Origin: a virus | Direction: 5' to 3' (one strand) | Length of the DNA: 58,838 nucleotides | IMG/VR virus record: IMGVR_UViG_3300036852_000195 | Coordinates: 1-58,838 of that record | Shown: in pieces, positions 1 to 58,838 of the stretch | Layout of the letters: the number at the start of each line of letters is the position of its first letter | How positions within the stretch are numbered: position 1 is the stretch's first letter | Notes under the pieces: generated by a model | The model's input: the letters and a program-made list of their open reading frames with translations, nothing else | Told to the model about the DNA's origin: nothing | Databases searched by the model: none | Program-made: the position numbers and the translations under genes

Positions 1-127
1 AAACTGCCCCAATCGCTCAAATCAGGACAGTTCGCAATTATCGGGTTGGCAGGCTGTTCCACCATTCTAAATCCCTGACATCCCCAGCATTCGCGGACAT
101 AACAACCGCCTCCGCAATTCCCGGTTT
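1..127. repeat. Terminal direct repeat copy A, identical to 58712..58838. Marks the junction of a circular or terminally redundant genome.
   Basis: Read directly: bases 1-127 (aaactgccccaatcgctcaaatcagg...caattcccggttt) recur exactly at 58712-58838. Confidence 0.95.
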
Positions 128-715
128 TCCCAGGATCACGCGGCTCATCTGATAATCCAGGTTGCAGCCGAAATTAAGTTCGATCATATCCCCGTGTTTA
201 TCGGTGTGAAACATCTTGAGCGCGTCGGTTATCAGCTTACGCTGAAAGCACATGCGCAGCGGACGCGGGCGATCTTCCCCGATGGACTGCGCGTTGATTG
301 TTGTATAAACGTCCCCGGCGTCACCCAACTGGAAAATATGCAGTTTGCCTCCTGGTTCATACCATAGTTTGACAAAACCATGATCCGATCCGCGCAGCCA
401 TGCCCCTTTGGTGACTTTGAACGCCTGCGCTAGACTCAAGGCGTTGACACAGACGCGCAAACACACCTGTACATCCACAATGCTTTCAAACTGCTGCGGA
501 CAGCGCGTAATCCAACTTGCAGCCGTTTCGATGTATTCAGATTTTTTGAACGTCAGAATATCATCCCATTGCTGCGCATACACCCAATGCGCCGCATAAC
601 CATTGGACGTGATGGTGATGGGTTCGCCCAGCAATTCGATCTGATAACCCCAGGTGAGCGCAGGGCGAATGCTATCTTTTGCAACTGCTAATTCCAGCCA
701 TTTAAGCTGATCCAT
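38..715 (-). CDS. Hypothetical early protein with a weak DnaN/beta-clamp-like pattern, about two-domain size
   Basis: 225-aa ORF whose stop/start overlaps the next gene. N-terminal KDSIRPALTWGY...ITSNGYAAH and C-terminal FQRKLITDALKMF...IELNFG...AVVMSA resemble clamp motifs. Similarity judged by eye only. Confidence 0.45.
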   Translation of the reverse strand: MDQLKWLELAVAKDSIRPALTWGYQIELLGEPITITSNGYAAHWVYAQQWDDILTFKKSEYIETAASWITRCPQQFESIVDVQVCLRVCVNALSLAQAFKVTKGAWLRGSDHGFVKLWYEPGGKLHIFQLGDAGDVYTTINAQSIGEDRPRPLRMCFQRKLITDALKMFHTDKHGDMIELNFGCNLDYQMSRVILGKPGIAEAVVMSANAGDVRDLEWWNSLPTR

Positions 716-1296
716 TATTCCCTCTTTCCAGATTTTGGTTTACGGGTTTTGCCCTTGAGAATATTAGACACGGTAACACGCGAAACATCAAAGCGGCGCG
801 CCAGGGCGGTTTGGTTTTCACCGTTGGCAAAGCGGGCTTCCATCTCCCCGATTTCACCCGCAGTCAGGTGATGCCGCTTACTGCCCGTGCTGTGTATCGT
901 GTCAGGGCGCAGACGCGATTTGCGAATGGTGGCTTCCGCGTTATCCTTCGCCGTTCCCAGGAACAGATGGCGCGGGTTTACGCAGTTGGAATTTTCGCAT
1001 TTATGCAGCACCCATAGTCCCCGCAGAATTGTGCCATGCGTTAATTCCCAGGCGACTTTATGCGCGCCCATCTGACGATAATTAATGCGCACCTGCCCGC
1101 TCCCTTTGCCGTTACCGCCGCCCATCCATTCCCAGCACGGTCCGAGTTCAGGCTGATGCTGCGGGATCGGTCCATTCTTATTGACCTTCGCCCAGAATCG
1201 CGCCATATTCTTGAGCGTATATTCACCCACGTTGATTTTGAGGTTTTCCGGCTGGCGCGGGCGTCCAACCTTGCGCTTGGGTTTTTGTATGGTCAT
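715..1296 (-). CDS. HNH (HNH_3-type) homing endonuclease with C-terminal HTH
   Basis: CWEW...GSGQVRINYRQMGAHKVAWELTHG...VLHKCENSNCVNPRHLFLGTAKDN, followed by an HTH (NQTALARRFDVSRVTVSNIL). Confidence 0.8.
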   Translation of the reverse strand: MTIQKPKRKVGRPRQPENLKINVGEYTLKNMARFWAKVNKNGPIPQHQPELGPCWEWMGGGNGKGSGQVRINYRQMGAHKVAWELTHGTILRGLWVLHKCENSNCVNPRHLFLGTAKDNAEATIRKSRLRPDTIHSTGSKRHHLTAGEIGEMEARFANGENQTALARRFDVSRVTVSNILKGKTRKPKSGKRE

Positions 1297-1312
1297 AGAC
1301 TGTTTCCTTTGG

Positions 1313-1528
1313 CTATTCTAGCCATTTATCGGTAGTTTCAGTGTAAGCGGTATCGGTTGCGGTTACTTCAAACAGTAGACAGCCGGGGGTTTTGCATTCG
1401 ACTTGCCACTTGGCGGTAATTTTGGGATGGCGTGGATCGTACCACTTCAATTCGAGCGATTTCCCGCAGCAGCGGCAAATGCGTACAAGCGGTTCACGGA
1501 CGGGCTGCGGTTCGGTTTCTTGAAACAT
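1313..1528 (-). CDS. Small zinc-ribbon protein
   Basis: 71 aa with CRCC...CKTPGC cysteine pairs. A minus-strand promoter lies just upstream. Confidence 0.5.
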   Translation of the reverse strand: MFQETEPQPVREPLVRICRCCGKSLELKWYDPRHPKITAKWQVECKTPGCLLFEVTATDTAYTETTDKWLE

Positions 1529-1560
1529 GTTGTTGAGCTTCTGTTTATTAATCTATATTC

Positions 1561-1589
1561 AGCATAACAGAAATAGAATTAATTGTCAA
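1561..1589 (-). promoter_or_regulatory. Sigma70-like early promoter (TTGACA-17-TATGCT) driving 1528->38
   Basis: Minus strand reads ctaTTGACAattaattctatttctgtTATGCT. The plus strand shows agcata at 1561-1566 and tgtcaa at 1584-1589. Confidence 0.6.
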
Positions 1590-1630
1590 TAGATAAATCT
1601 TAAGGGTTATAAGAAGGGCGTTAGAACGTG

Positions 1631-1660
1631 TTGACAGTCGGGGCAAAACGGGCGTATGAT
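1631..1660 (+). promoter_or_regulatory. Sigma70-like promoter (TTGACA-18-TATGAT) divergent from the 1561-1589 promoter
   Basis: TTGACA at 1631-1636 and TATGAT at 1655-1660, firing into a region with no plus-strand ORF. Confidence 0.55.
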
Positions 1661-1666
1661 TGAATT

Positions 1667-1750
1667 GACTCCAACACTAGAACTTGAGCCTCTGGTGTGA
1701 CATAGTACACGAAAACACCCACTCCTCCCTGGCAGTGGGTGTTTTCATTT
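1667..1750 (+). ncRNA. Candidate short non-coding transcript (about 85 nt) bounded by a promoter and a terminator
   Basis: Lies between the 1631-1660 promoter and the 1712-1750 hairpin. No ORF is present. Its 3' end is antisense to the terminator and stop region of the minus-strand 1749..1910 gene. Confidence 0.4.
1712..1750. terminator. Bidirectional intrinsic terminator
   Basis: aaaACACCCACTcctccctggcAGTGGGTGTtttcattt. The 9-bp stem (1715-1723 / 1734-1742) is flanked by an A-tract and a T-tract. Confidence 0.75.
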
Positions 1751-1910
1751 AGCGCATTGCCAGCACCGCTACGCAGGCCAGAAAAACCAGCACAAAGCCA
1801 ATCTTCATGCGATGCTGGACGTGGAAGTGGTCAGCCATCAAATTGAGAATGAAGCCGATTGCCGCCAGGATCAGCAGGATATATGGAGTCGCGGATAGAA
1901 ACACGTTCAT
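1749..1910 (-). CDS. Small membrane protein (53 aa, below the ORF-track cutoff)
   Basis: Hand translation gives MNVFLSATPYILLILAAIGFILNLMADHFHVQHRMKIGFVLVFLACVAVLAMR, with two hydrophobic helices. ATG at 1910, preceded by agggg. Confidence 0.45.
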   Translation of the reverse strand: MNVFLSATPYILLILAAIGFILNLMADHFHVQHRMKIGFVLVFLACVAVLAMR

Positions 1911-1919
1911 GATGTACCC

Positions 1920-2318
1920 CTATTGGATCAACTCATCGCCAGGACGATTTTTCAACATGGCGCGAATTTTCGCGGTGCTTCCCAATGAAATACTGTACTT
2001 CGCCATCATTTCATTAGCCGACAAATTAGCGTCGCCATTTTCGTGAACCTGTTGGGCGATTTCGCTGATCTTTTTGCGTTTGCCGAATGGATGCCGATTG
2101 GCATTGTATTCAGGTGTTTCATGAATGGACGTGTGGCAGGAACGGCAAAGCCAAACGACTTCTAACGGCTTACTATAATCAGAATGATGGGCTTCCAGCT
2201 TGTAATTCACAGCAGGACTGCCGCAGTGTTCGCAACGATCTGATGATATTAAATCACCATGCGAAATTGCTAAATTGACCATCAAGTGTGCGTGGTGTTT
2301 CAGGTACTCAAATTTCAC
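1920..2318 (-). CDS. HNH endonuclease-domain protein
   Basis: CEHCGSPAVNYKLEAHHSDYSKPLEVVWLCRSCHTSIH matches the C..C...HH...N...C..CH..H pattern. Confidence 0.7.
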   Translation of the reverse strand: MKFEYLKHHAHLMVNLAISHGDLISSDRCEHCGSPAVNYKLEAHHSDYSKPLEVVWLCRSCHTSIHETPEYNANRHPFGKRKKISEIAQQVHENGDANLSANEMMAKYSISLGSTAKIRAMLKNRPGDELIQ

Positions 2319-2330
2319 GTTTTAGCCCTT

Positions 2331-3176
2331 TCACTGAATTCGATTTTGTCCATTTGCGTTAGACCGGAACTGACGTTGGACATTGTTTACAGTGGATTTT
2401 CCAACGCCTAAGAACGCTGCCAATTCGCGCGCCTCTCGGTCAATGTCCTGGGGATTGTCGGCTAAATATTGTTGGACAACAGCGCTGGCATCTGGACGTT
2501 TTGTGTGTCCAAGTAACGATTTGGACGCGGGTTCATTTCCGTTGTTTTGTCCATTGGACTGTCCATTGGACAGCGATTGGACGACGGTTTGCTGGACAAA
2601 TTGCTTTTCATACTTCGTGAAATCGCGGTTGATTACTTTGTCGAGGTCAATCCGTTTGCTGTCGTACTCCGCGAAAGCCTCTGCCAGCTTTCTCTGATGT
2701 TTCTCCAACAGCCGATGCACCATTTCACCTGCCAGGAAAGCTGCCATAGGTGCAATGATCGCTAGAACAAATGCAACCACATAATTTAACCCGTCCCCGT
2801 GATTCTGGGTGACAGCCACAACCGATGAACCCACATTCGCGAACAGTGCGCCGACCATCGCCAGCAGCAGCGCAAACGTGGCATAGCGATTGTCCCGGCG
2901 ATAAACTGCGCCCGCGAAAATCAACAGTTCAAAAATCGTGAAACCAAATAGCGACAAGCCTTCGCGGAACGGGCTGGGAACGATTGCCGGAATCGTCTGC
3001 AAGATAGCCGGGACACTGTGCGCACCGCTGACCAGGGCTGCGCCGATAGCGATCAACGCCCATAATAAAATGCCGCCGATCAATCCCCAGGACGATACGC
3101 GCGGCGGGCGAATGCGTGATCCCTTATGCCGCTTGAACCAATCTTTCTCATACTGCTCATAATCCATGCGTTCCAT
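2331..3176 (-). CDS. Multi-pass membrane protein with C-terminal HTH
   Basis: About four hydrophobic segments in the N-terminal half, with a C-terminal ELAAFLGVGKSTVNNVQRQF helix-turn-helix. Confidence 0.55.
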   Translation of the reverse strand: MERMDYEQYEKDWFKRHKGSRIRPPRVSSWGLIGGILLWALIAIGAALVSGAHSVPAILQTIPAIVPSPFREGLSLFGFTIFELLIFAGAVYRRDNRYATFALLLAMVGALFANVGSSVVAVTQNHGDGLNYVVAFVLAIIAPMAAFLAGEMVHRLLEKHQRKLAEAFAEYDSKRIDLDKVINRDFTKYEKQFVQQTVVQSLSNGQSNGQNNGNEPASKSLLGHTKRPDASAVVQQYLADNPQDIDREARELAAFLGVGKSTVNNVQRQFRSNANGQNRIQ

Positions 3177-3239
3177 TTTCTCTAGTCTCCTTTTGACTTT
3201 TGAAGCCGTCCCGGTATTAGAACGGCTTATACCCGAACG

Positions 3240-3479
3240 TTATTTCTTGCCGGATGATCCTGTGCGTGTTAGTGCCAGAAACCATAAAAGCAATTCCAGC
3301 TTAAGCGCTTGAAACCATGTGAGGCTCCCTGGCAAAATGTTCTGTGCGACTGCGCCCGCAAAAACATCGTTCACGACCCACGCCCATACAATCCCAACGA
3401 TGTACGGACCCAATATCAGCGCCAGCGCGATCACCACCACAATAGCCAAAATCTTAATCGTTGTCCCGCTCATATGCAT
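3240..3479 (-). CDS. Small membrane protein
   Basis: 79 aa with two to three hydrophobic helices (ILAIVVVIALALILGPYIVGIVWAWVV...). Confidence 0.5.
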   Translation of the reverse strand: MHMSGTTIKILAIVVVIALALILGPYIVGIVWAWVVNDVFAGAVAQNILPGSLTWFQALKLELLLWFLALTRTGSSGKK

Positions 3480-3546
3480 TTACCTCATGTGTCTAAAAAG
3501 CCGCCGCGTTATTGCGACGGCTTGCATAACCGGACTCGTGTCTCAC

Positions 3547-4902
3547 TTAGAACGGAATATCTGCCAATCGCTGCTGACGGATTTCGCAGATGCGGGCGGC
3601 AATTTTGAACACGTTGCTTCCCGTGTCAAAATTTTCAGTCATTTCAGCGATGCTATATCCGCATTTCCAGGCTACGCACGCAGCCCAGGCGGTCACATCC
3701 GATCCAGCGAAATCTTGAATGTTTTCCAGCTTTTCATGTTCGCTGGCATTGCGCAATGCTTCCGCAACGTCCCCGGTATTCATGCCAAGATCGTTATAGG
3801 CGCTGGCGATGAATTTATTCAAGCGCGCCGTGTCTTTAATCCAGTCTGCGCCAGATTGTACCTGTTCGCCCGCTGCGCTTGAATTTGCCCCCTTCTGACG
3901 CGATTTTGAGCCATTCTTAGCAGCCTTCTCAGCGTTGCGCCGTTCGCGGTTTTCAAGAATAGCCTGAACCGCTTCCGCGTCGATCATATCGTCTTTCAGT
4001 TCACCGTCCACTTCCATTTTGTTGGTTGTGTTAATCCAGTGATCCTCATGATCGAAAAGATGAATCGTTTGTTGCATTACCCAATCCCGATCCCATTCCC
4101 GCGCCTGAATAAATTCCGCTTCGAGATCGGGCAGTCCGCCTGCTGGCGATTCGCCCGTTTCAGGATTGACGCCTGCCAGCAGCAGCCGCGCGGGTTGCAT
4201 CAGCATGGGGGTGAATACCTGCTGGTTGAAATCCGGTTCAATCTTGGCGTACAGCAGTGACATGGGCTTGATGCTGCGCTTGCCGTTGATCGTGACCGGA
4301 ACATTGCGCATCGAACGCCCGATGGTGAACGGCACGGACCAGAATGCCGTGTTGGATAAACGCTGCATGAAGACTTCCGCCATTTTCATGTAGGAGCGCA
4401 GGGCTGCCACGTCATAGATGGAAGTGGTTTCAACGGTAAACTTGCCCCATTCGCCCGTCAGTTCAAACAGCGCGGGAATGACAATATCCAGCCGTCCGTG
4501 ATTCTTGCAGGTGCGATCCAGCGGGTTGCAGGTGCAGGCCATCGGTTCAGTATCATATCCCGGCTTGTTGGCGTCCCAATGGACGCTGATCGTTTCCTCA
4601 TCGCAGCGCTTGAGCAGACGGGCGTGCGCCCAATCTTCGCGCCAATACTGGAACGCCTGATCCGGTGAGTCAGCAGCCAGTAGCACGTTATGGAATTCGC
4701 GCGGTTCTGTGCCGAATAGCTGTTCGCAGGCTGGGCGCAGGTGTTCGTAGTTTTCTTCTAGCGTCAGTCGAAAGAAATCCTGGTCGCGTCCGGCAACGCC
4801 CTTGTCAGACTTGGGCGCGCCTTTGCGCAGCTTGCCAAAGCGCGGGAAGTTTCCCAGCACCCCGCGCGCGTCCAATTGGGCTTCCATTGATTTTGTGGGC
4901 AT
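3547..4902 (-). CDS. Hypothetical early protein in a DNA-metabolism neighbourhood, function unrecognised
   Basis: The long ORF runs to 4956. The internal ATG at 4902 (MPTKSMEAQ...) sits 4 nt after the upstream stop and follows gaagga, so it is preferred. Confidence 0.55.
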   Translation of the reverse strand: MPTKSMEAQLDARGVLGNFPRFGKLRKGAPKSDKGVAGRDQDFFRLTLEENYEHLRPACEQLFGTEPREFHNVLLAADSPDQAFQYWREDWAHARLLKRCDEETISVHWDANKPGYDTEPMACTCNPLDRTCKNHGRLDIVIPALFELTGEWGKFTVETTSIYDVAALRSYMKMAEVFMQRLSNTAFWSVPFTIGRSMRNVPVTINGKRSIKPMSLLYAKIEPDFNQQVFTPMLMQPARLLLAGVNPETGESPAGGLPDLEAEFIQAREWDRDWVMQQTIHLFDHEDHWINTTNKMEVDGELKDDMIDAEAVQAILENRERRNAEKAAKNGSKSRQKGANSSAAGEQVQSGADWIKDTARLNKFIASAYNDLGMNTGDVAEALRNASEHEKLENIQDFAGSDVTAWAACVAWKCGYSIAEMTENFDTGSNVFKIAARICEIRQQRLADIPF

Positions 4903-4906
4903 GGTG

Positions 4907-5389
4907 TTATCCTTCTTTCCAAAGTTTTCGATTGACGATACGCGATACAGTAGCAACAGAAATATTCATTTTGTCCGCGATTTCCCGCTGACCGATATTC
5001 CCGTTTGAATAAAGCTGGCGAATTTCAACAACCTGAGAGTTGGTTAATTTATGCCGTCCGTGTTTTTCGCCACGATCTTGACGCCCTTTATTAACCTTGT
5101 CTCGATTGTTGTCCAATATCGTCCCTAAAAAGAGATGCGACGGGTTGCAACATGACGGATTATCGCAAGTGTGTAAAACGTTAAGATCGTTAGGAATTTG
5201 CCCGTATGTTAATTCCCAAGCAATTCGACTTGCGATACGGTTCTTTCCGTCTATGAATATTCCGCCGTAACTATTTTTATTCAGCCAGCCGTTCCACTGC
5301 CAACATCTTTTTTCGTTGGCAGTAAAAGCGACTTTTGACCAAAACCGCTGAATATCATCACTCTTGAAGTTGATTGTCGATTTTGCCAT
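4907..5389 (-). CDS. HNH (HNH_3-type) homing endonuclease with C-terminal HTH
   Basis: CWQWNGWLNKNSYGGIFIDGKNRIASRIAWELTYG...VLHTCDNPSCCNPSHLFLGTILDN plus an HTH (QREIADKMNISVATVSRIV). Paralog of 715..1296. Confidence 0.8.
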   Translation of the reverse strand: MAKSTINFKSDDIQRFWSKVAFTANEKRCWQWNGWLNKNSYGGIFIDGKNRIASRIAWELTYGQIPNDLNVLHTCDNPSCCNPSHLFLGTILDNNRDKVNKGRQDRGEKHGRHKLTNSQVVEIRQLYSNGNIGQREIADKMNISVATVSRIVNRKLWKEG

Positions 5390-5753
5390 TAATGATTTCC
5401 CTCATAGCTGGAATTTCTAATTCCGGCTCTGCGACCCGTAACCATCTATACAAAGGGCTGTTTCTTTGAAGCCAAGAATCAGGATGATCGTCCGTGACTA
5501 GCGCGCTTTTGCAGCGGGCAACTTCAGCTTCAGCCAGCGGCAGGACGACCAGCGCCAAATCGCTTTTGAGCAGTTCGAGTCCGGTAACGGTTGCGGTGCT
5601 GCGGTCATGGGCGTTGACATTCTCCGGTAGGGAAATTTCTTGCGTGGCTTCCAACGTCAAGTTGCCGAATTGCTGTGTTGGCACGGTGGCGCGGACAGTG
5701 ATCGTGATTTTCGATTGCTGAACCGGGACGGGTGTTTCTTCTGACTTAGCCAT
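5358..5753 (-). CDS. Hypothetical protein, first gene of a leftward early unit
   Basis: 131-aa ORF just downstream of the minus-strand promoter at 5797-5825. RBS is agaggc. Confidence 0.5.
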   Translation of the reverse strand: MAKSEETPVPVQQSKITITVRATVPTQQFGNLTLEATQEISLPENVNAHDRSTATVTGLELLKSDLALVVLPLAEAEVARCKSALVTDDHPDSWLQRNSPLYRWLRVAEPELEIPAMREIINGKIDNQLQE

Positions 5754-5785
5754 GATATTGAGCCTCTTTTCTAATATTCAAATTG

Positions 5786-5794
5786 TGGTATAAT
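5786..5794 (+). promoter_or_regulatory. Extended -10 promoter (TGgTATAAT) for the rightward arm
   Basis: aattgTGgTATAATcaatc. It sits back to back with the minus-strand promoter. Confidence 0.55.
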
Positions 5795-5796
5795 CA

Positions 5797-5825
5797 ATCA
5801 TATCTTAAAACATTCATTTTGTAAA
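5797..5825 (-). promoter_or_regulatory. Sigma70-like early promoter (TTTACA-17-TATGAT), leftward
   Basis: Minus strand reads TTTACAaaatgaatgttttaagaTATGATtga. Confidence 0.55.
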
Positions 5826-5838
5826 TAGTGAGGCGAAA

Positions 5839-6186
5839 ATGCCCGAACAATCATCCCTTGAGCGCACGTTTCAAACTTATTGGATAACGCTATGCCAGGG
5901 CTTCCCCGATCCGGTGCGTGAATATCGTTTTACCCCACCGCGTCGTTTTAAGTTTGATTTGGCTTGGCCTGATCTGAAAATTGCGGTTGAACTGGAGGGC
6001 GGTGTTTATTCGGGCGGTAGACATACGCGCGGGAAGGGGTTTGAGGGTGATTGCGAAAAATACAATCTTGCAGCCGAGCAAGGCTGGCTGGTACTGCGCT
6101 ACACAACCAACATGCTTAAGAAAAATCCTCATGATGTCATGGGGCAAATCCAGAAAAATATTAATCGCAGAGGAGTTAAAATCTGA
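5839..6186 (+). CDS. Vsr/DUF559-like (restriction-endonuclease fold) endonuclease
   Basis: FKFDLAWPDLKIAVELEGGVYSGGRHTRGKGFEGDCEKYNLAAEQGWLVLRYT matches the DUF559/Vsr-type core. Confidence 0.65.
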   Translation: MPEQSSLERTFQTYWITLCQGFPDPVREYRFTPPRRFKFDLAWPDLKIAVELEGGVYSGGRHTRGKGFEGDCEKYNLAAEQGWLVLRYTTNMLKKNPHDVMGQIQKNINRRGVKI

Positions 6187-6407
6187 TGAAAATTTATTGC
6201 GGCGAATGGGTTGATATGAGAGAAGGCAGAAAATTTGCGCATCGCTTAACTGACAAAAAAGCCAAAACTGATTGCGAACGAGCAGAACAGAAATGGACTG
6301 ACGAACCAATCCAGTGGGAAAAAGGAAAGAAGGGCGACACCATCAAATGGATAGGTAAAACTAAATACCATACTTTTTATGTCAATCAATACGAGGTGAA
6401 ATCGTGA
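6186..6407 (+). CDS. Hypothetical protein
   Basis: 73-aa ORF with TGATG stop/start coupling to the upstream gene. Confidence 0.45.
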   Translation: MKIYCGEWVDMREGRKFAHRLTDKKAKTDCERAEQKWTDEPIQWEKGKKGDTIKWIGKTKYHTFYVNQYEVKS

Positions 6408-7147
6408 CGACTTTGCAAGGCGCAATCGTTGGTTTAGAAATGGACGCGGATACTGCGCGACATCACATCGAACGCATACAGGAGCATTTGACGCGCGCCG
6501 ATTATCACGTCAATCAGGCGCGCAAGCTGATCCTAGACCTGAAGGAACGCGCGGGCTGGAAGGTGCTGGGATACAAATCATGGCGTGAGTGCGTGACCGA
6601 AGAATTTCAAAAATCATCCAGCACAGTTTACCGTCAACTGGACGCGGCGCTGGTAGAGCTTGAACTTTCGCCCAATGGGGGAATTGGCGAAATCAACGAA
6701 CGGGTTTTACGCCCGCTGACCAAACGCCAATACAGCGCAGAATCGCGGCAGTTGATCTGGGATATTAGCCGAGACATTGTAGGACCAGACGGCAAAATCA
6801 CGAGCGGAGTGATCGAGTCAGTGGTGGAAGGCATTGGCGACTGGCTCAAATCCGGCACGGCGCAGGACGGCAACGGAACGCAGCACCCAATCACCGAACT
6901 ACTGCGGGCTGATCTGACCGCCAGGGTGCGCGAGGTGCGGCTGGCGCATAAGGATCATATTCAGCGCATGGGCAAACAGCGCGATTACATCCTGGGCGGG
7001 GTACAGGTTGAGAAAATCACGCGCGGGCAATTGGATGCGGGCATGGTGGCGGCGCTGCTTCCAGTTGAGGGCATTACTAAAGACAAGCTGATTGAAGCGC
7101 TGCGTCTGGGGAAACCGATTTTCGCAGCTTTGTGGACTGAAGATTGA
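6404..7147 (+). CDS. Hypothetical protein, probable DNA-binding
   Basis: 247-aa ORF, translationally coupled to the upstream gene. Has an HTH-like segment (SWRECVTEEFQKSSSTVYRQLDAALVE). Confidence 0.5.
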   Translation: MTTLQGAIVGLEMDADTARHHIERIQEHLTRADYHVNQARKLILDLKERAGWKVLGYKSWRECVTEEFQKSSSTVYRQLDAALVELELSPNGGIGEINERVLRPLTKRQYSAESRQLIWDISRDIVGPDGKITSGVIESVVEGIGDWLKSGTAQDGNGTQHPITELLRADLTARVREVRLAHKDHIQRMGKQRDYILGGVQVEKITRGQLDAGMVAALLPVEGITKDKLIEALRLGKPIFAALWTED

Positions 7148-7152
7148 TGACA

Positions 7153-7238
7153 GAACGCCCGCTGGGCATGAAACCATGCGGGCGTCTGCAACACATGAGC
7201 GGGCAGGGAGCCAACCACGACCCACGCCCCGCTTTTTA
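7153..7238 (+). terminator. Two hairpins at a convergent gene junction, the second followed by a T-tract
   Basis: First hairpin is ACGCCCGC...GCGGGCGT. Second is AGCGGG...CCCGCTtttttatttt at 7198-7238, with a long loop, so it is weak. Confidence 0.35.
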
Positions 7239-7249
7239 TTTTAGCACAT

Positions 7250-7516
7250 TTACTGAGTAGGTTTCACAAGCAATAATCGTTCCTCGATAACGCGGGCTTC
7301 CACCGCACGCTTCAGCAGTTGTTCGCTGGCTTCAACCAAGTGCGAGATTTTTATCAGTTCACGAATGGCAATCGGTAGATCATCCAGCGTGACCTGCCCT
7401 GAATATTCCTGATGGATTTGGAGACAATTCTGCAAAATATTAAGCTGCTGTTCGTATTCCTCAACCGTAAGCACAATCACTTTGATGACTTCAACGGTTT
7501 CGAGTTTGTCAGTCAT
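7250..7516 (-). CDS. Hypothetical protein
   Basis: 88-aa ORF with RBS gaggat and its own TGgTATATT motif upstream. Confidence 0.5.
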   Translation of the reverse strand: MTDKLETVEVIKVIVLTVEEYEQQLNILQNCLQIHQEYSGQVTLDDLPIAIRELIKISHLVEASEQLLKRAVEARVIEERLLLVKPTQ

Positions 7517-7543
7517 GCGAGTATCCTCATCTCAATTGATAAG

Positions 7544-7552
7544 AATATACCA
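7544..7552 (-). promoter_or_regulatory. Extended -10-like promoter (TGgTATATT) for 7250..7516
   Basis: Minus strand reads tcaTGgTATATTcttatc, located between the ncRNA terminator and the ATG at 7516. Confidence 0.4.
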
Positions 7553-7555
7553 TGA

Positions 7556-7587
7556 GAAAAAGAAAAACCCCCAACGTCTTGGGGGTT
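7556..7587 (-). terminator. Strong rho-independent terminator ending the ncRNA unit
   Basis: Minus strand reads AACCCCCAAgacgTTGGGGGTTtttctttttctc. The stem is 9 bp with a 4-nt loop and a long U-tract. Confidence 0.85.
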
Positions 7588-7950
7588 CTCTCGCCTCATT
7601 GCCGAATGCGCCGTCAGCGGTGCATCAATAAGATGTTTGACCCTGTTGCGGTTTACGGTTGAGACTTCTTTGCGGCTGTCAGGCCGCATTGCATTAAAGC
7701 CCGTCGATCCGCTGACACGAACCCTCGATCTTCGTTGCTTTCGAGCGCCAAGCCGATCATAAGTTGGTCGGCATACCCCAGGGCAACAATCACCACTGGT
7801 ATCTAGTCTCAGTACCGCTGAAACTCGTCCGTTCATGGCTTCTGCACGGCAGAACGGCTGCTGGTTCGTGCTTGCTGGCTCATCCCGTTAGTTTGCCCCT
7901 ATCGAGGGCAGTGTCACGGTGCTTTCCATCGCCGCATTGTATTTTGGGCT

Positions 7951-7997
7951 TGGTTGGTAGGGCAGACTCGAACTGCCCACACTGCACCTGCTACCAA
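7951..7997 (-). ncRNA. tRNA-like acceptor/T-arm minihelix ending in CCA
   Basis: Minus strand reads TTGGTAG-13 nt-GGCAG TTCGAGT CTGCC-CTACCAA-CCA. The T-loop is canonical and the acceptor helix is 7 bp, but there is no D or anticodon arm. Confidence 0.5.
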
Positions 7998-8106
7998 CTT
8001 TCAGGCTGTTTTTGACGCCATTCAGCATATCGTTGTATGCCTTCATCGTCGGGATACGCCCTGCGCCCCGCAACTTATTCAGGCCATCTTTCAGGCCAAA
8101 GTTGTA

Positions 8107-8180
8107 TGGGCGGGCGGCAGGACTTACACCTGCGACCTCTCCGTTTTCACCGTAGCGCTCTGTTGCTGAGCTACGTCCGC
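8107..8180 (-). tRNA. Degenerate tRNA-like cloverleaf (anticodon-position GAA), possibly a pseudo-tRNA or processing module
   Basis: GCGGACG TA GCTC AGCAACA GAGC G CTACG GTGAAAA CGGAG AGGTC GCAGG TGTAAGT CCTGC CGCCCGC CCA. There is an A:C mismatch in the acceptor and an A:G mismatch in the anticodon stem. The D-loop lacks GG and the T-loop lacks TTC. Confidence 0.4.
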
Positions 8181-8194
8181 CTGCTAGCAATATC

Positions 8195-8223
8195 AATATA
8201 TCTAAAACTTTTCTTTTTGTCAA
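8195..8223 (-). promoter_or_regulatory. Near-consensus sigma70 promoter (TTGACA-17-TATATT) for the ncRNA unit
   Basis: Minus strand reads tatTTGACAaaaagaaaagttttagaTATATTgatattg. The tRNA-like element starts about 8 nt after the predicted TSS. Confidence 0.75.
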
Positions 8224-8263
8224 TATACGAGTAAAATGATCGAAACAAACTCAGGAGAATTAC

Positions 8264-8671
8264 ATGACAACCAAAAAATCAATCCCGTTGCCCGCCACCC
8301 CGATTGATCTAACAGGCAGAGAAACCAATCTTCAGCGCGCGGCAAAGCGTTATCCCAGAGAACCGATCATGGCAAACCAGCGCGGCCAATTGGCACTGAA
8401 CTTTATTCACGAGTACCGCCGTGTAAAGGGTTACAGTCCCAAGTATGAAGAAATTGCTTTAGGCGTGGGTTATGCAGACACAGCAGGCGGGACGGCGTTC
8501 ACTCTGATTCAGCAGTTGATAGACGAGGGTTGGTTGAAGGGCGAAAAAGGCATTGCTCGATCCGTCATGCCGCTGCGCCCGCCGACAGAATTGTACTGCG
8601 AAATCACCGACCCAGATTTGAAAGCGATTGCCAAAAAGCAGCGCAATCTGCGTATCCTGCGGAGGCTGTAA
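8264..8671 (+). CDS. LexA-N-terminal-like winged-helix DNA-binding protein (no peptidase domain)
   Basis: QLALNFIHEYRRVKGYSPKYEEIALGVGY...TLIQQLIDEGWLKGEKGIARSV resembles the LexA DNA-binding domain. RBS is caggag. Confidence 0.55.
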   Translation: MTTKKSIPLPATPIDLTGRETNLQRAAKRYPREPIMANQRGQLALNFIHEYRRVKGYSPKYEEIALGVGYADTAGGTAFTLIQQLIDEGWLKGEKGIARSVMPLRPPTELYCEITDPDLKAIAKKQRNLRILRRL

Positions 8672-8880
8672 TGGCGCGCGATACTGAACTGACTCTGTAC
8701 ATTCGTTGCAAGCTGAATGATGAATATTTTCAAGACTGGAACGACCTGTCACCTGAATTGAAAGCGTTCTGGGATGAGCCTGAAAACTCTTGCGAGTGTG
8801 AAGGAACGGGCGAGATGAGTATGTGGTGCAATGGTTGCCCATTCTGCACTATTTTTGAAATTGAAACGGAGGACATTTAA
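8671..8880 (+). CDS. Small Cys-rich (zinc-finger-like) protein
   Basis: Starts at an internal ATG with TAATG coupling to 8264..8671. Contains a CECEGTGEMSMWCNGCPFC motif. Confidence 0.5.
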   Translation: MARDTELTLYIRCKLNDEYFQDWNDLSPELKAFWDEPENSCECEGTGEMSMWCNGCPFCTIFEIETEDI

Positions 8881-9272
8881 TGGCGCAGCACAAACCCAAA
8901 AACGAACTTGAGGAAGCCAAAGAACGCGAGGAGAAAGCCCGTCGCAAATACTTCAAGGAAAAACGCGAGAAGCAACTTAAGCGTCGGACGGGATTAACCC
9001 GCAAGAATCAGCAGCTATTTTTGCGGGGCGTTAAAGTTGCATTGGCTGAAACCCCGGTACTCATCCGTGAACGTATCTATCGCAAATACATGGGCAGGCA
9101 TTCACGACGGACGGGTGCGCCCAAATGCGACAATATTCACTTTTCAATCTGGCGTTACACCTTCCAAGGTGACAACGGAACGATCTATTCAGTGCTGCAA
9201 GGCAAAGTGTTTGATGCGGATAACGGACACTGTGTATCTGTGACCGGATTTTGGGGCTTAACCCCGGCTTAA
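8880..9272 (+). CDS. Hypothetical protein with a highly basic N-terminus
   Basis: 130-aa ORF with TAATG coupling and a K/R/E-rich N-terminal 45 aa. Confidence 0.5.
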   Translation: MAQHKPKNELEEAKEREEKARRKYFKEKREKQLKRRTGLTRKNQQLFLRGVKVALAETPVLIRERIYRKYMGRHSRRTGAPKCDNIHFSIWRYTFQGDNGTIYSVLQGKVFDADNGHCVSVTGFWGLTPA

Positions 9273-9338
9273 AACAGCCCTATTGTAAAATAAATGTTTT
9301 CGTTGTAAGCTTGTCTCAGAAGAAACAGGAAAGACAGC

Positions 9339-10178
9339 ATGAATCCAACGTTCTACCTACGGGACACACTAAGCGAAAACGGATACGGTTGCATCCACCA
9401 CATGGATAACGATCTGATCCTACGCGCCCCAACGGGTAAACGGATTGCGATCCTGTATCTGAATGCTGCCATCACTCCAGAACAGATACGGCGTATCTTC
9501 GCATTCGATGGTCACGTGCTGTTCATCGTCAACGAAAAGCTGATTCCCAGCGAAATCAAATCCAAGCAGGAAACCCCGATGTGGCTGCGGGTGCTGCATG
9601 GCCTGTACATGGGCAGGGTATACGTCTGGAACGGGCGTTATCTGTTCGGGCTGCACTTTGACTATGACACGGGCGACGTTTCCGAGTCGGGTATCATCCA
9701 GCCCAACGAATTGATACTGATTGAAACCGGGACGTGGCTGCAAGGCTGGCCGGGGAAATACAAGCTGGCGCGGTTCTATGATAGGGCATGGTGGTTAGAC
9801 AAAGCCGATGAGCGCTATCAAGACACTTGGACGCCGCCTGAAGATTCGCCCAATGGGAGAACACCCAGCAGCCGCCAAGCTTACGAGCAGGCGCGCGATT
9901 CGTATTGGGAGCAGCAGCGGGCGCGCGAACAGGCGCACCAAGAAACGTTTTACGCGCACGGACAAACATCTTCCGGCGAAACCATATGGGGCAATAAGCC
10001 ACCACCAAAATCAGCGCAGCCCGATTTCATGACGCAGTTTGCCCGCGCGGGAAGCAAAGACGCTATAAAGACATTGTACAAACAACTTGCCAAACAATAT
10101 CATCCTGATCTCAACCCTGGTGTGGATACGACTGAGATTATGCAGCAGGTGAATGCTGCTTATGAAAGGTTCAAGTAA
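9339..10178 (+). CDS. J-domain (DnaJ-like) protein
   Basis: C-terminal AIKTLYKQLAKQYHPDLNPGVDTTEIMQQVNAAYERF carries the HPD tripeptide. Confidence 0.7.
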   Translation: MNPTFYLRDTLSENGYGCIHHMDNDLILRAPTGKRIAILYLNAAITPEQIRRIFAFDGHVLFIVNEKLIPSEIKSKQETPMWLRVLHGLYMGRVYVWNGRYLFGLHFDYDTGDVSESGIIQPNELILIETGTWLQGWPGKYKLARFYDRAWWLDKADERYQDTWTPPEDSPNGRTPSSRQAYEQARDSYWEQQRAREQAHQETFYAHGQTSSGETIWGNKPPPKSAQPDFMTQFARAGSKDAIKTLYKQLAKQYHPDLNPGVDTTEIMQQVNAAYERFK

Positions 10179-10333
10179 TGCGAAAACTGGCGTGGATTAT
10201 GAAATTCATCACAGCGGCGGCGTTCGTGTTGATGTGTTTCCGCATCCCTGCGCCGTGGGGCGGTATCCTGGGCGTGGTGCTGTTGATCTTCACGAATAAG
10301 GCGCTGGAAGCGATGCTGCGTTATAAAAAATAA
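10178..10333 (+). CDS. Small membrane protein (51 aa, below the track cutoff)
   Basis: Hand translation gives MRKLAWIMKFITAAAFVLMCFRIPAPWGGILGVVLLIFTNKALEAMLRYKK. TAATG coupling. Confidence 0.4.
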   Translation: MRKLAWIMKFITAAAFVLMCFRIPAPWGGILGVVLLIFTNKALEAMLRYKK

Positions 10334-10350
10334 ACGCGGATTGAGTAGGC

Positions 10351-10379
10351 TTTACAACCTGCAAAATCCGCGCTATGAT
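10351..10379 (+). promoter_or_regulatory. Sigma70-like promoter (TTTACA-17-TATGAT) with a structured leader
   Basis: TTTACA at 10351-10356 and TATGAT at 10374-10379. The leader holds two hairpins (CTGCTCA/TGAGCAG and GCGGCGG/CCGCCGC) before the ATG at 10457. Confidence 0.55.
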
Positions 10380-10456
10380 TGACTCATCTGCTCAAGAAAT
10401 GAGCAGCGGCGGGTGACACCGCCGCTTAGACACTTACACGAAAGGGACTCGCGTAA

Positions 10457-10666
10457 ATGAATACCACGTATTCTACTCCAAATGCACCCGAAAATCCAGA
10501 CGCAAGCGTTAACGATACATTAAATTCTCGTTGGCGTTACTTTCGTTCGCTAGGTGGCGCAATGCTCCTGGCGTGTTTTGATTCTGCGCCAGTGGAAGAA
10601 AATCCCTATTTCATCGAAATTGACCGAATTGAATATGAGCATCTTTTGAAGGAACTTGAATCATGA
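10457..10666 (+). CDS. Hypothetical protein
   Basis: 69-aa ORF, first gene after the promoter and leader. Confidence 0.5.
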   Translation: MNTTYSTPNAPENPDASVNDTLNSRWRYFRSLGGAMLLACFDSAPVEENPYFIEIDRIEYEHLLKELES

Positions 10667-10920
10667 CCGACTTAACCCAACGTCAGAAAGCAACGATTGA
10701 TCGCCTGCTGATTGAACATCCGACTATCACCCCGACAGATGTTCGATCCCATTACGAGCATTACTACTTTGCCCGCAATTGGTTTGTGTGGATTGAGATT
10801 GAACCCAATCACTACAATTTTGATACCACGATTACCCGCTGCGATCACTCATATACGGCAGCGGTTAAAGCACAGGCTATTCGGCGCTACATTGAAGAAC
10901 GTCAGGCGGCGCAATCATGA
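10663..10920 (+). CDS. Hypothetical protein
   Basis: 85-aa ORF with ATGA coupling on both sides. Confidence 0.5.
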   Translation: MTDLTQRQKATIDRLLIEHPTITPTDVRSHYEHYYFARNWFVWIEIEPNHYNFDTTITRCDHSYTAAVKAQAIRRYIEERQAAQS

Positions 10921-11759
10921 CCGAACAGCCTACACGCTGGCAAATTTTCACGGGCGCTAACCCGACAGTTGAGCGCATTATTCCAGACCTTGCTGTTGAA
11001 ATCGGCCTGAATGAAAGCATTATGCTGATGCAAATTGCATTCTGGATCAACGGCAGCAACAACATCCGTGAAGGGGTTTACTGGACATATCACAGCGTCC
11101 GCGAGATGCATAAAAATTATTTCCCCTATTGGAGCATTGCCACCATTCACCGCACGATTAAAAATCTTGAAGAACAGGGTTACATCCTGATCGGTGAATT
11201 CAATAAGCGCAAAAACGACCATACGCAGTGGTTTGCACTTGAACCCGATAAATTGTCCACGTTGAAATCGGTGCTGATTGCGCCCGCTTTGTCAAGTTTT
11301 GAGGGGAAGCCGTTTCAAAATGAAACACCCCCGTTTCAAAATGAAACGACGTTACCTAAGAATACTACTAAGAATAAGAAAAAGACTATATCGCCATCCG
11401 GCGATGCGCAGTCTAATTCAAAACCAAAGGCGGAACGCCCGCGCAACCCGATATTCGATGCGGTGGCGCTGGGCAGTTTCGGCCTGAGCAATGTCAACGG
11501 CGATAAGACGATTGGCGCGATGGTCGGGAAGATTGTGAAGCTGCTCAAAGATCAACCGGATTTGACGGCGGAACGGATCGAACAATTTTATAGCTGGTAT
11601 GCCCGCGAAAACAAGAATGCCGACGCGCCGCGCGATGCCAGCAAGTTCTGGTCATGGTGGTTGAAGTTTGTAGCATCCGGCACGGGCGCAAATGATCCGT
11701 TTGCGTCTTTGGACACGGAAAACATTATTGGCGGCAAGCCCTGGGAGGCTCAATCGTGA
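10917..11759 (+). CDS. Replication-initiator-like winged-helix protein (DnaD/replisome-organiser style)
   Basis: N-terminal wHTH-like ESIMLMQIAFWING...SIATIHRTIKNLEEQGYILI. Contains internal iterons and lies immediately upstream of the primase-helicase. Confidence 0.45.
   Translation: MTEQPTRWQIFTGANPTVERIIPDLAVEIGLNESIMLMQIAFWINGSNNIREGVYWTYHSVREMHKNYFPYWSIATIHRTIKNLEEQGYILIGEFNKRKNDHTQWFALEPDKLSTLKSVLIAPALSSFEGKPFQNETPPFQNETTLPKNTTKNKKKTISPSGDAQSNSKPKAERPRNPIFDAVALGSFGLSNVNGDKTIGAMVGKIVKLLKDQPDLTAERIEQFYSWYARENKNADAPRDASKFWSWWLKFVASGTGANDPFASLDTENIIGGKPWEAQS
11312..11347. repeat. Two copies of the 15-bp palindrome GTTTCAAAATGAAAC spaced 21 bp (candidate iterons/origin)
   Basis: Copies at 11312-11326 and 11333-11347, inside the initiator-like gene, where they encode PFQNETPPFQNET. 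Confidence 0.6.
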
Positions 11760-11872
11760 CGACTTTAGACATACTGGACGCAGGGCAATCGGTTTGTATC
11801 AGCAGCGCGGCGGTTGGATTGCTGCTGTTGTTCGTGATGTTAGTTTATTTGGCAAATAGGGGGAAACGATGA
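11756..11872 (+). CDS. Micro-ORF, hydrophobic peptide (38 aa)
   Basis: GTG start overlaps the upstream stop. Peptide is ..SVCISSAAVGLLLLFVMLVYLANRGKR. Ends in ATGA coupling. Confidence 0.35.
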   Translation: MTTLDILDAGQSVCISSAAVGLLLLFVMLVYLANRGKR

Positions 11873-11967
11873 GTGAAATCACAGCCGCAATTCTATTGGG
11901 TATCGTGCAAATCGGCATTTTGGTTTTAATTGTGCTGGAACTGGTTCGCTTGTGGAGAACACGATGA
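11869..11967 (+). CDS. Micro-ORF, hydrophobic peptide (32 aa)
   Basis: MSEITAAILLGIVQIGILVLIVLELVRLWRTR. ATGA coupling at both ends. Confidence 0.35.
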   Translation: MSEITAAILLGIVQIGILVLIVLELVRLWRTR

Positions 11968-12059
11968 ACACGTTAGACGCAATTTTGATCGTTCTGTGGG
12001 CGGCATACGGAATAGCCTGGTTGGTTGTGGCGATTCTGAAAATAAGGGGGAGTAAGTGA
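11964..12059 (+). CDS. Micro-ORF, hydrophobic peptide (31 aa)
   Basis: MNTLDAILIVLWAAYGIAWLVVAILKIRGSK. Overlaps the GTG start of the primase-helicase. Confidence 0.35.
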   Translation: MNTLDAILIVLWAAYGIAWLVVAILKIRGSK

Positions 12060-13945
12060 ACACGGGCGAAAAGGTGCTGGCGTATCTAGCAGGGTATCAA
12101 CTCAAACCGGAAGGACCGGGCAAGTGGCGGTCAAATTCTCCGCTGCGCCCAGGCTCTAACTCACATTCGTTCACGCTCAAGATTGAGTCGGATGGGGAAC
12201 GCGGTGTTTGGGATGACCATGCAGGCGGCGAAGGCGGGTCACTGTATAACCTGTGTGACCGCCTGAACATCGACTATGAACGCAAGCCAGCGGGCGGGCG
12301 TAAGCCTGTGGACAACAGCAAACGTGCCTATCATAATTTGGCGGAGTATGCGCAGTTGAAAGGGGTTCCAGAGCAGGCTTTCCTGAATGCGAAGTGGAGC
12401 AAAGAACCTGTTACCTACGGCAAGCGACCTGCGCTCCAATTCCCAACGGCAGGCGGGACACGTTACCGCTTTATTGACGGGCAATCACCCGCGTTTATCA
12501 GTCAATCGGGCTATAAAGCCTGTTGGTACGGGCTGAAACCCGCTGCTGCGTTCGCACGGGAACACGAATTGCCGCTGATTCTCTGCAATGGTGAACCGAG
12601 CGTGGTCGTGGGATTACACTGGCGCATTCCAGCCTGCGCCATCACGGGCGGCGAATCACCCACGTTCCCAGACGCGCTGCTGGCCGAACTAAAAGCTATC
12701 TGGACGGGTTCGATCCTGATTGCAATGGATTGTGATGAAGCCGGACGCAAGGCCGCAGCGGGCAAAGCCAAGATTTTGCGGGCGGCAGGCTACACGGTGG
12801 CGGTGATCGACCTGGGGCTGGATGACAAGGGCGACTTAGCCGATTTCTGCAAGCTGTATACCGACAGCGCCCTGGACACGCTGTTAGCGCTCGGTCAGGA
12901 TGCCTCAAATTCAAACGACAAGGGGGCAAATTCAAGCGCAGCGCCCGACTTGGCACAACTGCTCAAAGAACTCACAGCAGCCCGCCGCAAAAACGATTTA
13001 AGCAACACGGCTGGAACCGCTAAATTGCTGGACGAAATCCAAAACGAAGTGGACAAATCACGGCTGGCGAATATGGGACAGGCCATTGTCCCGTTCAGTA
13101 CATTGGTCAACGTGCGCCATAAGCGGCTGGATGCAGCGCGGGCGAACCCCAGTCCGATACAAGGGCTGCGCAGCGGCATTAGCAAGCTGGATGAACTGAT
13201 CGGCGGATTTGTGCCGGGACGGGTGCATACCTTCCTGGGCGATACCGGGATGGGCAAGTCTACACTGGTCGCCACCATCGCCGCGTCATTCGCTGCGCAA
13301 GCCCCTGGTCTGATTATCCCGACTGAATCAATGGCGGGTGATTATCTGGATAAGCTGGTCGCGTTCAAAGCCAATGTACCCTATGACCTGATCGAAACCG
13401 GAACGCTGGCAGAGGATCAGTATCGCGCGGTGATGGCGATGTATAACTGGCTTGAGGAACGGCAGGTGGATATGCTGGACACGCTCAATCCGTCTTCAAC
13501 CAGCATTGGCAGCGCGATCCGCCAGGGCATTAAAACACGCGGGTATCAGTGGATATTGATTGACAGCCTGAACAATCTGGATTCGCTGGTGCATGATGAC
13601 ATTTACGGCAGAACCAGCGAAGCGGCGGATTTCCAGCAGGAATTGGTGCGGATGGGGTTAGTGGTGCTGTCCACGTCGCAGGTTGGGCGCAACATGAAAG
13701 ACCGCAAGAATAAAATCCCTAAAATGGGTGACGGCCTGGGCAGCGGGCGCATTGAGCAGAATGCCGATGTGCTGATGGCCGGATACAACCATCAGTATTA
13801 TGTGGATCAGGGCGATGCAGAATTGAATCCGAAATTCCCGCCTGGGCTGATGTTCATGCGCTGCTTGAAACATCGCTGGCGGGGCACAGCGGGCGGGCGG
13901 TCAACGTTCCTGACGTTCAAAGGCGGCATAGGGGTATATGACTAA
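12056..13945 (+). CDS. Bifunctional primase-helicase (Toprim + DnaB/RecA-like ATPase)
   Basis: Toprim signature: NGEPS...IAMDCDEAGRKAA. Walker A: GDTGMGKST. Walker B-like: WILIDSLNNL. 629 aa. Confidence 0.85.
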   Translation: MNTGEKVLAYLAGYQLKPEGPGKWRSNSPLRPGSNSHSFTLKIESDGERGVWDDHAGGEGGSLYNLCDRLNIDYERKPAGGRKPVDNSKRAYHNLAEYAQLKGVPEQAFLNAKWSKEPVTYGKRPALQFPTAGGTRYRFIDGQSPAFISQSGYKACWYGLKPAAAFAREHELPLILCNGEPSVVVGLHWRIPACAITGGESPTFPDALLAELKAIWTGSILIAMDCDEAGRKAAAGKAKILRAAGYTVAVIDLGLDDKGDLADFCKLYTDSALDTLLALGQDASNSNDKGANSSAAPDLAQLLKELTAARRKNDLSNTAGTAKLLDEIQNEVDKSRLANMGQAIVPFSTLVNVRHKRLDAARANPSPIQGLRSGISKLDELIGGFVPGRVHTFLGDTGMGKSTLVATIAASFAAQAPGLIIPTESMAGDYLDKLVAFKANVPYDLIETGTLAEDQYRAVMAMYNWLEERQVDMLDTLNPSSTSIGSAIRQGIKTRGYQWILIDSLNNLDSLVHDDIYGRTSEAADFQQELVRMGLVVLSTSQVGRNMKDRKNKIPKMGDGLGSGRIEQNADVLMAGYNHQYYVDQGDAELNPKFPPGLMFMRCLKHRWRGTAGGRSTFLTFKGGIGVYD

Positions 13946-14166
13946 TGATTTACACCTATCGCTATGCAAGACGGAAGATTACTGCACACACCTATTTCAA
14001 CGTCCTGGGCGAACGTTACCGCAAGACTGTGGACGCGAAACACGTCACCCGTTATTTCAAGTGGGACGGGAAAACATGGCAATTGTTCAGTTGGGCGAAA
14101 GGGCGGCATATTGAAATGCTGGTGAAGGATGGATACGGGAAACGAAGCAAACGGCAACCAAAATAA
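13945..14166 (+). CDS. Hypothetical basic protein
   Basis: 73-aa ORF with TAATG coupling. Confidence 0.45.
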   Translation: MIYTYRYARRKITAHTYFNVLGERYRKTVDAKHVTRYFKWDGKTWQLFSWAKGRHIEMLVKDGYGKRSKRQPK

Positions 14167-14197
14167 TTTCGCCCAATGGGGGAAGATTGGAGAAACA

Positions 14198-14404
14198 ATG
14201 AAACACGAATTGCAGCATGATTTGTACATACCGCCGCAAGTCTGGATTTTAGCGATTAGCCTGGGGCATATGATAGCAGTCAAGGAAGAATTCCCGACCA
14301 TGTGGGTTGACCTGTCGATTGAGAATATTCAGGCCACGTTGATGTTATTCGTGTATGAGCATAGGCAGTTTTTGAAAGGACTGGATGATGATTTACGTGG
14401 ATGA
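14198..14404 (+). CDS. Hypothetical protein
   Basis: Internal ATG preceded by ggagaaaca. The track ORF begins at 14129. Confidence 0.4.
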   Translation: MKHELQHDLYIPPQVWILAISLGHMIAVKEEFPTMWVDLSIENIQATLMLFVYEHRQFLKGLDDDLRG

Positions 14405-14654
14405 ATTACGAAACTACGGCGACAAGCTAGGCGAATGGTGTCATATGTGGGCGGATAGCGAAGATGAATTGCACAGCTTCGCAAAATCGCTGGGATTGCA
14501 GCGTCACTGGATGCACAGATCATATGGAATTTCAGGCGACTTCAAGCATTACGATTTACGTCCGGGCAAACGCGCAGCGGCTTTGAAGCGTGGTGCGCAG
14601 TTCAAGCCGCTCAAAGATTATATCGCTGAGAGATGGACAAGGGGTGAATCATGA
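14385..14654 (+). CDS. DUF4031-family protein
   Basis: MIYVDELRNYG...WCHMWADSEDELHSFAKSLGLQRHWMH...HYDLRPGKRAAALKRGA matches the DUF4031 pattern. Confidence 0.65.
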   Translation: MMIYVDELRNYGDKLGEWCHMWADSEDELHSFAKSLGLQRHWMHRSYGISGDFKHYDLRPGKRAAALKRGAQFKPLKDYIAERWTRGES

Positions 14655-15199
14655 CTCAATTTCAACACACATTGAAGGCACTGCTGGAAGGGCGCAAAAC
14701 GGAAACCAGCCGCATTGTCAAAGCCAATCAGCTATGGTATCCGAATTTAGGGGTGATCGCTGATTCCGAAGATCACGGATGGAATAATCGCACTGTATGG
14801 GCAATCGGCAAGGATTACGCCATTCAGCCTGGACGCACGATTAAATCAATCGGGCGGTATCGCGTGGAGGCGATCTGGCGTCAGGATGTGCGGACGCTGA
14901 CGGCTGAACAAATAAGCGCAGAAGGATTTTATGCAGCCTGGGGATCACGATGGGATTTTATGCAAGTCTGGATACAGATGCACGATACCGGATATTACAA
15001 TCTTCTTCGAAAACACGCCATGCTTCCCGGCGAAGCTAATCATCCGAGCAGTGAAGCATATTGGGGAACCCGATTGAACGAACGCCTAGCAGAACGCTAT
15101 CAGGCGTGGCGCATGACCATCCAGGTTTTGTGGGATACCGTCGATTGGGATGCGCCAGCGGTGAAAGCTTTACAGATCGAACCGAAAGTGCTAAACTAA
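14651..15199 (+). CDS. ASCH-like domain protein
   Basis: N-terminal TLKALLEGRKTETSRIV resembles the ASCH G-x-K-T-x-E-x-R motif. Confidence 0.45.
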   Translation: MTQFQHTLKALLEGRKTETSRIVKANQLWYPNLGVIADSEDHGWNNRTVWAIGKDYAIQPGRTIKSIGRYRVEAIWRQDVRTLTAEQISAEGFYAAWGSRWDFMQVWIQMHDTGYYNLLRKHAMLPGEANHPSSEAYWGTRLNERLAERYQAWRMTIQVLWDTVDWDAPAVKALQIEPKVLN

Positions 15200-15228
15200 A
15201 AGATAAGTTTTGGAATGGAGCAACCATC

Positions 15229-15585
15229 ATGCGGGAGCGCTTGGGGGATTTGTACGATCCATCGGGACAAGAATCGCACTGCTTCACCGCTCAGTTTCAA
15301 TGCTTTAGCAAGACCGAAGACGGCTCCAACGTGGCGCTGCTGCTGCTAATCCAGCGCAAAGGGCAATTCGTGGCCGATCATGTGTGGATTCATCGCAGCA
15401 AGCAGTTAAAGCAGTTATGCCCTGAACGCGGGGACATTCTGGCGTTTGAAGCGGTGGTTGGGAAGTATCCGCGTAAAGGTGAATCATTCAGCCGGGGCGA
15501 GGATGCTGTGTACGATTTCAGTTTGGAGAAAATTAGGGAAATTCGCATTGTAAATAAGCGAGGAACAATCAGTGAAAACGGCTGA
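15229..15585 (+). CDS. Hypothetical protein
   Basis: Start chosen at the ATG after ggaatggag. The track ORF extends upstream to 15061. Confidence 0.45.
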   Translation: MRERLGDLYDPSGQESHCFTAQFQCFSKTEDGSNVALLLLIQRKGQFVADHVWIHRSKQLKQLCPERGDILAFEAVVGKYPRKGESFSRGEDAVYDFSLEKIREIRIVNKRGTISENG

Positions 15586-16429
15586 AATCATTTTAAGTGA
15601 AACCCTGGCACGTTATAAGCCAAGTTTGATTGTATGTAGCTACAGCGGCGGATACGACTCAATGATTGCTACACATAAGGCGCTGCGCTGGGCAAAACAG
15701 AACGCGCATTCAACCAACGTTTTAACTGTCGCAGTCGATACGCTTATTCATGCAGATGGTTGGCTTGAATACGTGAAACAATCTGCCAAAACAATTGGCG
15801 CGCGTCGCTTTGAAATCTGTGAAACGACCATGCTGAATAAGTGGATTGCAGATGTTGGCGCACATGGATTTGCGTACAGTCGCGCCCAGCACAAAATCTA
15901 TTTTTACTACCTCAAGCAGAACGCTTTTCGTGCGGTGGTCGCTCACTACAAAAAGCACAAATCAGATCGCATTATGTTCATAACAGGTGTTCGGCGCGCT
16001 GAAAGCAAGGAACGCGCTGATACACCTGAAAGCGAACGTATTGGATCGAATGTCTGGTGCAATCCGTTAGTCAATTGGTCGGAACAGGATGTGCATGAAT
16101 ATCGAATTGAACATGATCTTCCTGAAAATCCTTTTTATAATTTGACCAACAATTCCGGTGATTGTCTCTGTAATTGGCATCGCGAAATTCCCTTGAAAGC
16201 AGTTACGGGCAAAGCGTTTGTAGTCATTTCAGCATTGGATAGTGTTTCACGGGAACGATTTGGCTATGGATATGGAGAGAAGCCCAGCAAAGCAATGAAG
16301 CAAGAAATCGCAGGTCAATTGCCATTAGATTTCAGCGAAACACCTTATTTGTGCGCAGGCTGCGAACGCGAAAAGCCAAGTCAGGATCAACTTGAATCGG
16401 TACTCTTGCAGCGAATGAAATGGGATTAA
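15572..16429 (+). CDS. PAPS-reductase-like PP-loop ATP pyrophosphatase
   Basis: PP-loop motif SYSGGYDS near the N-terminus. Family-typical size (285 aa) with C-terminal Cys pairs. Confidence 0.7.
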   Translation: MKTAEIILSETLARYKPSLIVCSYSGGYDSMIATHKALRWAKQNAHSTNVLTVAVDTLIHADGWLEYVKQSAKTIGARRFEICETTMLNKWIADVGAHGFAYSRAQHKIYFYYLKQNAFRAVVAHYKKHKSDRIMFITGVRRAESKERADTPESERIGSNVWCNPLVNWSEQDVHEYRIEHDLPENPFYNLTNNSGDCLCNWHREIPLKAVTGKAFVVISALDSVSRERFGYGYGEKPSKAMKQEIAGQLPLDFSETPYLCAGCEREKPSQDQLESVLLQRMKWD

Positions 16430-16440
16430 AGGAGAGGCCA

Positions 16441-16785
16441 GTGACCGACAATAACGTGTATCTGACAGAACCGAATATGGCGATTACCGAAACCGCCTGG
16501 GATGCATATGTGGCGTTTCGCGAGGAATTGACCGACAAGGAAGCTCAGGAGTTGATTAAGCTGATGCATTACGCGCATATCCGCAAGATGCTAGCCGATG
16601 ACCGTTTAAGCGGGGACGGCGCGGTGATCGTGACCGACATTCCCAACTGTGATTTGTCGTTGGTAGACGCTCATTTTCCAACGCTGAAGGCGCGGCAAAC
16701 CACACTGTTCACGCGGGCGGGCGCTGCGTTTGTTGTTGGTGTCCTGGCGCGGCGCGGGCATCCTATCCGAACGATGGTTCATTAA
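16441..16785 (+). CDS. Hypothetical protein
   Basis: GTG start 6 nt after AAGGAG. The track ORF starts at 16420. Confidence 0.45.
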   Translation: MTDNNVYLTEPNMAITETAWDAYVAFREELTDKEAQELIKLMHYAHIRKMLADDRLSGDGAVIVTDIPNCDLSLVDAHFPTLKARQTTLFTRAGAAFVVGVLARRGHPIRTMVH

Positions 16786-16798
16786 GAGGGCAATTCAA

Positions 16799-17029
16799 AT
16801 GGAACGGATATTTGAGGCGATTCGTCAGGAACGTAACAATCAGGACTTGAAGTGGGGTGAACAAAATCATTCACCTTTAAAATGGCTAGCGATTTTGATT
16901 GAGGAAGTGGGTGAAGTCGGAAAGGCGATCATTGAAAATAATCGCTATCAGTGCAAACAAGAATTGATCCATTGCGCTGCGGTAATCGTCGCTTGGCTTG
17001 AATGCGAACGGCGTGGAAAGCAAGAATAG
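16799..17029 (+). CDS. MazG-like nucleotide pyrophosphohydrolase
   Basis: KWGEQNHSPLKWLAILIEEVGEVGKAI, an EExGE-type motif. 76 aa. Confidence 0.55.
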   Translation: MERIFEAIRQERNNQDLKWGEQNHSPLKWLAILIEEVGEVGKAIIENNRYQCKQELIHCAAVIVAWLECERRGKQE

Positions 17030-17048
17030 TTCAATAAGGAGCCTGAAA

Positions 17049-17828
17049 ATGCCAACCAGCAAAATTTCATGGGCGGGTGCACCTGGACAGATACCGGAAG
17101 CAGTAAATTTCTTAACCTGGAACTGCAATAAAGTCAGCCCTGGCTGTAAACACTGTTATGCGCAGACGCACAGCCTCAAGTATCCGCAGAACAGCGCAGG
17201 CGGACAATTCCTGGGTGCGCCGCTGCTGCGGGAAAATGCTTTTGAGGAACTGCGGCTGACGAAACCGGGAACGGTATTGTTTGTGAACACCCATTCGGAT
17301 ACGTTTCATGAAAGCGTATCGTTCGGCTGGATCAAACTCATGTTTCAGCACATGAACCAACGGCCTGATCTGATTTTTCTGCTGCTCACTAAACGCCCGC
17401 AAATCGCGCTGCAACACGCCCCCAACCTCAACTGGACAGACAATATCTGGCTGGGGACGAGTATCGAAAGCCAGCAGTATTACGGGCGGTTGGAAACCCT
17501 GGTCAAAACCCCGGCGCGCAACAAGTTTATCAGCTTTGAACCGCTGCTGGGCGCGATTCAACCCGACGCGCTGCTGAACGGTGTGCAGTGGATCATCACG
17601 GGAGCCGAGAGTGGCGAAAATCGCAGACCTTTCGGCCTTCAATGGGCAATTGATATTAAGAACTTTTGCCAACGCAGTTCAATACCTTTCTACTACAAAC
17701 AAGGCAGCAGCATTTTCCCAGATCAGAACCGATTGATGGAAGGGCGTGAATACAACGAGCGTCCAGCACAATTTGAATTACTGCATACCCAATATCGGGT
17801 GAATGCAGAACAGAAACCATTATTTTAG
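17049..17828 (+). CDS. DUF5131 / phage Gp37-Gp68 family protein
   Basis: KISWAG...WNCNKVSPGCKHCYAQ...VLFVNTHSDTFHE...FLLLTKRP matches the Gp37/Gp68 pattern. AAGGAG RBS. Confidence 0.75.
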   Translation: MPTSKISWAGAPGQIPEAVNFLTWNCNKVSPGCKHCYAQTHSLKYPQNSAGGQFLGAPLLRENAFEELRLTKPGTVLFVNTHSDTFHESVSFGWIKLMFQHMNQRPDLIFLLLTKRPQIALQHAPNLNWTDNIWLGTSIESQQYYGRLETLVKTPARNKFISFEPLLGAIQPDALLNGVQWIITGAESGENRRPFGLQWAIDIKNFCQRSSIPFYYKQGSSIFPDQNRLMEGREYNERPAQFELLHTQYRVNAEQKPLF

Positions 17829-17842
17829 TTAAGGAGCCAACC

Positions 17843-18469
17843 ATGAAAAACCGCACGAATCGATCCGATTTTCAAAGTGATCTACGGGCAGTGACCAGTC
17901 AGGGCAGGGTGAGTAAATCGCGCGTTGTGGTGCTGGAAGCGTTGGAAGCCCAGGGCGCGGAAGGGGCAACGATTGACGAACTGGCACAGTTAATCGGTCA
18001 GGATATGCCGGGTGAAAATCCTAAAATGTCCATCGGCAGCGTGTTATCGCGAATGCAAACTGAGGAACATCTGGTTTGTTTGCGCAATCGTTGGTATCTG
18101 AAGGAATTTGAACCGCAGCCCAAATTTGAACCCGCGCAAACAAATCACATTGTTTCTTTCACAAACGGTTCATTTCAAAAAATCGCATCCGTCACCCAGA
18201 AACGCAAGGGGATCAACATTTCAGTCTACACGTCACCGCGCGTCTATGAAGGCGCAGTTGATATTTCGTTGCTGATCGGCGGGCGCTGGTGGCCTGTCCC
18301 GCTGTTTGGAAACGCGCGTATCTGCATTGGGCAATCCAGGCCGGAATGGTCGCCCAATGAACGCTATTACACCGATGTGGAAATCGTCAAAATCGTTCAG
18401 GCGGGCGGTAAGGTATCTGAAGAAAAACCCGCACCGCGCGATATTGTCACAATCGATCAGGCTGAATAA
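17843..18469 (+). CDS. Hypothetical protein with an N-terminal winged-helix-like segment
   Basis: 208-aa ORF with RBS aaggagccaaccATG. Contains VVVLEALEAQGAEGATIDELAQLIG. Confidence 0.5.
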   Translation: MKNRTNRSDFQSDLRAVTSQGRVSKSRVVVLEALEAQGAEGATIDELAQLIGQDMPGENPKMSIGSVLSRMQTEEHLVCLRNRWYLKEFEPQPKFEPAQTNHIVSFTNGSFQKIASVTQKRKGINISVYTSPRVYEGAVDISLLIGGRWWPVPLFGNARICIGQSRPEWSPNERYYTDVEIVKIVQAGGKVSEEKPAPRDIVTIDQAE

Positions 18470-18637
18470 AGACAAACCTGACGTGCGATTGCCCGCCGAC
18501 TCGCGCGTCAGGGAGTTGCGAAATGTTGCGCATGAGTTGGGATAAAATTATCATGAAGTAAAAAACTCGGAGTAGGGCGCAAGCGCTATCCTAATCTTGC
18601 GCATACGCTGAAAGGGCTAATCGTTTGTGTCTTTTTT

Positions 18638-18657
18638 ATCGCAAATTGCGATATACT
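18638..18657 (+). promoter_or_regulatory. 15-bp perfect palindrome ATCGCAAATTGCGAT abutting a TATACT -10-like box (candidate operator/promoter)
   Basis: Palindrome at 18638-18652 and TATACT at 18652-18657, about 25 nt upstream of the ATG at 18682. Confidence 0.4.
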
Positions 18658-18681
18658 GAACGAAATCACAGGAGTCTATTT

Positions 18682-19221
18682 ATGTCCAAAGAACCTAAAA
18701 TTACCCGCCGCAAAATCACGGATTACATCCCCGATATGAGCAATGCCAACGCCGGGACAGAGCGTGGCTTGCAGATGGTTGAAGATAGTCTCCAACAGGA
18801 CGGGGTAGGGCGCTCGATTGTCGCTGATGGGCAGGATCGGATACCAGCAGGTAATAAGACTCTTGAGGCGGCAATGAATGCGGGTATTGAAGATGTGATT
18901 GAAATAGAAACCGATGGACGAGCGCTGATTGTCCACAAGCGTTCGGATTGGAATTTGAGTGACCCGCAAGGAGCCGCACGGCGTTATGCCTATCGCGACA
19001 ATCGAGCAAGTGAATTGTCGTTGACATGGGATGAAACACAAATCATGGCCGATTTGGATGCGGGCGTGGATTTGAGTAAGATGTTTTCGGACATGGAATT
19101 GATTGATTTGCAGGCGATGGTCGCAAAGTTTGAACCCGTAGACATCAATGAACAACCGCGTCTCGATCAGAAGTCACCTGTTATTTGTCCTCATTGTGGG
19201 CAAGAATTTATCCCAGAATAA
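18682..19221 (+). CDS. ParB N-terminal (ParB-like nuclease) domain protein
   Basis: ITDYIPDMSNANAGTERGLQMVEDSLQQDGVGRSIVADGQDRIPAGNKTLEAA resembles ParB/Srx. C-terminal CPHCG. Confidence 0.65.
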   Translation: MSKEPKITRRKITDYIPDMSNANAGTERGLQMVEDSLQQDGVGRSIVADGQDRIPAGNKTLEAAMNAGIEDVIEIETDGRALIVHKRSDWNLSDPQGAARRYAYRDNRASELSLTWDETQIMADLDAGVDLSKMFSDMELIDLQAMVAKFEPVDINEQPRLDQKSPVICPHCGQEFIPE

Positions 19222-19240
19222 CACAAAAGATTAGTTTTAG

Positions 19241-19249
19241 GTGTATAAT
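19241..19249 (+). promoter_or_regulatory. TATAAT-type cassette promoter (gTGTATAAT) upstream of the HNH gene
   Basis: TATAAT at 19244-19249, followed by the leader hairpin at 19267-19293. Confidence 0.45.
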
Positions 19250-19315
19250 AGGATTAAATAAATGAATCGCCCGCGTGTTTCAGCACCGGGCGAATGACCC
19301 AAAGGATGTAACCCG

Positions 19316-20077
19316 ATGGATACCCCTCAGTATACCCCAAAAGCAGATTGTGAATGTCCTCAATGTGGCATTCATTTCCAGTCACTTTACCACCGAAAAC
19401 AAAAATACTGTTCGCGGACGTGTCGTGACGACGCCCGAAGAAATCAAGTAAATTGTATCTGCGAACAATGCGGATTGTTGTTTCAGGTGAAAGCCAGTGA
19501 AATTAAACACGGGCGTAAATATTGCTCGTTAATTTGCCGCAACGAAGCAAAGCGAAATCAGGTTGATTGTGTTTGTGAACAATGCGGAAAATCGTTTCAA
19601 ATTGATTCCGCACAAGTTAAGCACGGTGTTGGGAAATACTGTTCTCGTCAGTGTCACGGTATAGGACAGCGAAGGCAGGTTGACTGCATCTGTAAAGAAT
19701 GCGAAAAATCATTTCAGGTATCTTTCGCGGTAGTAAAACGCGGCGGCGGCAAATATTGTTCAAAAACCTGTATGGGTCTTTCCAAAAGAGGCGAAAAACA
19801 TTATTTGTGGAGAGGCGGGCAAAGCAAGTATCGAGGTCCAAATTGGACACAACAGCGAAAACTGGCTTATAATCGCGATAATGGCGAATGTAAATATTGC
19901 GGCAAAAAGCCTAAAGCTGGTGAGCGAAAGTTTCAGGTACATCATATAAAACCATTTCGCGCTTTCGACGGCGACTATTTAACAGCTAATCAATTAACCA
20001 ATTTGATTACTTTATGTCAACTATGCCATCGAAAAGCCGAACGCGGCCAGATCGTTATTCAGCCATATCTGTTTTAG
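19316..20077 (+). CDS. HNH endonuclease with four tandem zinc-ribbon repeats
   Basis: Four repeats of about 37 aa of the form C.C.[QE]CG..F......KHG.KYCS..C. C-terminal CKYCG...VHHIKP...NLITLCQLCHRKAE. Confidence 0.75.
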   Translation: MDTPQYTPKADCECPQCGIHFQSLYHRKQKYCSRTCRDDARRNQVNCICEQCGLLFQVKASEIKHGRKYCSLICRNEAKRNQVDCVCEQCGKSFQIDSAQVKHGVGKYCSRQCHGIGQRRQVDCICKECEKSFQVSFAVVKRGGGKYCSKTCMGLSKRGEKHYLWRGGQSKYRGPNWTQQRKLAYNRDNGECKYCGKKPKAGERKFQVHHIKPFRAFDGDYLTANQLTNLITLCQLCHRKAERGQIVIQPYLF

Positions 20078-20088
20078 GGAGAATTGAA

Positions 20089-20631
20089 ATGAACGAACTG
20101 ATTAGCAGTAAGCGCCTCGTGGTCTTTGATAAGGACGGTACGTTGGTCAAAGGTGTGATTGGCAAGAATGGCAAATCGCATTGTCCCGACACCTTAGAGA
20201 CGCAAGAATATTTCGATGATGTAGAGTCGAAGTGTGCCGAATTGGTTCGGGGTGGCGCGATTTTGACTGTGTCGTCGAATCAGGGTGGAGTTGCATTTTC
20301 CATTTTGACGAGCGACGAGGCCGATCTGTTGGTACGGGCTGCGACTGAATATATCGGCGGCCTGGGGTACAGGGTATCGTTTTATCATCCCAACGGCAAG
20401 ATTGCACCCTGGAATCAGGATCATCGCACCCGCAAACCCGCTCCTGGTATGTTATTTGACCTGATGGAACAATGCGAATTCACGTCCGCCAACACGGTCA
20501 TGGTCGGGGATTGGGATACCGATAAGCAGGCGGCAGAAGCGGCGGGCTGTGCATTTATATGGGCGAACGATTTCTTTGAGCGTTCCAACCCGTTTGCGGA
20601 TCGACTGCACAGCATTATGGATGTGAAATGA
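20089..20631 (+). CDS. HAD-IIIA family phosphatase (GmhB / PNK-3'-phosphatase-like)
   Basis: Motifs VVFDKDGTL, SNQGG, RKPAPGM and VGDWDTD. Confidence 0.75.
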   Translation: MNELISSKRLVVFDKDGTLVKGVIGKNGKSHCPDTLETQEYFDDVESKCAELVRGGAILTVSSNQGGVAFSILTSDEADLLVRAATEYIGGLGYRVSFYHPNGKIAPWNQDHRTRKPAPGMLFDLMEQCEFTSANTVMVGDWDTDKQAAEAAGCAFIWANDFFERSNPFADRLHSIMDVK

Positions 20632-20780
20632 TGACTTGCAAATTTGAAATCAAGTTCATCACGCCCTGTTCCGATGATGACGGGTTTACAAAACTACTAT
20701 CGGAATTGAAGCGTAGGCAAAAGCGGCGACGGCAAGCCTTAAATCGTTTTGCGCGCCAATATCTGGGGATACTGCGATGA
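20628..20780 (+). CDS. Small basic protein (50 aa, below the track cutoff)
   Basis: Hand translation gives MMTCKFEIKF...KRRQKRRRQALNRFARQYLGILR. ATGA coupling at both ends. Confidence 0.35.
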   Translation: MMTCKFEIKFITPCSDDDGFTKLLSELKRRQKRRRQALNRFARQYLGILR

Positions 20781-20995
20781 ACATTTCCAATTTTAACACC
20801 TATCTGGAAACATTGCGGGTGATTGAACGGTTTATTGAACAGCACGGTCAATCACCTACCGTAGATGAAATAGCCCAGCGGCGCAATATTCATCGCAGCG
20901 CGATTAATAAGCAGCTTGTCGTTTTGGCTGAACGCGGATACATTGAACGGCGCGGCGGGTGGCGCAATATTCGGGTGATACGGAGAGCGACATGA
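20777..20995 (+). CDS. LexA-N-terminal-like winged-helix protein
   Basis: LRVIERFIEQHGQSPTVDEIAQRRNIHRSAINKQLVVLAERGYIERRGGWRNIRV. Confidence 0.55.
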   Translation: MNISNFNTYLETLRVIERFIEQHGQSPTVDEIAQRRNIHRSAINKQLVVLAERGYIERRGGWRNIRVIRRAT

Positions 20996-21213
20996 AAATT
21001 TATCTGCGCTGGCTCAAAATTCTGTTCACCTGCGGCTTGGGGCGGCACGCTGCCATGACCGAAACTTTATTCCCGCCCAACGGCACCTACACCGAATGCA
21101 CGCGCTGTCACCACGCGGTTTATACCCGTCCAGGCATGGCGCGCGATGTGCATTTGCGCCCATCAGCGTGGGATGTGGCGCGGGGATTATATGACAGGGG
21201 AATACAATCATGA
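20992..21213 (+). CDS. Small Cys/His-containing protein
   Basis: ATGA coupling. Contains CTRCHH. 73 aa counted from the internal ATG. Confidence 0.4.
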   Translation: MKIYLRWLKILFTCGLGRHAAMTETLFPPNGTYTECTRCHHAVYTRPGMARDVHLRPSAWDVARGLYDRGIQS

Positions 21214-21623
21214 CCAGAACGCTCGGAGCGGGTTCGATTGCAGTGTATAATGCGATTGAGGAATTCTACAGCCTCAACGAATGTTCGCCAGGGTATAAAG
21301 AAATCATGGCGATGACCGGATTTACCAGCAAAGCGACTATCGGACATCATTTGAATCGTTTAGAGCAAGCAGGATGGATTATCCGTGAACACAAGAAACA
21401 ACACGCCATCGTTCCGGTCAAGTATCCGCGTGTGTATTATCGCTTGCGCAGGCTTGCTGCTGATACTCATGGCTGGATGTGTCCAACCCATTTTGACGCC
21501 CACGATTCCCCCAATGGGCGAAACCCCGACGCTTATCGCATCCTCTACAAAGGCATCGAATTTAACATTAGCCCCAACCCTGACAGCAATGAGCACTTCA
21601 ACGTCAACACTGACACCGACTGA
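21210..21623 (+). CDS. LexA-N-terminal-like winged-helix protein (C-terminal part overlaps another frame)
   Basis: AVYNAIEEFYSLNECSPGYKEIMAMTGFTSKATIGHHLNRLEQAGWIIRE. From about 21385 onward it shares sequence with the lipoprotein frame. Confidence 0.5.
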   Translation: MTRTLGAGSIAVYNAIEEFYSLNECSPGYKEIMAMTGFTSKATIGHHLNRLEQAGWIIREHKKQHAIVPVKYPRVYYRLRRLAADTHGWMCPTHFDAHDSPNGRNPDAYRILYKGIEFNISPNPDSNEHFNVNTDTD

Positions 21624-21864
21624 TACCGCAACCTTTACACCCAGCGCCAGTCCAACGGTCACGCTGACGCCTGCGCCGACTTGGACGGCGTGGTTAATCA
21701 AGATGAACTTTTCAATGACTGAACAAGCCATCTTCAGTCCCAAGAATTCAGTCCAGAATTGTTTCATCAGTTATTTTGACCTGACACTTCAGCCTGGATA
21801 TATTGGCGTTTGGAGACGCGATAACGGTGGGTATATGCAGTGTATGGATTTAATCGGACAATAA
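21385..21864 (+). CDS. Putative lipoprotein with a Thr/Pro/Ser-rich linker
   Basis: Signal peptide with lipobox (RVCIIACAGLLLILMAGC), then a T/P/S-rich stretch. GTG start after aggatgg. Overlaps 21210..21623 out of frame. Confidence 0.5.
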   Translation: MNTRNNTPSFRSSIRVCIIACAGLLLILMAGCVQPILTPTIPPMGETPTLIASSTKASNLTLAPTLTAMSTSTSTLTPTDTATFTPSASPTVTLTPAPTWTAWLIKMNFSMTEQAIFSPKNSVQNCFISYFDLTLQPGYIGVWRRDNGGYMQCMDLIGQ

Positions 21865-21874
21865 GGAGCCAACC

Positions 21875-22090
21875 ATGAAGGGTCAAGGGATAGTCGAATA
21901 CGTGCTAGTTTTAGTGTTGATTGCAGTCGTGGTGATTTGCTTCTTAGCGGTTTTTGGGCCGCTATTCAGTGGTGTTTGCGGGCTTGGGCATAGTCAATTT
22001 GAATGCAGTGATTCCAAAGTGCAGGAATGCCTCAAGACGGAACAATACACGAAGGATCAATGCGTGATTCTGGTCGGAGGTAGCAAATGA
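21875..22090 (+). CDS. Flp/Fap-type (type IVb, Tad) pilin-like protein
   Basis: MKGQG/IVEYVLVLVLIAVVVICFLAVFG matches the G/xxxEY prepilin motif plus hydrophobic helix. Four Cys in the C-terminal part. RBS aaggagccaaccATG. Confidence 0.55.
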   Translation: MKGQGIVEYVLVLVLIAVVVICFLAVFGPLFSGVCGLGHSQFECSDSKVQECLKTEQYTKDQCVILVGGSK

Positions 22091-22422
22091 ACCCTGAACA
22101 GTGGGCGCGCGTCAAGTTTGTTCACGATCTTCGGGTCACAGTCTCGCCGGACTGGATGCAAGGCCAGTATCGGGATTTACCCGTGCTGCCCATGCCTGAC
22201 CACTTCTGGCTGCATTCGACTGATCTCCCAATAGACGATACACGATTTTGGGAACGGGTGATTGCAGAAGGGTTGATTGAGGAAGCTCCGGAGATTCGGT
22301 ATCAGCCGCGCGGAGATTGGATGGATCATTTTCCGCCGCGCTGTTATCGGCTGACGGCGAAAGGACGACATGTGCTGGACAATCCGCATGAATACGTGTA
22401 TGCAGTAGAGGAAACACCATGA
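22087..22422 (+). CDS. Hypothetical protein
   Basis: 111-aa ORF with ATGA coupling. Confidence 0.5.
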   Translation: MNPEQWARVKFVHDLRVTVSPDWMQGQYRDLPVLPMPDHFWLHSTDLPIDDTRFWERVIAEGLIEEAPEIRYQPRGDWMDHFPPRCYRLTAKGRHVLDNPHEYVYAVEETP

Positions 22423-22526
22423 CGGAACAACGAAGAAACATAACGCTATTCTTATTCGGTTGTTTCGCGTTTGGCGTCGGCATGTTTGCCTGGGCGTGGA
22501 TTATCAATCGAATAGCGGGTTGCTAG
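22419..22526 (+). CDS. Small membrane peptide (35 aa)
   Basis: MTEQRRNITLFLFGCFAFGVGMFAWAWIINRIAGC. ATGA coupling. Last ORF before the hairpin. Confidence 0.35.
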   Translation: MTEQRRNITLFLFGCFAFGVGMFAWAWIINRIAGC

Positions 22527-22530
22527 AAAA

Positions 22531-22560
22531 GCAAAAACCCCGCGCTAACAGGGTTTTGCT
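22531..22560. terminator. Hairpin ending the rightward early arm
   Basis: GCAAAAACCCcgcgctaacaGGGTTTTGC. A clear T-tract is seen only on the complementary strand. Confidence 0.45.
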
Positions 22561-22616
22561 GGAAAGAGTCAGGCACGTTCGCAATTAGTATACGATCATT
22601 ACGGATAATTGCCAAC

Positions 22617-23000
22617 GTGCCAAGCATTTACGACTGTATCAATCAAAAGGCCGATGCGATCAAAGCCCAGCGCTGGCTGGATTACAAACCCTTACCCCGC
22701 TATAAATTCAAGGATCAGGATGATAACCTGGCTACCGTCACGCTGGACGTTGGTGTGTTCGGCCAGTTTGTCGTCTTGAAGCGTCCAACAGAAGGCGCAG
22801 CGATACGCGGGGACAGCACCCGCAATTTGATTGTGCGCAGACGGCGTACAGTCGATTGGCGCTGGTGCATCCACCATAAATGTCGTCACCCATTCGATGA
22901 TTTTAGATACAATCCAAAACATTATTTGCATGGTTATTCATATGCTTGCAAAAAGGGAATTATTGAAATGAGGGGAAAACACTGGCACTTGTCGGTTTAA
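22617..23000 (+). CDS. Hypothetical protein
   Basis: 127-aa ORF with a GTG start and no obvious RBS. Confidence 0.35.
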   Translation: MPSIYDCINQKADAIKAQRWLDYKPLPRYKFKDQDDNLATVTLDVGVFGQFVVLKRPTEGAAIRGDSTRNLIVRRRRTVDWRWCIHHKCRHPFDDFRYNPKHYLHGYSYACKKGIIEMRGKHWHLSV

Positions 23001-23004
23001 AATA

Positions 23005-23013
23005 TGTTATAAT
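23005..23013 (+). promoter_or_regulatory. Extended -10 promoter (TGtTATAAT) plus leader hairpin for the HNH-AP2 cassette
   Basis: TGtTATAAT at 23005-23013. A 10-bp hairpin TTCCCGTGCT/AGCACGGGAA lies at 23029-23057. Confidence 0.5.
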
Positions 23014-23085
23014 GATTTTACAGAACATTTCCCGTGCTGTTGAAGTCAGCACGGGAATAATGAATAACCTGTTAGGAGGCTACTC

Positions 23086-23730
23086 ATGTCTAATTATACT
23101 CGCTCTTGTAACAAATGTGGGATTGAATATCCGCTCACTTCAGAACATTTTCGGCGCGATGCTCAAAAGTCCGATGGGTTTCAACATACCTGTAAACGTT
23201 GTAGGGGCGTGAAGCCTCCTCGTAATACAACCCCAATTGATTTTGGTGACGCCATTGGGATTCCCCTGACACAAGGATTTGTCGCAATCATTGATCGAAT
23301 TGATATTGATCTTACTGATAAAACGTGGTCATCATGTATTCCCAAAAAGCGCAAAGTTTATGCTGGGCGTGATGAAAACGGGATTCGTGTTTATTTACAT
23401 CATGTGATTTTTGAGCGAACTATTGGACGGAAATTGAATAAAGGTGAAACGGTTGACCATGTAGATGTTAATCCGCTGAACAATAAGCGTGATAATCTTA
23501 GATTAGCGTCAAAGGGGCAACAGCAATACAACACTTCAAGACGATCCGATAATGCATCAGGGTTCAAGGGCGTTCATTATCGTGCGGGATCGTCGAAACC
23601 TTGGCGCGCTGAAATTACCAAAGATCGAAAACGATACATATTAGGATATTTCTTAACGCCAGAGGAAGCGCATCGCGCTTATATTGAGAAAGCCAAAGAA
23701 TTATTTGGCGAATTTGCCCGTTTAGAGTAG
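23086..23730 (+). CDS. HNH homing endonuclease with an AP2 DNA-binding domain
   Basis: HNH_3 motif TVDHVDVNPLNNKRDNLRLAS. AP2 domain SGFKGVHYRAGSSKPWRAEITKDRKRYILGYFLTPEEAHRAYIEKA. Confidence 0.8.
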   Translation: MSNYTRSCNKCGIEYPLTSEHFRRDAQKSDGFQHTCKRCRGVKPPRNTTPIDFGDAIGIPLTQGFVAIIDRIDIDLTDKTWSSCIPKKRKVYAGRDENGIRVYLHHVIFERTIGRKLNKGETVDHVDVNPLNNKRDNLRLASKGQQQYNTSRRSDNASGFKGVHYRAGSSKPWRAEITKDRKRYILGYFLTPEEAHRAYIEKAKELFGEFARLE

Positions 23731-23814
23731 ACGAAGCACGGCGGCGACCCTGGCAACATTTGAGTTCGGTTGCTTGACACGTCAACTATAATATAGAGTA
23801 GAGGTAGTGTTAAG

Positions 23815-24342
23815 ATGACTAACAAAGTTTATGATCGGCAAGTAGGTGAAAGCGACAAGGCATTTGAGGCATTCACCGTTTATCGAGACATGGGCGCAAA
23901 TCGTAGTCACGATGCTGTTGCGCAAAAGTTAAGCAAAAGTTCAACCATTATATCCCGCTGGGCGTCTCAACACGGTTGGCGTGAGCGTGTCAGTGCTTAT
24001 GACGATTACATGGATGCCCAGGCGCGTAAGAAATTTGAAGCCGATGCGATCAAGCGCAAAGTAGATATGCTCAAGCGCCATGCCCTCACAGGTAAAATCC
24101 TACAACAGAAGGGCGTGGATTATCTCAGCAGCAAAGGTGTGGATCGTTCATCAGACGCGGTTGCAGCCATCAAAGCAGGCGTAACCATCGAACGGCAATC
24201 AGAGGGTTTGCCCGAATACATGATGGAGATTGTGAACGCCGATGACAACGAAATTGCCCGCCAATACGCTGCGCTGTTAGCTTCATTGGGGAATGAGCCG
24301 GACGCAGACAGTCCGTCTGAAACGCCTGATCCTGTAGTATAA
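23815..24342 (+). CDS. terS: Terminase small subunit
   Basis: N-terminal HTH (AVAQKLSKSSTIISRWASQHGW). Position upstream of terL, with a coiled middle and an acidic tail. Confidence 0.7.
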   Translation: MTNKVYDRQVGESDKAFEAFTVYRDMGANRSHDAVAQKLSKSSTIISRWASQHGWRERVSAYDDYMDAQARKKFEADAIKRKVDMLKRHALTGKILQQKGVDYLSSKGVDRSSDAVAAIKAGVTIERQSEGLPEYMMEIVNADDNEIARQYAALLASLGNEPDADSPSETPDPVV

Positions 24343-24343
24343 T
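24335..24343 (+). promoter_or_regulatory. TATAAT cassette promoter (TAgTATAAT) plus imperfect leader hairpin for GIY-YIG #1
   Basis: TATAAT at 24338-24343. Hairpin at about 24352-24383. Confidence 0.45.
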
Positions 24344-24407
24344 TAAATAAAATCCCCAGCACTGTTGCAAGCAGTCTGGGATTGAGCAGCTATTAGGAGT
24401 AGCCACT

Positions 24408-25019
24408 ATGACCAGTGTATCAGGTATTTATGTTATTCTCCACAAGAAAAGCGGCATGATTTACATCGGTCAAGCGCAGAATATACGCAAGCGCTGGAAA
24501 GATCATCGTGCTGGATTGAATACCAATCACCATCACAATTCGCATCTGCAATCAGCCTGGAATAAATACGGCGCGTCAGCTTTCCAGTTTAAAATACTTG
24601 AACGCTGTTCTGTGGATCGGTTGGATGAACGTGAGCAGCATTATCTAAATATCCACATGCCAAAGAAAACGTGTTATAACGTTTCAACATTGGTTGGCAC
24701 AACACGAGGAATATCTCCTAGCGCTGAAACACGAATGAAATTAAGCGCTGCCAATAAAGCAAGATATACCGATCCAGCCGAACGGTTGAAAACCAGTGAA
24801 CAGCTAAAAGGTCATTATGTTAGTGATGAAACACGAAACAAAATGGCTGTAAGCAAAGCAATGAACTGGCTTTTGATTGATCCTAACGGTACTGAATACA
24901 TTGTTAGTAATTTGCGTCAGTTTTGCCGACAAAACCAGTTGAATGATAGTGCTTTGTCGGCAGTATCTAAGGGTAGATTTAAGCATCACAAGGGCTGGGT
25001 ATGTCGCAAGATCAACTGA
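24408..25019 (+). CDS. GIY-YIG homing endonuclease #1 (between terS and terL)
   Basis: GIYVILHKKSGMIYIGQAQNIRKRWKDHRAGL. NUMOD3-like SAETRMKLSAANK. C-terminal HTH-like NLRQFCRQNQLNDSALSAVSKGRFKHHKGW. Confidence 0.85.
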   Translation: MTSVSGIYVILHKKSGMIYIGQAQNIRKRWKDHRAGLNTNHHHNSHLQSAWNKYGASAFQFKILERCSVDRLDEREQHYLNIHMPKKTCYNVSTLVGTTRGISPSAETRMKLSAANKARYTDPAERLKTSEQLKGHYVSDETRNKMAVSKAMNWLLIDPNGTEYIVSNLRQFCRQNQLNDSALSAVSKGRFKHHKGWVCRKIN

Positions 25020-26503
25020 TGCTTAAATTGCGAAAACTCGCCGCTATGGAAGCGGAGATGAAGCGGCGGGGAATGATGATCCCCAGGCCGGAACCGCCGC
25101 CGCCAACCAGCAAACCGGAACCTGAATTTCCGCCGCCCGTTGAGTGGATCGAGCAAAACTTTTACCTCTACGACACGGGCAATCTGATAACCCTTTACGA
25201 TTGCCAGCGCCGCCCGCTGCAACTGGCGTTAGAGCGCGATGCGGCAGGGTTGTTCAAGTACACCACGATATTATGGTCATGGCCTAAGAAGTCAGCCAAA
25301 TCGAGTGTGATTGCGTCTGTGGCGGACTTCACTGCTGCTAGCCGCAATCGGGCATCGGTCAAGCTGGTGGCGAACGACTTGAAGCAGGCTGATTCCCGCG
25401 TGGGTATGTACCTACGCGAAAGTATCAAGTTGGGACAGAAAGCCGGAAACCGCGATACAGCCATCCGCATGACGCCATCCGGCTATACCACAAAATACCC
25501 CAACGGCTCGATCATTGAATGCGTACCCATTGACCCCAGCGGCGAAGCGGGCGGTAATGACGACATGATCGTCTATAGCGAGCTACACGGCTGGAAAAGC
25601 AAAGCCCATCAGCGCATGTGGACGGAAATGACCCTTTCGCCCAACAAGTTTGGTAACAGTCAAAGATGGGTGGACACTTACGCGGGCTTTGAAGGTGAAT
25701 CGCCCATCCTTGAGCAACTGTACCAAGTAGGCGTGAAGCAGGGGCGGCGCGTCTGGGATGATCTGGAAGTCTACGTAAACGAGCAAGCCCGCATGTTGAC
25801 CGTGTGGGTGACGAAGCCGATGCTGCCCTGGCAGGTGAGCGCTTCTGGTCAGGAATACTACGCTCAGGAAGCAGCACAACTCGCGCCCAACGAATTCGCC
25901 CGCATCCATCTCAATCAGTGGGTGAGCAGCGAAGACGTGTTCATCCCAGCGGAATGGTGGACTGCTTGTAAATCAGAATACGACGATATAAAGCCCGACG
26001 AACCCGCTATCTTATCTTTAGATGCTGGGGTTGCAAGTGACTGCTTTGCTGTTCTGATGGTCACGCGCCGAAATGATAAGGTCCAGGTTCAATACTCTAA
26101 GAAGTGGCAACCTGTTCCTGGTCAGAAACTCGATTTTCAGCCTATCGAAAATGAAATTCGCAGACTGATTAACACCTACAACATAATTGAAATGGCATAT
26201 GATCCATATCAATTAGTCTCAATGGCTGGGCGTCTTCGCGCTGAAGAAGTCATTAACGTGCGTGAATTCAATCAATCTTCCCCGCGCGCAATAGCTGATA
26301 AGCGACTCTATGACATGATTAGAGAAAAGCGTATTCAGCATAAGGGCGATCCTGATTTAACGGCACATATTCTCAATGCGAATCGCAAACCTGAAGACGA
26401 AAACAAACTCAGGTTGATTAAGCGAACGCCAGAGGGGAAAATAGATTTAGCAGTCTGCTTAAGTATGGGGTGTGATCGCAGTTTTGCCTACGCCCTAGAA
26501 TAA
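25001..26503 (+). CDS. terL: Terminase large subunit
   Basis: 500 aa. P-loop-like WPKKSAKSS and Walker B-like DDMIVYSE. C-terminal nuclease-like region (AYDPYQ). Synteny is terS-terL-portal. Confidence 0.85.
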   Translation: MSQDQLMLKLRKLAAMEAEMKRRGMMIPRPEPPPPTSKPEPEFPPPVEWIEQNFYLYDTGNLITLYDCQRRPLQLALERDAAGLFKYTTILWSWPKKSAKSSVIASVADFTAASRNRASVKLVANDLKQADSRVGMYLRESIKLGQKAGNRDTAIRMTPSGYTTKYPNGSIIECVPIDPSGEAGGNDDMIVYSELHGWKSKAHQRMWTEMTLSPNKFGNSQRWVDTYAGFEGESPILEQLYQVGVKQGRRVWDDLEVYVNEQARMLTVWVTKPMLPWQVSASGQEYYAQEAAQLAPNEFARIHLNQWVSSEDVFIPAEWWTACKSEYDDIKPDEPAILSLDAGVASDCFAVLMVTRRNDKVQVQYSKKWQPVPGQKLDFQPIENEIRRLINTYNIIEMAYDPYQLVSMAGRLRAEEVINVREFNQSSPRAIADKRLYDMIREKRIQHKGDPDLTAHILNANRKPEDENKLRLIKRTPEGKIDLAVCLSMGCDRSFAYALE

Positions 26504-26511
26504 GCTATAAT
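26503..26511 (+). promoter_or_regulatory. TATAAT cassette promoter plus leader hairpin for GIY-YIG #2
   Basis: TATAAT at 26506-26511. The hairpin at 26528-26555 is nearly identical to 19267-19293. Confidence 0.45.
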
Positions 26512-26582
26512 TGAGGGAATAAAAGGTTCGCCCGCGTGTTATCAGCACCGGGCGAGTGAGTGTCACATTGGAGGTGAACACT

Positions 26583-27182
26583 ATGGCTATTGTATCCGGT
26601 ATTTATATTATTCTCAATCGCAAGAACGGCAAAGTATATCTCGGCAAAACAAACGATTTGAAGCGAAGAATCAAAGAACATCACTCCAAATTGAATTGCG
26701 GACATCACGATAACCGTTATCTGCAAGCATCCTGGAATAAACACGGCGCAAAAGCATTTCAATTCAAAATACTTGAACGCTGTCCCCTTGAGCAGTTAGA
26801 CGAACGTGAAAAGCATCATATTGCAATCTACAAGGCGCGCGGATTGGCTTACAATCTGTCTGATGGCGGCGAAGGGGCGTCAGGAGCAATTCGTAGTCCT
26901 GAAACCCGCCTGAAAATGAGCAAGGCTCAAAAGGGGAGAACAATAACCCCAGAGGCGCGGCGCAAACTCAGTGAAGCCAATACAGGATTTCGCCACACTG
27001 AAGAAACACTTGCTAAAATGCGTGAAGTCCATACGGGAAAATTACACACTGAAGAAACTAAACGCAAGATTGCAGAGTCGCACAAAACAGAAAATTTAAG
27101 CGAAGAATACAGGCGCAAATTGAGCGAAGGCGCAAAACGCAGGGAAGCCCGCAAACGCGCAGAACGTGACAAAGCCGACTAA
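26583..27182 (+). CDS. GIY-YIG homing endonuclease #2 (between terL and portal)
   Basis: GIYIILNRKNGKVYLGKTNDLKRRIKEHHSKL. Repeated NUMOD3-like (E)TR.K.S motifs. RBS ggaggtg before the ATG at 26583. Confidence 0.85.
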   Translation: MAIVSGIYIILNRKNGKVYLGKTNDLKRRIKEHHSKLNCGHHDNRYLQASWNKHGAKAFQFKILERCPLEQLDEREKHHIAIYKARGLAYNLSDGGEGASGAIRSPETRLKMSKAQKGRTITPEARRKLSEANTGFRHTEETLAKMREVHTGKLHTEETKRKIAESHKTENLSEEYRRKLSEGAKRREARKRAERDKAD

Positions 27183-27198
27183 CATTATCGAGGCAACT

Positions 27199-29406
27199 AT
27201 GGACGACAATTTACTACAACTTGAAAAAGCGTTGTCCTTGCCCGATCCGAACAAGGCCGCGCGTCTGAGTGTGCAGTCCCGCGCGGAAGCGTCCAACGGC
27301 TTCGCCCCTACTACTGATGTCATGGGGGGCGGCGTGTTCTGGCTGACGCTGGGACAGCGCCTTGAGGAAGAACCGCGCTGGAATCCCATTTATCCCAACT
27401 TTCGGGATCGCTTTTTAACTGAATTCGGACGCAGCGAGTCGATGATGGCAAGCGCCATTTACTCAATGGGAACACGAATTGGCACATTGAATTACACGCT
27501 CAACGGTCCGCCGCGCATCAAGAAGTTCACCCAGGAATTGCTCAACAAACCAGGATTGGGCGATAACTTTGCTGCAATCACCAAAAAGCTGTCTTATGAC
27601 CTGGACACCACCGATAACGGCGCGTTCATGGAGTTGTGGAAAGCAGGCAGCCCTGAGAAAGCGCCGCCCAAGAATGCACCTTGTTTGGGATTTGGGCATC
27701 TGGACAGCCGTTTATGTTGGCGTTCGTTTGACCCTGAATTTCCCGTCTGGTACACGAACCCGGTCACAGGTGTAATCCGCAAGCTGCATAAGGATCGTGT
27801 GGTGTTTTCGGCTAACAATCCCCAGCCGATTGAACTGGCGCGCGGGATTGGCTTTTGCGCTGTATCGCGCGCGATGCGCATGGTGCGCGTGTTCAAGAAT
27901 ATGCAGATTTTCGTGGATGAAAAGGTTTCAGGTCGCTTCACGCGGGCGCTGGGGGCGATCAGCGGGGTATCGGCAGGGCAGGTGAAGAAGGCGCTGCAAA
28001 ACCACGCCGATGAGATGGATAATAAGGGTTATGTGGTTTATAACGACATACCATTTCTTATTGATCCATCCACTGAAGGCAAAAACGATATTAAAATCTT
28101 GCTCCAAGACCTGGCTACCGTGCCGGACGGGTTTAGTTTCCGCGACGATGCGGATTTATATGCCTATATTCTAGCGTTCTGCTTCGGCGTGGATGCCCGC
28201 GAATTCTGGCCTGCGACCCAAAGCGGGGCGACTAAGGCGGACGCCACTGTTCAGAATATGAAGGCGCGCGGGCGCGGTATCGGTGATCGTATTCAGATGG
28301 TTGAGTTCTTTATTCGTGCCGCCATTGCTGAAGTTGTGGATTTTGAATATGACTTCAGTGACGATGACCAGGACAAAATGCAAGCCGAAATCCAGGGAAT
28401 GCGGCTCAACAATCTGTCCACTTTGCAGCGTGGTGGGGCGCTCAATTCGCTTGAGATGCGGGCGTTAGCTATTGCCGAGGGCATTATCGACGGCGCGCTG
28501 CTGGAAACTCTGAATCTGCCTGTGGACAGCGACAGCAGTCTTGCCGATCAAGAAGACGATCAGGACTCGCTGGAAAGCAATACGGGCAATAGTGAAACCC
28601 CCACCGATGGTGCGGTTGAGCAGACGTCCGTTGGTAAGGCGCTGACTGTAAAAACCCAGGCAGCCTATCGGCGCAGCCTGCGCCAGTTTGTACGCGGCTA
28701 TTGGAACGGTGAGTTGGGCGCATTCGATTTCTTTGATGGCTTCGCCAACACGATTGAGCGCAACTTTACCAAAGCATGGTATGACGGCGCAGCCCAATGG
28801 GGTATCGCGCCCAATGAAATCACCGACGAAGAAAAGACTCGGTTGCGGCTGGAAATCAATACCGAAATAACGTTTATCAGCGGGTTTGCTGATGCGATCC
28901 AGAACGGCAGCAAAGCCAATGGTGGACAGTTAGCGCCACTATATGACCGATTAGAAATGTGGGTGAATGCATATGATCGAATCATGTCGTTGGCTGGGCA
29001 GTTGGCGGCTGCGGATGCGAAAGGAATCTGGGTGTATGGGGACACAATCGACCACTGCGCTAGTTGTTCGACTTACGCCGGGCGTGTCTACCGCAACTCC
29101 GTTTGGGTCAAGTGGCTTGAACCCTATGACTTATTGCCTCACGGCGGGGGATTGGCCTGCAAAGGGTTTAGGTGTGAGTGTTCGATCAAGAAAACATCGG
29201 AACCCGTCAGCAGCGGACGCCCGCCGATTGTGACAAAGGTGCATACCCATGACCCGATTAAAGCTCACGGCAATTACCCCGCAACACATACCGAAAACAG
29301 CCGAATACACCAAAGCAATAGAGCAGGCCGTTCTCAAGACAATGACCCTGGCACAGCGGGATTACGAGTCTACACAACGCACCTGGAAAAAGAAGGCCAA
29401 GTTTAA
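27199..29406 (+). CDS. Portal protein fused to a MuF/SPP1-gp7-like head-morphogenesis domain
   Basis: Position after terL and size (735 aa). C-terminal DHCASCSTYAGRVY...LPHGGGLACKGFRCEC resembles the MuF-type motif. Confidence 0.65.
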   Translation: MDDNLLQLEKALSLPDPNKAARLSVQSRAEASNGFAPTTDVMGGGVFWLTLGQRLEEEPRWNPIYPNFRDRFLTEFGRSESMMASAIYSMGTRIGTLNYTLNGPPRIKKFTQELLNKPGLGDNFAAITKKLSYDLDTTDNGAFMELWKAGSPEKAPPKNAPCLGFGHLDSRLCWRSFDPEFPVWYTNPVTGVIRKLHKDRVVFSANNPQPIELARGIGFCAVSRAMRMVRVFKNMQIFVDEKVSGRFTRALGAISGVSAGQVKKALQNHADEMDNKGYVVYNDIPFLIDPSTEGKNDIKILLQDLATVPDGFSFRDDADLYAYILAFCFGVDAREFWPATQSGATKADATVQNMKARGRGIGDRIQMVEFFIRAAIAEVVDFEYDFSDDDQDKMQAEIQGMRLNNLSTLQRGGALNSLEMRALAIAEGIIDGALLETLNLPVDSDSSLADQEDDQDSLESNTGNSETPTDGAVEQTSVGKALTVKTQAAYRRSLRQFVRGYWNGELGAFDFFDGFANTIERNFTKAWYDGAAQWGIAPNEITDEEKTRLRLEINTEITFISGFADAIQNGSKANGGQLAPLYDRLEMWVNAYDRIMSLAGQLAAADAKGIWVYGDTIDHCASCSTYAGRVYRNSVWVKWLEPYDLLPHGGGLACKGFRCECSIKKTSEPVSSGRPPIVTKVHTHDPIKAHGNYPATHTENSRIHQSNRAGRSQDNDPGTAGLRVYTTHLEKEGQV

Positions 29407-29752
29407 TCTCACCGAAGACAGGGTAAACGGCAATTATCGAGTCACGACGGGAACCAATAACAAGCGCTATGGCTGGATAGATGATGGGACAGGGCTTTAC
29501 GGTCCAAAGCACCAGACGATTAAGCCCAAGCGCTCCAAGTATTTTACGTTCCAGATCGGTGGACAATTGAAAACACGCCCCGATTACATTGGTTCCGATT
29601 CAGGATCACCGCATACCAAATGGGTGCGCGTGCGTGAAATTAAAGGTATTCCCAGCCGTCGTTTTACCATCGTGATCGGCAAGCGGCGGCAGGTCACACT
29701 CACCCAGGAAGTCAGCCATGCAATTGCGCTGGTGAACAGGACAATGAAATGA
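29249..29752 (+). CDS. Hypothetical head-module protein
   Basis: 167-aa ORF with RBS aaggtg. Overlaps the last 158 nt of the portal ORF out of frame. Confidence 0.5.
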   Translation: MTRLKLTAITPQHIPKTAEYTKAIEQAVLKTMTLAQRDYESTQRTWKKKAKFNLTEDRVNGNYRVTTGTNNKRYGWIDDGTGLYGPKHQTIKPKRSKYFTFQIGGQLKTRPDYIGSDSGSPHTKWVRVREIKGIPSRRFTIVIGKRRQVTLTQEVSHAIALVNRTMK

Positions 29753-29961
29753 GCAAATCAACTGCATTGCTGTACGAAAACGCTTTACGGGCGGAAGCGG
29801 CTGAGCATGAAATTCGCGACATTCTTAAAGCATTAAAAGCCAATTGCACAGATGATTTCGTAGTTATCATTGATGGTGCGATTGATTGGGCGAGAACGAT
29901 TGATGAATTTGTGAGTTTTGTTCAATTGGATGCTAAGGAGAACAATCATGGCGGGACGTAA
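29749..29961 (+). CDS. Hypothetical protein
   Basis: 70-aa ORF with ATGA coupling. Confidence 0.45.
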   Translation: MSKSTALLYENALRAEAAEHEIRDILKALKANCTDDFVVIIDGAIDWARTIDEFVSFVQLDAKENNHGGT

Positions 29962-30100
29962 ATGGTGGGCATTGCTTGTAGGGTTGTGGTTCGTAATTAC
30001 CGGATTGCTGGCGATCACAAATCTTACAGTCGCAGGTGTCGGTATTTTCATGGGCTTCTTGGCAGTTGCAGCAGGCGTACTCCTCTGGTTGGATCGATAG
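29948..30100 (+). CDS. Small two-helix membrane protein
   Basis: MAGRKWWALLVGLWFVITGLLAITNLTVAGVGIFMGFLAVAAGVLLWLDR. RBS aaggag. Confidence 0.45.
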   Translation: MAGRKWWALLVGLWFVITGLLAITNLTVAGVGIFMGFLAVAAGVLLWLDR

Positions 30101-30138
30101 TGTAACCCCGCCGCTAGAATGGCCTTAAATCGAACAAG

Positions 30139-30162
30139 AACCCGCTTTTTAGCGGGTTTTAT
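30139..30162 (+). terminator. Rho-independent terminator
   Basis: AACCCGCtttttaGCGGGTTttatatt. Confidence 0.8.
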
Positions 30163-30185
30163 ATTGCACATGAGGGTTTACCGCT

Positions 30186-31652
30186 ATGCCCTACGAAATT
30201 CGCGGCAATTGCGTTTATAAGCAGGGCAGCAGCAAAGCCCTTAAATGTTACGACAATCACAAGGACGCTCTGGCCTATCTCAGAGCATTGGAGGCCAACG
30301 TGAGCGATGCAAAAACGTTTGAAGATGCCCGTAAGCTATTCTCCTTGCCCTCACAAGATGAGGTCAATTATTCTCCCGCTGGGGGAACGCCGGGGCATAT
30401 GTGCTCCAACTGCCGCTTTTTCACCCGTGATTGGGACGGCGCGCCGGAATGCTATCTGATTAGCAATTGGCCGGAACGGATTGAACCTACGGGGGTTTGC
30501 GACCGTCACGAAACCGGAACGCCTGAAATTGTTGAGGTTGTTCCTGTGCCTGTCGTCATCGTTGAGCCAGATTATTTCGAGGGCGACAGCGCAGAAATGG
30601 CGCTGACCGTTTCCAAGTCGATCTTTCAGCGCGTCAAGGAATTCGCTGCAACGCTGCGCCCCAGCATTGTACCGCCGAAAGAACAAGATGCTTTCCAGGT
30701 GTACAAAACCCAGGACGGGAAAATGGGCTGGGTCGCACGACACACGGGCAAATGGATTGACCGCGAAGGTGAAATTATCGCAGAGCAAGCCCACGAGAAA
30801 TATGTGAGCCGCGTTCAAAAAGGCGATGTGCCGATGCCCGAATTGTGGATGTGGCACAACAAAGGTACGAAGCACGGGCAAGCGGTTGCGGTGTGGAAGT
30901 CGGGCGGTTTCACCCTGGCAGCGGGCTTGATTGACGATACGCCGGAAGGCCGCAGCATGTTCGATTATTACCAAAAGCACAGCGGCAAGATCAAGTTATC
31001 GCATATGTTCCACTACCCCAAAGAATCCAAAGTCAACGGGGTGTATTACGATCTGAACACGGTTGAAATTACAACCTTGCCCGATGGGGCGGAAGCTTTT
31101 CCCTATACCAGTTTTGAGGAGATTCAAACGATGGCGCTGCCAAAAGTTGCACAAGACATGATTTTAGAGGCCGGAGGTCAGGCGATGCTGGAACGCGCGC
31201 TGGCGGCGGACAAGCTAGCCGAGACTGACACCAAAACCCTGGATGCGTCGGGCGTGGCCTGGAAGGGCTACGACAAGTATGGGGACAACGTTGTCCCTGC
31301 TGAAAAGATCGCTGGCTTGGAAACCGCTCAGAAGGCGATTGACGATCAGTTGAAGCTGCTGGCGGATGTTCCAGCAACCATCAAGGCGCTGAATGACGGT
31401 ATAAAGTCGCTCACCGACCAGTTGCAGGTCGAACTGGAAGCCAAAGCAACGCTGCTGGGCAAGATCAATGATCTGGAAGCCAAAGCCGCGCTGCTCACCG
31501 ATTTGAAACCCCCGGCGAGTCAATCCAGCGAAACGCTGCTGGCTGACCGCGAAAAAACCTTGTTGGATACGATGATTGAGACGTCCAAACAAATGGATAG
31601 CCCGTCATTGGTCGAAAAGTTGTTGGGCGTTCAGCCCGTAATCACTTCATAA
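30186..31652 (+). CDS. Scaffolding protein, possibly fused to a prohead protease-like N-terminal region
   Basis: Immediately upstream of the capsid gene. The C-terminal 150 aa is coiled-coil-like (LKLLADVPATIKALNDGIKSLTDQLQVELEAKATLLGKINDLEAKAALL). Confidence 0.5.
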   Translation: MPYEIRGNCVYKQGSSKALKCYDNHKDALAYLRALEANVSDAKTFEDARKLFSLPSQDEVNYSPAGGTPGHMCSNCRFFTRDWDGAPECYLISNWPERIEPTGVCDRHETGTPEIVEVVPVPVVIVEPDYFEGDSAEMALTVSKSIFQRVKEFAATLRPSIVPPKEQDAFQVYKTQDGKMGWVARHTGKWIDREGEIIAEQAHEKYVSRVQKGDVPMPELWMWHNKGTKHGQAVAVWKSGGFTLAAGLIDDTPEGRSMFDYYQKHSGKIKLSHMFHYPKESKVNGVYYDLNTVEITTLPDGAEAFPYTSFEEIQTMALPKVAQDMILEAGGQAMLERALAADKLAETDTKTLDASGVAWKGYDKYGDNVVPAEKIAGLETAQKAIDDQLKLLADVPATIKALNDGIKSLTDQLQVELEAKATLLGKINDLEAKAALLTDLKPPASQSSETLLADREKTLLDTMIETSKQMDSPSLVEKLLGVQPVITS

Positions 31653-31693
31653 GCGGCCTTGCCCGCACCTTATAACCGTTAACGGAGGTTAAC

Positions 31694-33202
31694 ATGTCCA
31701 ATCTTGTTGAGGACGCCCTGAAAGCCAATGGCGGCGTCATCCCTGGGCAGGGCGTTGCTACCAAGAACGATCCGCCCCTTGCACCCGTCCAGCCCTACTT
31801 GCATGGTCCCAACGGACTATTCAATCGTCGGGATCGCGAAAATCCAGTCTTTAGCGCTATCATGACCCCCATGATGGGCGTAGCTGAGGCGCTGCCCGTG
31901 TTCAACGGCGCGCGCAATCTGGATGGCGCTTTCGGAGGCACAGACGCAGCCTTTGAAAGCCTGCTCACAGGGGTGACAGCGGGCGCGCTGGACTCGTTCG
32001 CCAACCAACCGACGCAGCCCTGCCAGGATGGTCCGGTGGGTGGGTTACTCAAGTTCTGTTCGATGGTGAACACCTACGGCAACTACAAAATGGCTACTCG
32101 CGAAGTGGAAATCACCCGCGCGGGACGCGTGGCCGATATGACCGACGCCTTCAGCGTCCAGGTTGCCAACCAGTTTCCACCTGGATTGTTCGCAACGCCG
32201 AGCGGAACGCCGTCCTTGCAAAATGCCGTCAACAATGAACTCGCCAGCCGTATCTGGGAAATGACCATCGGCTTTCAACGCATGTTCGCGCCGCGCGTGT
32301 TCACGGGTACGCCCGCCAACAACAATGGCACGGCAGAGGATATTGTCGGGCTGAATATTCACATCAACAGCGGCAACAAGCTGGATGCCAAGTCGCAGTC
32401 GATTTGCACTGCCGCCAACAGCGATGTGAAAAACTTCGGCAGCGCAGTCGTTTCCGGCACTGAAACCACATCGAACATTGTTAAGTATATTGAGATGTGC
32501 GATGCCTTTTCGGTGTATCGCGCGCGCCGTCAGGGATTGGGAACACCGGAATACATCATTGCGATGCGTCCCGAACTGTGGTTTGAAATTACCCAGGTTG
32601 TTCCGATTCAGAAGTATCTAAAAGTGATCGCGCAGGTGAACGGCATTACCAATGCCCGTGCCAACATTGACATGGAAACGGTATATGCAGATCGTAATGC
32701 AATGCGTGAAAACCATTTGATCCCGGTCAACGGGCGCATGATCCGCGTGGTGGAAGATGACACGATTGCTGAAACCAACCTGGGCAAGTTCGCAGGTGTT
32801 GACCGCTATTCCAGCACCATCTACGGTATCCCTCTGACCGTGCTGAATGGCTACCCGGTCACATTCTGGGAATACTTCAACCATGCCAATGCGCAGGCGC
32901 AGGCCATTCAGAACGTTGCGGGTCAACTCACCTGGACGACTGACGGCGGCATGTTCCGCTGGTTTGCTGACTTCGCGCGCGGCTGCTTGAAGCTGAATGC
33001 CGTGTTCACTCCGCGCCTACGTATGCGCACCCCGCAAGTGGCGTGGCGGATTGACGCAGTGGCTTACGAACCAATGCAGCACTTCACCTCCTGGGACCCG
33101 AACAGCAGCTACTTTGTCAATGGCGGCGTCACCCAGGGCGAGAATCAGAAATACTACTCGGCTTGGGACCCAACAACGCCTGGTGTTCCTGGCGGCCTGT
33201 AG
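31694..33202 (+). CDS. Major capsid protein
   Basis: 502-aa ORF with a strong RBS (ggaggttaacATG), following the scaffold gene. Call is by synteny. Confidence 0.65.
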   Translation: MSNLVEDALKANGGVIPGQGVATKNDPPLAPVQPYLHGPNGLFNRRDRENPVFSAIMTPMMGVAEALPVFNGARNLDGAFGGTDAAFESLLTGVTAGALDSFANQPTQPCQDGPVGGLLKFCSMVNTYGNYKMATREVEITRAGRVADMTDAFSVQVANQFPPGLFATPSGTPSLQNAVNNELASRIWEMTIGFQRMFAPRVFTGTPANNNGTAEDIVGLNIHINSGNKLDAKSQSICTAANSDVKNFGSAVVSGTETTSNIVKYIEMCDAFSVYRARRQGLGTPEYIIAMRPELWFEITQVVPIQKYLKVIAQVNGITNARANIDMETVYADRNAMRENHLIPVNGRMIRVVEDDTIAETNLGKFAGVDRYSSTIYGIPLTVLNGYPVTFWEYFNHANAQAQAIQNVAGQLTWTTDGGMFRWFADFARGCLKLNAVFTPRLRMRTPQVAWRIDAVAYEPMQHFTSWDPNSSYFVNGGVTQGENQKYYSAWDPTTPGVPGGL

Positions 33203-33209
33203 TCTTTTC

Positions 33210-33218
33210 TGCTATAAT
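33210..33218 (+). promoter_or_regulatory. Extended -10 promoter (TGcTATAAT) plus a 9-bp leader hairpin ending at the start codon
   Basis: TGcTATAAT at 33210-33218. Hairpin GAGCGAACA/TGTTCGCTC at 33220-33254 abuts the ATG at 33255. Confidence 0.5.
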
Positions 33219-33254
33219 TGAGCGAACATCCAACCCTGTGAAAGGTGTTCGCTC

Positions 33255-33509
33255 ATGCCTGTTATCAAATACGAACAGAAGCGCGTTTATAACTTCCCGT
33301 ATGTCGTGGTCATCATTTTCTATCAAAACGGTACAAATGAATACTACGATTTGCCTTTTCCGATGCTGGGATATAAATCTGCGGGTGAAGCTTTTTTTGT
33401 TCAATGGCTTAGATTTCAAAGACGGATGGCTTGTGTTCACAGACGTTCAAAAAACGTTTTACGCAATGCCAATTGCATCTATTTTGAGAATCGAATGCGA
33501 AATCATTGA
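33255..33509 (+). CDS. Hypothetical small protein (accessory insert)
   Basis: 84-aa ORF in a visibly AT-richer stretch, with its own promoter and hairpin. Confidence 0.4.
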   Translation: MPVIKYEQKRVYNFPYVVVIIFYQNGTNEYYDLPFPMLGYKSAGEAFFVQWLRFQRRMACVHRRSKNVLRNANCIYFENRMRNH

Positions 33510-34114
33510 AATGGATTCGCAATAACTGCTATAATGGCTTGAATCCAACCGTATGGGGGGCTGCGCGGACAAATACTCACGCAGCCTCTAGAAAACGCTT
33601 AAATATGCCTTATAGCTCGATTTCCGCCCCTTCCAGAGGATTGTTAACCATTACAGCGCAGCAATTATTCAAGCTGCTGCAACAAGGCGCGATTTTACAA
33701 TCCGTTCACAACCCGTTTGAACAATCATATATTCACGAATTGATTACGCGCATTCCTGATGGACGGGTTTATCAGCGGATTTCTGTTGATCTTATCAACG
33801 AACTGCTCAGTCAGCATAAAATCCGTAGAACTGAATACCGCCCCTGGAATGGTGCGGTAAATTATTTCTACAATCTCATGATCGTGTGTAATGCAGTTGA
33901 ACTGCTGGAACTGATGCAGACCGGGGCAATATTAACCAGTCGTTGGCGCTACGGGAAGCGCATCAATAATTTAAAATTGCCAACGGGTGAAAGTCTGACT
34001 GTTCAATACAGCAATGTTCAATCGCTGCTGAAACATGGTAAGATTTACAGCATTCCGCTATCCGGTGACAATTACGATTATTATCTGGTGAAACCTCCAT
34101 GCCCTACAACTTAA
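33506..34114 (+). CDS. Hypothetical protein with an internal duplication
   Basis: ORF from 33506, or from the ATG at 33605 if the 33527 promoter is used. Two related segments: LFKLLQQGAILQS and LLELMQTGAILTS. Confidence 0.45.
   Translation: MKWIRNNCYNGLNPTVWGAARTNTHAASRKRLNMPYSSISAPSRGLLTITAQQLFKLLQQGAILQSVHNPFEQSYIHELITRIPDGRVYQRISVDLINELLSQHKIRRTEYRPWNGAVNYFYNLMIVCNAVELLELMQTGAILTSRWRYGKRINNLKLPTGESLTVQYSNVQSLLKHGKIYSIPLSGDNYDYYLVKPPCPTT
33527..33535 (+). promoter_or_regulatory. Extended -10 motif (TGcTATAAT) plus leader hairpin. Lies inside the 33506 ORF if that start is real.
   Basis: TGcTATAAT at 33527-33535. Hairpin GGCTGCG/CGCAGCC at 33559-33586. The leader shares atccaacc with the 33210 leader. 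Confidence 0.4.
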
Positions 34115-37100
34115 AGCCAACCTATATCTCCCGCGATGTACCACAGTATTTTGATGATGTGCTTTCCGATAGTTCTTCCTGGCAGGCCGATGTGTATCGG
34201 CTGGCTGCAACACTCGCCCGCGAAAAAGGCATTCAGCGATTGGTGGATATTGGCTGCGGTAGGGGCGAAAAGCTCAAACCGTTGGCTGCTGAATTCAAAA
34301 TTGCAGGAATTGATTACGAAGCAAATATTGATGCTTTCGCGATCAATATCCCTGGTTCGGATCATTATTTCAGCAATCTTGAAACCGCAATTGAACCACC
34401 TGCGCTTTTTAAAGACTCGGTTGTTATTTGCGCTGATGTGATCGAACACTTGATTGATCCGTCAGCCCTGCTGGAAACATTGCGTAACGCTGCGTATACA
34501 GCTAATTATGTTCTCGTTTCCACGCCTGACCGGATGCGTGTTCACAAAAAGGATCACAACGGACCGCCCGTGAACCAATACCACGCCCGCGAATGGACGC
34601 TGGATGAACTCGTTGGCTGGTTCGAGCAAGAAGGTTTGCCCGTCAAATGGGCAGGCTGGACGATCAGCAATGACAACCGCCCTGAGCAGCGCTGGACGAG
34701 TCTGGTTATTTTGTCACAGCATGAAACGATTGACAGTCTTCCAATCACGTTTCAGCCTGCGCCCCAATATCGAAAGGTGTCTAAGAGTAACGGTTCAAAC
34801 CGTTTGAAAGTGTGGATGACGCCCACGCCCAGCGAGGCCGGACGCGATACCACCAATGCGATCCACCAGATCGTCTGTCGACTGGATGGCTTGCTGCCGG
34901 ATTATGACATTGAACTGATTGAGCATCCCGATAACGCTGATTTGCGCGTGGGTCATGCCGGACAGGGGAGCGATGGACCGATTGACGTGGCGCATTATCA
35001 TGGGTTGTACAACACGGCGGGCGGGCATGACGCAGCGCACTTCTTCGCCATCAACTCCCATGTGATCCGCAACCTGCGGGCGGCGAAGATTGTCACCGCG
35101 CCGTCTGAATGGATTGCCGACGTGCTGCGGCGCGATATGCACCTGTCCCCTGATATAGTGGGCTGGGGCGTGGATGTGAACGAGTGGGCGCCCGTTACCG
35201 ATCCAGGGTTATACGTGCTGTGGAACAAGGCGCGCACCGACGCGGTGAGCGATCCAACGCCAATGCTGCAACTGGCGGCGATGGCTCCCCAAGTGCCGTT
35301 CCTGACCACGTTTGGAGAGGGCAGGCAGAACGTTAAGACCATCGGCAGACAACCGTATGAGGTCATGAAAGATTATGTACGTAATGCCTCCGTCTATCTG
35401 GCAACGGTTACGGAAACTTTTGGGATCGCGACGGTTGAAGCGATGGCGTCCGGCGTCCCCGTCCTCGGCTTTAGGCACGGGAATACTGCTCACTTGGTTG
35501 AGCACGGAGTCACGGGATTCCTGGCAGAGCCGGGAGACATTGAAGGACTCTACGAAGGGCTGAAATATTGCCTCAAGTATCGGGATCGTCTGGGCGCGAA
35601 TGCGCGCGAGGCCGCTAAATTCTATACCTGGGATCGGGTGGCGCAGTCGATGGCAGCGATCTATCGGCGGGCGCTGGAACCGCACCAGGGCGTGAAAGTC
35701 AGTGTGATTATCCCCTGCCACAACTATGCGGAATATGTTCAACAAGCAATTATCAGCGTCCAGGAACAGCAAACAACTTTCGATTATGAAATTATCGTTG
35801 TGCTAGATCGTTGCACAGATACAAGTTATCAAGCGGCAATGATTTCTCATATGGCGAACACCAATCAACACTGTAATTCTTTCAGTATAAAAGTCGATAA
35901 CGGTAGTTTATCTGCAACCCGCAACGATGGCATCAAGGCGGCAACAGGCGAGTATATTGTCTGTCTGGATGCCGATGATCGCCTGGGTTCAGCCTTATTT
36001 TTGCAAACTCTGAGCGATGCCCTGGATCGTGACCGCACGTTGGGCATCGCTTTTACATCGATTCGGTTCATGAACGCAGCCGGGGAATTAGGCCATTTGT
36101 CCACATGGCCGAAGGGGTTTGACTTTGAAGCCCAGGCCGCGCGGCGCAATCAAATCCCGTCCTGTTGCATGTTCCGCAAGGAAGCCTGGGCGCGCGCGGG
36201 TGGGTTTCGCCCCTGGTTCAAATACGCCGAAGATGCTGAATTTTGGACAACCGTTCTGGGCATCGGTTATGGAGCAAAACATGTGGTTGAGGATGGTTGG
36301 TTCCAGTATCGGCTGCACAGCAAATCCGCTTCGCAGGTTCACCGCACGGGCGAAGTGAAAGAACCCGACTGGACAGAATTTCACCCCTGGACGAAAGACG
36401 GTCAGCGCCCCTTTGCAGCAGGTGGCAAACCGCCGCTGGGTTCGTGGCCTGTTCGGTTTTATCTGAACCCTGAAATCAGCGTGATTATCCCAGTGGGGGA
36501 AGGTCACGAGGAATTGGTTAAAGACGCGCTGCATAGCGTGGAAGGCCAGACGTTCCGCATGTGGGAATGTATCGTAGTCAACGATACCATCACAAAACTC
36601 GATTTAAGCGGGTTTCCCTGGGCAAAGGTGGTTAATCAACTAGCAGGTGAGGGCGCAGGCGCAGCGCGCAACCTGGGCGCAAAATCAGCCAATTCTCCAT
36701 TCCTGGTGTTTCTGGACGCCGACGATATTTTGAAACCCACGTTTTTAGAGCGAACGCTGGAAACTTACAAGCATCACGGACGCTATGCTTATACCGACTG
36801 GATGACCGATGATCGGCGCGGCAAGGTGGAAGTACATCCGACGCCGGAATACGGGCGCGAATCGCTCTGGGATCATCCATCACTGCATCCGGTGACGGCA
36901 CTCATTCCCCGCTATTGGTTCAATGCTGTGGGCGGGTTTGATGAAAGCCTGACCGCTTTTGAAGACGTTGATCTGTACATGAAATTTTTCGCGCACGGTT
37001 TCTGTGGGAAGCGTGTTCCCGAACCGCTGTTGGTATATAATTTGGACACGGGCAAGCGGCGAAAAGCAGGCGAAAAGACCAAGAAACAATTCCTAGCGCT

Positions 37101-37668
37101 GCTCAAAACCCGTTACAGTGATTTTATGGAGGGCAAAAAGATGTGTGATTGTGTTGATCCGCCAAAGGGCAAGCAGCCCGCGCCGCCATCGCCGGATAAC
37201 GCGGAAGAATATCGCGCTGCATACGGCGAAATGATCCTGGTGCAATACACGTTTCAGTATGCGGGCGACTCCGCCGTGACGCTGCTCGGTCCCGGCACGA
37301 AGGCCAACTATGGCGCGCGGGCAAAGAACGACGTGTTTTACGTCTGGGAAGCTGACCTGATAGCGGGCGGCGATATGTTCACCCGTGTTGAACATTACGA
37401 TGTGCAGCCGCAGCCAACGATTGTTCCGCCTGCGCCCGAACCTTTAATTGCTTCAACAATGCAATATCAGCCAGCGAGAGAAGTTGAATTGAAAGGTTTT
37501 GCGGGCGAAGAAGAAATCGTTTATGACCAAAGCGGGAAAATCCCTCTCGCAATGTTCAAAAACGATACAATTGAAGGCAAACTTGCAGAACAAAAAGCGT
37601 TGCCCAAGAAAACAACCCCGCCGCGCGGCGCACGTAAAACGAAAGCGACACGGCGCAAAACATCATGA
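34099..37668 (+). CDS. Multidomain methyltransferase-GT1(GT4-like)-GT2-GT2 glycosylation enzyme
   Basis: SAM motif I: LVDIGCGRGEKL. GT1: ETFGIATVEAMASGVPVLGF...GVTGFL. GT2 twice: VSVIIPCHNYAEYVQQAI...CLDADD and ISVIIPVGEGHEELVKDAL...FLDADD. Basic C-terminal tail. Confidence 0.85.
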   Translation: MPYNLKPTYISRDVPQYFDDVLSDSSSWQADVYRLAATLAREKGIQRLVDIGCGRGEKLKPLAAEFKIAGIDYEANIDAFAINIPGSDHYFSNLETAIEPPALFKDSVVICADVIEHLIDPSALLETLRNAAYTANYVLVSTPDRMRVHKKDHNGPPVNQYHAREWTLDELVGWFEQEGLPVKWAGWTISNDNRPEQRWTSLVILSQHETIDSLPITFQPAPQYRKVSKSNGSNRLKVWMTPTPSEAGRDTTNAIHQIVCRLDGLLPDYDIELIEHPDNADLRVGHAGQGSDGPIDVAHYHGLYNTAGGHDAAHFFAINSHVIRNLRAAKIVTAPSEWIADVLRRDMHLSPDIVGWGVDVNEWAPVTDPGLYVLWNKARTDAVSDPTPMLQLAAMAPQVPFLTTFGEGRQNVKTIGRQPYEVMKDYVRNASVYLATVTETFGIATVEAMASGVPVLGFRHGNTAHLVEHGVTGFLAEPGDIEGLYEGLKYCLKYRDRLGANAREAAKFYTWDRVAQSMAAIYRRALEPHQGVKVSVIIPCHNYAEYVQQAIISVQEQQTTFDYEIIVVLDRCTDTSYQAAMISHMANTNQHCNSFSIKVDNGSLSATRNDGIKAATGEYIVCLDADDRLGSALFLQTLSDALDRDRTLGIAFTSIRFMNAAGELGHLSTWPKGFDFEAQAARRNQIPSCCMFRKEAWARAGGFRPWFKYAEDAEFWTTVLGIGYGAKHVVEDGWFQYRLHSKSASQVHRTGEVKEPDWTEFHPWTKDGQRPFAAGGKPPLGSWPVRFYLNPEISVIIPVGEGHEELVKDALHSVEGQTFRMWECIVVNDTITKLDLSGFPWAKVVNQLAGEGAGAARNLGAKSANSPFLVFLDADDILKPTFLERTLETYKHHGRYAYTDWMTDDRRGKVEVHPTPEYGRESLWDHPSLHPVTALIPRYWFNAVGGFDESLTAFEDVDLYMKFFAHGFCGKRVPEPLLVYNLDTGKRRKAGEKTKKQFLALLKTRYSDFMEGKKMCDCVDPPKGKQPAPPSPDNAEEYRAAYGEMILVQYTFQYAGDSAVTLLGPGTKANYGARAKNDVFYVWEADLIAGGDMFTRVEHYDVQPQPTIVPPAPEPLIASTMQYQPAREVELKGFAGEEEIVYDQSGKIPLAMFKNDTIEGKLAEQKALPKKTTPPRGARKTKATRRKTS

Positions 37669-38009
37669 CAGACCGCGAATTGCTTGAGCAGCTATTCAAT
37701 TTCCTGGTCAATCGCAACTTTGTGCAGGGCGAAGAAGCCGTTGTCAGGGACATGGTAAAGCGGTATAAGCAACCGCCGCTCACCATGTATCATCTGGTGT
37801 GTATGCAGATGACGATGGAAGATTACCGCAAGCTGGAAAAGCTGCTTGAACAAATACTGGCGCGGTTCGATCCGAACGTGATTGCCGTTGAGGAAATTGC
37901 GAATATTGACGCATTAAAACCGGGCAATCTTGTTAGATCAGCAGACGGCAAACGTCTTTATGAAGTTAATGCCCTGCCTGTTGAGGAAACCGTTCATGAC
38001 GCTGTTTGA
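37665..38009 (+). CDS. Hypothetical protein
   Basis: 114-aa ORF with ATGA coupling to the glycosyltransferase gene. Confidence 0.5.
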   Translation: MTDRELLEQLFNFLVNRNFVQGEEAVVRDMVKRYKQPPLTMYHLVCMQMTMEDYRKLEKLLEQILARFDPNVIAVEEIANIDALKPGNLVRSADGKRLYEVNALPVEETVHDAV

Positions 38010-38325
38010 AATCTTCTTCATTGCAGCCCTGGCAACCTATCGTTGGACACTGATGCTCAATAACGAATCGGGTCCCGCGCATATCTTCACCCGTTTCCGT
38101 ACTCGCGTCGGCGTCAAGTTCGATGAGTACAGCAATCCGGTTGCCAGCAATTGGGTTGCTGAGGGCGTTCTCTGTCCCTTCTGCCTATCGGTATGGGTCG
38201 GTATCGCTGTAACGCTCCTAGTGGCCTTTACAGCGGTTTTAGGGCATGTTGAGATCGGTGTCTATATGTTGTTTCCGTTCGCGCTATCCGGCGTCACGGT
38301 TTATCTCAAGAAGGCGGTGGGTTGA
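37996..38325 (+). CDS. DUF1360-like integral membrane protein
   Basis: MTLFEIFFIAALATYRWTLML...GVLCPFCLSVWVGIAVTLLVAF, with three hydrophobic helices and a CPFC motif. Confidence 0.5.
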   Translation: MTLFEIFFIAALATYRWTLMLNNESGPAHIFTRFRTRVGVKFDEYSNPVASNWVAEGVLCPFCLSVWVGIAVTLLVAFTAVLGHVEIGVYMLFPFALSGVTVYLKKAVG

Positions 38326-38331
38326 GTTTTG

Positions 38332-38340
38332 TAGTATAAT
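38332..38340 (+). promoter_or_regulatory. TATAAT cassette promoter (TAgTATAAT) plus leader hairpin for GIY-YIG #3
   Basis: TATAAT at 38335-38340. Hairpin GCCTGC...GCAGGC at 38356-38386. Confidence 0.45.
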
Positions 38341-38411
38341 AGAGGAATAAAAAGAGCCTGCCGCGTAGCCGTAAACTACCGCAGGCACTACGACTTTCAA
38401 GGAGTCACAGC

Positions 38412-39092
38412 ATGTCTATCAGTATACCAAAAACCTCCGGTATCTACAAAATCACCTGCACGGCAAATGGGTTGATTTATGTGGGTTCTGCCAAAAGTTT
38501 ATTCCATCGCTGGAATAAGCATCGTAGTGAACTGCGAAACAATAAACACTTCAATCCGCGTCTACAAAATGCTTACAATAAATATGGCGAAGATGCTTTC
38601 ACGTTTGAAGTTCTTGAACTGGTGATGCCCTGGTCGAGAATTGATCGTGAAAATCATTGGTTGAAACAACTTGAACCCTACAAACGAGAAATTGGTTTCA
38701 ATGTTGGGATGGCAGCAGATAATGGTATGACGGGGCGAAAACACACACTTGAGACGCGGGTTAAGCAGGGCGCTAAAGCAAAAGGACGACAGCATTCATC
38801 TGAAAGCCGCAAACTGATGAGTGCGCAGCGTAAAGGTTTGAAAAAGTCCCCGGAACACAAGAACAAAATCAGTGTAACGCACATGGGGATGAAACAGTCT
38901 CCTGAAATTTTAGCGAAAATCGCGGATACGTTGTCAAAAAACTACATTGTGATTGATCCAGATGGCAATGAAATCGCTGTCCGCAATCTGAATCAGTTTT
39001 GTAAAGACAATGGTCTAAGTCAATGCCATATGTCGGAAGTAGCAAATGGGAAAGCCCGCCATCACAAAGGATGGAGGTGCAGTAAGGAGTAA
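38412..39092 (+). CDS. GIY-YIG homing endonuclease #3
   Basis: GIYKITCTANGLIYVGSAKSLFHRWNKHRSEL. NUMOD3-like repeats. C-terminal NLNQFCKDNGLSQCHMSEVANGKARHHKGW, closest to #1. Confidence 0.85.
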   Translation: MSISIPKTSGIYKITCTANGLIYVGSAKSLFHRWNKHRSELRNNKHFNPRLQNAYNKYGEDAFTFEVLELVMPWSRIDRENHWLKQLEPYKREIGFNVGMAADNGMTGRKHTLETRVKQGAKAKGRQHSSESRKLMSAQRKGLKKSPEHKNKISVTHMGMKQSPEILAKIADTLSKNYIVIDPDGNEIAVRNLNQFCKDNGLSQCHMSEVANGKARHHKGWRCSKE

Positions 39093-39097
39093 TCAAT

Positions 39098-40321
39098 TTG
39101 GCTCGTGCAAGCACCGTCACTGGACTTCCAATCGACACCTGGGGGGCGATATTAGGTTTCTCGCCCTGGGAACTAAATAACTGTAAATTTCCTTTAGCTA
39201 AATCCGCCCAATGTAGTGACGTAACATATCAATTTCCCTGGCAACACGATCATCTCTCAAGAGAGGAGATCGCGGAGGCTATTGCGAATGCGGAGAAAAT
39301 GTTAGCCGATGAGCTACTCTACTGGTTATTTCCCAAGTATTTTGTGGGCGAAGTACAGCAATATACCCGTCCGCATCAGCGTGAATTGTTCGGCTTTGCA
39401 GGTGATCCGCGCGGCAATTGGAAAACGGTTCAACTGAACTGGAAGAAAATTGTCAGCGGCGGCGCATTCAACCGCACGGTGATTGGCACAATCCTTGCAG
39501 CCGCTATAACATTCCTGGATGAAGACGGCGACGGCATTTTTGAAACCTTTCAAGCAACGATCACCGACGCGGTGATTGGCAACATAACTCATCCCTATGA
39601 ACTGGTGCTGTATTTCCCCGCACAATTCCGGCACGGCGAGGACATTGGGGAAACCTGGCGCGTCCGCCCGATCACGGTTTCGATCAGCGGCAATACAGCC
39701 ACTTTTCGCGGGCATCGCACCTTACTCGTCAACCCGCAAAAGGAATTCGGCGTGTCGGCGTCCCCGTTCGATCCAGCGCTGGCTGCGACCTATGTGGATG
39801 AATTGGAATGCGCGCGCATTTTCACTGATGATACGGCGACTGCTGCGCTGCCCTATCAAGGTGTGGCGGAGTGGAAAACCATCCCCGGCTGTACGACAGA
39901 TTGTACCTTTGAGGTTGCGCCGCTGTGCCTGGGCGAACACAATAACGATCAGGGTAGGGTATTCGCTTCATTCGGTTCACCGTCCACTTGGCCTTGCTGC
40001 TTTGATCGGGAGCCGGATCGGGTCAATGTCAATTACGTGGCTGGCCTGCCGCTGGTGGATGGTGAAATCCAGGACGAATGGGCGCGCGTAATTACCTATT
40101 TGTCAGTATCGCTGCTGGCGAACGAGAAATGCGGTTGTGACCGCAGCAATCGCATTCTGGACAAATGGCGCAAGCCCATTTTGCGCTTTGAAGACAATAA
40201 CGACGCGGGCGCGCAGGCGTTCGCTTTCAATAAAACGCCGTTGCCGATGACAACGGGCGGGCAATATGCCTGGCAACGCGTAAAGCGCAATCGTGACTTG
40301 GAGGTCGTATCAATATCATGA
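39098..40321 (+). CDS. Hypothetical virion structural protein (head-tail joining region)
   Basis: 407-aa ORF with a TTG start 7 nt after AAGGAG. Located between the capsid and tail genes. Confidence 0.5.
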   Translation: MARASTVTGLPIDTWGAILGFSPWELNNCKFPLAKSAQCSDVTYQFPWQHDHLSREEIAEAIANAEKMLADELLYWLFPKYFVGEVQQYTRPHQRELFGFAGDPRGNWKTVQLNWKKIVSGGAFNRTVIGTILAAAITFLDEDGDGIFETFQATITDAVIGNITHPYELVLYFPAQFRHGEDIGETWRVRPITVSISGNTATFRGHRTLLVNPQKEFGVSASPFDPALAATYVDELECARIFTDDTATAALPYQGVAEWKTIPGCTTDCTFEVAPLCLGEHNNDQGRVFASFGSPSTWPCCFDREPDRVNVNYVAGLPLVDGEIQDEWARVITYLSVSLLANEKCGCDRSNRILDKWRKPILRFEDNNDAGAQAFAFNKTPLPMTTGGQYAWQRVKRNRDLEVVSIS

Positions 40322-40602
40322 ATGGCGAAGATTTATATGCAGTCTACGGCAGTGTGACCGACTTCAAGAATTATCAGGGATTGCCCATGCCGTTATGGAG
40401 TAATTTAACCCCAAAAATTCAAGAGGCTTGGAACGCGGTTGCAGATGCAAAAGAGTCAACTAAAGTTGATTTGGAAATACGCGAAATGCGCCAGATTCAA
40501 CATGCGTTGATTTACGAAGGGCAATTCCAGGATGCTGGCGTTCCCGGTCATGGTCAATTCATTCTCATCGCCAAGTTAGCGAAAGCGTTAGGTATTTCAT
40601 GA
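40318..40602 (+). CDS. Hypothetical head-tail connector-region protein
   Basis: 94-aa ORF with ATGA coupling. Confidence 0.45.
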   Translation: MNGEDLYAVYGSVTDFKNYQGLPMPLWSNLTPKIQEAWNAVADAKESTKVDLEIREMRQIQHALIYEGQFQDAGVPGHGQFILIAKLAKALGIS

Positions 40603-40949
40603 CAGAGAAAAAATCAAAACAGGGCTTGGTGCGATCATCGCAACCCTACAACCGAGAAACTTACGAAGACGGCTCTGGAATACCCAGAGTCGTTTTAGTA
40701 CCCGCAGGCGAAACCGATCTGAAACGAGGCATTCCGCTTTCGTTCGATCTGTCTCCACTGTTCGGGCATATGCCAGCCGATTTCCAGCGCGAATTCTATG
40801 CAGCGCTACATGCGCAAGGCTTGGTTGAGCCTGCGGATTATTTCAAATCAGGCGCAGCCGAACGGTATCAAGCAGCGCTGCGCACTGTATTGAAGCACGA
40901 TTTCTTAAACATTCAAACATTGGCAAAAGAGGAGCTAAATCATGCCTGA
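40599..40949 (+). CDS. Hypothetical head-tail connector-region protein
   Basis: 116-aa ORF with ATGA coupling. Confidence 0.45.
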   Translation: MTEKKSKQGLVRSSQPYNRETYEDGSGIPRVVLVPAGETDLKRGIPLSFDLSPLFGHMPADFQREFYAALHAQGLVEPADYFKSGAAERYQAALRTVLKHDFLNIQTLAKEELNHA

Positions 40950-42432
40950 AGATGTGAATCTGTTAAAGAGCGGACAATCCCGAATTTTTGTACAGCCGGA
41001 CGGTTCCAGTCCGGTCAATCCCTATTCGTATGTCGGTTGTCTGTCGCTGGGTGGCCTTCAGGAGGATTTAGGCACGGGTGAACCGATCTATTGCCCTTCC
41101 TCGGAAGTGGCCGGGGTGTTCGACATTGTAGACACCACGTCGCCGCCGCCCGCGCTGCCGACAACGGACTTCACCCAGCACGCCAATCGCCAGTTGCAGG
41201 ATTTCTGGTGGGATTTGCGCCGCCGTAAGTGTGAATTTAACGCTAAGATCAAAAATTCAAACTGCGCACGCCCTGATGATCCAGACGATTTTGAGTCGAT
41301 GATTATCCTGCGCCGCAATAAGATGACTGCTTTCAATACGGGCGCATTCAATGCCCTGGATGCAGACGCGGTTGTTGACCTGACGGGAACGCTGCAATCG
41401 CTGGGTTTTGATCGCTTTTTGCCGATGACCTTTGGCGAAGTGGCGGAAAACTCCGCCTTCTCAGAAGCGCTGGACGGCATTTATGCCGATAAAATCCAGT
41501 GTGGGAACTGCGGCGCACAATCCGATGGTTGCCAGAAATCTTACGTGCTGGCGAAGACTGAAACCGCGTCCCCGGCATCACCCGCGTCCATCATCTACAC
41601 AGCGGACAATTGGGGCACATCCGGCCACGATTTCATCACCACGCTGGGCATCCAAACCGCCAACAAACTGGCGCAAGTTGGACAGCGCATTGTGGTGATT
41701 TCGGAAACCGATGAAGCCCATCATTACAAACTGCAATCGTCCATCGACAATGGCACGGTGGGCGGCTGGACGCGCGTAGCGACGGGATACGTGGCAACCA
41801 AAGGTCCGCAGGCCATTTGGAGCAAATCGCCCAGCGAAACTTATGTTGCAGCGGAAGGCGGATATGTCTATTTCATGGCAAATCCAGCCGCAGCCGTAAC
41901 CGTGCTGACCGATGGCAGCGTGACCACGCAAAACCTGAACGACATTCGCGGCAAAGGCCGAACGATTGTCGCGGTGGGTGCGTCCAACGCTGTGATTGTG
42001 TCCTACAACGGCGGGTCAACTTGGTCACTGGTGACGGGTCCCGCAGTCGGTATCGTCTTGAACACGGTTGAGGTCATTAATGACTCGATCTGGTTCATCG
42101 GCGCGGCCAACGGCACAAGCTATTACACCATCAACAAGGGCGTGACCTGGGTTGCCAATTCGCCCGATGCGCTGATTACGTCAGTGACCAAAATCCGCTT
42201 TGTGGACGAGATTGTGGGTTACATGACCGCCACTCTGAGCGGTTCGGTGCGCATCTATCGCACGGCGGATAATGGCTACTCCTGGCATTACGACGGCTCG
42301 TATGTGGGTGGCGTTCCCGCTGCTCTAGCTTATGATTTCGTCACACCTTGCCCCGGCAATTACAACATTGCGCTGGCGGGCGGATTGGCGGCGACTGGCA
42401 CAGACGGTGTTTTGGCGCTGGGCGTTGGTTAA
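40942..42432 (+). CDS. Putative major tail (tube) protein with a C-terminal BNR/Asp-box beta-propeller-like domain
   Basis: Position just upstream of the chaperone pair and tape measure. Asp-box-like motifs: TADNWGTS, SYNGGSTWS, TINKGVTWV, TADNGYSWH. Confidence 0.5.
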   Translation: MPEDVNLLKSGQSRIFVQPDGSSPVNPYSYVGCLSLGGLQEDLGTGEPIYCPSSEVAGVFDIVDTTSPPPALPTTDFTQHANRQLQDFWWDLRRRKCEFNAKIKNSNCARPDDPDDFESMIILRRNKMTAFNTGAFNALDADAVVDLTGTLQSLGFDRFLPMTFGEVAENSAFSEALDGIYADKIQCGNCGAQSDGCQKSYVLAKTETASPASPASIIYTADNWGTSGHDFITTLGIQTANKLAQVGQRIVVISETDEAHHYKLQSSIDNGTVGGWTRVATGYVATKGPQAIWSKSPSETYVAAEGGYVYFMANPAAAVTVLTDGSVTTQNLNDIRGKGRTIVAVGASNAVIVSYNGGSTWSLVTGPAVGIVLNTVEVINDSIWFIGAANGTSYYTINKGVTWVANSPDALITSVTKIRFVDEIVGYMTATLSGSVRIYRTADNGYSWHYDGSYVGGVPAALAYDFVTPCPGNYNIALAGGLAATGTDGVLALGVG

Positions 42433-42437
42433 TCTGC

Positions 42438-42445
42438 TGTATAAT
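42438..42445 (+). promoter_or_regulatory. TGTATAAT promoter-like motif
   Basis: gcTGTATAATaacg, 36 nt upstream of the ATG at 42481. Confidence 0.4.
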
Positions 42446-42480
42446 AACGACAGTTAATTTATAGCTGAGGAAACCAACCA

Positions 42481-43044
42481 ATGACGGAGTATGCAATCCC
42501 CCTGGAAGATTTGATTCCAGGGGAAGGCCATTCAAACGGGGTGAAAGAATTTTCGCCCCTGATCGTGTCCCCGAACAGTGCCCATGTTGATCCAGTTCGG
42601 GGTGTGTTTATCACGTCACGCGGCGAGGAAATCCAACTCTCCGATAGGCCAGTGAGCGCGCTCATTTACGAACGCTTGCAGAACGAAGGCAAGCCCAAAA
42701 TCCCTGACATTGAGGTCACGATTTTGGGGCGCAAAGCCAAAGAACCCCATCCAGGCCACCCTGGCTATCTGGCGCGGCTGGCTGAGTGGGAAAGTGAATC
42801 GCAGTTAGCCGTGCTGCGCTATCTGTTCACCGTTGGAACGAAAGGGACGCCCCCGCCCGAATTCGTGGAGGAACAGCGCCCGTTCTTCCCAACCGCAACC
42901 GATCTGGATATGAAATACCTGTGGGTTGCATCTCGCTTGCCCGACGAGGATATGGCGCTGTTTACCGAGGCGGTCATGGGCAAAAGTTTGGTAACTGCGA
43001 AGGGGTTGGAAGAATCCGCAGACTCCTTTCGGGGTGAAAGTTAA
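42481..43044 (+). CDS. Tail assembly chaperone (upstream ORF of the pair)
   Basis: Position immediately before the tape measure. Overlaps the next ORF. Confidence 0.5.
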   Translation: MTEYAIPLEDLIPGEGHSNGVKEFSPLIVSPNSAHVDPVRGVFITSRGEEIQLSDRPVSALIYERLQNEGKPKIPDIEVTILGRKAKEPHPGHPGYLARLAEWESESQLAVLRYLFTVGTKGTPPPEFVEEQRPFFPTATDLDMKYLWVASRLPDEDMALFTEAVMGKSLVTAKGLEESADSFRGES

Positions 43045-43318
43045 CGGCGCGCCCTGGAACGATTACAACTTTAAACCCGCTGCTGCCAAAATCACCTACA
43101 CGCTGGAATATGAGTGCGAGGCGGCGCGGATTTATGCAGGTATCCCGATTGCAGAGTGGGACGCCATGCCGGGAACACGCCTATGGCTGGCGAACGGCGG
43201 GCGTTCCAAGTGCGATATTGTGGTGCTGTTTCGCATGTCCAACTTTATTCCCAGCGCTGCCAATGACGCACAGGCGCGCGAAATTGAGCGCAAATCCAAG
43301 CTGAAAGGAGGACGTTAA
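43034..43318 (+). CDS. Tail assembly chaperone (downstream ORF, or a frameshift extension)
   Basis: GTG start overlaps the end of 42481..43044. Its frame is open from 42995 and is +1 relative to the upstream ORF. Confidence 0.45.
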   Translation: MKVNGAPWNDYNFKPAAAKITYTLEYECEAARIYAGIPIAEWDAMPGTRLWLANGGRSKCDIVVLFRMSNFIPSAANDAQAREIERKSKLKGGR

Positions 43319-46300
43319 ATGACTCCACTTCCCAAAATAGGGCTTCAAGCTGTGCTGGAAGGAATGCCAGGGTTTACCAAAGCCCTGGATACCGTCAATA
43401 AAGGCGCAGATGAATCCACTAAGAAAATGAAAGAAGCAGCCAAAGCCGCTGATCCGTTCTCCTCCGGTTTGAACAAACTTGGGCTTTCGCTTGATTCAGT
43501 CAAAGACAAAATTGCCAAATTTACCGGACTCAACCGGGAAGCAATTGACGGCATTTTTGAATTGACGCAATCCTTTGGTCCGATGGCGGTTGCCATAGGC
43601 GCATCGGTGATTGCCGTTGCAGCACTGGCAGTCGGCTTTGTGAAGCTGGGCGAACGCGGCGCAGCCCTGGTTCCGCTGGCGCAGTCATTTGATAATCTTA
43701 CGGCGTCAGTCGGCATTTCCAGTCAAGCGCTGCTGGTCGATCTGCGTAAAGCCGCCAACGGCACGGTCAGCGATTTTGATCTGATTAAACGTGCTAACCT
43801 TGCACTGGTCGGAACGTCAGGCGAATTCGGCAAGGCGTTTGGTGAAAAACTGCCTGCGGTTTTGCGTTCCGCCCGCGCTGCTGCCAAAGCAACCGGACAG
43901 GATGTGGATTTTCTGTTTCAATCGCTGGTATCTGGTATCAAACGCGCCTCTCCCCGATTGATTGACAACACAGGTATTGTGCTGAAGTTGAGCGCTGCTA
44001 ATGAGGCGCTGGCGAAGTCACTGCATAAATCGGTTGAACAATTGACCGATGAGGAAAAGCAGATTGCCGTTCTAAACGCCACAGTGGACGCGGGCGATGA
44101 TCTGATTCAGAGTTTGGGCAATGCAGCCGAATCAAATGCTGAAAAATTGGCACGTTCGCAGGCAACCATCACCAACATTTTTGATACCTTAGCCGTCGCT
44201 GTCCAGCCCGCCTTCGCAACCGTGCTGGATATTGTCAATCGTGTGCTGGGCGCATTTCAGCAGTTAGCAGTCGGCATTGCTCCAATCTTGAGTTCGATTG
44301 CGTCCATCATCACTGACATTCTGGGCGGTGCGATCAACGCAATTCTGGATATTATCTCGCCTATTGCAAGCGCGTTGGCGAGTTTCCTTCCCTACATTTC
44401 GATTTTGTTCCAGGGCATCGCTAATGTGGTGCACGGTGCGGTGACTTTTATCGGGAATATCATCAAAGGCGTGGTGACGTTCATTCAGGACGTAGCCAAA
44501 AACCTGTTTGGGCTGGATATTTCCAACCTGGGCAAGAGTTTGTTTGAAGGCGCTGCGGCGGCATTCGGTTCGTTCGCCAATGGTATTCTGAGCGTAGCCA
44601 ATCAATTGATTTTCCCGGCTGTAATTGGTATTGCTAAATTTATAGCCGATTTCCTGATTGGGTTTTCTCCGCCGAAAATGGGTCCGCTGTCGATGATCGA
44701 CAAGGGCGGCGAGAACCTCATGAAAGCGTGGCTGGACGGGATCGCGGGCGTGAGTCTTGATCCGGTTGAGCAGGTTGCAGCCGAAGTGAGCGCGATGCTG
44801 GGCGATATTGGCAAAGCAACTGCGCCCCAGGTGGACGCACGCCTCAAGCAGCTTGACCAAGCCCTACTACCATTCCAGAACCGTCTGGATATTGTCAAAT
44901 CGCAGTTTGACGCGATTGCAGCACCCGCGCAGGCCGCGCTGGATGCGATTGATCGTCAAATGTTGGCCGCACAAGAAGCTTTGCAGAACGGCGATGTGAA
45001 TGCCGCCAACACCATCCGTAAACTGGACGCGGCGCGTGAAGCGATCCAGGGGCAGTTGGATGCGCAGCAAGCCGTAGTCGATCAGCAGCAAATCCAGCTT
45101 GGTTTGGCAACCGCCGCACAGTCTCAAGAACGCGCATTACTCAATATCCGCAAGGCGCAGTTGGCCGCAACTCAAAAGGTCGGCGCAGCAGTGGCTAAAG
45201 CGGGCGGCGTGGCTAAAGACCCCAAAGCAGCGGGCGGCGCTGCGCCGAACCCGATGGAAACAGGCGGCGCGGCGGGCGGTTTTGTTCCTCCCGGTGAGTC
45301 GGTGCTGGATTTGATCGGCGGTCAATCGGCGGTTAATGATGCGATTGCGGGCATTCAGGATGCTTTTGCAGGCCAGATTGACACCAGCCAGCTTGATCTG
45401 TTCGGCCAGAATTCGGGCGCGCTGCAAGAGCAGTTTGACCGGATTGGCAGTGTGGATTTGGGCGCAAAACTGAGCGACAAGTTCAAGGGTTTGACCGATC
45501 TGTTCAATCCTGAAGTGGAAGGCAGTCCGGCCAACTCCATCAAGACATTTGTTTCCACGTTGACAGCGGGCGCAGACACCCCTGGTTCTATCGCCAGCTT
45601 TTTTAGCAATGTCGGTCCTAACGTTCAGGCCGCAACCGCTGGCCTGGGCGATGCGATCAGCGCCCAATTTGATCCCAACGTTGACGGAACGCCCGCCAAT
45701 GTAATCGTCAATGCAGTAAAAACATTGACAGGCGATGAGGCGACTGCTGACTCGCTGGCTTCATTCTTTGCACAACTACCGCAGAATGTCAGCACTGCTG
45801 CCGGTGGTTTGTTTGACATGCTGCAAACCAACGTGTTCAAACCTGTGACCGATTTTCTGACGGGTACAGGTCCCGGCACATTGTCGGGCGTGATTGATGG
45901 CGTGGTAGCGTTCTTTACTGAACTGCCGACGCGCGTAGCAGTTGCCCTGGCTGGAATGGGTGCGGCAATCTATGGCGCGCTGGTCGTCCCCGTGATTTCA
46001 ACGGTCAACAGTCTGATCGGCGCAGTCGAAGGCGCGATCCGCACGTTTGTACAGGGCATTGCAACCTTTATTCAGGGTATTGCGGACGGCATTGACAGCG
46101 TTGGTCTGGGGATTGATACCGCAGGTATTCACAATATCGCCAATGATCTGAACGCCAAAGCAGCGGGTATCGCGCTGGGCAGAATCCCGGTGACGATCCC
46201 CGATTTCGCAGCCGCTATCCCAACCGCCGCAACGGGCGGGTTGTTCGGTCCCGGCGCGATCAACGTTGGCGAACATGGTCCCGAACGCATCTTCGCAGCC

Positions 46301-46501
46301 GACAAGATTGGAATTCTCCCGGCTGAACTGACAAAAGCACTGGAAGGGTTGGGTAGTATTTTAGCCCAGCCTGCGCCGATGATGGTTCCTGGCGGCGATA
46401 CCTATAACAATTCCAGTTCAAGTTCGTTTACTTTCAACGGAGTCAAGAGCGACCAAGACGCCAGGAGAAGATACAATGCGCTTCGTGCTGGAATGAGATA
46501 A
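43319..46501 (+). CDS. Tape measure protein
   Basis: 1060 aa, Ala/Gly/Gln-rich and alpha-helical, with a central hydrophobic block (ILSSIASIITDILGGAINAILDIISPIASALASFLPYISILFQGIANVV). Canonical position. Confidence 0.85.
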   Translation: MTPLPKIGLQAVLEGMPGFTKALDTVNKGADESTKKMKEAAKAADPFSSGLNKLGLSLDSVKDKIAKFTGLNREAIDGIFELTQSFGPMAVAIGASVIAVAALAVGFVKLGERGAALVPLAQSFDNLTASVGISSQALLVDLRKAANGTVSDFDLIKRANLALVGTSGEFGKAFGEKLPAVLRSARAAAKATGQDVDFLFQSLVSGIKRASPRLIDNTGIVLKLSAANEALAKSLHKSVEQLTDEEKQIAVLNATVDAGDDLIQSLGNAAESNAEKLARSQATITNIFDTLAVAVQPAFATVLDIVNRVLGAFQQLAVGIAPILSSIASIITDILGGAINAILDIISPIASALASFLPYISILFQGIANVVHGAVTFIGNIIKGVVTFIQDVAKNLFGLDISNLGKSLFEGAAAAFGSFANGILSVANQLIFPAVIGIAKFIADFLIGFSPPKMGPLSMIDKGGENLMKAWLDGIAGVSLDPVEQVAAEVSAMLGDIGKATAPQVDARLKQLDQALLPFQNRLDIVKSQFDAIAAPAQAALDAIDRQMLAAQEALQNGDVNAANTIRKLDAAREAIQGQLDAQQAVVDQQQIQLGLATAAQSQERALLNIRKAQLAATQKVGAAVAKAGGVAKDPKAAGGAAPNPMETGGAAGGFVPPGESVLDLIGGQSAVNDAIAGIQDAFAGQIDTSQLDLFGQNSGALQEQFDRIGSVDLGAKLSDKFKGLTDLFNPEVEGSPANSIKTFVSTLTAGADTPGSIASFFSNVGPNVQAATAGLGDAISAQFDPNVDGTPANVIVNAVKTLTGDEATADSLASFFAQLPQNVSTAAGGLFDMLQTNVFKPVTDFLTGTGPGTLSGVIDGVVAFFTELPTRVAVALAGMGAAIYGALVVPVISTVNSLIGAVEGAIRTFVQGIATFIQGIADGIDSVGLGIDTAGIHNIANDLNAKAAGIALGRIPVTIPDFAAAIPTAATGGLFGPGAINVGEHGPERIFAADKIGILPAELTKALEGLGSILAQPAPMMVPGGDTYNNSSSSSFTFNGVKSDQDARRRYNALRAGMR

Positions 46502-46505
46502 TCCG

Positions 46506-46514
46506 TGTTATAAT
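46506..46514 (+). promoter_or_regulatory. Extended -10 promoter (TGtTATAAT) plus leader hairpins for GIY-YIG #4
   Basis: TGtTATAAT at 46506-46514. Hairpin GCCGTT/AACGGC at 46529-46558. An alternative 8-bp pairing, GTGTGCAA (46539-46546) with TTGCACAC (46571-46578), ends next to the ATG. Confidence 0.5.
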
Positions 46515-46580
46515 ACTCTAAACAAAGTGCCGTTCGCGGTGTGCAACCACCCAACGGCTGTATGCAGAGGGATTGCACAC

Positions 46581-47252
46581 ATGGCTAGTATATCGAAAAC
46601 CTCCGGTATTTACATCATCAAGAATCTGCGTAACGGCAAATTTTATCTTGGTCAAACACAGAACATTCGGAAACGATGGAATGACCATAAAAGCAATTTA
46701 CGCAAAAACACTCACAGTAATATCCATCTTCAACGTGCTTGGAACATCGACGGCGAAAAGAATTTCAAATTTCTGGTGCTAGAATATTGTCCTGTTGAAC
46801 AGTTGGATGAACGTGAGCAGGTGCATCTTGATGCATATGTTAGCGGCAATAATTGTTATAACATTGCAAAAGATGCTACTGCGCCAAATCGCGGAAGACA
46901 GGGGACTATGCTAGGAAAGCATCACACTGATGCAACAAAACGTAAAATCAGTGAGGCGAAGCGCGGCAAACCTTCTCACGGTAAAAAGCACACAGCAGAA
47001 ACAATCCAGAAAATGAGAGAAATTCATCGCAACATATCAGATGAAACACGCCTCAAAATGAGCGAGGCCAAACGCGGCAAACCTCCGCACAATAAAGGCA
47101 AGCCGGCAAGTGAAGGGCAGAAGCAAAAACAGCGCGAAGCTATGCTTGGCAGGCCATCACCGAATCGCGGAAAACCGATGAGCGAAGAACAGAAACAAAA
47201 ATTAAGCGAAGCAGCAAAGCGTCGTTATCACAAACAAACAGATGAGGAATAA
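46581..47252 (+). CDS. GIY-YIG homing endonuclease #4 (between tape measure and distal tail genes)
   Basis: GIYIIKNLRNGKFYLGQTQNIRKRWNDHKSNL. Multiple NUMOD3-like repeats (KRKISEAKRGKP, TRLKMSEAKRGKP, QKQKLSEAAK). Closest to #2. Confidence 0.85.
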   Translation: MASISKTSGIYIIKNLRNGKFYLGQTQNIRKRWNDHKSNLRKNTHSNIHLQRAWNIDGEKNFKFLVLEYCPVEQLDEREQVHLDAYVSGNNCYNIAKDATAPNRGRQGTMLGKHHTDATKRKISEAKRGKPSHGKKHTAETIQKMREIHRNISDETRLKMSEAKRGKPPHNKGKPASEGQKQKQREAMLGRPSPNRGKPMSEEQKQKLSEAAKRRYHKQTDEE

Positions 47253-47255
47253 GCC

Positions 47256-48371
47256 ATGTTGCCCGACTATCAGCTTACCGTGAGGTCGGCTTTCGATGGG
47301 TCAGTAAGGGTTGTATTAGACGGGAGCGCTTTCGATGATTGCAGGTATTCAAGAGCCTTAAATGACGTGGGAGTTTTTGCTGCCACATTTCCGTCTCGTG
47401 CGGATTGGCCCGCGATTTTCACGCTGGACGCGCTGATTGATATTGAACGTACCAATCCGTTGACGGGGTTCTTGCAGACGGAGGAGACTTACTTAACTCG
47501 CTTAACGCATCGCTTTCGTGATGGCGACGAGGAACGGTTTGTGGTCGGCGGATTATCGCTCAACCATCTATTGGGACGGCGTGTGGTTGATCCGGCTGAT
47601 GATCCATTGCGGGCGGGTGGGTATTCAACCAAAGCGGGTCCCGCCGATGATATTCTGCACGATTACGCCAATGAACAGTGCGGAGCATTAGCCAGCGCCT
47701 TGCGCAGCTTCCCCAATTTCACCATTGCCGCCTCCAACAGCGTGGGCAGCTTGGCGGGGCGACGGCTGCGCTATGAAAATCTGTTAGAGGTGTTTCAGGA
47801 CGTGGTGAATCAATCCAATGTTGATTTCATCATCACGCGCCTGACCAGCAATGTCTTGCGGCTGACAATCACGCCGATTGGAACCGACAGAACCCGTTCC
47901 CGCAATTATCCGTTCAGCCCGTTCGTGGAACTCAATCCGGTACGCGGCAATCTCAGCGATCCATCGCTCTTATCGGATCGCAAAAAAGAGCAGAATTATG
48001 TGTATGCGCTGGGGCAGGGTCCCGGAGAGCAGCGCATTGTGACCCAGCTAGAGGGTGAAGACAATCATCTCACGCCTTACAACCGCATTGAATTCACCGC
48101 CGATGTGCGCATGGCGGAACGTGGCGACCTGCAAACCCTGCGCACAGGCGCGCGGGCGGCGCTGTATGAGAAACAAGCCAAAAAAGAATTCGCCTTTAAA
48201 CCGACAGGTGCAGAACCGGGGAACGTGTATCGCCTGGATTGGGATATTGGCGACTCGCTCACTTGCGTCTGGGATGATGAAAGTATTGATTTGCGGGTGC
48301 GTGAGGTTGAAATCTCCCTGGATTCGGATGGTGAAACGATCACGCCTCGATTGGAGCCGCTCAATGTCTGA
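47256..48371 (+). CDS. Distal tail protein-like (first gene after the tape measure)
   Basis: 371-aa ORF. Call is by synteny only. Confidence 0.45.
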   Translation: MLPDYQLTVRSAFDGSVRVVLDGSAFDDCRYSRALNDVGVFAATFPSRADWPAIFTLDALIDIERTNPLTGFLQTEETYLTRLTHRFRDGDEERFVVGGLSLNHLLGRRVVDPADDPLRAGGYSTKAGPADDILHDYANEQCGALASALRSFPNFTIAASNSVGSLAGRRLRYENLLEVFQDVVNQSNVDFIITRLTSNVLRLTITPIGTDRTRSRNYPFSPFVELNPVRGNLSDPSLLSDRKKEQNYVYALGQGPGEQRIVTQLEGEDNHLTPYNRIEFTADVRMAERGDLQTLRTGARAALYEKQAKKEFAFKPTGAEPGNVYRLDWDIGDSLTCVWDDESIDLRVREVEISLDSDGETITPRLEPLNV

Positions 48372-48684
48372 CATGGTTGAATATGTGTATCGGGAATTAA
48401 AACAGCAACTTGGCACGCTTGAAGCCCAAACAGATCGTAATCGCCGGGTAGAACGCGCCGAAATTGCCGACTCGATCCCTGCTTACTTGCTGGCCGATGC
48501 GCCGCTGGCGGCGGACGGCGGATTGGGAACTGGCGCAGCAGGCGGATACATTACGCTGGCCTGGATTTCAAATGGAAGAAAATCGGGCGAAGGCGCGGGA
48601 ACCGGAACGGGTATCCTGGCCTATTACAATAGCTCAACCAATTCCTGGTTCGGCGTGCGCAGTGAAGTGGCGGTGACGGTATGA
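48364..48684 (+). CDS. Hypothetical tail-tip protein
   Basis: Start taken at the ATG overlapping the upstream stop. The track ORF extends to 48055 inside the previous gene. Confidence 0.4.
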   Translation: MSDMVEYVYRELKQQLGTLEAQTDRNRRVERAEIADSIPAYLLADAPLAADGGLGTGAAGGYITLAWISNGRKSGEGAGTGTGILAYYNSSTNSWFGVRSEVAVTV

Positions 48685-49589
48685 GCGAACAATTAGGCGA
48701 CGTAATTCATATCGCTACTTTTGATGGCAATGAATTGTTTTTCACCGACCAGGATTTCAAGCTGCTGGCTTATGGCAACCTGGGCGCGCCGCCCACGCAA
48801 TACATTACCCGACGTGGTTACAAGCAGAATGGATCAACCGAAGTTGATTTTTTACTAGAACCGCGCACGATCAGCGTAGAAATTTTCCGATCTAAAGCCT
48901 GTGACCGTCAGACCTATTGGGACAACCGCTTGGCACTGCATGAATTTCTACGCCCCAACCGCAACGGTCCCATCACCTTCACCCTGCGCACACCCAACGG
49001 CGATTTACGCTCGATCATTGTGCGCGCCGATCCAGGCATGACATTCCCCTCAGTCGAACAAACCAATAACAATTGGGCGCTGGATCAGCAGTTTGATTTC
49101 ATCGCCTTTGAACCCACCTTTTTCAGCACGGATCAATCCACGATTGCGCTGTCCAGCACCACGCAAACCGAACTGGTGTTTCCGATCACTTTCCCCATCA
49201 GTTTTGGCACATCGACGCTATTCTTGACAACGGGTGCGATTACCTACGCCGGAACCTGGAAAACTTATCCCGTTATCACGCTTACAGGTCCCTACACCCG
49301 CGCGGTGATTACCAATGTTCAGACGGGCGTGGTGATCTTTATGAGTGTGGCAATTGCGGCGGGCGAACAGCGCATTATTGACCTGACGCCGGGATCACAA
49401 TCCATCACGGATGCCAGCGGCAATAACAAGTTTAGCGATCTGGGCGCAGGTTCTAACCTGATTGATTTTGCAATTCAGCCCGACCCAATTGTGGCGGGCG
49501 GCATCCAGACAATCACGATCCAATTGGTGGATGGTACGGGCGCAAGCGGCGCGAGTCTCAGCTATTATGAGAGGTTCTTCGCATTATGA
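48681..49589 (+). CDS. Tail-tip/baseplate protein
   Basis: 302-aa ORF with ATGA coupling. Call is by synteny. Confidence 0.45.
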   Translation: MSEQLGDVIHIATFDGNELFFTDQDFKLLAYGNLGAPPTQYITRRGYKQNGSTEVDFLLEPRTISVEIFRSKACDRQTYWDNRLALHEFLRPNRNGPITFTLRTPNGDLRSIIVRADPGMTFPSVEQTNNNWALDQQFDFIAFEPTFFSTDQSTIALSSTTQTELVFPITFPISFGTSTLFLTTGAITYAGTWKTYPVITLTGPYTRAVITNVQTGVVIFMSVAIAAGEQRIIDLTPGSQSITDASGNNKFSDLGAGSNLIDFAIQPDPIVAGGIQTITIQLVDGTGASGASLSYYERFFAL

Positions 49590-50968
49590 CCGAATATTCA
49601 ATCCCGCAGCAAGGACTTCTGGTTGGCGATGCAACCCGCGCGCCGTATGACGCCGATGAGTGGAGTATTGATTACTCCGCCAAACTGAACGGCTACGGAA
49701 GCCGCGCGGATTATGGTCCCCTTTACGGCTATGACAACGGCACGAATTTTGGGTTGGAAGTGACACAGGTCACAATCGCCAGCAGCAACGTTGAATTGAA
49801 AGTGGGTTCAGCGCTGGTTAAAGGCACGATCTATGTCAACGATGCGACCCTGACCCTGGCAATCGCCGCTAATGCCAGCGGGAACGCCCGTATTGATACG
49901 GTTGTATTGCGTAAGGATTATGCAGCGCAAACGGTTCGAGCAGCCGTCCGTCAAGGCACGCCTGCCGCTTCGCCCGTCCCGCCGACCATGACCCAGGTTG
50001 CCAATACCACCTGGGAGATACCTATCGCGGACATTGCCGTTGCGAATGGCTTTTCCACGATTGTCAACAGCAATATTACCCCACGCCATTTGTGGGCGAA
50101 CGCCAGCCATGCGCTATTTGTTGACGGCGTACTGAACAATTCGGGCGGGACGCTTGAAACGGGCGACGTGGTGATCTGGGATGCGTCTAAAAGTGTAACC
50201 ACCACCACAACCCGTTCTAATCGCATGGTGGCGGGTGTCTGGCAAGGACGCACTGCCGCAGCCGGACGCGGACGTGTGATGACAATGGGATTGACGCCGA
50301 TCAAGGCGGTTGGCGGCAGCACAGAAGCAATTGCATTCGGTTCACCGCTTGTGACCAGCACCACTGCTAAACGCGCCACCCTTTTAGATAGTCAGGCGGC
50401 GCTCAATCCGGCTGCGATCTTTGCATTGGCATTCGAGGCATTGGCAACGGCCACCAACGGAACGATTTTGGGCTATGTTAATGTGTTGAATATATCAGTG
50501 CCGAATGAACGCGCGATCTTGTATGAATCCGCTGCTTCAGCCGCTACCCCTGGCGGTTTAACATCGGGATCATGGCAAAAGCGCAGTATGGACTCGTTTG
50601 CGCTGAATCAATTGACGGGCATTTCCATTTCCAGCGGTGAAATTGTGTTACCTGCGGGCGCGTATCTGGTAAAAGCCCGTGCGCCTGCTTTCAAAGTGGG
50701 CAATCATAGCTGCCGTATTTTCAATGTGACAGCCGGAACACTTATCAGTCCTGATGGTTCGGTTGCGGTTGCATCTGCGGCTGATAATGACATGAGTTAT
50801 TCGTTCGTTCAGTGTCAATTCTTTTCAGCCGCAGCGGTAACAATCCGTCTTGAAACCCAGGTGCAAACTACTAATGGTACAGACGGCAAAGGCGTTGCAG
50901 CCCAGGCATGGCAGTCCACTTCCCCCTATTCTGTGGTTGAAATCGAGCGAGGACTACGCAACTCATGA
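49586..50968 (+). CDS. Tail fibre / receptor-binding protein, paralog 1
   Basis: About 170 aa of the N-terminal region is clearly homologous to 52302..53636 (for example WEIPIADIAVANGF, FVDGVLNNSGGTLETGDVVIWD versus FLDGVLNNSAITLNTGDVVIVD). The C-terminus diverges. Confidence 0.6.
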   Translation: MTEYSIPQQGLLVGDATRAPYDADEWSIDYSAKLNGYGSRADYGPLYGYDNGTNFGLEVTQVTIASSNVELKVGSALVKGTIYVNDATLTLAIAANASGNARIDTVVLRKDYAAQTVRAAVRQGTPAASPVPPTMTQVANTTWEIPIADIAVANGFSTIVNSNITPRHLWANASHALFVDGVLNNSGGTLETGDVVIWDASKSVTTTTTRSNRMVAGVWQGRTAAAGRGRVMTMGLTPIKAVGGSTEAIAFGSPLVTSTTAKRATLLDSQAALNPAAIFALAFEALATATNGTILGYVNVLNISVPNERAILYESAASAATPGGLTSGSWQKRSMDSFALNQLTGISISSGEIVLPAGAYLVKARAPAFKVGNHSCRIFNVTAGTLISPDGSVAVASAADNDMSYSFVQCQFFSAAAVTIRLETQVQTTNGTDGKGVAAQAWQSTSPYSVVEIERGLRNS

Positions 50969-51456
50969 TCTTAATCAAACGGTTGGCCTTGCTGTTGTTG
51001 TTGATTCCGATTTGGGCATATGCTCAAGGATTTGAATTGCATGTGTGTCGCCTCGCTGATGACATGTATCAATTTTCGATTGTTGGCGATGTTGACGGCT
51101 GGGGGTTTGAAGATGGAAGTAATTATGATCTAAAAGCGATGACTGCAAGCGGTGAAGGGGTGCGGTTTTTCACCTGGGCAAACGGAATGACGACTTCGAT
51201 TTACGGTTATCCCGATGTTGATCCTTGCCCGAAAGATGAGTGGCATCCCGGCGCACCGTCTATCTTGATTCCTGCGTCTGCGGGCGTGTTTAAGCTTGAA
51301 ATCCAGGACGCCTATGGACATTGGTCACTGGTGACAGACGCAGCCCATCCTGAAGGGATTGTACTTTCGCCCAATGGGGGAAGCGTTGAACTCATTGGCA
51401 GCGTTGGGCAAGATATCGATCCAGCCCATTATCGAACGATTGAGGTAAATCCATGA
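50965..51456 (+). CDS. Secreted protein (signal peptide) in the fibre region
   Basis: MILIKRLALLLLLIPIWAYAQG signal-like N-terminus. ATGA coupling to fibre 1. Confidence 0.5.
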   Translation: MILIKRLALLLLLIPIWAYAQGFELHVCRLADDMYQFSIVGDVDGWGFEDGSNYDLKAMTASGEGVRFFTWANGMTTSIYGYPDVDPCPKDEWHPGAPSILIPASAGVFKLEIQDAYGHWSLVTDAAHPEGIVLSPNGGSVELIGSVGQDIDPAHYRTIEVNP

Positions 51457-51474
51457 CTGAAACATCAAGGCCCC

Positions 51475-52251
51475 TTATTTTCTTCGGCGTGTGTCAAGGG
51501 CAGATAAAATACGCTCGTATTTTGACTGAACAATACACCAACCGCCGATCTGCCTAAAATCAGAACGGCGGATTGAAACCCTGTAATAAGTTTTGCCAGA
51601 CGGAAGAATTTCAGACACTTTTAGTCCGGCTGAACGAATTGCCATTATCTCAAGTAATCTGGGTAACGTTTTCAGCCAACTATCTACTCCGCGAATAAGA
51701 ATTGATCCATGAGTAGTTACATGCCCATCGCCGTCTATAATCCCGGCGATAAAAGCCAATTGGTGTTCAAGCGGGGCATCAAAAATAAAATTGGGGATTT
51801 TAGATTTATGATTACAGGAGTTTTGTAACCAAGTTGCAAAATCCGTGCTGTAAATCATAAGTCCGTGTTGAGGTTTCTTTCCTTTTCTCAGAAGCGGACG
51901 AGCGTCTTTGCGCTCATTCCATCGCAATCCTAAGTCTGAAATACAAATCTTGCTGTGCGCAATTATCTCTGATGTAGTGCTGACAATTCCAATTTGGTTA
52001 GGATGAGAAGTTCCATGTTGCTTTGTGATCCATCCGTCTGTGATGTATATTCCGATTAGATAACAAAGCGATTCGGACGATTCCTTAAATTTCCAAATGC
52101 TGTATGAACGTTTGCCTTGTCCAATCCCTAGATTGTGGGCTTTAATTGCCCTTACAACGGTTGACGTTGAGCAGTTATTACGTTGAGAAATTTCCATTTG
52201 CGTGAATTTTTGGGATTGAATGTCTTTCAAGAGTTGATCGTGATTAATCAT
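51475..52251 (-). CDS. LAGLIDADG homing endonuclease (double-motif) with N-terminal HTH
   Basis: Motifs LIGIYITDGW and LAFIAGIIDGDGHV. N-terminal HTH is QMEISQRNNCSTSTVVRAI. It is the only minus-strand gene in the late arm. Confidence 0.8.
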   Translation of the reverse strand: MINHDQLLKDIQSQKFTQMEISQRNNCSTSTVVRAIKAHNLGIGQGKRSYSIWKFKESSESLCYLIGIYITDGWITKQHGTSHPNQIGIVSTTSEIIAHSKICISDLGLRWNERKDARPLLRKGKKPQHGLMIYSTDFATWLQNSCNHKSKIPNFIFDAPLEHQLAFIAGIIDGDGHVTTHGSILIRGVDSWLKTLPRLLEIMAIRSAGLKVSEILPSGKTYYRVSIRRSDFRQIGGWCIVQSKYERILSALDTRRRK

Positions 52252-52273
52252 TGTGTCCTCCTAATATGACACA

Positions 52274-52282
52274 ATTATACCA
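52274..52282 (-). promoter_or_regulatory. Extended -10 promoter (TGgTATAAT) for the LAGLIDADG gene
   Basis: Minus strand reads tatatggTATAATtgtgtcatattaggaggacacaATG. Confidence 0.5.
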
Positions 52283-52301
52283 TATATAGGACGGTAAACA
52301 A

Positions 52302-53636
52302 TTGGAAACTTCAAGACCCTGGAATGGCACGGTTACAGGTGATGCCGGACCATATTCCGACGCCCAATGGCAAAAACTGTATCAGGCCATTATTGGCTAC
52401 GGCGCAGGCCGCGCCAACAACGGCGTATTCCTAATGAGTGGCACGGCGCCCAATGACGGCTTGAAGGTTCAGGCGCAGGCCGGACCCACAACGTCGGTTG
52501 ATGTGTTGGCAGGCGCAGCACTGATACAGGGGATTGCTTATCTAAGTGATGCCACCGTAGCCTTCACGATTGCCGCCAACGCATCGGGTAATCCGCGCAT
52601 TGACACGGTGATTGTGCGGGCGGATTATGCCCTGCAAACCGTTCGCTTGGCCGTGCTGCAAGGGACAGCCGCCGCGTCCCCGGTTGCGCCGACGCTCACC
52701 CAAAGCGCTGCTGTGATGTGGGAAATCCCCATTGCCGATATTGCCGTCGCCAACGGGTTTACCAGCATCGCCAATACTGCGATCACCCAACGCCAGGAGT
52801 GGGTAAACGCGCCACCTGGGATATTCCTGGATGGTGTTCTCAACAATTCGGCTATCACGCTCAATACGGGTGACGTGGTGATTGTAGACACGTCCGCAGA
52901 TCGGGCGGCGACAACCACCACCACCCGCGACAATAAACGTGTGTTGGGTATCTGGCAGGGCAAAACAGCCGCAGCCGGAACGGGACGAGTCTTAAAAGCG
53001 GGCATTGGCTATGTCCGTACTGATGCCGCCGTCACGCGCGGCGATCTGCTCACGACCAGCACAACCGCAGGCGCAGCCACAACTAACGCCCTGCCGACGC
53101 TGAACGGCGTTTTAGGTCGAACGCTGGAAACCACGTCTGGATCAGGCTTGGCGTTGGCGCTGATCGAACCGCATGTGGTGGCCGATGTTGATTTTGTGGT
53201 AATTCAGGATCAAAAATCCAGTGGTACAGCCGCTCAAACGTTGACCGTGACCACCTGGAATACACGCAATCTGAACACGGAAGTGGTGGATACGGGCAAT
53301 ATAGCGACGGTAGGAACATCGCCTGCCGCCGCCAACCAATTTTCCCTTCTGCGTGGACGCTACACAGTGACAGGTTTTGCAGCCAGCGGCGCGAACCTGA
53401 CCGGACACCGTGTGCGCTTACGCGACATTACCAACGGTGTCACACTGGTATTCGGCAATAATGCGACCAATAACAGTATCGCCCCCATTGCGGGCGAATT
53501 CGAGTTAACCGGAACAACCGTGATCGAACTTCAGCACTATCCTGCAGTGGGCGGCGCAGGCGGTTCGGCTGCAACCACAGGCGAAGTGGAAGTCTATTCG
53601 GAACTGCTCATTACCCGTCACGGCGAAATCCCCTAA
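52302..53636 (+). CDS. Tail fibre / receptor-binding protein, paralog 2
   Basis: TTG start after aggacgg. The N-terminal region is homologous to 49586..50968 and the C-terminus is distinct. Confidence 0.6.
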   Translation: METSRPWNGTVTGDAGPYSDAQWQKLYQAIIGYGAGRANNGVFLMSGTAPNDGLKVQAQAGPTTSVDVLAGAALIQGIAYLSDATVAFTIAANASGNPRIDTVIVRADYALQTVRLAVLQGTAAASPVAPTLTQSAAVMWEIPIADIAVANGFTSIANTAITQRQEWVNAPPGIFLDGVLNNSAITLNTGDVVIVDTSADRAATTTTTRDNKRVLGIWQGKTAAAGTGRVLKAGIGYVRTDAAVTRGDLLTTSTTAGAATTNALPTLNGVLGRTLETTSGSGLALALIEPHVVADVDFVVIQDQKSSGTAAQTLTVTTWNTRNLNTEVVDTGNIATVGTSPAAANQFSLLRGRYTVTGFAASGANLTGHRVRLRDITNGVTLVFGNNATNNSIAPIAGEFELTGTTVIELQHYPAVGGAGGSAATTGEVEVYSELLITRHGEIP

Positions 53637-53672
53637 CGGTTAGCATATTCAAATCGTAGATGTAACATTAAG

Positions 53673-53687
53673 GTGATAAACTATCAC
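53673..53687. promoter_or_regulatory. 15-bp palindrome GTGATAAACTATCAC (candidate operator) upstream of the lysis-region genes
   Basis: Perfect inverted repeat GTGATA-aac-TATCAC in the 53637-53733 intergenic region. Confidence 0.35.
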
Positions 53688-53733
53688 AACGGAAAGATAC
53701 CAGTATTATCTGGAATATTGAGGAAACCTTAAC

Positions 53734-54366
53734 ATGCCAACCCCGTTCGCAACTGCAACCCCATCCCCCGCTGAAGTGGCGCGGGATGTCACTCAGATTA
53801 TGACGGTCTTCAATAGCCTGGGACCCGTAATGGTGATCCTGGGCGCGCTAATTATTGCTTTGATAATTCTGTTGTATAACGCCCGCAATATTGCGGTCAG
53901 TACCAGCGCCACCGTCACGGTCTTAACAGGCACAATTGCTCGCCAGGATGCGGAAATTATTGATCTGAAGATTGACGCGAAAGAATTCCGCAAGCTGCAT
54001 ATCGACAGCCTGACCGCTATCAGCGATCAGGCCACACGCTCTAACGATGTGTTGGACGCCTGGAACAAGCGCGGTTCAGAACGGGATGCCGATCAAAGAT
54101 TGATGGCAGCGGCACTGAATACATTGGTGCAAGACGGTTCAGTGCCGCTGCGCAAACTCATGGCGGATGTGACGAGTATAGCTTCAGTCATCAATCAATT
54201 GGATTTGCGGACGGCGCACTTGCCCGAACTGGCTTTGAGTATTCCCGCCTTGCGTACTGAATTAAATTCTAAATTGGATTCAGTGATGCTTGAAGTAACC
54301 AAGCGATCCACCAAACCCATCCCCCAGATCGAAATGAACGCGAACGGAACAGAACCGGAGCAGTAA
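53734..54366 (+). CDS. Membrane-anchored coiled-coil protein (lysis or tail-associated)
   Basis: One TM segment (VMVILGALIIALIILLY), then a helical region. Confidence 0.4.
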   Translation: MPTPFATATPSPAEVARDVTQIMTVFNSLGPVMVILGALIIALIILLYNARNIAVSTSATVTVLTGTIARQDAEIIDLKIDAKEFRKLHIDSLTAISDQATRSNDVLDAWNKRGSERDADQRLMAAALNTLVQDGSVPLRKLMADVTSIASVINQLDLRTAHLPELALSIPALRTELNSKLDSVMLEVTKRSTKPIPQIEMNANGTEPEQ

Positions 54367-54819
54367 ATGAACCTTGCAGAATTTCTCACCCCGATTGGAT
54401 TGGCGGTGTTGATCCTGGTGATTTTCCGCGAAGGGCAGCGGGATCAAACGGCTGAAAATTTACGCCGTGATGAACGTGAAGCCAACAGGGAACGCCAGCG
54501 CAACCAAGAAAATCGGCAATGGCTAATGATGTTTTCAGCGCTGACGGGCAAACAAATTGAAGTCAAGACGACGGTGGAAAAAGCCGCACATACCAGCGAA
54601 ATGTCCCAGGCGCAGATTATCCAAAGCCTTGAGGAATTTAAGGGGTTGTTCATCATGACGATTGATATGATGATGGAAGACCCGCGCGCCACCTACGAAC
54701 GCATCAAACGGATGCAAGCAGCCTGGGCGGAAGGCGATATGGAAAAAGCGCAGAATGTCGTGGATGAAGCCCAGGCAATTAAGGCTATGCAAGAAGGCAA
54801 GGAGTCTAAACCGCTATGA
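54367..54819 (+). CDS. N-terminally anchored charged coiled-coil protein
   Basis: TM segment (LTPIGLAVLILVIF), then an R/E/Q-rich helix. Confidence 0.4.
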   Translation: MNLAEFLTPIGLAVLILVIFREGQRDQTAENLRRDEREANRERQRNQENRQWLMMFSALTGKQIEVKTTVEKAAHTSEMSQAQIIQSLEEFKGLFIMTIDMMMEDPRATYERIKRMQAAWAEGDMEKAQNVVDEAQAIKAMQEGKESKPL

Positions 54820-56045
54820 AACCCGGTCAAAATCCATGCGGCCTCTTTATTCAAGCCCAGGGCATGGGCGATGGAGAAATGGCAGACACGGTTGAACACG
54901 TTTTCCGCGCCAACTACAGCACAGTTTCAGTATTTAACAACTTCGGCCTATGCACCCGCATCAAGGATCGCGTCCCCGATTGCGATGTGATCTACCGCAG
55001 CACGGGCGGTGAACCATCCCCGTCCAGCGATAACAAAAAATGGATGGCTGATTACATCAAGCAGCAGCCCCAGGACAAGCGTATCCGGTTAATGGTCAAC
55101 TGCGAAAACGGGTTCAGCCCTGACCGCGTAAAAATGGCGATGGACCATATTGACGTAGCCAACAATGAAGGCTGGAAGTTATGCGTCCTGAACACGGGTT
55201 CAGGTACGGTGCGATCCGGCCAACTTAAGGGCGATGGTTCGCATGAGGTCAACGAATGGCTGACCATCGGCGCGCCGCTGCTGAAAAAACTTGCAGAAAA
55301 CCCCGATCAGGGGTTGGGCAATCACAATTACACCAGCGTATTCGCCTGGATAGTGGCTAACGGTACATATACGTTCCAGAAGCACGACCAGCCGCCCGTG
55401 ATTGATTGGAAGCTGGCGCAGTGGCACATGGGGCGCGATCTGCAAGGCATCGCCGCCGCGTGCGATGAACTCAAGATCGGTTTACCGCTGATGTTCATCA
55501 CGGAATGCTGGGTTGATCAGATGAACGATATTCAAAACAATTCGGCTAACCCTTATCATCAATACAAATCCAATCGCTGGCGCGATCTGATTGAACCCTG
55601 GAAAACGTTGTATCCTGGCGTAAATCCTGAAGATATTGTTTCGGGTCAATTTCAATGGGTTTGGGAAAACGTGTTCGCCAAATACGGGCGCGGGCGCGTG
55701 GCCGGGATGCATTTCTTTACCTGGCTATCCACGTCGCTATCCCAGAATGAATGGGCAGGCGATAATGTCGCCAATGCGCCGCAGTATCGCAGGCGTATGG
55801 AAGCCTATCACCCCGCCGTCCCCGTGACGACTCCACCGCAGCAACCACCGACCAATCCGCCCGTCCCCGTTCCGCCTGCGCCGTCTGACCTGTTGGCTTC
55901 ATTGCGATTGGTGCGCGAAGACACCTTACGAGTTGTGAATCGTACCCGTCAGATGAGCTTGGAATTGGCAGCGCTGTCCGATAACCTGTTGAATGACGTG
56001 GCGGTGCTGGACGCGCTGCTCAAGCGTTACGAACCGTCTAAGTAA
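54816..56045 (+). CDS. Possible clan-GH-A-like glycoside hydrolase (endolysin or depolymerase candidate)
   Basis: Candidate catalytic pair contexts are MVNCENGF and MFITECWV. Pro-rich linker plus a C-terminal helix. Weak, by-eye call. Confidence 0.3.
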   Translation: MKPGQNPCGLFIQAQGMGDGEMADTVEHVFRANYSTVSVFNNFGLCTRIKDRVPDCDVIYRSTGGEPSPSSDNKKWMADYIKQQPQDKRIRLMVNCENGFSPDRVKMAMDHIDVANNEGWKLCVLNTGSGTVRSGQLKGDGSHEVNEWLTIGAPLLKKLAENPDQGLGNHNYTSVFAWIVANGTYTFQKHDQPPVIDWKLAQWHMGRDLQGIAAACDELKIGLPLMFITECWVDQMNDIQNNSANPYHQYKSNRWRDLIEPWKTLYPGVNPEDIVSGQFQWVWENVFAKYGRGRVAGMHFFTWLSTSLSQNEWAGDNVANAPQYRRRMEAYHPAVPVTTPPQQPPTNPPVPVPPAPSDLLASLRLVREDTLRVVNRTRQMSLELAALSDNLLNDVAVLDALLKRYEPSK

Positions 56046-56048
56046 CTG

Positions 56049-56057
56049 TGGTATAAT
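56049..56057 (+). promoter_or_regulatory. Extended -10 promoter (TGgTATAAT)
   Basis: aacTGtgGTATAATgctgcaaaagcat, 26 nt upstream of the ATG at 56083. Confidence 0.5.
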
Positions 56058-56082
56058 GCTGCAAAAGCATAAGGAGCCAATC

Positions 56083-56697
56083 ATGAACCGTTCTGGTATT
56101 TTCACGGCATTTGTTATCCTGCTGGTGTTTCTCCTCGCTTCCGTTTTTCTGGGAGCCGTTCTGGTTTCAGCGCAGGATGCAACCGCTGTCTTCCCGACTG
56201 CGGAATCGTTTGAGACTGCAACCGCGCTGGCTGAACCGACCATCACGCCGACACCCGTCATTGTTCAGCCGCCGCCACCTGATCCCGTGACGGAAGAACC
56301 CGGCGATCCGCCTGCGACCACGCCCGAAAATCTTCTGGGGCAATTGTTTTCCCTGCTGAAAGATGCCACGTTTATAGTGTGGGCTGCGGCGGGTGTGATC
56401 GTGATTGTGGGCGCGATTAAAACTGTGCTGGGCGCGATTGGTATTCGAATTGAGGGCAATCTGGCTGTTATTATCACCCTGATTGTTCAAGTGTTGATTT
56501 GGTTGGGTTATACCGTTGCCAATTATGTCGGGCAAGGTGAAACCTTTAAAGCATTTTACCTGCAAGTCGTGGATGTGATTCGCTCACTTCTCCCCCTGTT
56601 CGGTGCAATCTTCCTGGGGCATATTGGTTATCAAGCCGCAGCCGCGCGCAAAATCCCAGTGCTGGGTTATAAAGCACCACCCAAACCCGCGCGTTAA
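56083..56697 (+). CDS. Multi-pass membrane protein (holin-like candidate) with signal-like N-terminus and Pro-rich linker
   Basis: Start at the ATG after aaggagcc. N-terminal hydrophobic helix, a PPPPDPVTEEPGDPP linker, and three or more C-terminal TM helices. Confidence 0.4.
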   Translation: MNRSGIFTAFVILLVFLLASVFLGAVLVSAQDATAVFPTAESFETATALAEPTITPTPVIVQPPPPDPVTEEPGDPPATTPENLLGQLFSLLKDATFIVWAAAGVIVIVGAIKTVLGAIGIRIEGNLAVIITLIVQVLIWLGYTVANYVGQGETFKAFYLQVVDVIRSLLPLFGAIFLGHIGYQAAAARKIPVLGYKAPPKPAR

Positions 56698-56717
56698 ACT
56701 AAATATGTGATGCAATC

Positions 56718-56753
56718 AAAAACCCGCTCACAGTGTTGAGCGGGTTTTTATTT
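56718..56753. terminator. Bidirectional rho-independent terminator between the late arm and the leftward early arm
   Basis: AAAAACCCGCTCAcagtgtTGAGCGGGTTTTTattt. Confidence 0.85.
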
Positions 56754-56785
56754 GCCTACAGACTAGAATGTGATTCTAGCGGTTT

Positions 56786-57439
56786 CTAGTCTTCGTTGGA
56801 AGGATTTATAGGCTCATCTTCATTACGCAGCGCAATAAACCGCTTAATCGTTTCTAGGTCATTGGGTGAAATTTCGTTCAGTTGATCGGGCGTCAGGTTG
56901 TTATAGAACGCCTGGGCATCGTCAATGATCGCGTCCCGGCTGGGCAATGCGCTGTAGTGAGTGAGCGCCAGCATCAGCGAAAACTGAATCAGGTTCATCC
57001 GTTCCCGTCCGTCCTGCGGGAAACCGTCTTCAAGCCATTGCTGCAAGGTGAATTGCGCTGCCAGGGCGACGATTTCCGGTGACAACGCGGCGGCGAAGGT
57101 TGGACTGTATTGGCCGAACGCCTTGCGCATTTTGCCATAGACGGTTTCAAGATCAATGCGATGGTTGCCGTCCTGTTCTACTAGGCCGAATCCAACCTGA
57201 TAGATCGTGAACATTTTCAGCACGATTCCATCCACGAATTCGGTGGGCATCTTGAACAGCAGATCAATGATCGCCAGCGCGGTCAGCAGTGCGGTATTGG
57301 CTGAAATGGCACTGATGCTCAGTCCCAGCGCCGCTGCCAGCAGCCCTGGCAATTCCGACAGCCGTTCCTGCTTGGCGGCTGCCAGGAAGCGCATGAGTTC
57401 GGTCTGGGGATCGCGGTTGGGATTGAATTGATAGTTCAT
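56786..57439 (-). CDS. Hypothetical early protein
   Basis: 217-aa ORF, last gene of the leftward unit before the terminator. Confidence 0.5.
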   Translation of the reverse strand: MNYQFNPNRDPQTELMRFLAAAKQERLSELPGLLAAALGLSISAISANTALLTALAIIDLLFKMPTEFVDGIVLKMFTIYQVGFGLVEQDGNHRIDLETVYGKMRKAFGQYSPTFAAALSPEIVALAAQFTLQQWLEDGFPQDGRERMNLIQFSLMLALTHYSALPSRDAIIDDAQAFYNNLTPDQLNEISPNDLETIKRFIALRNEDEPINPSNED

Positions 57440-57552
57440 CGTGGTTGTACTTTCCGCCCTACAATGGGCTTAAATCGTGTTTAAAGGGGTGCTAGAGCAA
57501 TTTTGACGGGCTGTAGGTGTTTTTATCTATCAGCCCATCCCGGTTTCAGCGC

Positions 57553-57801
57553 TTATTCGTCTTCATTGTCAAAATTGATGTTATTGATGTCCAACTGGTC
57601 TGCGCCCATCCAGTCGTCCGATCCAGCCGCCGCCATATCTTCCAGGGCGTCTTCGTATTGTCCGTCGCTGACGCTGCACAACCATTCGGCGGCGCGTTGG
57701 TCGGTGACGAGCATTTCCACCATATCCCGATCCAGCATGTTATCGCACAATCCGCTGGCATCCACTTCAGCCAGTGCCTTGATTACAAATAAAGGGGTCA
57801 T
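57553..57801 (-). CDS. Small, strongly acidic early protein
   Basis: 82 aa with 21 D/E and 3 K/R by hand count. Ends ...NFDNEDE. Confidence 0.5.
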   Translation of the reverse strand: MTPLFVIKALAEVDASGLCDNMLDRDMVEMLVTDQRAAEWLCSVSDGQYEDALEDMAAAGSDDWMGADQLDINNINFDNEDE

Positions 57802-57831
57802 TTTTCATTCTCCTATTTCTATACTATCGAA

Positions 57832-58059
57832 TTAGACTCGTTCAGTATCGCGCAGTTCGGTTGTCTCTGCTGCTTTCACCGACACAATCCGCTTGACCTG
57901 GGCGGCGCTGATCGTTTCTGTACACCAACCTTTGAACACAGTGAGCGTGTCCCCGTCAATGTTGATCAGTTCCCCATCGGTTTCAATGTCGGGAAAGCCC
58001 GTAGGCTCATACCACACGATACGCGGCGGGAAGGTGAAGATTTGAACCTGACTATTCAC
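57832..58059 (-). CDS. Hypothetical protein
   Basis: GTG start at 58059 overlapping the upstream stop is preferred. The track ORF extends to 58134. Confidence 0.4.
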   Translation of the reverse strand: MNSQVQIFTFPPRIVWYEPTGFPDIETDGELINIDGDTLTVFKGWCTETISAAQVKRIVSVKAAETTELRDTERV

Positions 58060-58321
58060 CGTCTTCCCCCTGCGGAAATTCAGCGCGCAACACATCAATA
58101 ATTTCATACCAAAAAATTGACCCCACATCAGCATTGGTATGCTTCAATGCGTGGGCGGCAATTGTACTGCGTACACGTAACAGCGCGTTAAGCGCGTGCG
58201 CTGGTTGGTCTTCCTGTAATTTTTTGATAGCGTATTCAACTTCAGCAAAAATTACATCTGGTGCTTCTTTTCCTGACATCATTATTGCACCCCCATTTGT
58301 GCGTTGGCTTTTTTCTCGCAA
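58052..58321 (-). CDS. Hypothetical protein
   Basis: 89-aa ORF that overlaps the end of the HNH gene. Confidence 0.45.
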   Translation of the reverse strand: MREKSQRTNGGAIMMSGKEAPDVIFAEVEYAIKKLQEDQPAHALNALLRVRSTIAAHALKHTNADVGSIFWYEIIDVLRAEFPQGEDGE

Positions 58322-58629
58322 AATTTGATCCAGCGGGCTTGCCCCGCCTCACCCTTAAATTGTTTGAGATTCGGGATCGACTTCATGGTCTGGGCGGTAA
58401 TCTCCCCGCCCATTTTCCCCCAGCGGGAGAAATCGCCCTGCTTGCTGTGGTGTGCCGTATGACAACGCTGACAAAGCAGCAGCAGATTATTCGGGTGATC
58501 GGTTCCACCCTGGCAGCGCGGCTTGATATGATGGACGTGACGGGCAACGCGCCCGCAGCCGCATTGACACTTGATGGACTCGCCTGTGATAGCATCTTTG
58601 ATCGGCGGGAAGATTTTTTGAAGGGACAT
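58282..58629 (-). CDS. HNH endonuclease (small)
   Basis: CQCGCGRVARHVHHIKPRCQGGTDHPNNLLLLCQRCHTAHH. Confidence 0.75.
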   Translation of the reverse strand: MSLQKIFPPIKDAITGESIKCQCGCGRVARHVHHIKPRCQGGTDHPNNLLLLCQRCHTAHHSKQGDFSRWGKMGGEITAQTMKSIPNLKQFKGEAGQARWIKFCEKKANAQMGVQ

Positions 58630-58670
58630 GAGTTTGAGCCTCTGTTTTAATTAATTTTGAACCTGAACTA

Positions 58671-58700
58671 AGCATAACATGAAAACTTTTGTTTTGTCAA
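58671..58700 (-). promoter_or_regulatory. Sigma70-like early promoter (TTGACA-18-TATGCT), leftward
   Basis: Minus strand reads ctaTTGACAaaacaaaagttttcatgtTATGCT. It has the same ctaTTGACAa / TATGCT boxes as the 1561-1589 promoter. Confidence 0.6.
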
Positions 58701-58711
58701 TAGCTAAAATA

Positions 58712-58838
58712 AAACTGCCCCAATCGCTCAAATCAGGACAGTTCGCAATTATCGGGTTGGCAGGCTGTTCCACCATTCTAAATCCCTGACATCCCCAGCA
58801 TTCGCGGACATAACAACCGCCTCCGCAATTCCCGGTTT
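58712..58838. repeat. Terminal direct repeat copy B (identical to 1..127)
   Basis: Exact 127-nt match read directly. Confidence 0.95.

Follow-up and report, generated by a model that had tools for sequence, protein, structure and literature searches.

A structured RNA opposite the repressor gene of uncultivated phages and its putative assignment to a previously uncatalogued family with a tRNA-mimic 5' domain

The minus strand between positions 8223 and 7556 of the window (the whole stretch of 58,838 nucleotides analysed, a phage genome) very probably constitutes an independent RNA gene, which contains no protein gene and gives rise to a conserved structured RNA. The conserved RNA has a length of ~350-440 nt (7997-7556 in the window) and can be predicted with good confidence to comprise a tRNA-like minihelix, a three-way junction, six further hairpins and an intrinsic terminator. 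In all likelihood it forms a small family, restricted to one fixed site in one lineage of uncultivated phages. On the sequence evidence, this appears to be a real, previously uncatalogued family of phage non-coding RNAs (ncRNAs) with a tRNA-mimic 5' domain. The site closely follows the leftward early promoter, which is itself arranged back to back with a LexA-like repressor gene. Four other lineages show the promoter, minihelix, core and terminator in unchanged order and with covariation, which is more than could be expected by chance. All of the elements listed in a first-pass annotation are present in the sequence, including a near-consensus promoter (11 of 12 consensus positions), an acceptor/T-arm minihelix with a GGCAG-TTCGAGT-CTGCC arm and a GC-rich terminator with U tract, which has a 12-pair stem. 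However, the 620-nt unit described there is not one entity. The conserved part consists of the minihelix, a core of ~310 nt and the terminator (7997-7556), with the cloverleaf and spacer forming a window-specific 5' add-on. The features of the locus are as follows:

8264-8671, plus strand: LexA-like repressor gene, with its promoter region back to back with the RNA promoter
8223-8195, minus strand: sigma-70 type promoter, TTGACA-17-TATATT
8180-8108, minus strand: tRNA-Phe(GAA) gene called by ARAGORN, window-specific 5' module of the transcript
8107-7998, minus strand: window-specific spacer of 110 nt, not conserved in any homolog
7997-7954, minus strand: tRNA-like minihelix, TTGGTAG-13 nt-GGCAG TTCGAGT CTGCC-CTACCAA, with CCA directly 3'
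7997-7991 with 7960-7954, minus strand: H1, acceptor-like stem of 7 bp, 5/7 pairs with compensatory change
7990-7978, minus strand: 13-nt linker, conserved GUGCAG.GUG
7977-7973 with 7965-7961, minus strand: H2, T-like stem of 5 bp, 4/5 pairs with compensatory change
7972-7966, minus strand: T loop UUCGAGU of the minihelix
7951-7944, minus strand: conserved junction AAGCCCAA
7951-7837 region, minus strand: three-way-junction domain, conserved in homologs, with the invariant internal loop AAAGCA / GAUGAG
7933-31 with 7839-37, minus strand: H3
7928-26 with 7878-76, minus strand: H4
7919-16 with 7888-85, minus strand: H5, with a variable inserted hairpin at 7909-7895
7871-67 with 7848-44, minus strand: H6
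7861-58 with 7852-49, minus strand: H7
7824-18 with 7812-06, minus strand: H8
7799-93 with 7783-78, minus strand: H9
7772-68 with 7756-52, minus strand: H10, loop CCAACUUAUGA
7745-41 with 7728-24, minus strand: H11, loop including ACGAAGA
7723-17 with 7712-06, minus strand: H12
7705-7663, minus strand: most conserved stretch AUCGACGGGCUUUAAUGCAAUGC, holding H13 and H14
7701-7696 with 7668-63, minus strand: H13, enclosing H14
7688-84 with 7675-71, minus strand: H14
7662-7596, minus strand: 3' tail of variable length, ~50 nt of it window-specific and gapped in all homologs, containing CCGCTGAC at 7620-7613
7595-7591, minus strand: conserved GGCGA
7590-7556, minus strand: intrinsic terminator, 12-pair stem (7590-7563) covarying among homologs, U tract to 7556

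Relatives were found via the neighbouring repressor protein and share 65-77% nucleotide identity in the flanking genes. The RNA is carried at the same site, opposite the LexA-like repressor gene, in L054, L057, L059/L060 and L061, the full copies having nhmmer E-values of 1e-95 to 1e-103. The 492 kb of DNA retrieved contain no further copy. Nothing matching 7552-8187 was found in L040-L047, L055 and L056, the RNA having the character of an inserted cassette. The RNA is absent from about six related lineages and roughly half of the lineages examined carry it. Since around half of the related phages do without it, the RNA is accessory. In the IMG/VR database, protein searches with the two flanking genes gave no match, the 37 matches to a 17-mer of the tRNA T arm did not include a homolog of the locus, the four core motifs searched had 0 matches, and the repressor alignment recovered a single relative, without the RNA. 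The same alignment had no match in the 185,579 species genomes of GTDB, and neither the window locus nor the L059 and L061 RNAs had a DNA match among GenBank phages.

The genomes with and without the RNA bear on whether it acts in cis, as a leader, attenuator or insulator of read-through from the early-left promoter into the 88-aa gene (7516-7250). A strong promoter is located upstream of the RNA and this gene downstream of it on the same strand, and immediately after the terminator there is a second -10 element, TGGTATATT, at 7552-7544. However, L054, L059 and L061 have no following protein gene on that strand, where the RNA end adjoins a small RNA and a convergent 247-aa gene, while homologs of the 88-aa gene occur without the RNA in L046, where the promoter is joined directly to it, and in L047. 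Considering also that ~400 nt and ~15 helices far exceed the needs of an attenuator, a cis-acting role is highly improbable.

The structure of the RNA is evidenced by compensatory change. RNAalifold predicted 75 pairs from four sequences, 24 of them compensatory. The predicted pairs were 95.3% paired, compared to 84.9% in shuffles, and the 24 double-change pairs compare with 10.6 in shuffles (0/500), with only 1-4 retained in the control where partners were slid by 1-3 columns. The hand-curated helices comprise 77 pairs, of which 98.5% are canonical and 37 show a double change, compared to 77.9% canonical when strands from different sequences were paired. These values derive from four complete and one partial distinct sequences of one phage lineage, and thus from few independent events; L057 ends at a contig end before H8, so that H8-H14 and the motif AUCGAYGGGCUU rest on the four full copies. 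As would be expected of a new family, the homologs occupy the same genomic site, contain the invariant motifs AAGCCCAA, GGAAAGCA and AUCGAYGGGCUU, and show compensatory changes in their common helices H1-H14. The long structured tail proposed previously is thus a conserved structured RNA on the basis of the compensatory pairs in homologs. Among the curated helices there are 21 G·U cells and one A·C cell, which argues for RNA-level structure on one strand, and the strand indicated by this excess agrees with the orientation of the promoter and terminator. Thermodynamic stability alone was rejected as evidence, as the free-energy z-scores are modest and similar on the two strands (-1.9 and -2.0) and do not discriminate between them.

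The same alignments speak against the region encoding one or two small proteins, corresponding to the 111-aa and 107-aa ORFs of the ORF track or to a 61-aa ORF called as a gene by JGI at 8073-7888. One minus-strand frame has a single stop across the unit, and the codon-usage score of 8107-7888 is 0.19, compared to 0.36 for genes and -0.47 off frame; for the spacer this value is intermediate and its ORF is without relatives. However, the third-codon-position pattern expected of a protein is absent from the homologs, with substitutions spread evenly over the three codon positions, 14/17 indel runs are not multiples of three, and at least one stop occurs in every reading frame of the core in every homolog. 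The 111-aa ORF matched only itself among 5.8 billion proteins and the 107-aa ORF had no relative among 1.84 billion representatives, the searches with both returning only the window's own ORF and one spurious match. No Pfam or PHROG match was obtained for the track ORFs, which run through the tRNA and the terminator, and no ribosome-binding site like those of the neighbouring genes is visible at them. Protein coding is thus scarcely credible, the track ORFs appear spurious, and the earlier description of a self-contained promoter-to-terminator unit without a credible ORF is upheld.

The 5' module of the window transcript is recognised as a tRNA by the Rfam tRNA model (RF00005; 44.3 bits at 8180-8109, compared to a gathering score of 29) and by ARAGORN as tRNA-Phe(GAA). 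While the cloverleaf geometry is shared with RF00005, the module differs in several respects. The cmscan alignment shows A5:C68 and A29:G41 mismatches, a D loop (AGCAACA) without G18G19 and a T loop (UGUAAGU) without U55C56, so that the canonical elbow of G18, G19, U55 and C56 is absent, and the module further has G32 and a discriminator C. The cloverleaf had been described as degenerate. The mismatches and altered loops are present, but it is not simply degenerate, as both tRNA finders accept it and the unusual pair of D and T loops recurs in other tRNAs. This D arm and T loop are shared by other metagenomic tRNAs that have different stems, among them amber suppressors. The discriminator of tRNA-Phe is normally A73. 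In view of the identity elements of PheRS, the C in its place calls for caution regarding aminoacylation or translational use of the 8180-8108 module.

Two repeats are found between this module and the minihelix, CATACAAC at 8108-8101 and 8039-8032, and GCCTGAAAG at 8096-8088 and 8006-7998. Each has exactly two copies in the 58.8-kb window, all inside 8108-7998, and two copies arose by chance in 43/100 (CATACAAC) and 9/100 (GCCTGAAAG) shuffles, each taken alone. The short direct repeats noted before the modules are therefore present but not conserved, the spacer being absent from the other carriers. That the locus is an ordinary phage tRNA gene with non-functional spacer or decaying captured DNA, in which only the tRNA matters, might be suggested by the tRNA calls of two programs and the window-specific nature of the 110-nt spacer and ~50 nt of the tail. 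This reading has next to no probability and is already contradicted, as the tRNA is the unconserved part, with no tRNA called in L057, L059 and L061, while the sequence from 7997 onwards is conserved at 71-78% between lineages, with 24-37 compensatory pairs. Conservation and covariation thus extend beyond the tRNA-like part, and the core identity is equal to or above that of the flanking genes (65-74%).

The region 5' of the minihelix differs by carrier. In the window it holds the tRNA-Phe with altered elbow and the spacer, in L054 and L058 a permuted YrlA-like tRNA mimic (30.7 and 45.4 bits, respectively), and in L057 and L059 a plain hairpin. The comparison strongly suggests that this region is a swappable slot. 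At the position of the minihelix itself, L054 has a full cloverleaf (tRNA model, 44.9 bits), and the minihelix of L061 is weak. The tRNA-like modules proposed for the window hence represent a recurring part of the RNA across carriers, as a cloverleaf in L054 and in YrlA-like form in L054 and L058, but the CCA end attributed to them is not conserved, as CCA follows the minihelix only in the window and L059. An acceptor/T-arm fragment is also what tRNA-targeting integrases leave in attP, and a primase-helicase gene is located ~4 kb away, as might be expected of a DNA-level or replication-linked element. Such an element could be an attP in which part of a tRNA gene is retained, or a transcript of the nearby replication module with a primer or origin role. 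An attP holding a host tRNA 3' fragment was rejected, as no exact match to the 25-mer GGCAGTTCGAGTCTGCCCTACCAAC, taken from the 3' side of the minihelix, was obtained among the 185,579 species genomes and both stems covary, which indicates selection for pairing and not for identity to a host tRNA. With no integrase found near the locus, a terminator of its own and G·U exceeding A·C by 21 to 1, a DNA-level element is extremely unlikely.

Downstream of the three-way junction, 7824-7706 forms five consecutive hairpins (H8-H12), with compensatory changes in each. As a candidate loop-loop contact, the H14 loop CUGA (7682-7679) may kiss UCAG (7715-7712) in H12, the corresponding sequences being ACCG/CGGU in L054. 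A closing GCC/GGC helix of only three invariant pairs may form between AAGCCCAA and the pre-terminator GGCGA. Two long-range 8-nt complements reported earlier do exist in the sequence, but were rejected as conserved helices, as each has one arm within an insertion that is window-specific or variable (7909-7895 and 7662-7596), and the opposite arms take part in the local helices H11 and H12.

The core matches no Rfam 15 family, including GOLLD, ROOL, RNase P RNA, tmRNA and Y RNA. Neither the GOLLD nor the ROOL model matched anywhere in the window at the gathering threshold, nor did they match 7300-8500, 7550-7960 or L054 3340-3975 at E <= 10, or L057, L059 and L061 at E <= 1. GOLLD occurs in phages and prophages, adjoins tRNA genes and has a conserved 3' and a variable 5' region, and GOLLD and ROOL assemble into homo-oligomeric RNA cages (PMC12286853). 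A similar arrangement is found here, with a tRNA in the same transcript (window and L054), a variable 5' part and a conserved 3' core, and the window RNA shares with both that it is phage-encoded, non-coding, highly structured and accompanied by tRNA genes. However, the lengths known for these two families are ~580 and >800 nt, compared to ~350-440 nt, their helix layout differs, and the window RNA is set apart by its fixed site opposite the repressor gene in a single phage lineage. Of the suggestions that the locus is a member or analogue of the GOLLD/ROOL class or a new tRNA mimic, membership can thus be dismissed (no Rfam match at E <= 10), and a new tRNA-mimic RNA analogous to the large tRNA-adjoining phage RNAs fits best.

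The YrlA of Mycobacterium smegmatis, with an acceptor stem of 7 bp, is cleaved by RNase P and receives CCA, while YrlA and Y RNAs are encoded within ~4 kb of a Ro60/Rsr (TROVE) gene on the same strand and have a GNCGAA(N)G motif near the 5' end, the Rsr-binding site (PMC4201824). The Ro60/Rsr-bound YrlA and Y RNAs have tRNA-like modules in common with the window RNA, and the 5' end of the L054 and L058 transcripts is formed by a permuted domain (T-arm, stem-loop, D-arm) as is typical of YrlA. However, the 310-nt core has no counterpart in Y RNAs. Rfam RF02553 (>=69 bits) has no match in the window, and the L054 and L058 scores given above concern the tRNA-like domain only. No TROVE/Ro60 was found among the ~58 window ORFs scanned by Pfam, which include all of those within 5 kb of the locus, with a few ORFs, mostly < ~200 aa and none within 5 kb, outside the scan. 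The transcripts of the window, L057 and L058 lack the GNCGAA(N)G motif, which in the others occurs only at inconsistent positions. ARAGORN called no tmRNA. A 17-nt T-arm match in L057 was all that appeared, and a tmRNA-like tag frame starting in the H11 loop was rejected as it is not conserved in L054 by eye, no tag reading frame common to the window and L054 being seen in the region inspected. As to RNase P RNA, GGAAAG and GGGCUU superficially resemble the CR-I and CR-V motifs, and GGAAAGCACCGU with GACGGGCUUU resembled a bulged P4 helix. The latter was rejected, as the CCGU after GGAAAGCA pairs locally in L059 and L061 and no Rfam match was obtained; its partner is ACGG, with the compensatory GCGGC/GCCGC in L061. 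These resemblances, together with the GOLLD-like combination of neighbouring tRNAs, conserved 3' and variable 5' part (PMC12286853) and the sub-threshold YrlA matches, could indicate a very divergent member of a known family (GOLLD, ROOL, RNase P RNA, tmRNA, Y RNA/YrlA or group I intron) missed by the covariance models. This is very unlikely, with none of these families found at E <= 10 on the window core or homologs, no tmRNA called, the P4-like pairing contradicted, and neither TROVE/Ro60 in the ORFs scanned nor the GNCGAA motif in the window RNA.

Comparable phage RNAs include the stable RNAs of T4 (species 1 and 2), which are transcribed together with its tRNA cluster, and the immunity RNAs CI of P4 and C4 of P1, which are matured by RNase P. 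These ncRNAs share a transcript with tRNAs or resemble them in shape, and their maturation depends on tRNA-processing enzymes of the host. CI and C4 are encoded in the immunity region, as is the window RNA. However, the T4, P4 and P1 RNAs are ~70-140 nt with simple folds, and differ from the window RNA in size and fold. C4, which is included in Rfam, has no match to the window. The search for antisense targets in the phage genome returned chance-level 11-12-mers only, without significant complementarity, and there is no indication that the RNA acts as an antisense on the genome of its own phage. The analysis likewise revealed no binding partner and no catalytic motif.

A ~630-nt primary transcript would be cut by host tRNA-processing enzymes, with RNase P predicted to cut on the 5' side of the two 7-bp acceptor stems, which start at 8180 and 7997, and a 3' tRNA-processing activity after 8108. 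The RNase P cleavage of M. smegmatis YrlA is a precedent for such processing. The expected products would be a tRNA-Phe-like RNA and a stable core RNA, in which the tRNA-like helix would enclose the 5' end and the terminator hairpin the 3' end. As CCA is not conserved and the L061 minihelix is weak, tRNA-type processing may not be universal. More speculatively, the core may act in trans as a folded scaffold or decoy, with the tRNA mimicry engaging a host tRNA-handling or tRNA-targeting factor, or the core self-assembling, in early infection. It is possible, if on balance doubtful, that this RNA introduces a new class of large phage effector RNAs, with no member described before, in which an interchangeable tRNA-mimic head (minihelix, cloverleaf or YrlA-like) would bring the 310-nt body to the host tRNA-handling machinery, such as a defence nuclease that cleaves tRNAs or an enzyme of processing or repair, or nucleate RNA-only assembly, with an advantage in early infection.

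The RNA is an unusually easy object of study, as its promoter and terminator are defined, phages that are otherwise syntenic naturally either have or lack it, and its modular tRNA-mimic 5' end differs by lineage. Together, these features provide a ready-made comparative experiment on what tRNA mimicry gives a large phage RNA. It further means that the regulatory switch region in a phage lineage without cultured relatives includes an RNA gene, and illustrates that gene callers place spurious ORFs on such RNAs, in this case a 61-aa "hypothetical protein".

The repressor encoded opposite the RNA is a protein of 135 aa. The promoter of the RNA is also found in L054, L057, L058, L059, L061, L053 and L046, and its spacer motif AAAAGTTTT persists in almost every relative read, whether or not the RNA is present, while L042 and L055 showed no such motif. 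In L059 the spacer carries the variant AAAAGTTTC.

The large RNA gene lies on the minus strand (8223-7556), where it follows the early-left promoter of the switch region. The promoter, cloverleaf, minihelix and terminator that the first-pass annotation had placed on this strand are all present in the sequence:

8223-8195, minus strand: promoter (TTGACA-17-TATATT), matching 11/12 consensus positions
8180-8108, minus strand: tRNA-Phe(GAA), called by ARAGORN and scoring 44.3 bits with the Rfam tRNA model (gathering score 29)
7997-7954, minus strand: acceptor/T-arm minihelix, confirmed in the sequence
7590-7556, minus strand: terminator with a 12-pair stem and U tract

The tRNA-Phe starts approximately 8 nt past the expected transcription start. 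From minihelix to terminator, the window copy of the large RNA measures 442 nt and those of the other carriers about 350-440 nt. Nearly all relatives read, including non-carriers, have the promoter with the motif AAAAGTTTT in its spacer (8201-8217 in the window); this promoter is part of the phage backbone. L059 has AAAAGTTTC in this leftward-promoter spacer, and neither L042 nor L055 was seen to have the motif. As a candidate operator, the motif may be recognised by the neighbouring LexA-like repressor.

On the minus strand, one frame stays nearly open over the whole unit, the codon-usage score of 8107-7888 (0.19) is intermediate between those of genes in frame (0.36 ± 0.10) and off frame (-0.47), and a 61-aa ORF was called by JGI within this stretch. 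The 111-aa ORF matched only itself (the JGI 61-aa ORF) among 5.8 billion proteins, the 107-aa ORF had no relative among 1.84 billion cluster representatives, and neither matched Pfam or PHROG. Among the homologs, substitutions are evenly distributed over the three codon positions with no codon periodicity, 14/17 indel runs are not multiples of three, and no reading frame in any of the sequences is free of stops. The arguments against coding outweigh those for it, in line with the earlier view that the unit holds no credible ORF.

Relatives were obtained through the adjacent, divergently transcribed 135-aa protein (8264-8671), a LexA-type repressor according to some sources, by fetching the contigs of its homologs (53-66 % identical). 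Two contigs, L038 and L039, are 100 % identical to the window and hence uninformative, while flanking genes align at 65-77 % nucleotide identity among the relatives. Nothing corresponding to 7552-8187 occurs in six lineages (L040, L041, L042-45, L046/47, L055 and L056). The same promoter region leads directly into a homolog of the 88-aa gene of the window (7516-7250, minus strand) in L046, relative to which the window carries an insertion from just past the -10 element to just past the terminator. Collection of homologous loci, as the first-pass annotation had proposed, yielded four other carrier lineages (L054, L057, L059/L060 and L061) with compensatory changes and with the large RNA at the identical site and in the same orientation. 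The L057 copy is incomplete at the contig end, the full copies gave nhmmer E-values of 1e-95 to 1e-103, and no further copies were found in 492 kb of fetched DNA. Carriers and non-carriers are interleaved in repressor similarity, which argues that the large RNA is accessory and has been gained or lost repeatedly. In the non-carrier L040 the same promoter is followed by approximately 250 nt of different sequence devoid of genes (3700-3950, minus strand), which at its start (TTGGGTCGG...TATCGGTTAT) is similar to the L054 and L058 5' leaders. The insertion site may take up non-coding RNAs more generally.

Conservation begins at the minihelix rather than the tRNA. No tRNA is present in L057, L059 or L061, and the window alone has the tRNA-Phe, the 110-nt spacer and the two short direct repeats. 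The conserved unit (7997-7556, minus strand) includes:

minihelix of 7-bp and 5-bp stems (H1 and H2), with a linker containing GUGCAG.GUG
motif AAGCCCAA
H3-H7, forming a three-way-junction domain whose internal loop AAAGCA/GAUGAG is invariant
hairpins H8-H12
AUCGAYGGGCUUYAA.GCRAUGC, strongly conserved, together with H13 and H14
variable-length tail
GGCG, then the terminator

A full cloverleaf (tRNA model, 44.9 bits) replaces the minihelix in L054. The CCA reported directly after the minihelix holds for the window and L059, with ACA or A-rich sequence in the other carriers.

The comparisons show the large RNA to be a self-contained RNA gene whose multi-helix fold is conserved. RNAalifold predicted 75 pairs from the four complete sequences, 24 of them with compensatory double changes. 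In an independent count 95.3 % of cells were paired versus 84.9 % in shuffles, with 24 double-change pairs versus 10.6 (0/500 shuffles for every measure), and sliding the partners by 1-3 columns left 1-4 double-change pairs; the weak point of these statistics is sampling, with five sequences all from one phage lineage. The helix table, hand-picked and hence biased toward pairing, holds 77 pairs (98.5 % canonical; 37 with double changes), versus 77.9 % canonical when strands were paired across different sequences. There are 21 G·U cells and 1 A·C cell, which places the structure on the minus strand, in agreement with the orientation of promoter and terminator. A candidate loop-loop contact between UCAG (H12 loop) and CUGA (H14 loop) covaries, with ACCG/CGGU in L054. 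Core identity (71-78 %) is equal to or higher than that of the neighbouring genes (65-74 %), and free-energy z-scores are uninformative taken alone. The two long-range 8-nt complements proposed earlier are present in the sequence but not conserved: the arm CCCTCGAT belongs to the variable hairpin that interrupts H5, the arm CCGCTGAC to a tail insertion specific to the window, and their partners pair locally, in H11 and H12.

The region upstream of the conserved minihelix differs by lineage:

window: tRNA-Phe and spacer
L057 and L059: plain, conserved hairpin
L061: other sequence
L054 (3903-3804, minus strand) and L058 (83-17, minus strand): tRNA-like domain in permuted order (T arm, then a stem-loop whose loop is GCGUAAGU, then D arm), at the transcript start behind the same promoter

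The permuted domain scored 30.7 bits (L054) and 45.4 bits (L058) with the Rfam YrlA (Y RNA-like) model, the gathering score being 69. Its middle hairpin covaries between the two contigs, and no Ro60 gene was seen nearby. A recurring theme is that every transcript version contains at least one acceptor/T-arm-type module.

The window cloverleaf had been described as degenerate. Its mismatches (A5:C68 and A29:G41), D loop (AGCAACA) and T loop (UGUAAGU) are visible in the cmscan alignment, but it is not just degenerate, as the elbow recurs elsewhere. A metagenome scan for the D-loop/T-loop pair, with a pattern that itself selected for these loops, found five other tRNAs on unrelated contigs:

L048: 1761-1835
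L051: 2176-2250
L049: about 4754-4819
L052: about 8420-8485
L050: about 130-191

These share the D arm (GTAGCTCAGCAACAGAGC) and T loop (TGTAAGT) and differ in the stems of acceptor, anticodon and T arm; among them are amber-suppressor (CTA) copies located in tRNA arrays. The window tRNA may thus exhibit a recurrent alternative elbow, or non-canonical tRNA scaffold. Furthermore, IMG/VR phage contigs L014 (5320-5520), L002, L005, L009, L015 (all with tRNA-Phe) and L025 (tRNA-Ser), 5/6 of them from sample 3300045988, also carry a 'tRNA-???' whose anticodon call is 2 nt long and, approximately 105 nt beyond it, a T arm (GCAGGTGTAAGTCCTGC) that has this odd T loop too. These loci may be interrupted or unusual tRNA genes.

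The cmscan and tRNA-finder searches suggested in the first-pass annotation returned the tRNA only, with no other Rfam 15 family matching the locus or its homologs at the gathering threshold, nor at relaxed cut-offs (E ≤ 10 for the window locus and L054; E ≤ 1 for the other carriers). By the defining features of YrlA (PMC4201824), the window has no YrlA match and no GNCGAA(N)G motif, and no TROVE/Ro60 gene was found among the approximately 58 window ORFs scanned; the tRNA-mimicking Y RNAs are therefore treated as an analogy rather than the family. GOLLD and ROOL come closest in kind, being likewise phage RNAs beside tRNAs, with GOLLD sharing the combination of conserved 3' part and variable 5' part. 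Further analogues are the stable RNAs of T4 and the P4 and P1 immunity RNAs, the latter matured by RNase P. Each family tested failed to match by covariance model, so the large RNA is classified, from its sequence, as a new family within an already known general type, namely large structured phage RNAs with tRNA mimicry. No description of it was found in the literature searched.

The classical minimal substrate of RNase P is a coaxial stem of 7 bp plus 5 bp. Host tRNA-processing enzymes would cut the primary transcript at the tRNA-like modules, giving a tRNA-Phe-like RNA and a core RNA with both ends helix-protected. RNase P cleavage and CCA addition have been reported for a Y RNA with a 7-bp acceptor stem (PMC4201824). 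The core may, speculatively, act in trans as a scaffold or decoy using tRNA mimicry. Alternatively, it may self-assemble, as ROOL and GOLLD do (PMC12286853). Defences that cleave tRNA are widespread (PMC13056530). No antisense target was found in the phage genome, and no neighbouring gene suggests a partner.

The window is a phage genome encoding a primase-helicase, large terminase, tail proteins and many homing endonucleases; GenBank phages gave no DNA match, and no cultured phage has a terminase more than 28 % identical to that of the window. Homing-endonuclease genes are unusually abundant (three HNH_3, one HNH, four GIY-YIG and one LAGLIDADG; 715-1296, 4907-5389, 19316-20077, 23086-23730, 24408-25019, 26556-27182, 38412-39092, 46527-47252 and 51475-52251), which may be relevant to the patchy spread of inserted cassettes. 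A 1189-aa protein with a methyltransferase domain and several glycosyltransferase domains (GT1 and GT2) is encoded mid structural gene region (34099-37668). A HAD-family phosphatase (20014-20631) with a weak match to PNK3P (polynucleotide kinase 3'-phosphatase domain; 29.7 bits) could act in end repair of RNA or DNA. Another conserved RNA, smaller than the first, is located downstream of the large RNA (7150-7247, minus strand). Its -10 element is of the extended type (TGTGCTAAAAT), the loop of its hairpin is almost invariant (GUGGUUGG), and it shares its terminator hairpin with the convergent 247-aa gene. The smaller RNA occurs with and without the large RNA (L041, L042, L054, L059 and L061; in L056 the terminator part alone aligned), and 16 of its 24 pairs predicted by RNAalifold show compensatory change.

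Follow-up and report, generated by a model that had tools for sequence, protein, structure and literature searches.

Introduction

To our knowledge, the Corndog-type enzymes are the only phage system of the kind considered here that has been experimentally characterised; in Corndog, four separate genes, gp35-38, encode a methyltransferase (MT) and three glycosyltransferases (GT), in the order MT-GT-GT-GT, and adjoin the gene of the major head protein. The cluster O enzymes have been reported to modify both the capsid and the tail tube (PMC11600133), with the glycans located at the C-termini of the capsid and tail tube subunits, according to the part of PMC12619734 that cites Freeman 2023. Such domains also occur within single proteins: chlorovirus A064R, an experimentally validated GT-GT-MT protein, assembles glycans of the capsid within the cytoplasm (PMC9614988), and WsaE, an MT+GT+GT enzyme, acts on lipid-linked chains that are terminated by its methyl cap (PMC2943079).

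Here, we have analysed a 1189-aa MT-GT fusion, described in an earlier note, in the genome of an uncultivated phage (IMG/VR record IMGVR_UViG_3300036852_000195); the whole stretch of 58,838 nucleotides is referred to as the window. The genome is complete (58.7 kb), with a 127-bp terminal repeat at the ends of the window.

Gene order around the fusion

The fusion and the genes that surround it are the following:

31694..33202, + strand: major capsid protein gene, 502 aa (HK97 fold by structure prediction)
33255..33509, + strand: 84-aa ORF at a variable cassette position (ORF call; no family match)
33506..33535, + strand: promoter-like site, TTGAAA-18 nt-TGcTATAAT, extended -10 (consensus match)
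33605..34114, + strand: 169-aa ORF at a variable cassette position (no Pfam match)
34099..37668, + strand: 1189-aa fusion, methyltransferase-GT-B-GT2-GT2-C-terminal module (ORF, Pfam)
37665..38009, + strand: 114-aa ORF with its ATG on the fusion stop, ATGA (ORF call)
37996..38325, + strand: DUF1360 small membrane protein, 109 aa, 2-3 predicted TM segments (Pfam)
38412..39092, + strand: GIY-YIG homing-endonuclease gene (PHROG 314, E 5e-33; public gene call)
39098..40321, + strand: 407-aa head-module protein, downstream boundary of the island (conserved in relatives; weak PHROG 442)
40942..42432, + strand: 496-aa conserved protein, putative major tail protein (position only)

The fusion lies in the head-morphogenesis block, as the earlier note had proposed, with an HK97-fold capsid upstream and conserved head genes around it; it is not located right after the capsid gene, since the two small ORFs at 33255..33509 and 33605..34114 intervene. 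The family search with the first ORF and the Pfam search with the second gave no match; the 169-aa ORF, whose 3' end overlaps the start of the fusion by 16 nt, has a homologue in only one of the relatives' loci (L007). The promoter-like site, upstream of both the 169-aa ORF and the fusion, agrees with 11 of 12 consensus positions and carries the additional TG, and a second TGCTATAAT is located at 33210; because promoter-like sites are, overall, no more numerous here than expected by chance, we regard the site as a lead only.

On the downstream side, the suspected ATGA coupling to the 114-aa ORF is a real overlap; L004 and L006, the closest relatives, are the only ones in which homologues of this ORF were found, and TM prediction finds no segment in it. 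The DUF1360 assignment is likewise real, but marginal (Pfam E 2.8e-4, 21.2 bits, cut-off 21), and the most likely start codon of the gene is ATG 37996 (109 aa), not 37930; more than 40 homologues occupy the equivalent position in relatives. By BLAST, a homologue comes immediately 3' of the fusion in 36 of 67 loci, and the stop codon of the first gene frequently overlaps the start codon of the second. The GIY-YIG gene is a mobile insertion before the next conserved head gene and stands outside the proposed glycan system.

Two labels of the earlier note call for correction. The place of the 407-aa protein in the head module is conserved, but its head-tail joining role rests on weak PHROG matches: PHROG 442, “head-tail adaptor”, matches two of 31 homologues (best E 1.5e-4), and the protein, which has no match in the PDB or among cultured phages, is possibly such an adaptor. 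The supposed tail tube protein at 40942..42432 has a conserved location (59 of 67 loci), preceding chaperone-like genes and the tape measure, but is so named by position only, and its C-terminal ~300 aa form a BNR/Asp-box beta-propeller, with PDB profile matches to a Ycf48-like protein (E 1.6e-16), xyloglucanases and sialidases.

Catalytic domains of the fusion

The ORF at 34099..37668 (+) starts with ATG, and its 1189-aa product is the one also predicted by an independent public gene call. The four catalytic domains and their approximate boundaries, first read from motifs that are all present (LVDIGCGRGEKL, ETFGIATVEAMASGVPVLGF, KVSVIIP...CLDADD, EISVIIP...FLDADD and the tail PPRGARKTKATRRKTS), have been borne out by Pfam search:

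34189..34638, + strand: class-I SAM methyltransferase domain, aa 31-180 (Pfam Methyltransf_23)
34804..35688, + strand: GT4-like GT-B glycosyltransferase domain, aa ~236-530 (Pfam Glycos_transf_1)
35698..36339, + strand: first GT2 (GT-A) domain, aa 534-747 (Pfam Glycos_transf_2)
36475..37098, + strand: second GT2 (GT-A) domain, aa 793-1000 (Pfam Glyco_tranf_2_2, E 8.5e-19)

Methyltransf_23 covers aa 31-180 (E 2.8e-12, 47 bits, cut-off 27), Glycos_transf_1 covers aa 409-504 (E 3.4e-17), and Glycos_transf_2 matches twice (E 1.8e-36), at aa 535-690 and at about aa 794-888; the N-terminal half of the GT-B domain is weak (Glyco_transf_4, aa 284-360, 18 bits, below cut-off).

The catalytic motifs, whose decay in homologues the earlier note had named as counter-evidence, are intact. 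The MT motifs D[IL]GCG, GxDY, CADVIEH, STPDR and HxREW are present in all 10 aligned MT-bearing homologues; in the GT-B EX7E motif, E439 is invariant and E447 is at least 90% conserved (34 homologues); the DxDD aspartates of the first GT2 domain (D624, D626, D627) are invariant in the 34-homologue alignment, as are those of the second (D873, D875, D876) in the homologue alignment. The four transferase domains are intact and under purifying selection. The MT domain is most closely related to those of large MT+GT(+TPR) proteins (P0108-P0111), and relatives that lack the MT begin at about aa 230 of the fusion.

The C-terminal module

The end of the protein, previously described as ~180 aa of unknown function with a Lys/Arg-rich tail, does carry that tail, but it is a defined module and not a mere unknown stretch: the C-terminal ~190 aa, of which aa ~1005-1189 gave no match in the Pfam search, comprise a CxC motif, a small domain that is a fold orphan, a Pro-rich linker and a swappable tail.

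37066..37152, + strand: helical linker ending in an invariant CxC pair, C1016 and C1018 (alignment, model)
37198..37398, + strand: small conserved alpha/beta domain, aa ~1034-1100 (model pLDDT 86-96)
37399..37665, + strand: Pro-rich linker and variable tail, here K/R-rich PPRGARKTKATRRKTS (relatives compared)

The small domain has no fold relative by Foldseek (best E 0.2 in the PDB, 0.4 in BFVD); among 1.84 billion representatives, it has only 24 sequence matches, most of them members of this family or fragments of such members. The tails of relatives are HhH, SAP/Rho-N-like or K/R-rich (PF14520 and PF02037 in homologues), or absent, as in many family members (P0056-P0082).

Distribution of the fusion and its cassettes

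The four-domain fusion had been considered unusual; it is no isolated oddity, as the GT-B-GT2-GT2-C-terminal core is common to a large clade of uncultivated phages (107 protein clusters, 348 IMG/VR loci), of which it is the hallmark; only the N-terminal methyltransferase is an addition to this conserved core, specific to a subclade. A pattern-based scan of the genomes of 185,579 species did not find the full-length fusion, the matches covering one or two domains only, and nothing comparable was found among cultured phages.

We have compared 79 non-redundant loci, each fetched through its own fusion homologue with flanks of +/-10 kb; the flanks suffice for upstream counts in 72 loci and for downstream counts in 67. 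A capsid homologue precedes the fusion homologue in 61 of 72 loci, and the 407-aa head gene follows it in 64 of 67; the genes are tightly packed on the same strand, the next one following within 10 nt in 40 of 67, and in the minimal loci (L010, L011 and L015) nothing intervenes between capsid, fusion and 407-aa gene. Throughout this deep clade of phages, the fusion thus keeps a fixed place, with the capsid gene before it and the next head gene after it.

The cassette between capsid and fusion comprises 0-11 genes, almost all of sugar chemistry, O-methyltransferases and additional glycosyltransferases among them: Methyltransf_24 (35 copies in 26 loci), GT2 (24 loci), NDP-sugar dehydratase/epimerase (22 loci) and DegT aminotransferase (21 loci), together with GT10-like, GNAT, GHMP kinase and Glyco_trans_1_2 families; an N6/N4 DNA methylase occurs in eight. 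The fusion core anchors a hypervariable island, whose cassette supplies and tailors nucleotide sugars. The survey of related phages for separate domains, suggested in the earlier note, has found the three GTs essentially always fused; in two relatives (L006 and L007) the gene is naturally split at aa 533/534, i.e. at the GT-B/GT2 boundary. The methyltransferases of relatives are mostly separate cassette genes, of other families than the MT of the fusion.

The capsid protein as candidate acceptor

The identification of 31694..33202 as the major capsid gene has been confirmed by structure prediction: the protein has no sequence match in Pfam, PHROGs, the PDB or cultured phages, and its AlphaFold model (pLDDT 74, pTM 0.72) has 278 PDB matches at E<=1e-3 (Foldseek), among which phage capsids and encapsulins rank highest, led by the capsids of Bas63, PhiTE, Sf14 and SPO1. 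The C-terminal ~25 aa, ending in ...YYSAWDPTTPGVPGGL, are predicted to be disordered, and the capsids of close relatives have a recurrent WS[PT][ST][TS]P Ser/Thr-Pro tail, which makes the C-terminal tail a candidate glycan acceptor.

Proposed function and alternatives

From the genomic context, we infer that the fusion is probably a soluble, late-expressed, self-contained cytoplasmic machine that builds an O-methylated glycan on virion structural proteins. The GT4-like GT-B domain, or an accessory GT of the cassette, would start the glycan by attaching a sugar to Ser/Thr in a virion protein, most likely in the disordered Ser/Thr-Pro tail of the capsid; the chain would then be lengthened, perhaps into an alternating repeat, by the two GT2 domains, which are colinear with both domains of the bifunctional K4 chondroitin polymerase; the methyltransferase would O-methylate the non-reducing sugar, thus capping or terminating the chain as in WsaE and A064R. 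The orphan C-terminal domain and the tail would position the enzyme on its target, and the aminotransferases, dehydratases/epimerases, GNATs and further MTs and GTs of the cassettes may diversify the glycan between related phages; if this is true, the particle would benefit from a glycan shield that is variable. Several observations count against the proposal or are left unexplained by it: the Ser/Thr-Pro capsid tail is short and clear in the close subclade only, the conserved and often coupled DUF1360 membrane partner is superfluous in a purely cytoplasmic model, and the K/R-rich, HhH and SAP-like tails are of nucleic-acid-binding types.

That membrane partner, conserved as it is, would suit an alternative that we consider unlikely, in which the DUF1360-tethered fusion acts on the envelope of the infected cell and polymerises a glycan there, with a lipid-linked or cell-wall molecule as acceptor, masking receptors, blocking superinfection or keeping progeny off debris, as in seroconversion or the chlorovirus hyaluronan coat. 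In Gordonia phage Sixama, however, a weak DUF1360-like relative (E 3e-3) is encoded amid the head genes, with no glycosyltransferase nearby, and the membrane protein may therefore serve head assembly and not glycan export. The colinearity of both GT2 domains with K4 chondroitin polymerase, their best solved relative, fits an envelope target, as do the MT+GT+TPR relatives of the MT domain and the action of MT+GT+GT enzymes such as WsaE on lipid-linked chains (PMC2943079); PHROG matches labelled “GtrB-like O-antigen conversion” point the same way, but are limited to the generic GT2 core (aa 533-630). Set against these, the complete genome and the cassettes of the 79 loci contain no recurring phosphoglycosyl transferase, flippase, ABC transporter, polymerase/ligase or oligosaccharyltransferase; in the cassettes, polytopic membrane proteins do not recur (at least four predicted TM segments in only 3 of 377 proteins), and hence no flippase, ABC transporter or ligase is seen. 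Moreover, no integrase or other sign of lysogeny was found, nor a prophage copy in the scan of the 185,579 species' genomes, and the gene is part of the head operon and does not occupy a moron or attachment-site position.

It is very improbable that the GTs target a modified base of the phage DNA and decorate it with a methylated oligosaccharide, evading restriction, with the K/R, HhH and SAP tails binding the DNA. The tails are classic nucleic-acid-binding modules, eight cassettes hold the DNA methylase, and phage GTs that place mono- or oligosaccharides on DNA are described in PMC13326640 and 10.1101/2023.12.21.572611; the routes given there, however, link the sugar to a base hydroxyl made by a thymidylate-synthase homologue (PMC13326640), with a TET-type dioxygenase plus a cytosine methyltransferase as a second route (both sources), and no such acceptor-making enzyme, nor a phage DNA polymerase, was found among the ORFs of at least 160 aa outside the structural block of the complete genome. 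Furthermore, many family members are tail-less (P0056-P0082), and the gene lies within head genes in every locus, not in a nucleotide-metabolism module.

Glycosylation of a non-virion target, i.e. host proteins or the lipoprotein at 21385..21864 that the earlier note had suggested, is highly unlikely: the lipoprotein carries, after its lipobox (LMAGC), a ~60-aa linker that is the most Ser/Thr/Pro-rich stretch of the genome, but its gene lies in the early/middle region, ~12 kb from the fusion and with nothing connecting the two, a cytoplasmic enzyme with no signal sequence would need to modify the lipoprotein before its export, and no homologue of it was found in the 79 loci, whose +/-10 kb flanks are too short for a gene ~12 kb upstream.

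Comparison with known systems

The tandem GT2 pair has its best solved relative in K4 chondroitin polymerase (profile E 1.5e-50), the first GT2 domain aligning with domain A1 and the second with A2, in the same order; that enzyme makes a capsular polysaccharide, a glycosaminoglycan, and not a protein-linked glycan, which counts against glycosylation of the virion. The fusion enzymes also lack homology to those of Corndog (all BLASTP E > 0.02), which would likewise weigh against that reading. The parallel with actinobacteriophage virion glycosylation, drawn in the earlier note, holds for the organisation: Corndog has its MT and three GTs in a cassette beside the head gene, as separate genes where the phage studied here has one protein, and the Corndog MT shares its Pfam family (TylF/Methyltransf_24) with the most frequent gene of the present cassettes. 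Chlorovirus A064R is similar to the fusion in organisation as well, and the PDB profile matches include GalT1, GmaR, SunS and Gtf1, enzymes that transfer sugars directly onto proteins in the cytoplasm.

Architecture and catalytic motifs of the fusion

The fusion is encoded by a real open reading frame (34099..37668, plus strand): its 1189 codons are open, and the public gene call predicts the identical protein. The four catalytic domains proposed in the earlier note, a methyltransferase (MT), a GT4-like glycosyltransferase (GT) of the GT-B fold and two GT2 domains, are borne out by the Pfam search, and all of the motifs quoted for them are found in the protein; the order of the domains, an MT at the N-terminus and then the GT domains on the same chain, corresponds to the layout of the WsaE type.

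Pfam domains of the fusion
aa 31-180: class-I SAM MT domain; Methyltransf_23, E 2.8e-12, 47.1 bits against a cut-off of 27
aa 409-504: C-terminal Rossmann half of the GT4-like GT-B domain; Glycos_transf_1, E 3.4e-17, 63 bits against a cut-off of 26.4
two separate stretches: the two GT2 (GT-A fold) domains, GT2a and GT2b; E 1.8e-36, 126 bits, above the cut-off
aa 794-888: the second GT2 domain; Glyco_tranf_2_2, E 8.5e-19, 68.5 bits

The N-terminal Rossmann half of the GT-B domain gives a weak Glyco_transf_4 match (18.2 bits, below the cut-off of 28.5), and PF13439 is carried by many fusion homologues in precomputed annotations. Degenerate motifs in homologues had been named as evidence that would speak against the proposal; instead, both the GT and the MT motifs are kept in the aligned homologues. 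Across 34 sequences, with identities as low as 32%, each GT2 domain keeps its DxD motif without exception (D624/D626/D627 in the first, D873/D875/D876 in the second), while in the EX7E motif of the GT-B domain E439 is invariant and E447 is at least 90% conserved across the 34-sequence alignment; in the 10 aligned members that bear an MT, all MT motifs are intact, including motif I (D[IL]GCG) and the acidic GxDY after strand 2 (10/10).

The nearest relatives of the fused MT are the MT domains of very large MT+GT(+TPR) proteins (protein clusters P0108-P0111); because these relatives are themselves fused to glycosyltransferases (P0108-P0110), we infer from sequence kinship that the substrate would be a sugar hydroxyl, i.e. 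that the domain is a putative O-methyltransferase. We have rejected a derivation of the fused MT from standalone MTs that occur near the fusion in relatives: BLASTP against the standalone MT of one related locus (L001) gives E 0.002 over 35 residues, and the MT domain of the window is found among the loci exclusively in the fused form.

In two related loci, the gene is split exactly at aa 533/534 (L006:169-5588 and L007:10001-14331), which confirms the boundary between GT-B and GT2a; its two halves, MT-GT-B (542-557 aa) and GT2-GT2-C-terminal module (652-653 aa), thus persist there as separate genes, separated by 0.7-1.8 kb of small ORFs. The inserts have no Pfam match, so that a homing-endonuclease origin is not demonstrable; they could stem from a mobile element or from an insertion of the intron type.

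The C-terminal module

The second GT2 domain is followed by a helix, an invariant CxC motif (C1016, C1018), a linker, a small alpha/beta domain (aa ~1034-1100), a "TVxPPxP" linker and a variable tail. In the window this tail is K/R-rich; some relatives have one of the HhH type (PF14520), others a SAP/Rho-N-like one (PF02037), and many have none. The alpha/beta domain is predicted at pLDDT 86-96, and a fold search of the PDB and BFVD has returned no significant match (best E 0.2 and 0.4). Its sequence has 24 matches among 1.84 billion representatives, mostly the fusion family itself or fragments of it; the domain is specific to the fusion family. Together with the DUF1360 partner, a small membrane protein encoded 3' of the fusion, this orphan domain is a new part with a testable role.

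The neighbourhood of the fusion in the window

The genes of TerL and of the tape measure protein lie on either side of the fusion, which places it inside the morphogenesis block. The earlier placement in the virion structural module is thus upheld, but the statement that the gene lies right after the capsid gene is not, since two small ORFs intervene.

Genes of the block
25001..26503: TerL
30186-31652: gene immediately 5' of the capsid gene
31694..33202: capsid gene, 502 aa
33255..33509: small unannotated ORF
33605..34114: small unannotated ORF
34099..37668, plus strand: the fusion, 1189 aa
38412-39092: GIY-YIG homing-endonuclease insert after the DUF1360 gene
39098..40321: 407-aa gene
40942-42432: 496-aa gene
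43319..46501: tape measure

The 502-aa protein encoded upstream of the fusion has no match in Pfam, PHROGs, PDB sequence/profile searches or cultured phages. A structure model, built from 41 homologues (pLDDT 74, pTM 0.72), has 278 matches in the PDB at E<=1e-3, the top ones being all phage HK97-fold capsids or encapsulins; on the basis of this predicted fold, we identify the protein as the major capsid protein. Its C-terminal tail is predicted to be disordered, ending in DPTTPGVPGGL in the window and being Ser/Thr-Pro rich in the close subclade (e.g. WSPSTPV, WSTTTPVYP). As for the gene at 30186-31652, the length of its homologues ranges from 351 to 1398 aa among relatives, which suggests a scaffold-, protease- or MuF-like product with swappable extra domains.

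Directly 3' of the capsid stop (33203-33260), a hairpin with a 9-bp stem (GAGCGAACA...TGTTCGCTC) reaches into the next start codon, and two TGCTATAAT extended -10 boxes occur in the regions 33203-33260 and 33506-33540, one of them with a TTGAAA -35 box (11/12 consensus positions), which makes a strong promoter-like site upstream of the 33605..34114 ORF and the fusion, the total of promoter-like sites being not above chance; the hairpin and the boxes could set expression between the capsid gene and the downstream genes. A repeated CTGCTATAAT...CCAACC motif, considered as a phage promoter family, has been discarded, with 1 match at that spacing against a chance expectation of 0.1.

On the 3' side, the stop codon of the fusion overlaps the ATG of a 114-aa ORF (ATGA), and the next gene encodes a DUF1360-type small membrane protein (Pfam E 2.8e-4), both as first described; the start of the DUF1360 gene is most likely the ATG at 37996 (109 aa). 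The order continues with the GIY-YIG insert, the 407-aa gene, two small genes, the 496-aa gene, two chaperone-sized genes and the tape measure gene. The window copy of the 407-aa protein has no match in Pfam, PHROGs or PDB sequence/profile searches, and weak PHROG "head-tail adaptor" matches are found in 2 of 31 homologues. The C-terminal ~300 residues of the 496-aa protein are a BNR/Asp-box beta-propeller (Ycf48-like, E 1.6e-16; cf. sialidases and xyloglucanases), and should this protein prove to be the major tail protein, a propeller of carbohydrate-active type would be displayed on the tail.

Distribution and gene order across the clade

The GT-B/GT2/GT2 architecture is present in 107 clusters of a large protein database: 38 of these (1148-1223 aa) carry the N-terminal MT, while the other 69 (856-1051 aa) begin at about residue 230 of the window protein and are devoid of it. 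Relatives of the fusion are also encoded by 348 IMG/VR loci, on contigs of ~45-90 kb; the core of the fusion is therefore the hallmark of a large phage clade and not a one-off. A pattern-based scan of one genome each of 185,579 bacterial and archaeal species has found no full-length fusion, the matches kept spanning one or two domains; cultured phages hold nothing comparable, their matches being single GT domains. The 407-aa and 496-aa proteins are likewise without a match in cultured phages, and TerL has distant relatives alone there (24-28% identity). As regards the host, protein cluster P0027 provides a lead to Anaerolineae. Within the papers searched, no description of the clade or of the fusion enzyme has been found, which does not prove that none exists; two papers on a "glycosylated capsid", considered as precedent, have been set aside, as they concern archaeal viruses unrelated to the clade.

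Across 79 non-redundant loci, the gene order is as follows: a 488-aa gene, the capsid gene, a variable cassette, the fusion, (DUF1360), the 407-aa gene, (a small gene), the 496-aa BNR protein gene, the chaperones and the tape measure. A capsid homologue is located 5' of the fusion in 61 of the 72 loci with enough flank; on the 3' side, the 407-aa gene is found in 64 of 67 loci and the BNR protein gene in 59 of 67, and the gene after the fusion is at most 10 nt away in 40 of 67. In three loci (L010, L011 and L015), the capsid gene, the fusion and the 407-aa gene are contiguous, with no gene between them.

The variable cassette between the capsid gene and the fusion

The cassette comprises 0-11 genes, and its content has been derived from clustering and from Pfam scans of the cluster representatives.

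Gene families of the cassette
Methyltransf_24: 35 copies in 26 loci
small GT2 enzymes: 24 loci
DegT/DnrJ/EryC1 aminotransferases: 21 loci
NDP-sugar epimerase/dehydratases: 12 + 10 loci
~240-aa protein with an LEDYWL motif and no Pfam match: 27 loci, directly 3' of the capsid gene
further families: GT10-like, GNAT acetyltransferases, GHMP kinase, Glyco_trans_1_2, standalone Methyltransf_23/11

The cassette is a toolkit to make and tailor nucleotide sugars. Even close relatives differ in what it contains: two small ORFs occupy this place in the window, and locus L004 has there, next to a 69% identical fusion, a different 228-aa gene. Polytopic membrane proteins are nearly absent (3 of 377 cassette proteins have at least 4 predicted TM segments), and the enzymes of the cassettes come without machinery for export, flipping or ligation. 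With its conserved tri-glycosyltransferase and its hypervariable set of nucleotide-sugar genes, the island has the look of a locus for surface antigens that is subject to diversifying selection, which points to strong selection acting in nature on the exterior of phage particles.

In the ~240-aa protein (e.g. L014:8504-9220, L012:5751-6464, L028:5901-6608), a TSDKY...LEDYWL...MDLT.DR pattern is conserved, similar to that of nucleotide-sugar transferases of the DxD type; the protein may represent a glycosyltransferase family that has gone unrecognised, and is a candidate for the initiating enzyme.

Other features of the genome

A 127-bp terminal direct repeat (window 1-127 = 58712-58838) shows that the contig represents a complete genome (58.7 kb), assembled as a circle. 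The genome is present in the environmental samples SRR11829679 and SRR11829739. It has a single tRNA-Phe (8108-8180, minus strand), and neither an integrase nor a DNA polymerase has been detected in it. Nine homing-endonuclease genes are present, i.e. four GIY-YIG, three HNH_3, one HNH and one LAGLIDADG; two of them flank the large terminase gene, and others are located between conserved structural genes.

Homing-endonuclease genes
715-1296, minus strand
4907-5389, minus strand
19316-20077
23086-23730
24408-25019
26556-27182
38412-39092
46527-47252
51475-52251, minus strand

In the early region, a PAPS-reductase/PP-loop protein and a DUF5131 protein (E 3e-53) are encoded close together (15572-16429 and 16998-17828). 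A lipoprotein is predicted at 21385-21864, with the lipobox LMAGC and a ~60-aa Thr/Ser/Pro-rich linker; the protein is a candidate factor of superinfection exclusion or of some other function at the envelope, and the style of the linker may hint at the type of the host cell envelope. In a pooled scan of 47 ORFs, one matches Pfam Phage_cement_2 (E 8.4e-5); a decoration protein of this kind would be a further candidate glycan acceptor.

Proposed function and alternatives

The best-supported model, which we regard as probable, is that the fusion glycosylates virion proteins directly and sequentially in the cytoplasm, with a methylated non-reducing end and a cassette-driven diversification of the glycan. 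What is shown is the anatomy and the conservation of the locus, whereas the acceptor, the linkage, the polymeric or oligomeric nature of the product and the role of the methyl group are inferred. The colinear alignment with the E. coli K4 chondroitin polymerase (K4CP) suggests that the two GT2 domains would extend the chain, possibly alternately; the N-terminal MT would methylate the non-reducing end of the glycan, the disordered C-terminal tail of the capsid protein, Ser/Thr-Pro rich in the close subclade, would serve as the glycan site, and the cassette enzymes would diversify the glycan across the clade.

A more far-reaching reading, which we offer as tentative and rather doubtful, is as follows: the core would be a processive polymerase that makes a long capsid polysaccharide throughout the clade, methyl-capped in the MT subclade; the C-terminal domain and the swappable tails would limit glycosylation to DNA-associated (packaging or filled) heads, and DUF1360 would tether the assembly site. 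If this were true, the phage would wear a "capsule" or glycocalyx, whose chemistry is rewired by the cassette between close relatives, much like an O-antigen locus inside a head operon.

That the fusion synthesises an envelope polysaccharide of the host is unlikely. The resemblance to K4CP and to WsaE and the conserved DUF1360 membrane partner would fit such a role, but genes for initiation, export and ligation are completely absent, there is no sign of lysogeny (no integrase found) or of prophage copies in the genome scan, and the gene keeps a fixed place inside the head operon; moreover, a weak DUF1360-like gene also occurs among the head genes of Gordonia phage Sixama, with no glycosyltransferases nearby. 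As regards seroconversion of the gtrABC type, neither a GtrA-type flippase nor a recurring polytopic (GtrC-type) membrane protein has been found, and the GtrB-like PHROG matches of the fusion concern the generic GT2 core alone.

Glycosylation of DNA, to which the nucleic-acid-binding type of the C-terminal tails might point, is highly improbable: the routes described in PMC13326640 require a thymidylate-synthase homologue, or a TET enzyme together with a C5-methyltransferase, and none of these is matched among the ORFs of at least 160 aa outside the structural block of the complete genome, in which no DNA polymerase of its own has been detected either. Glycosylation of the lipoprotein at 21385..21864 is scarcely credible either, as the protein is exported, its gene belongs to the early/middle region, and no homologue occurs in the 79 loci, which were fetched via the fusion homologue with +/-10 kb flanks too short for a gene ~12 kb upstream.

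Significance

Among tailed phages, to our knowledge, particles glycosylated by enzymes have up to now been demonstrated in actinobacteriophages; there, the modification changes how the particles are recognised by the immune system. Our findings suggest that virion glycosylation is a much more widespread strategy, which seems to have evolved separately, by means of unrelated enzymes, in a large environmental clade that has no cultured member. The fusion could serve as a compact glyco-engineering tool for capsids or proteins, and the clade-wide "glycan locus inside a head operon", the C-terminal module and the membrane partner deserve experimental follow-up.

Comparison with known systems

Virion glycosylation cassettes of actinobacteriophages have reportedly been described by Freeman et al. 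in 2023 (Cell Host Microbe 31:1216). Cluster O mycobacteriophages have an O-methyltransferase gene followed by three GT genes, whose enzymes are reported to modify the capsid and the tail tube (PMC11600133), with the glycans located at the C-termini of the capsid and tail-tube subunits, according to PMC12619734. Gp35-38 of the Cluster O phage Corndog have the same order as the fusion, a methyltransferase and then three glycosyltransferases, and their genes are likewise part of the virion structural operon, adjoining the major head protein gene; the family of the Corndog MT (TylF/Methyltransf_24) is also the commonest accessory gene of the cassette. Unlike the fusion, which is one polypeptide of 1189 aa encoded 3' of the capsid gene, the Corndog enzymes are encoded by four separate small genes (194-289 aa) 5' of it, and their GT families are a weak GT2-like, a GT25 and an unassigned GT, whereas the fusion combines a GT4-like and two GT2 domains with an MT of Methyltransf_23. 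BLASTP of gp35-38 against the fusion detects no similarity (all E > 0.02), and the two are therefore not orthologous; nor does the Corndog region examined hold a counterpart of the orphan C-terminal module, of the DUF1360 partner or of the large nucleotide-sugar cassette.

Chlorovirus PBCV-1 has soluble multidomain transferases, A064R (GT-GT-MT, 638 aa) and A111/114R (three GT domains, 860 aa), which build the glycan of its major capsid protein in the cytoplasm. The experimentally validated A064R finishes this glycan in the cytoplasm, its MT domain methylating the terminal sugar, and has been called "one of the few [enzymes] that has three transferase domains" (PMC9614988); the four transferase activities of the fusion exceed those of such three-domain viral enzymes, called rare in the literature. 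Compared by description, the PBCV-1 enzymes differ in that they belong to a eukaryotic giant virus with N-linked glycans, have three domains of other GT families, and are encoded outside a head-gene operon; the MT of A064R is C-terminal, while that of the fusion is N-terminal.

WsaE, a soluble enzyme of the S-layer glycan of Geobacillus stearothermophilus, has an N-terminal O-methyltransferase and two rhamnosyltransferase domains, and by description shares with the fusion the N-terminal MT ahead of GT domains. Its MT and two GT domains build repeating units, a 2-O-methyl cap terminates chain growth, and the final product is a glycoprotein (PMC2943079). However, the WsaE chain is lipid-linked, exported by Wzm/Wzt and transferred by an oligosaccharyltransferase, and no lipid-carrier, ABC-transporter or oligosaccharyltransferase pathway is found in the window genome or in the cassettes; WsaE also lacks the additional GT-B domain and the C-terminal module of the fusion.

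Among solved structures, the tandem GT2 pair has its nearest relative in the bifunctional K4CP (PDB 2z86/2z87), which, like heparosan synthase (PDB 8vh7), has two tandem GT-A domains, each with its own DxD. The alignment is colinear, GT2a corresponding to A1 (chain residues 94-202) and GT2b to A2 (429-555), with a profile E of 1.5e-50 and a single-sequence E of 1.6e-13 at low identity. K4CP has no GT-B domain, MT or C-terminal module, and it elongates a capsular polysaccharide, not proteins.

Profile matches in the PDB also include GalT1 (5hea, E 1e-27), GmaR (E 8e-10), Gtf1 (4pqg) and SunS (7msp). These enzymes of cytoplasmic O-glycosylation of bacterial proteins, i.e. of serine-rich-repeat adhesin (Gtf1/GalT1), Listeria flagellin (GmaR) and sublancin (SunS), are soluble GT4-like and GT2 enzymes, like the fusion, and they add sugars singly, directly onto protein inside the cell; the matches are generic, at the level of the domain, and the enzymes are separate proteins with dedicated acceptor-binding partners.

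By analogy with these systems, the fusion would belong functionally with the virion glycosylation systems of phages and chloroviruses, and it differs from them in its four fused transferases, its orphan C-terminal module, its DUF1360 partner and its hypervariable nucleotide-sugar island. The domain calls are by themselves ordinary; it is the clade-wide, self-contained glycan locus in a head operon that is worth following up.
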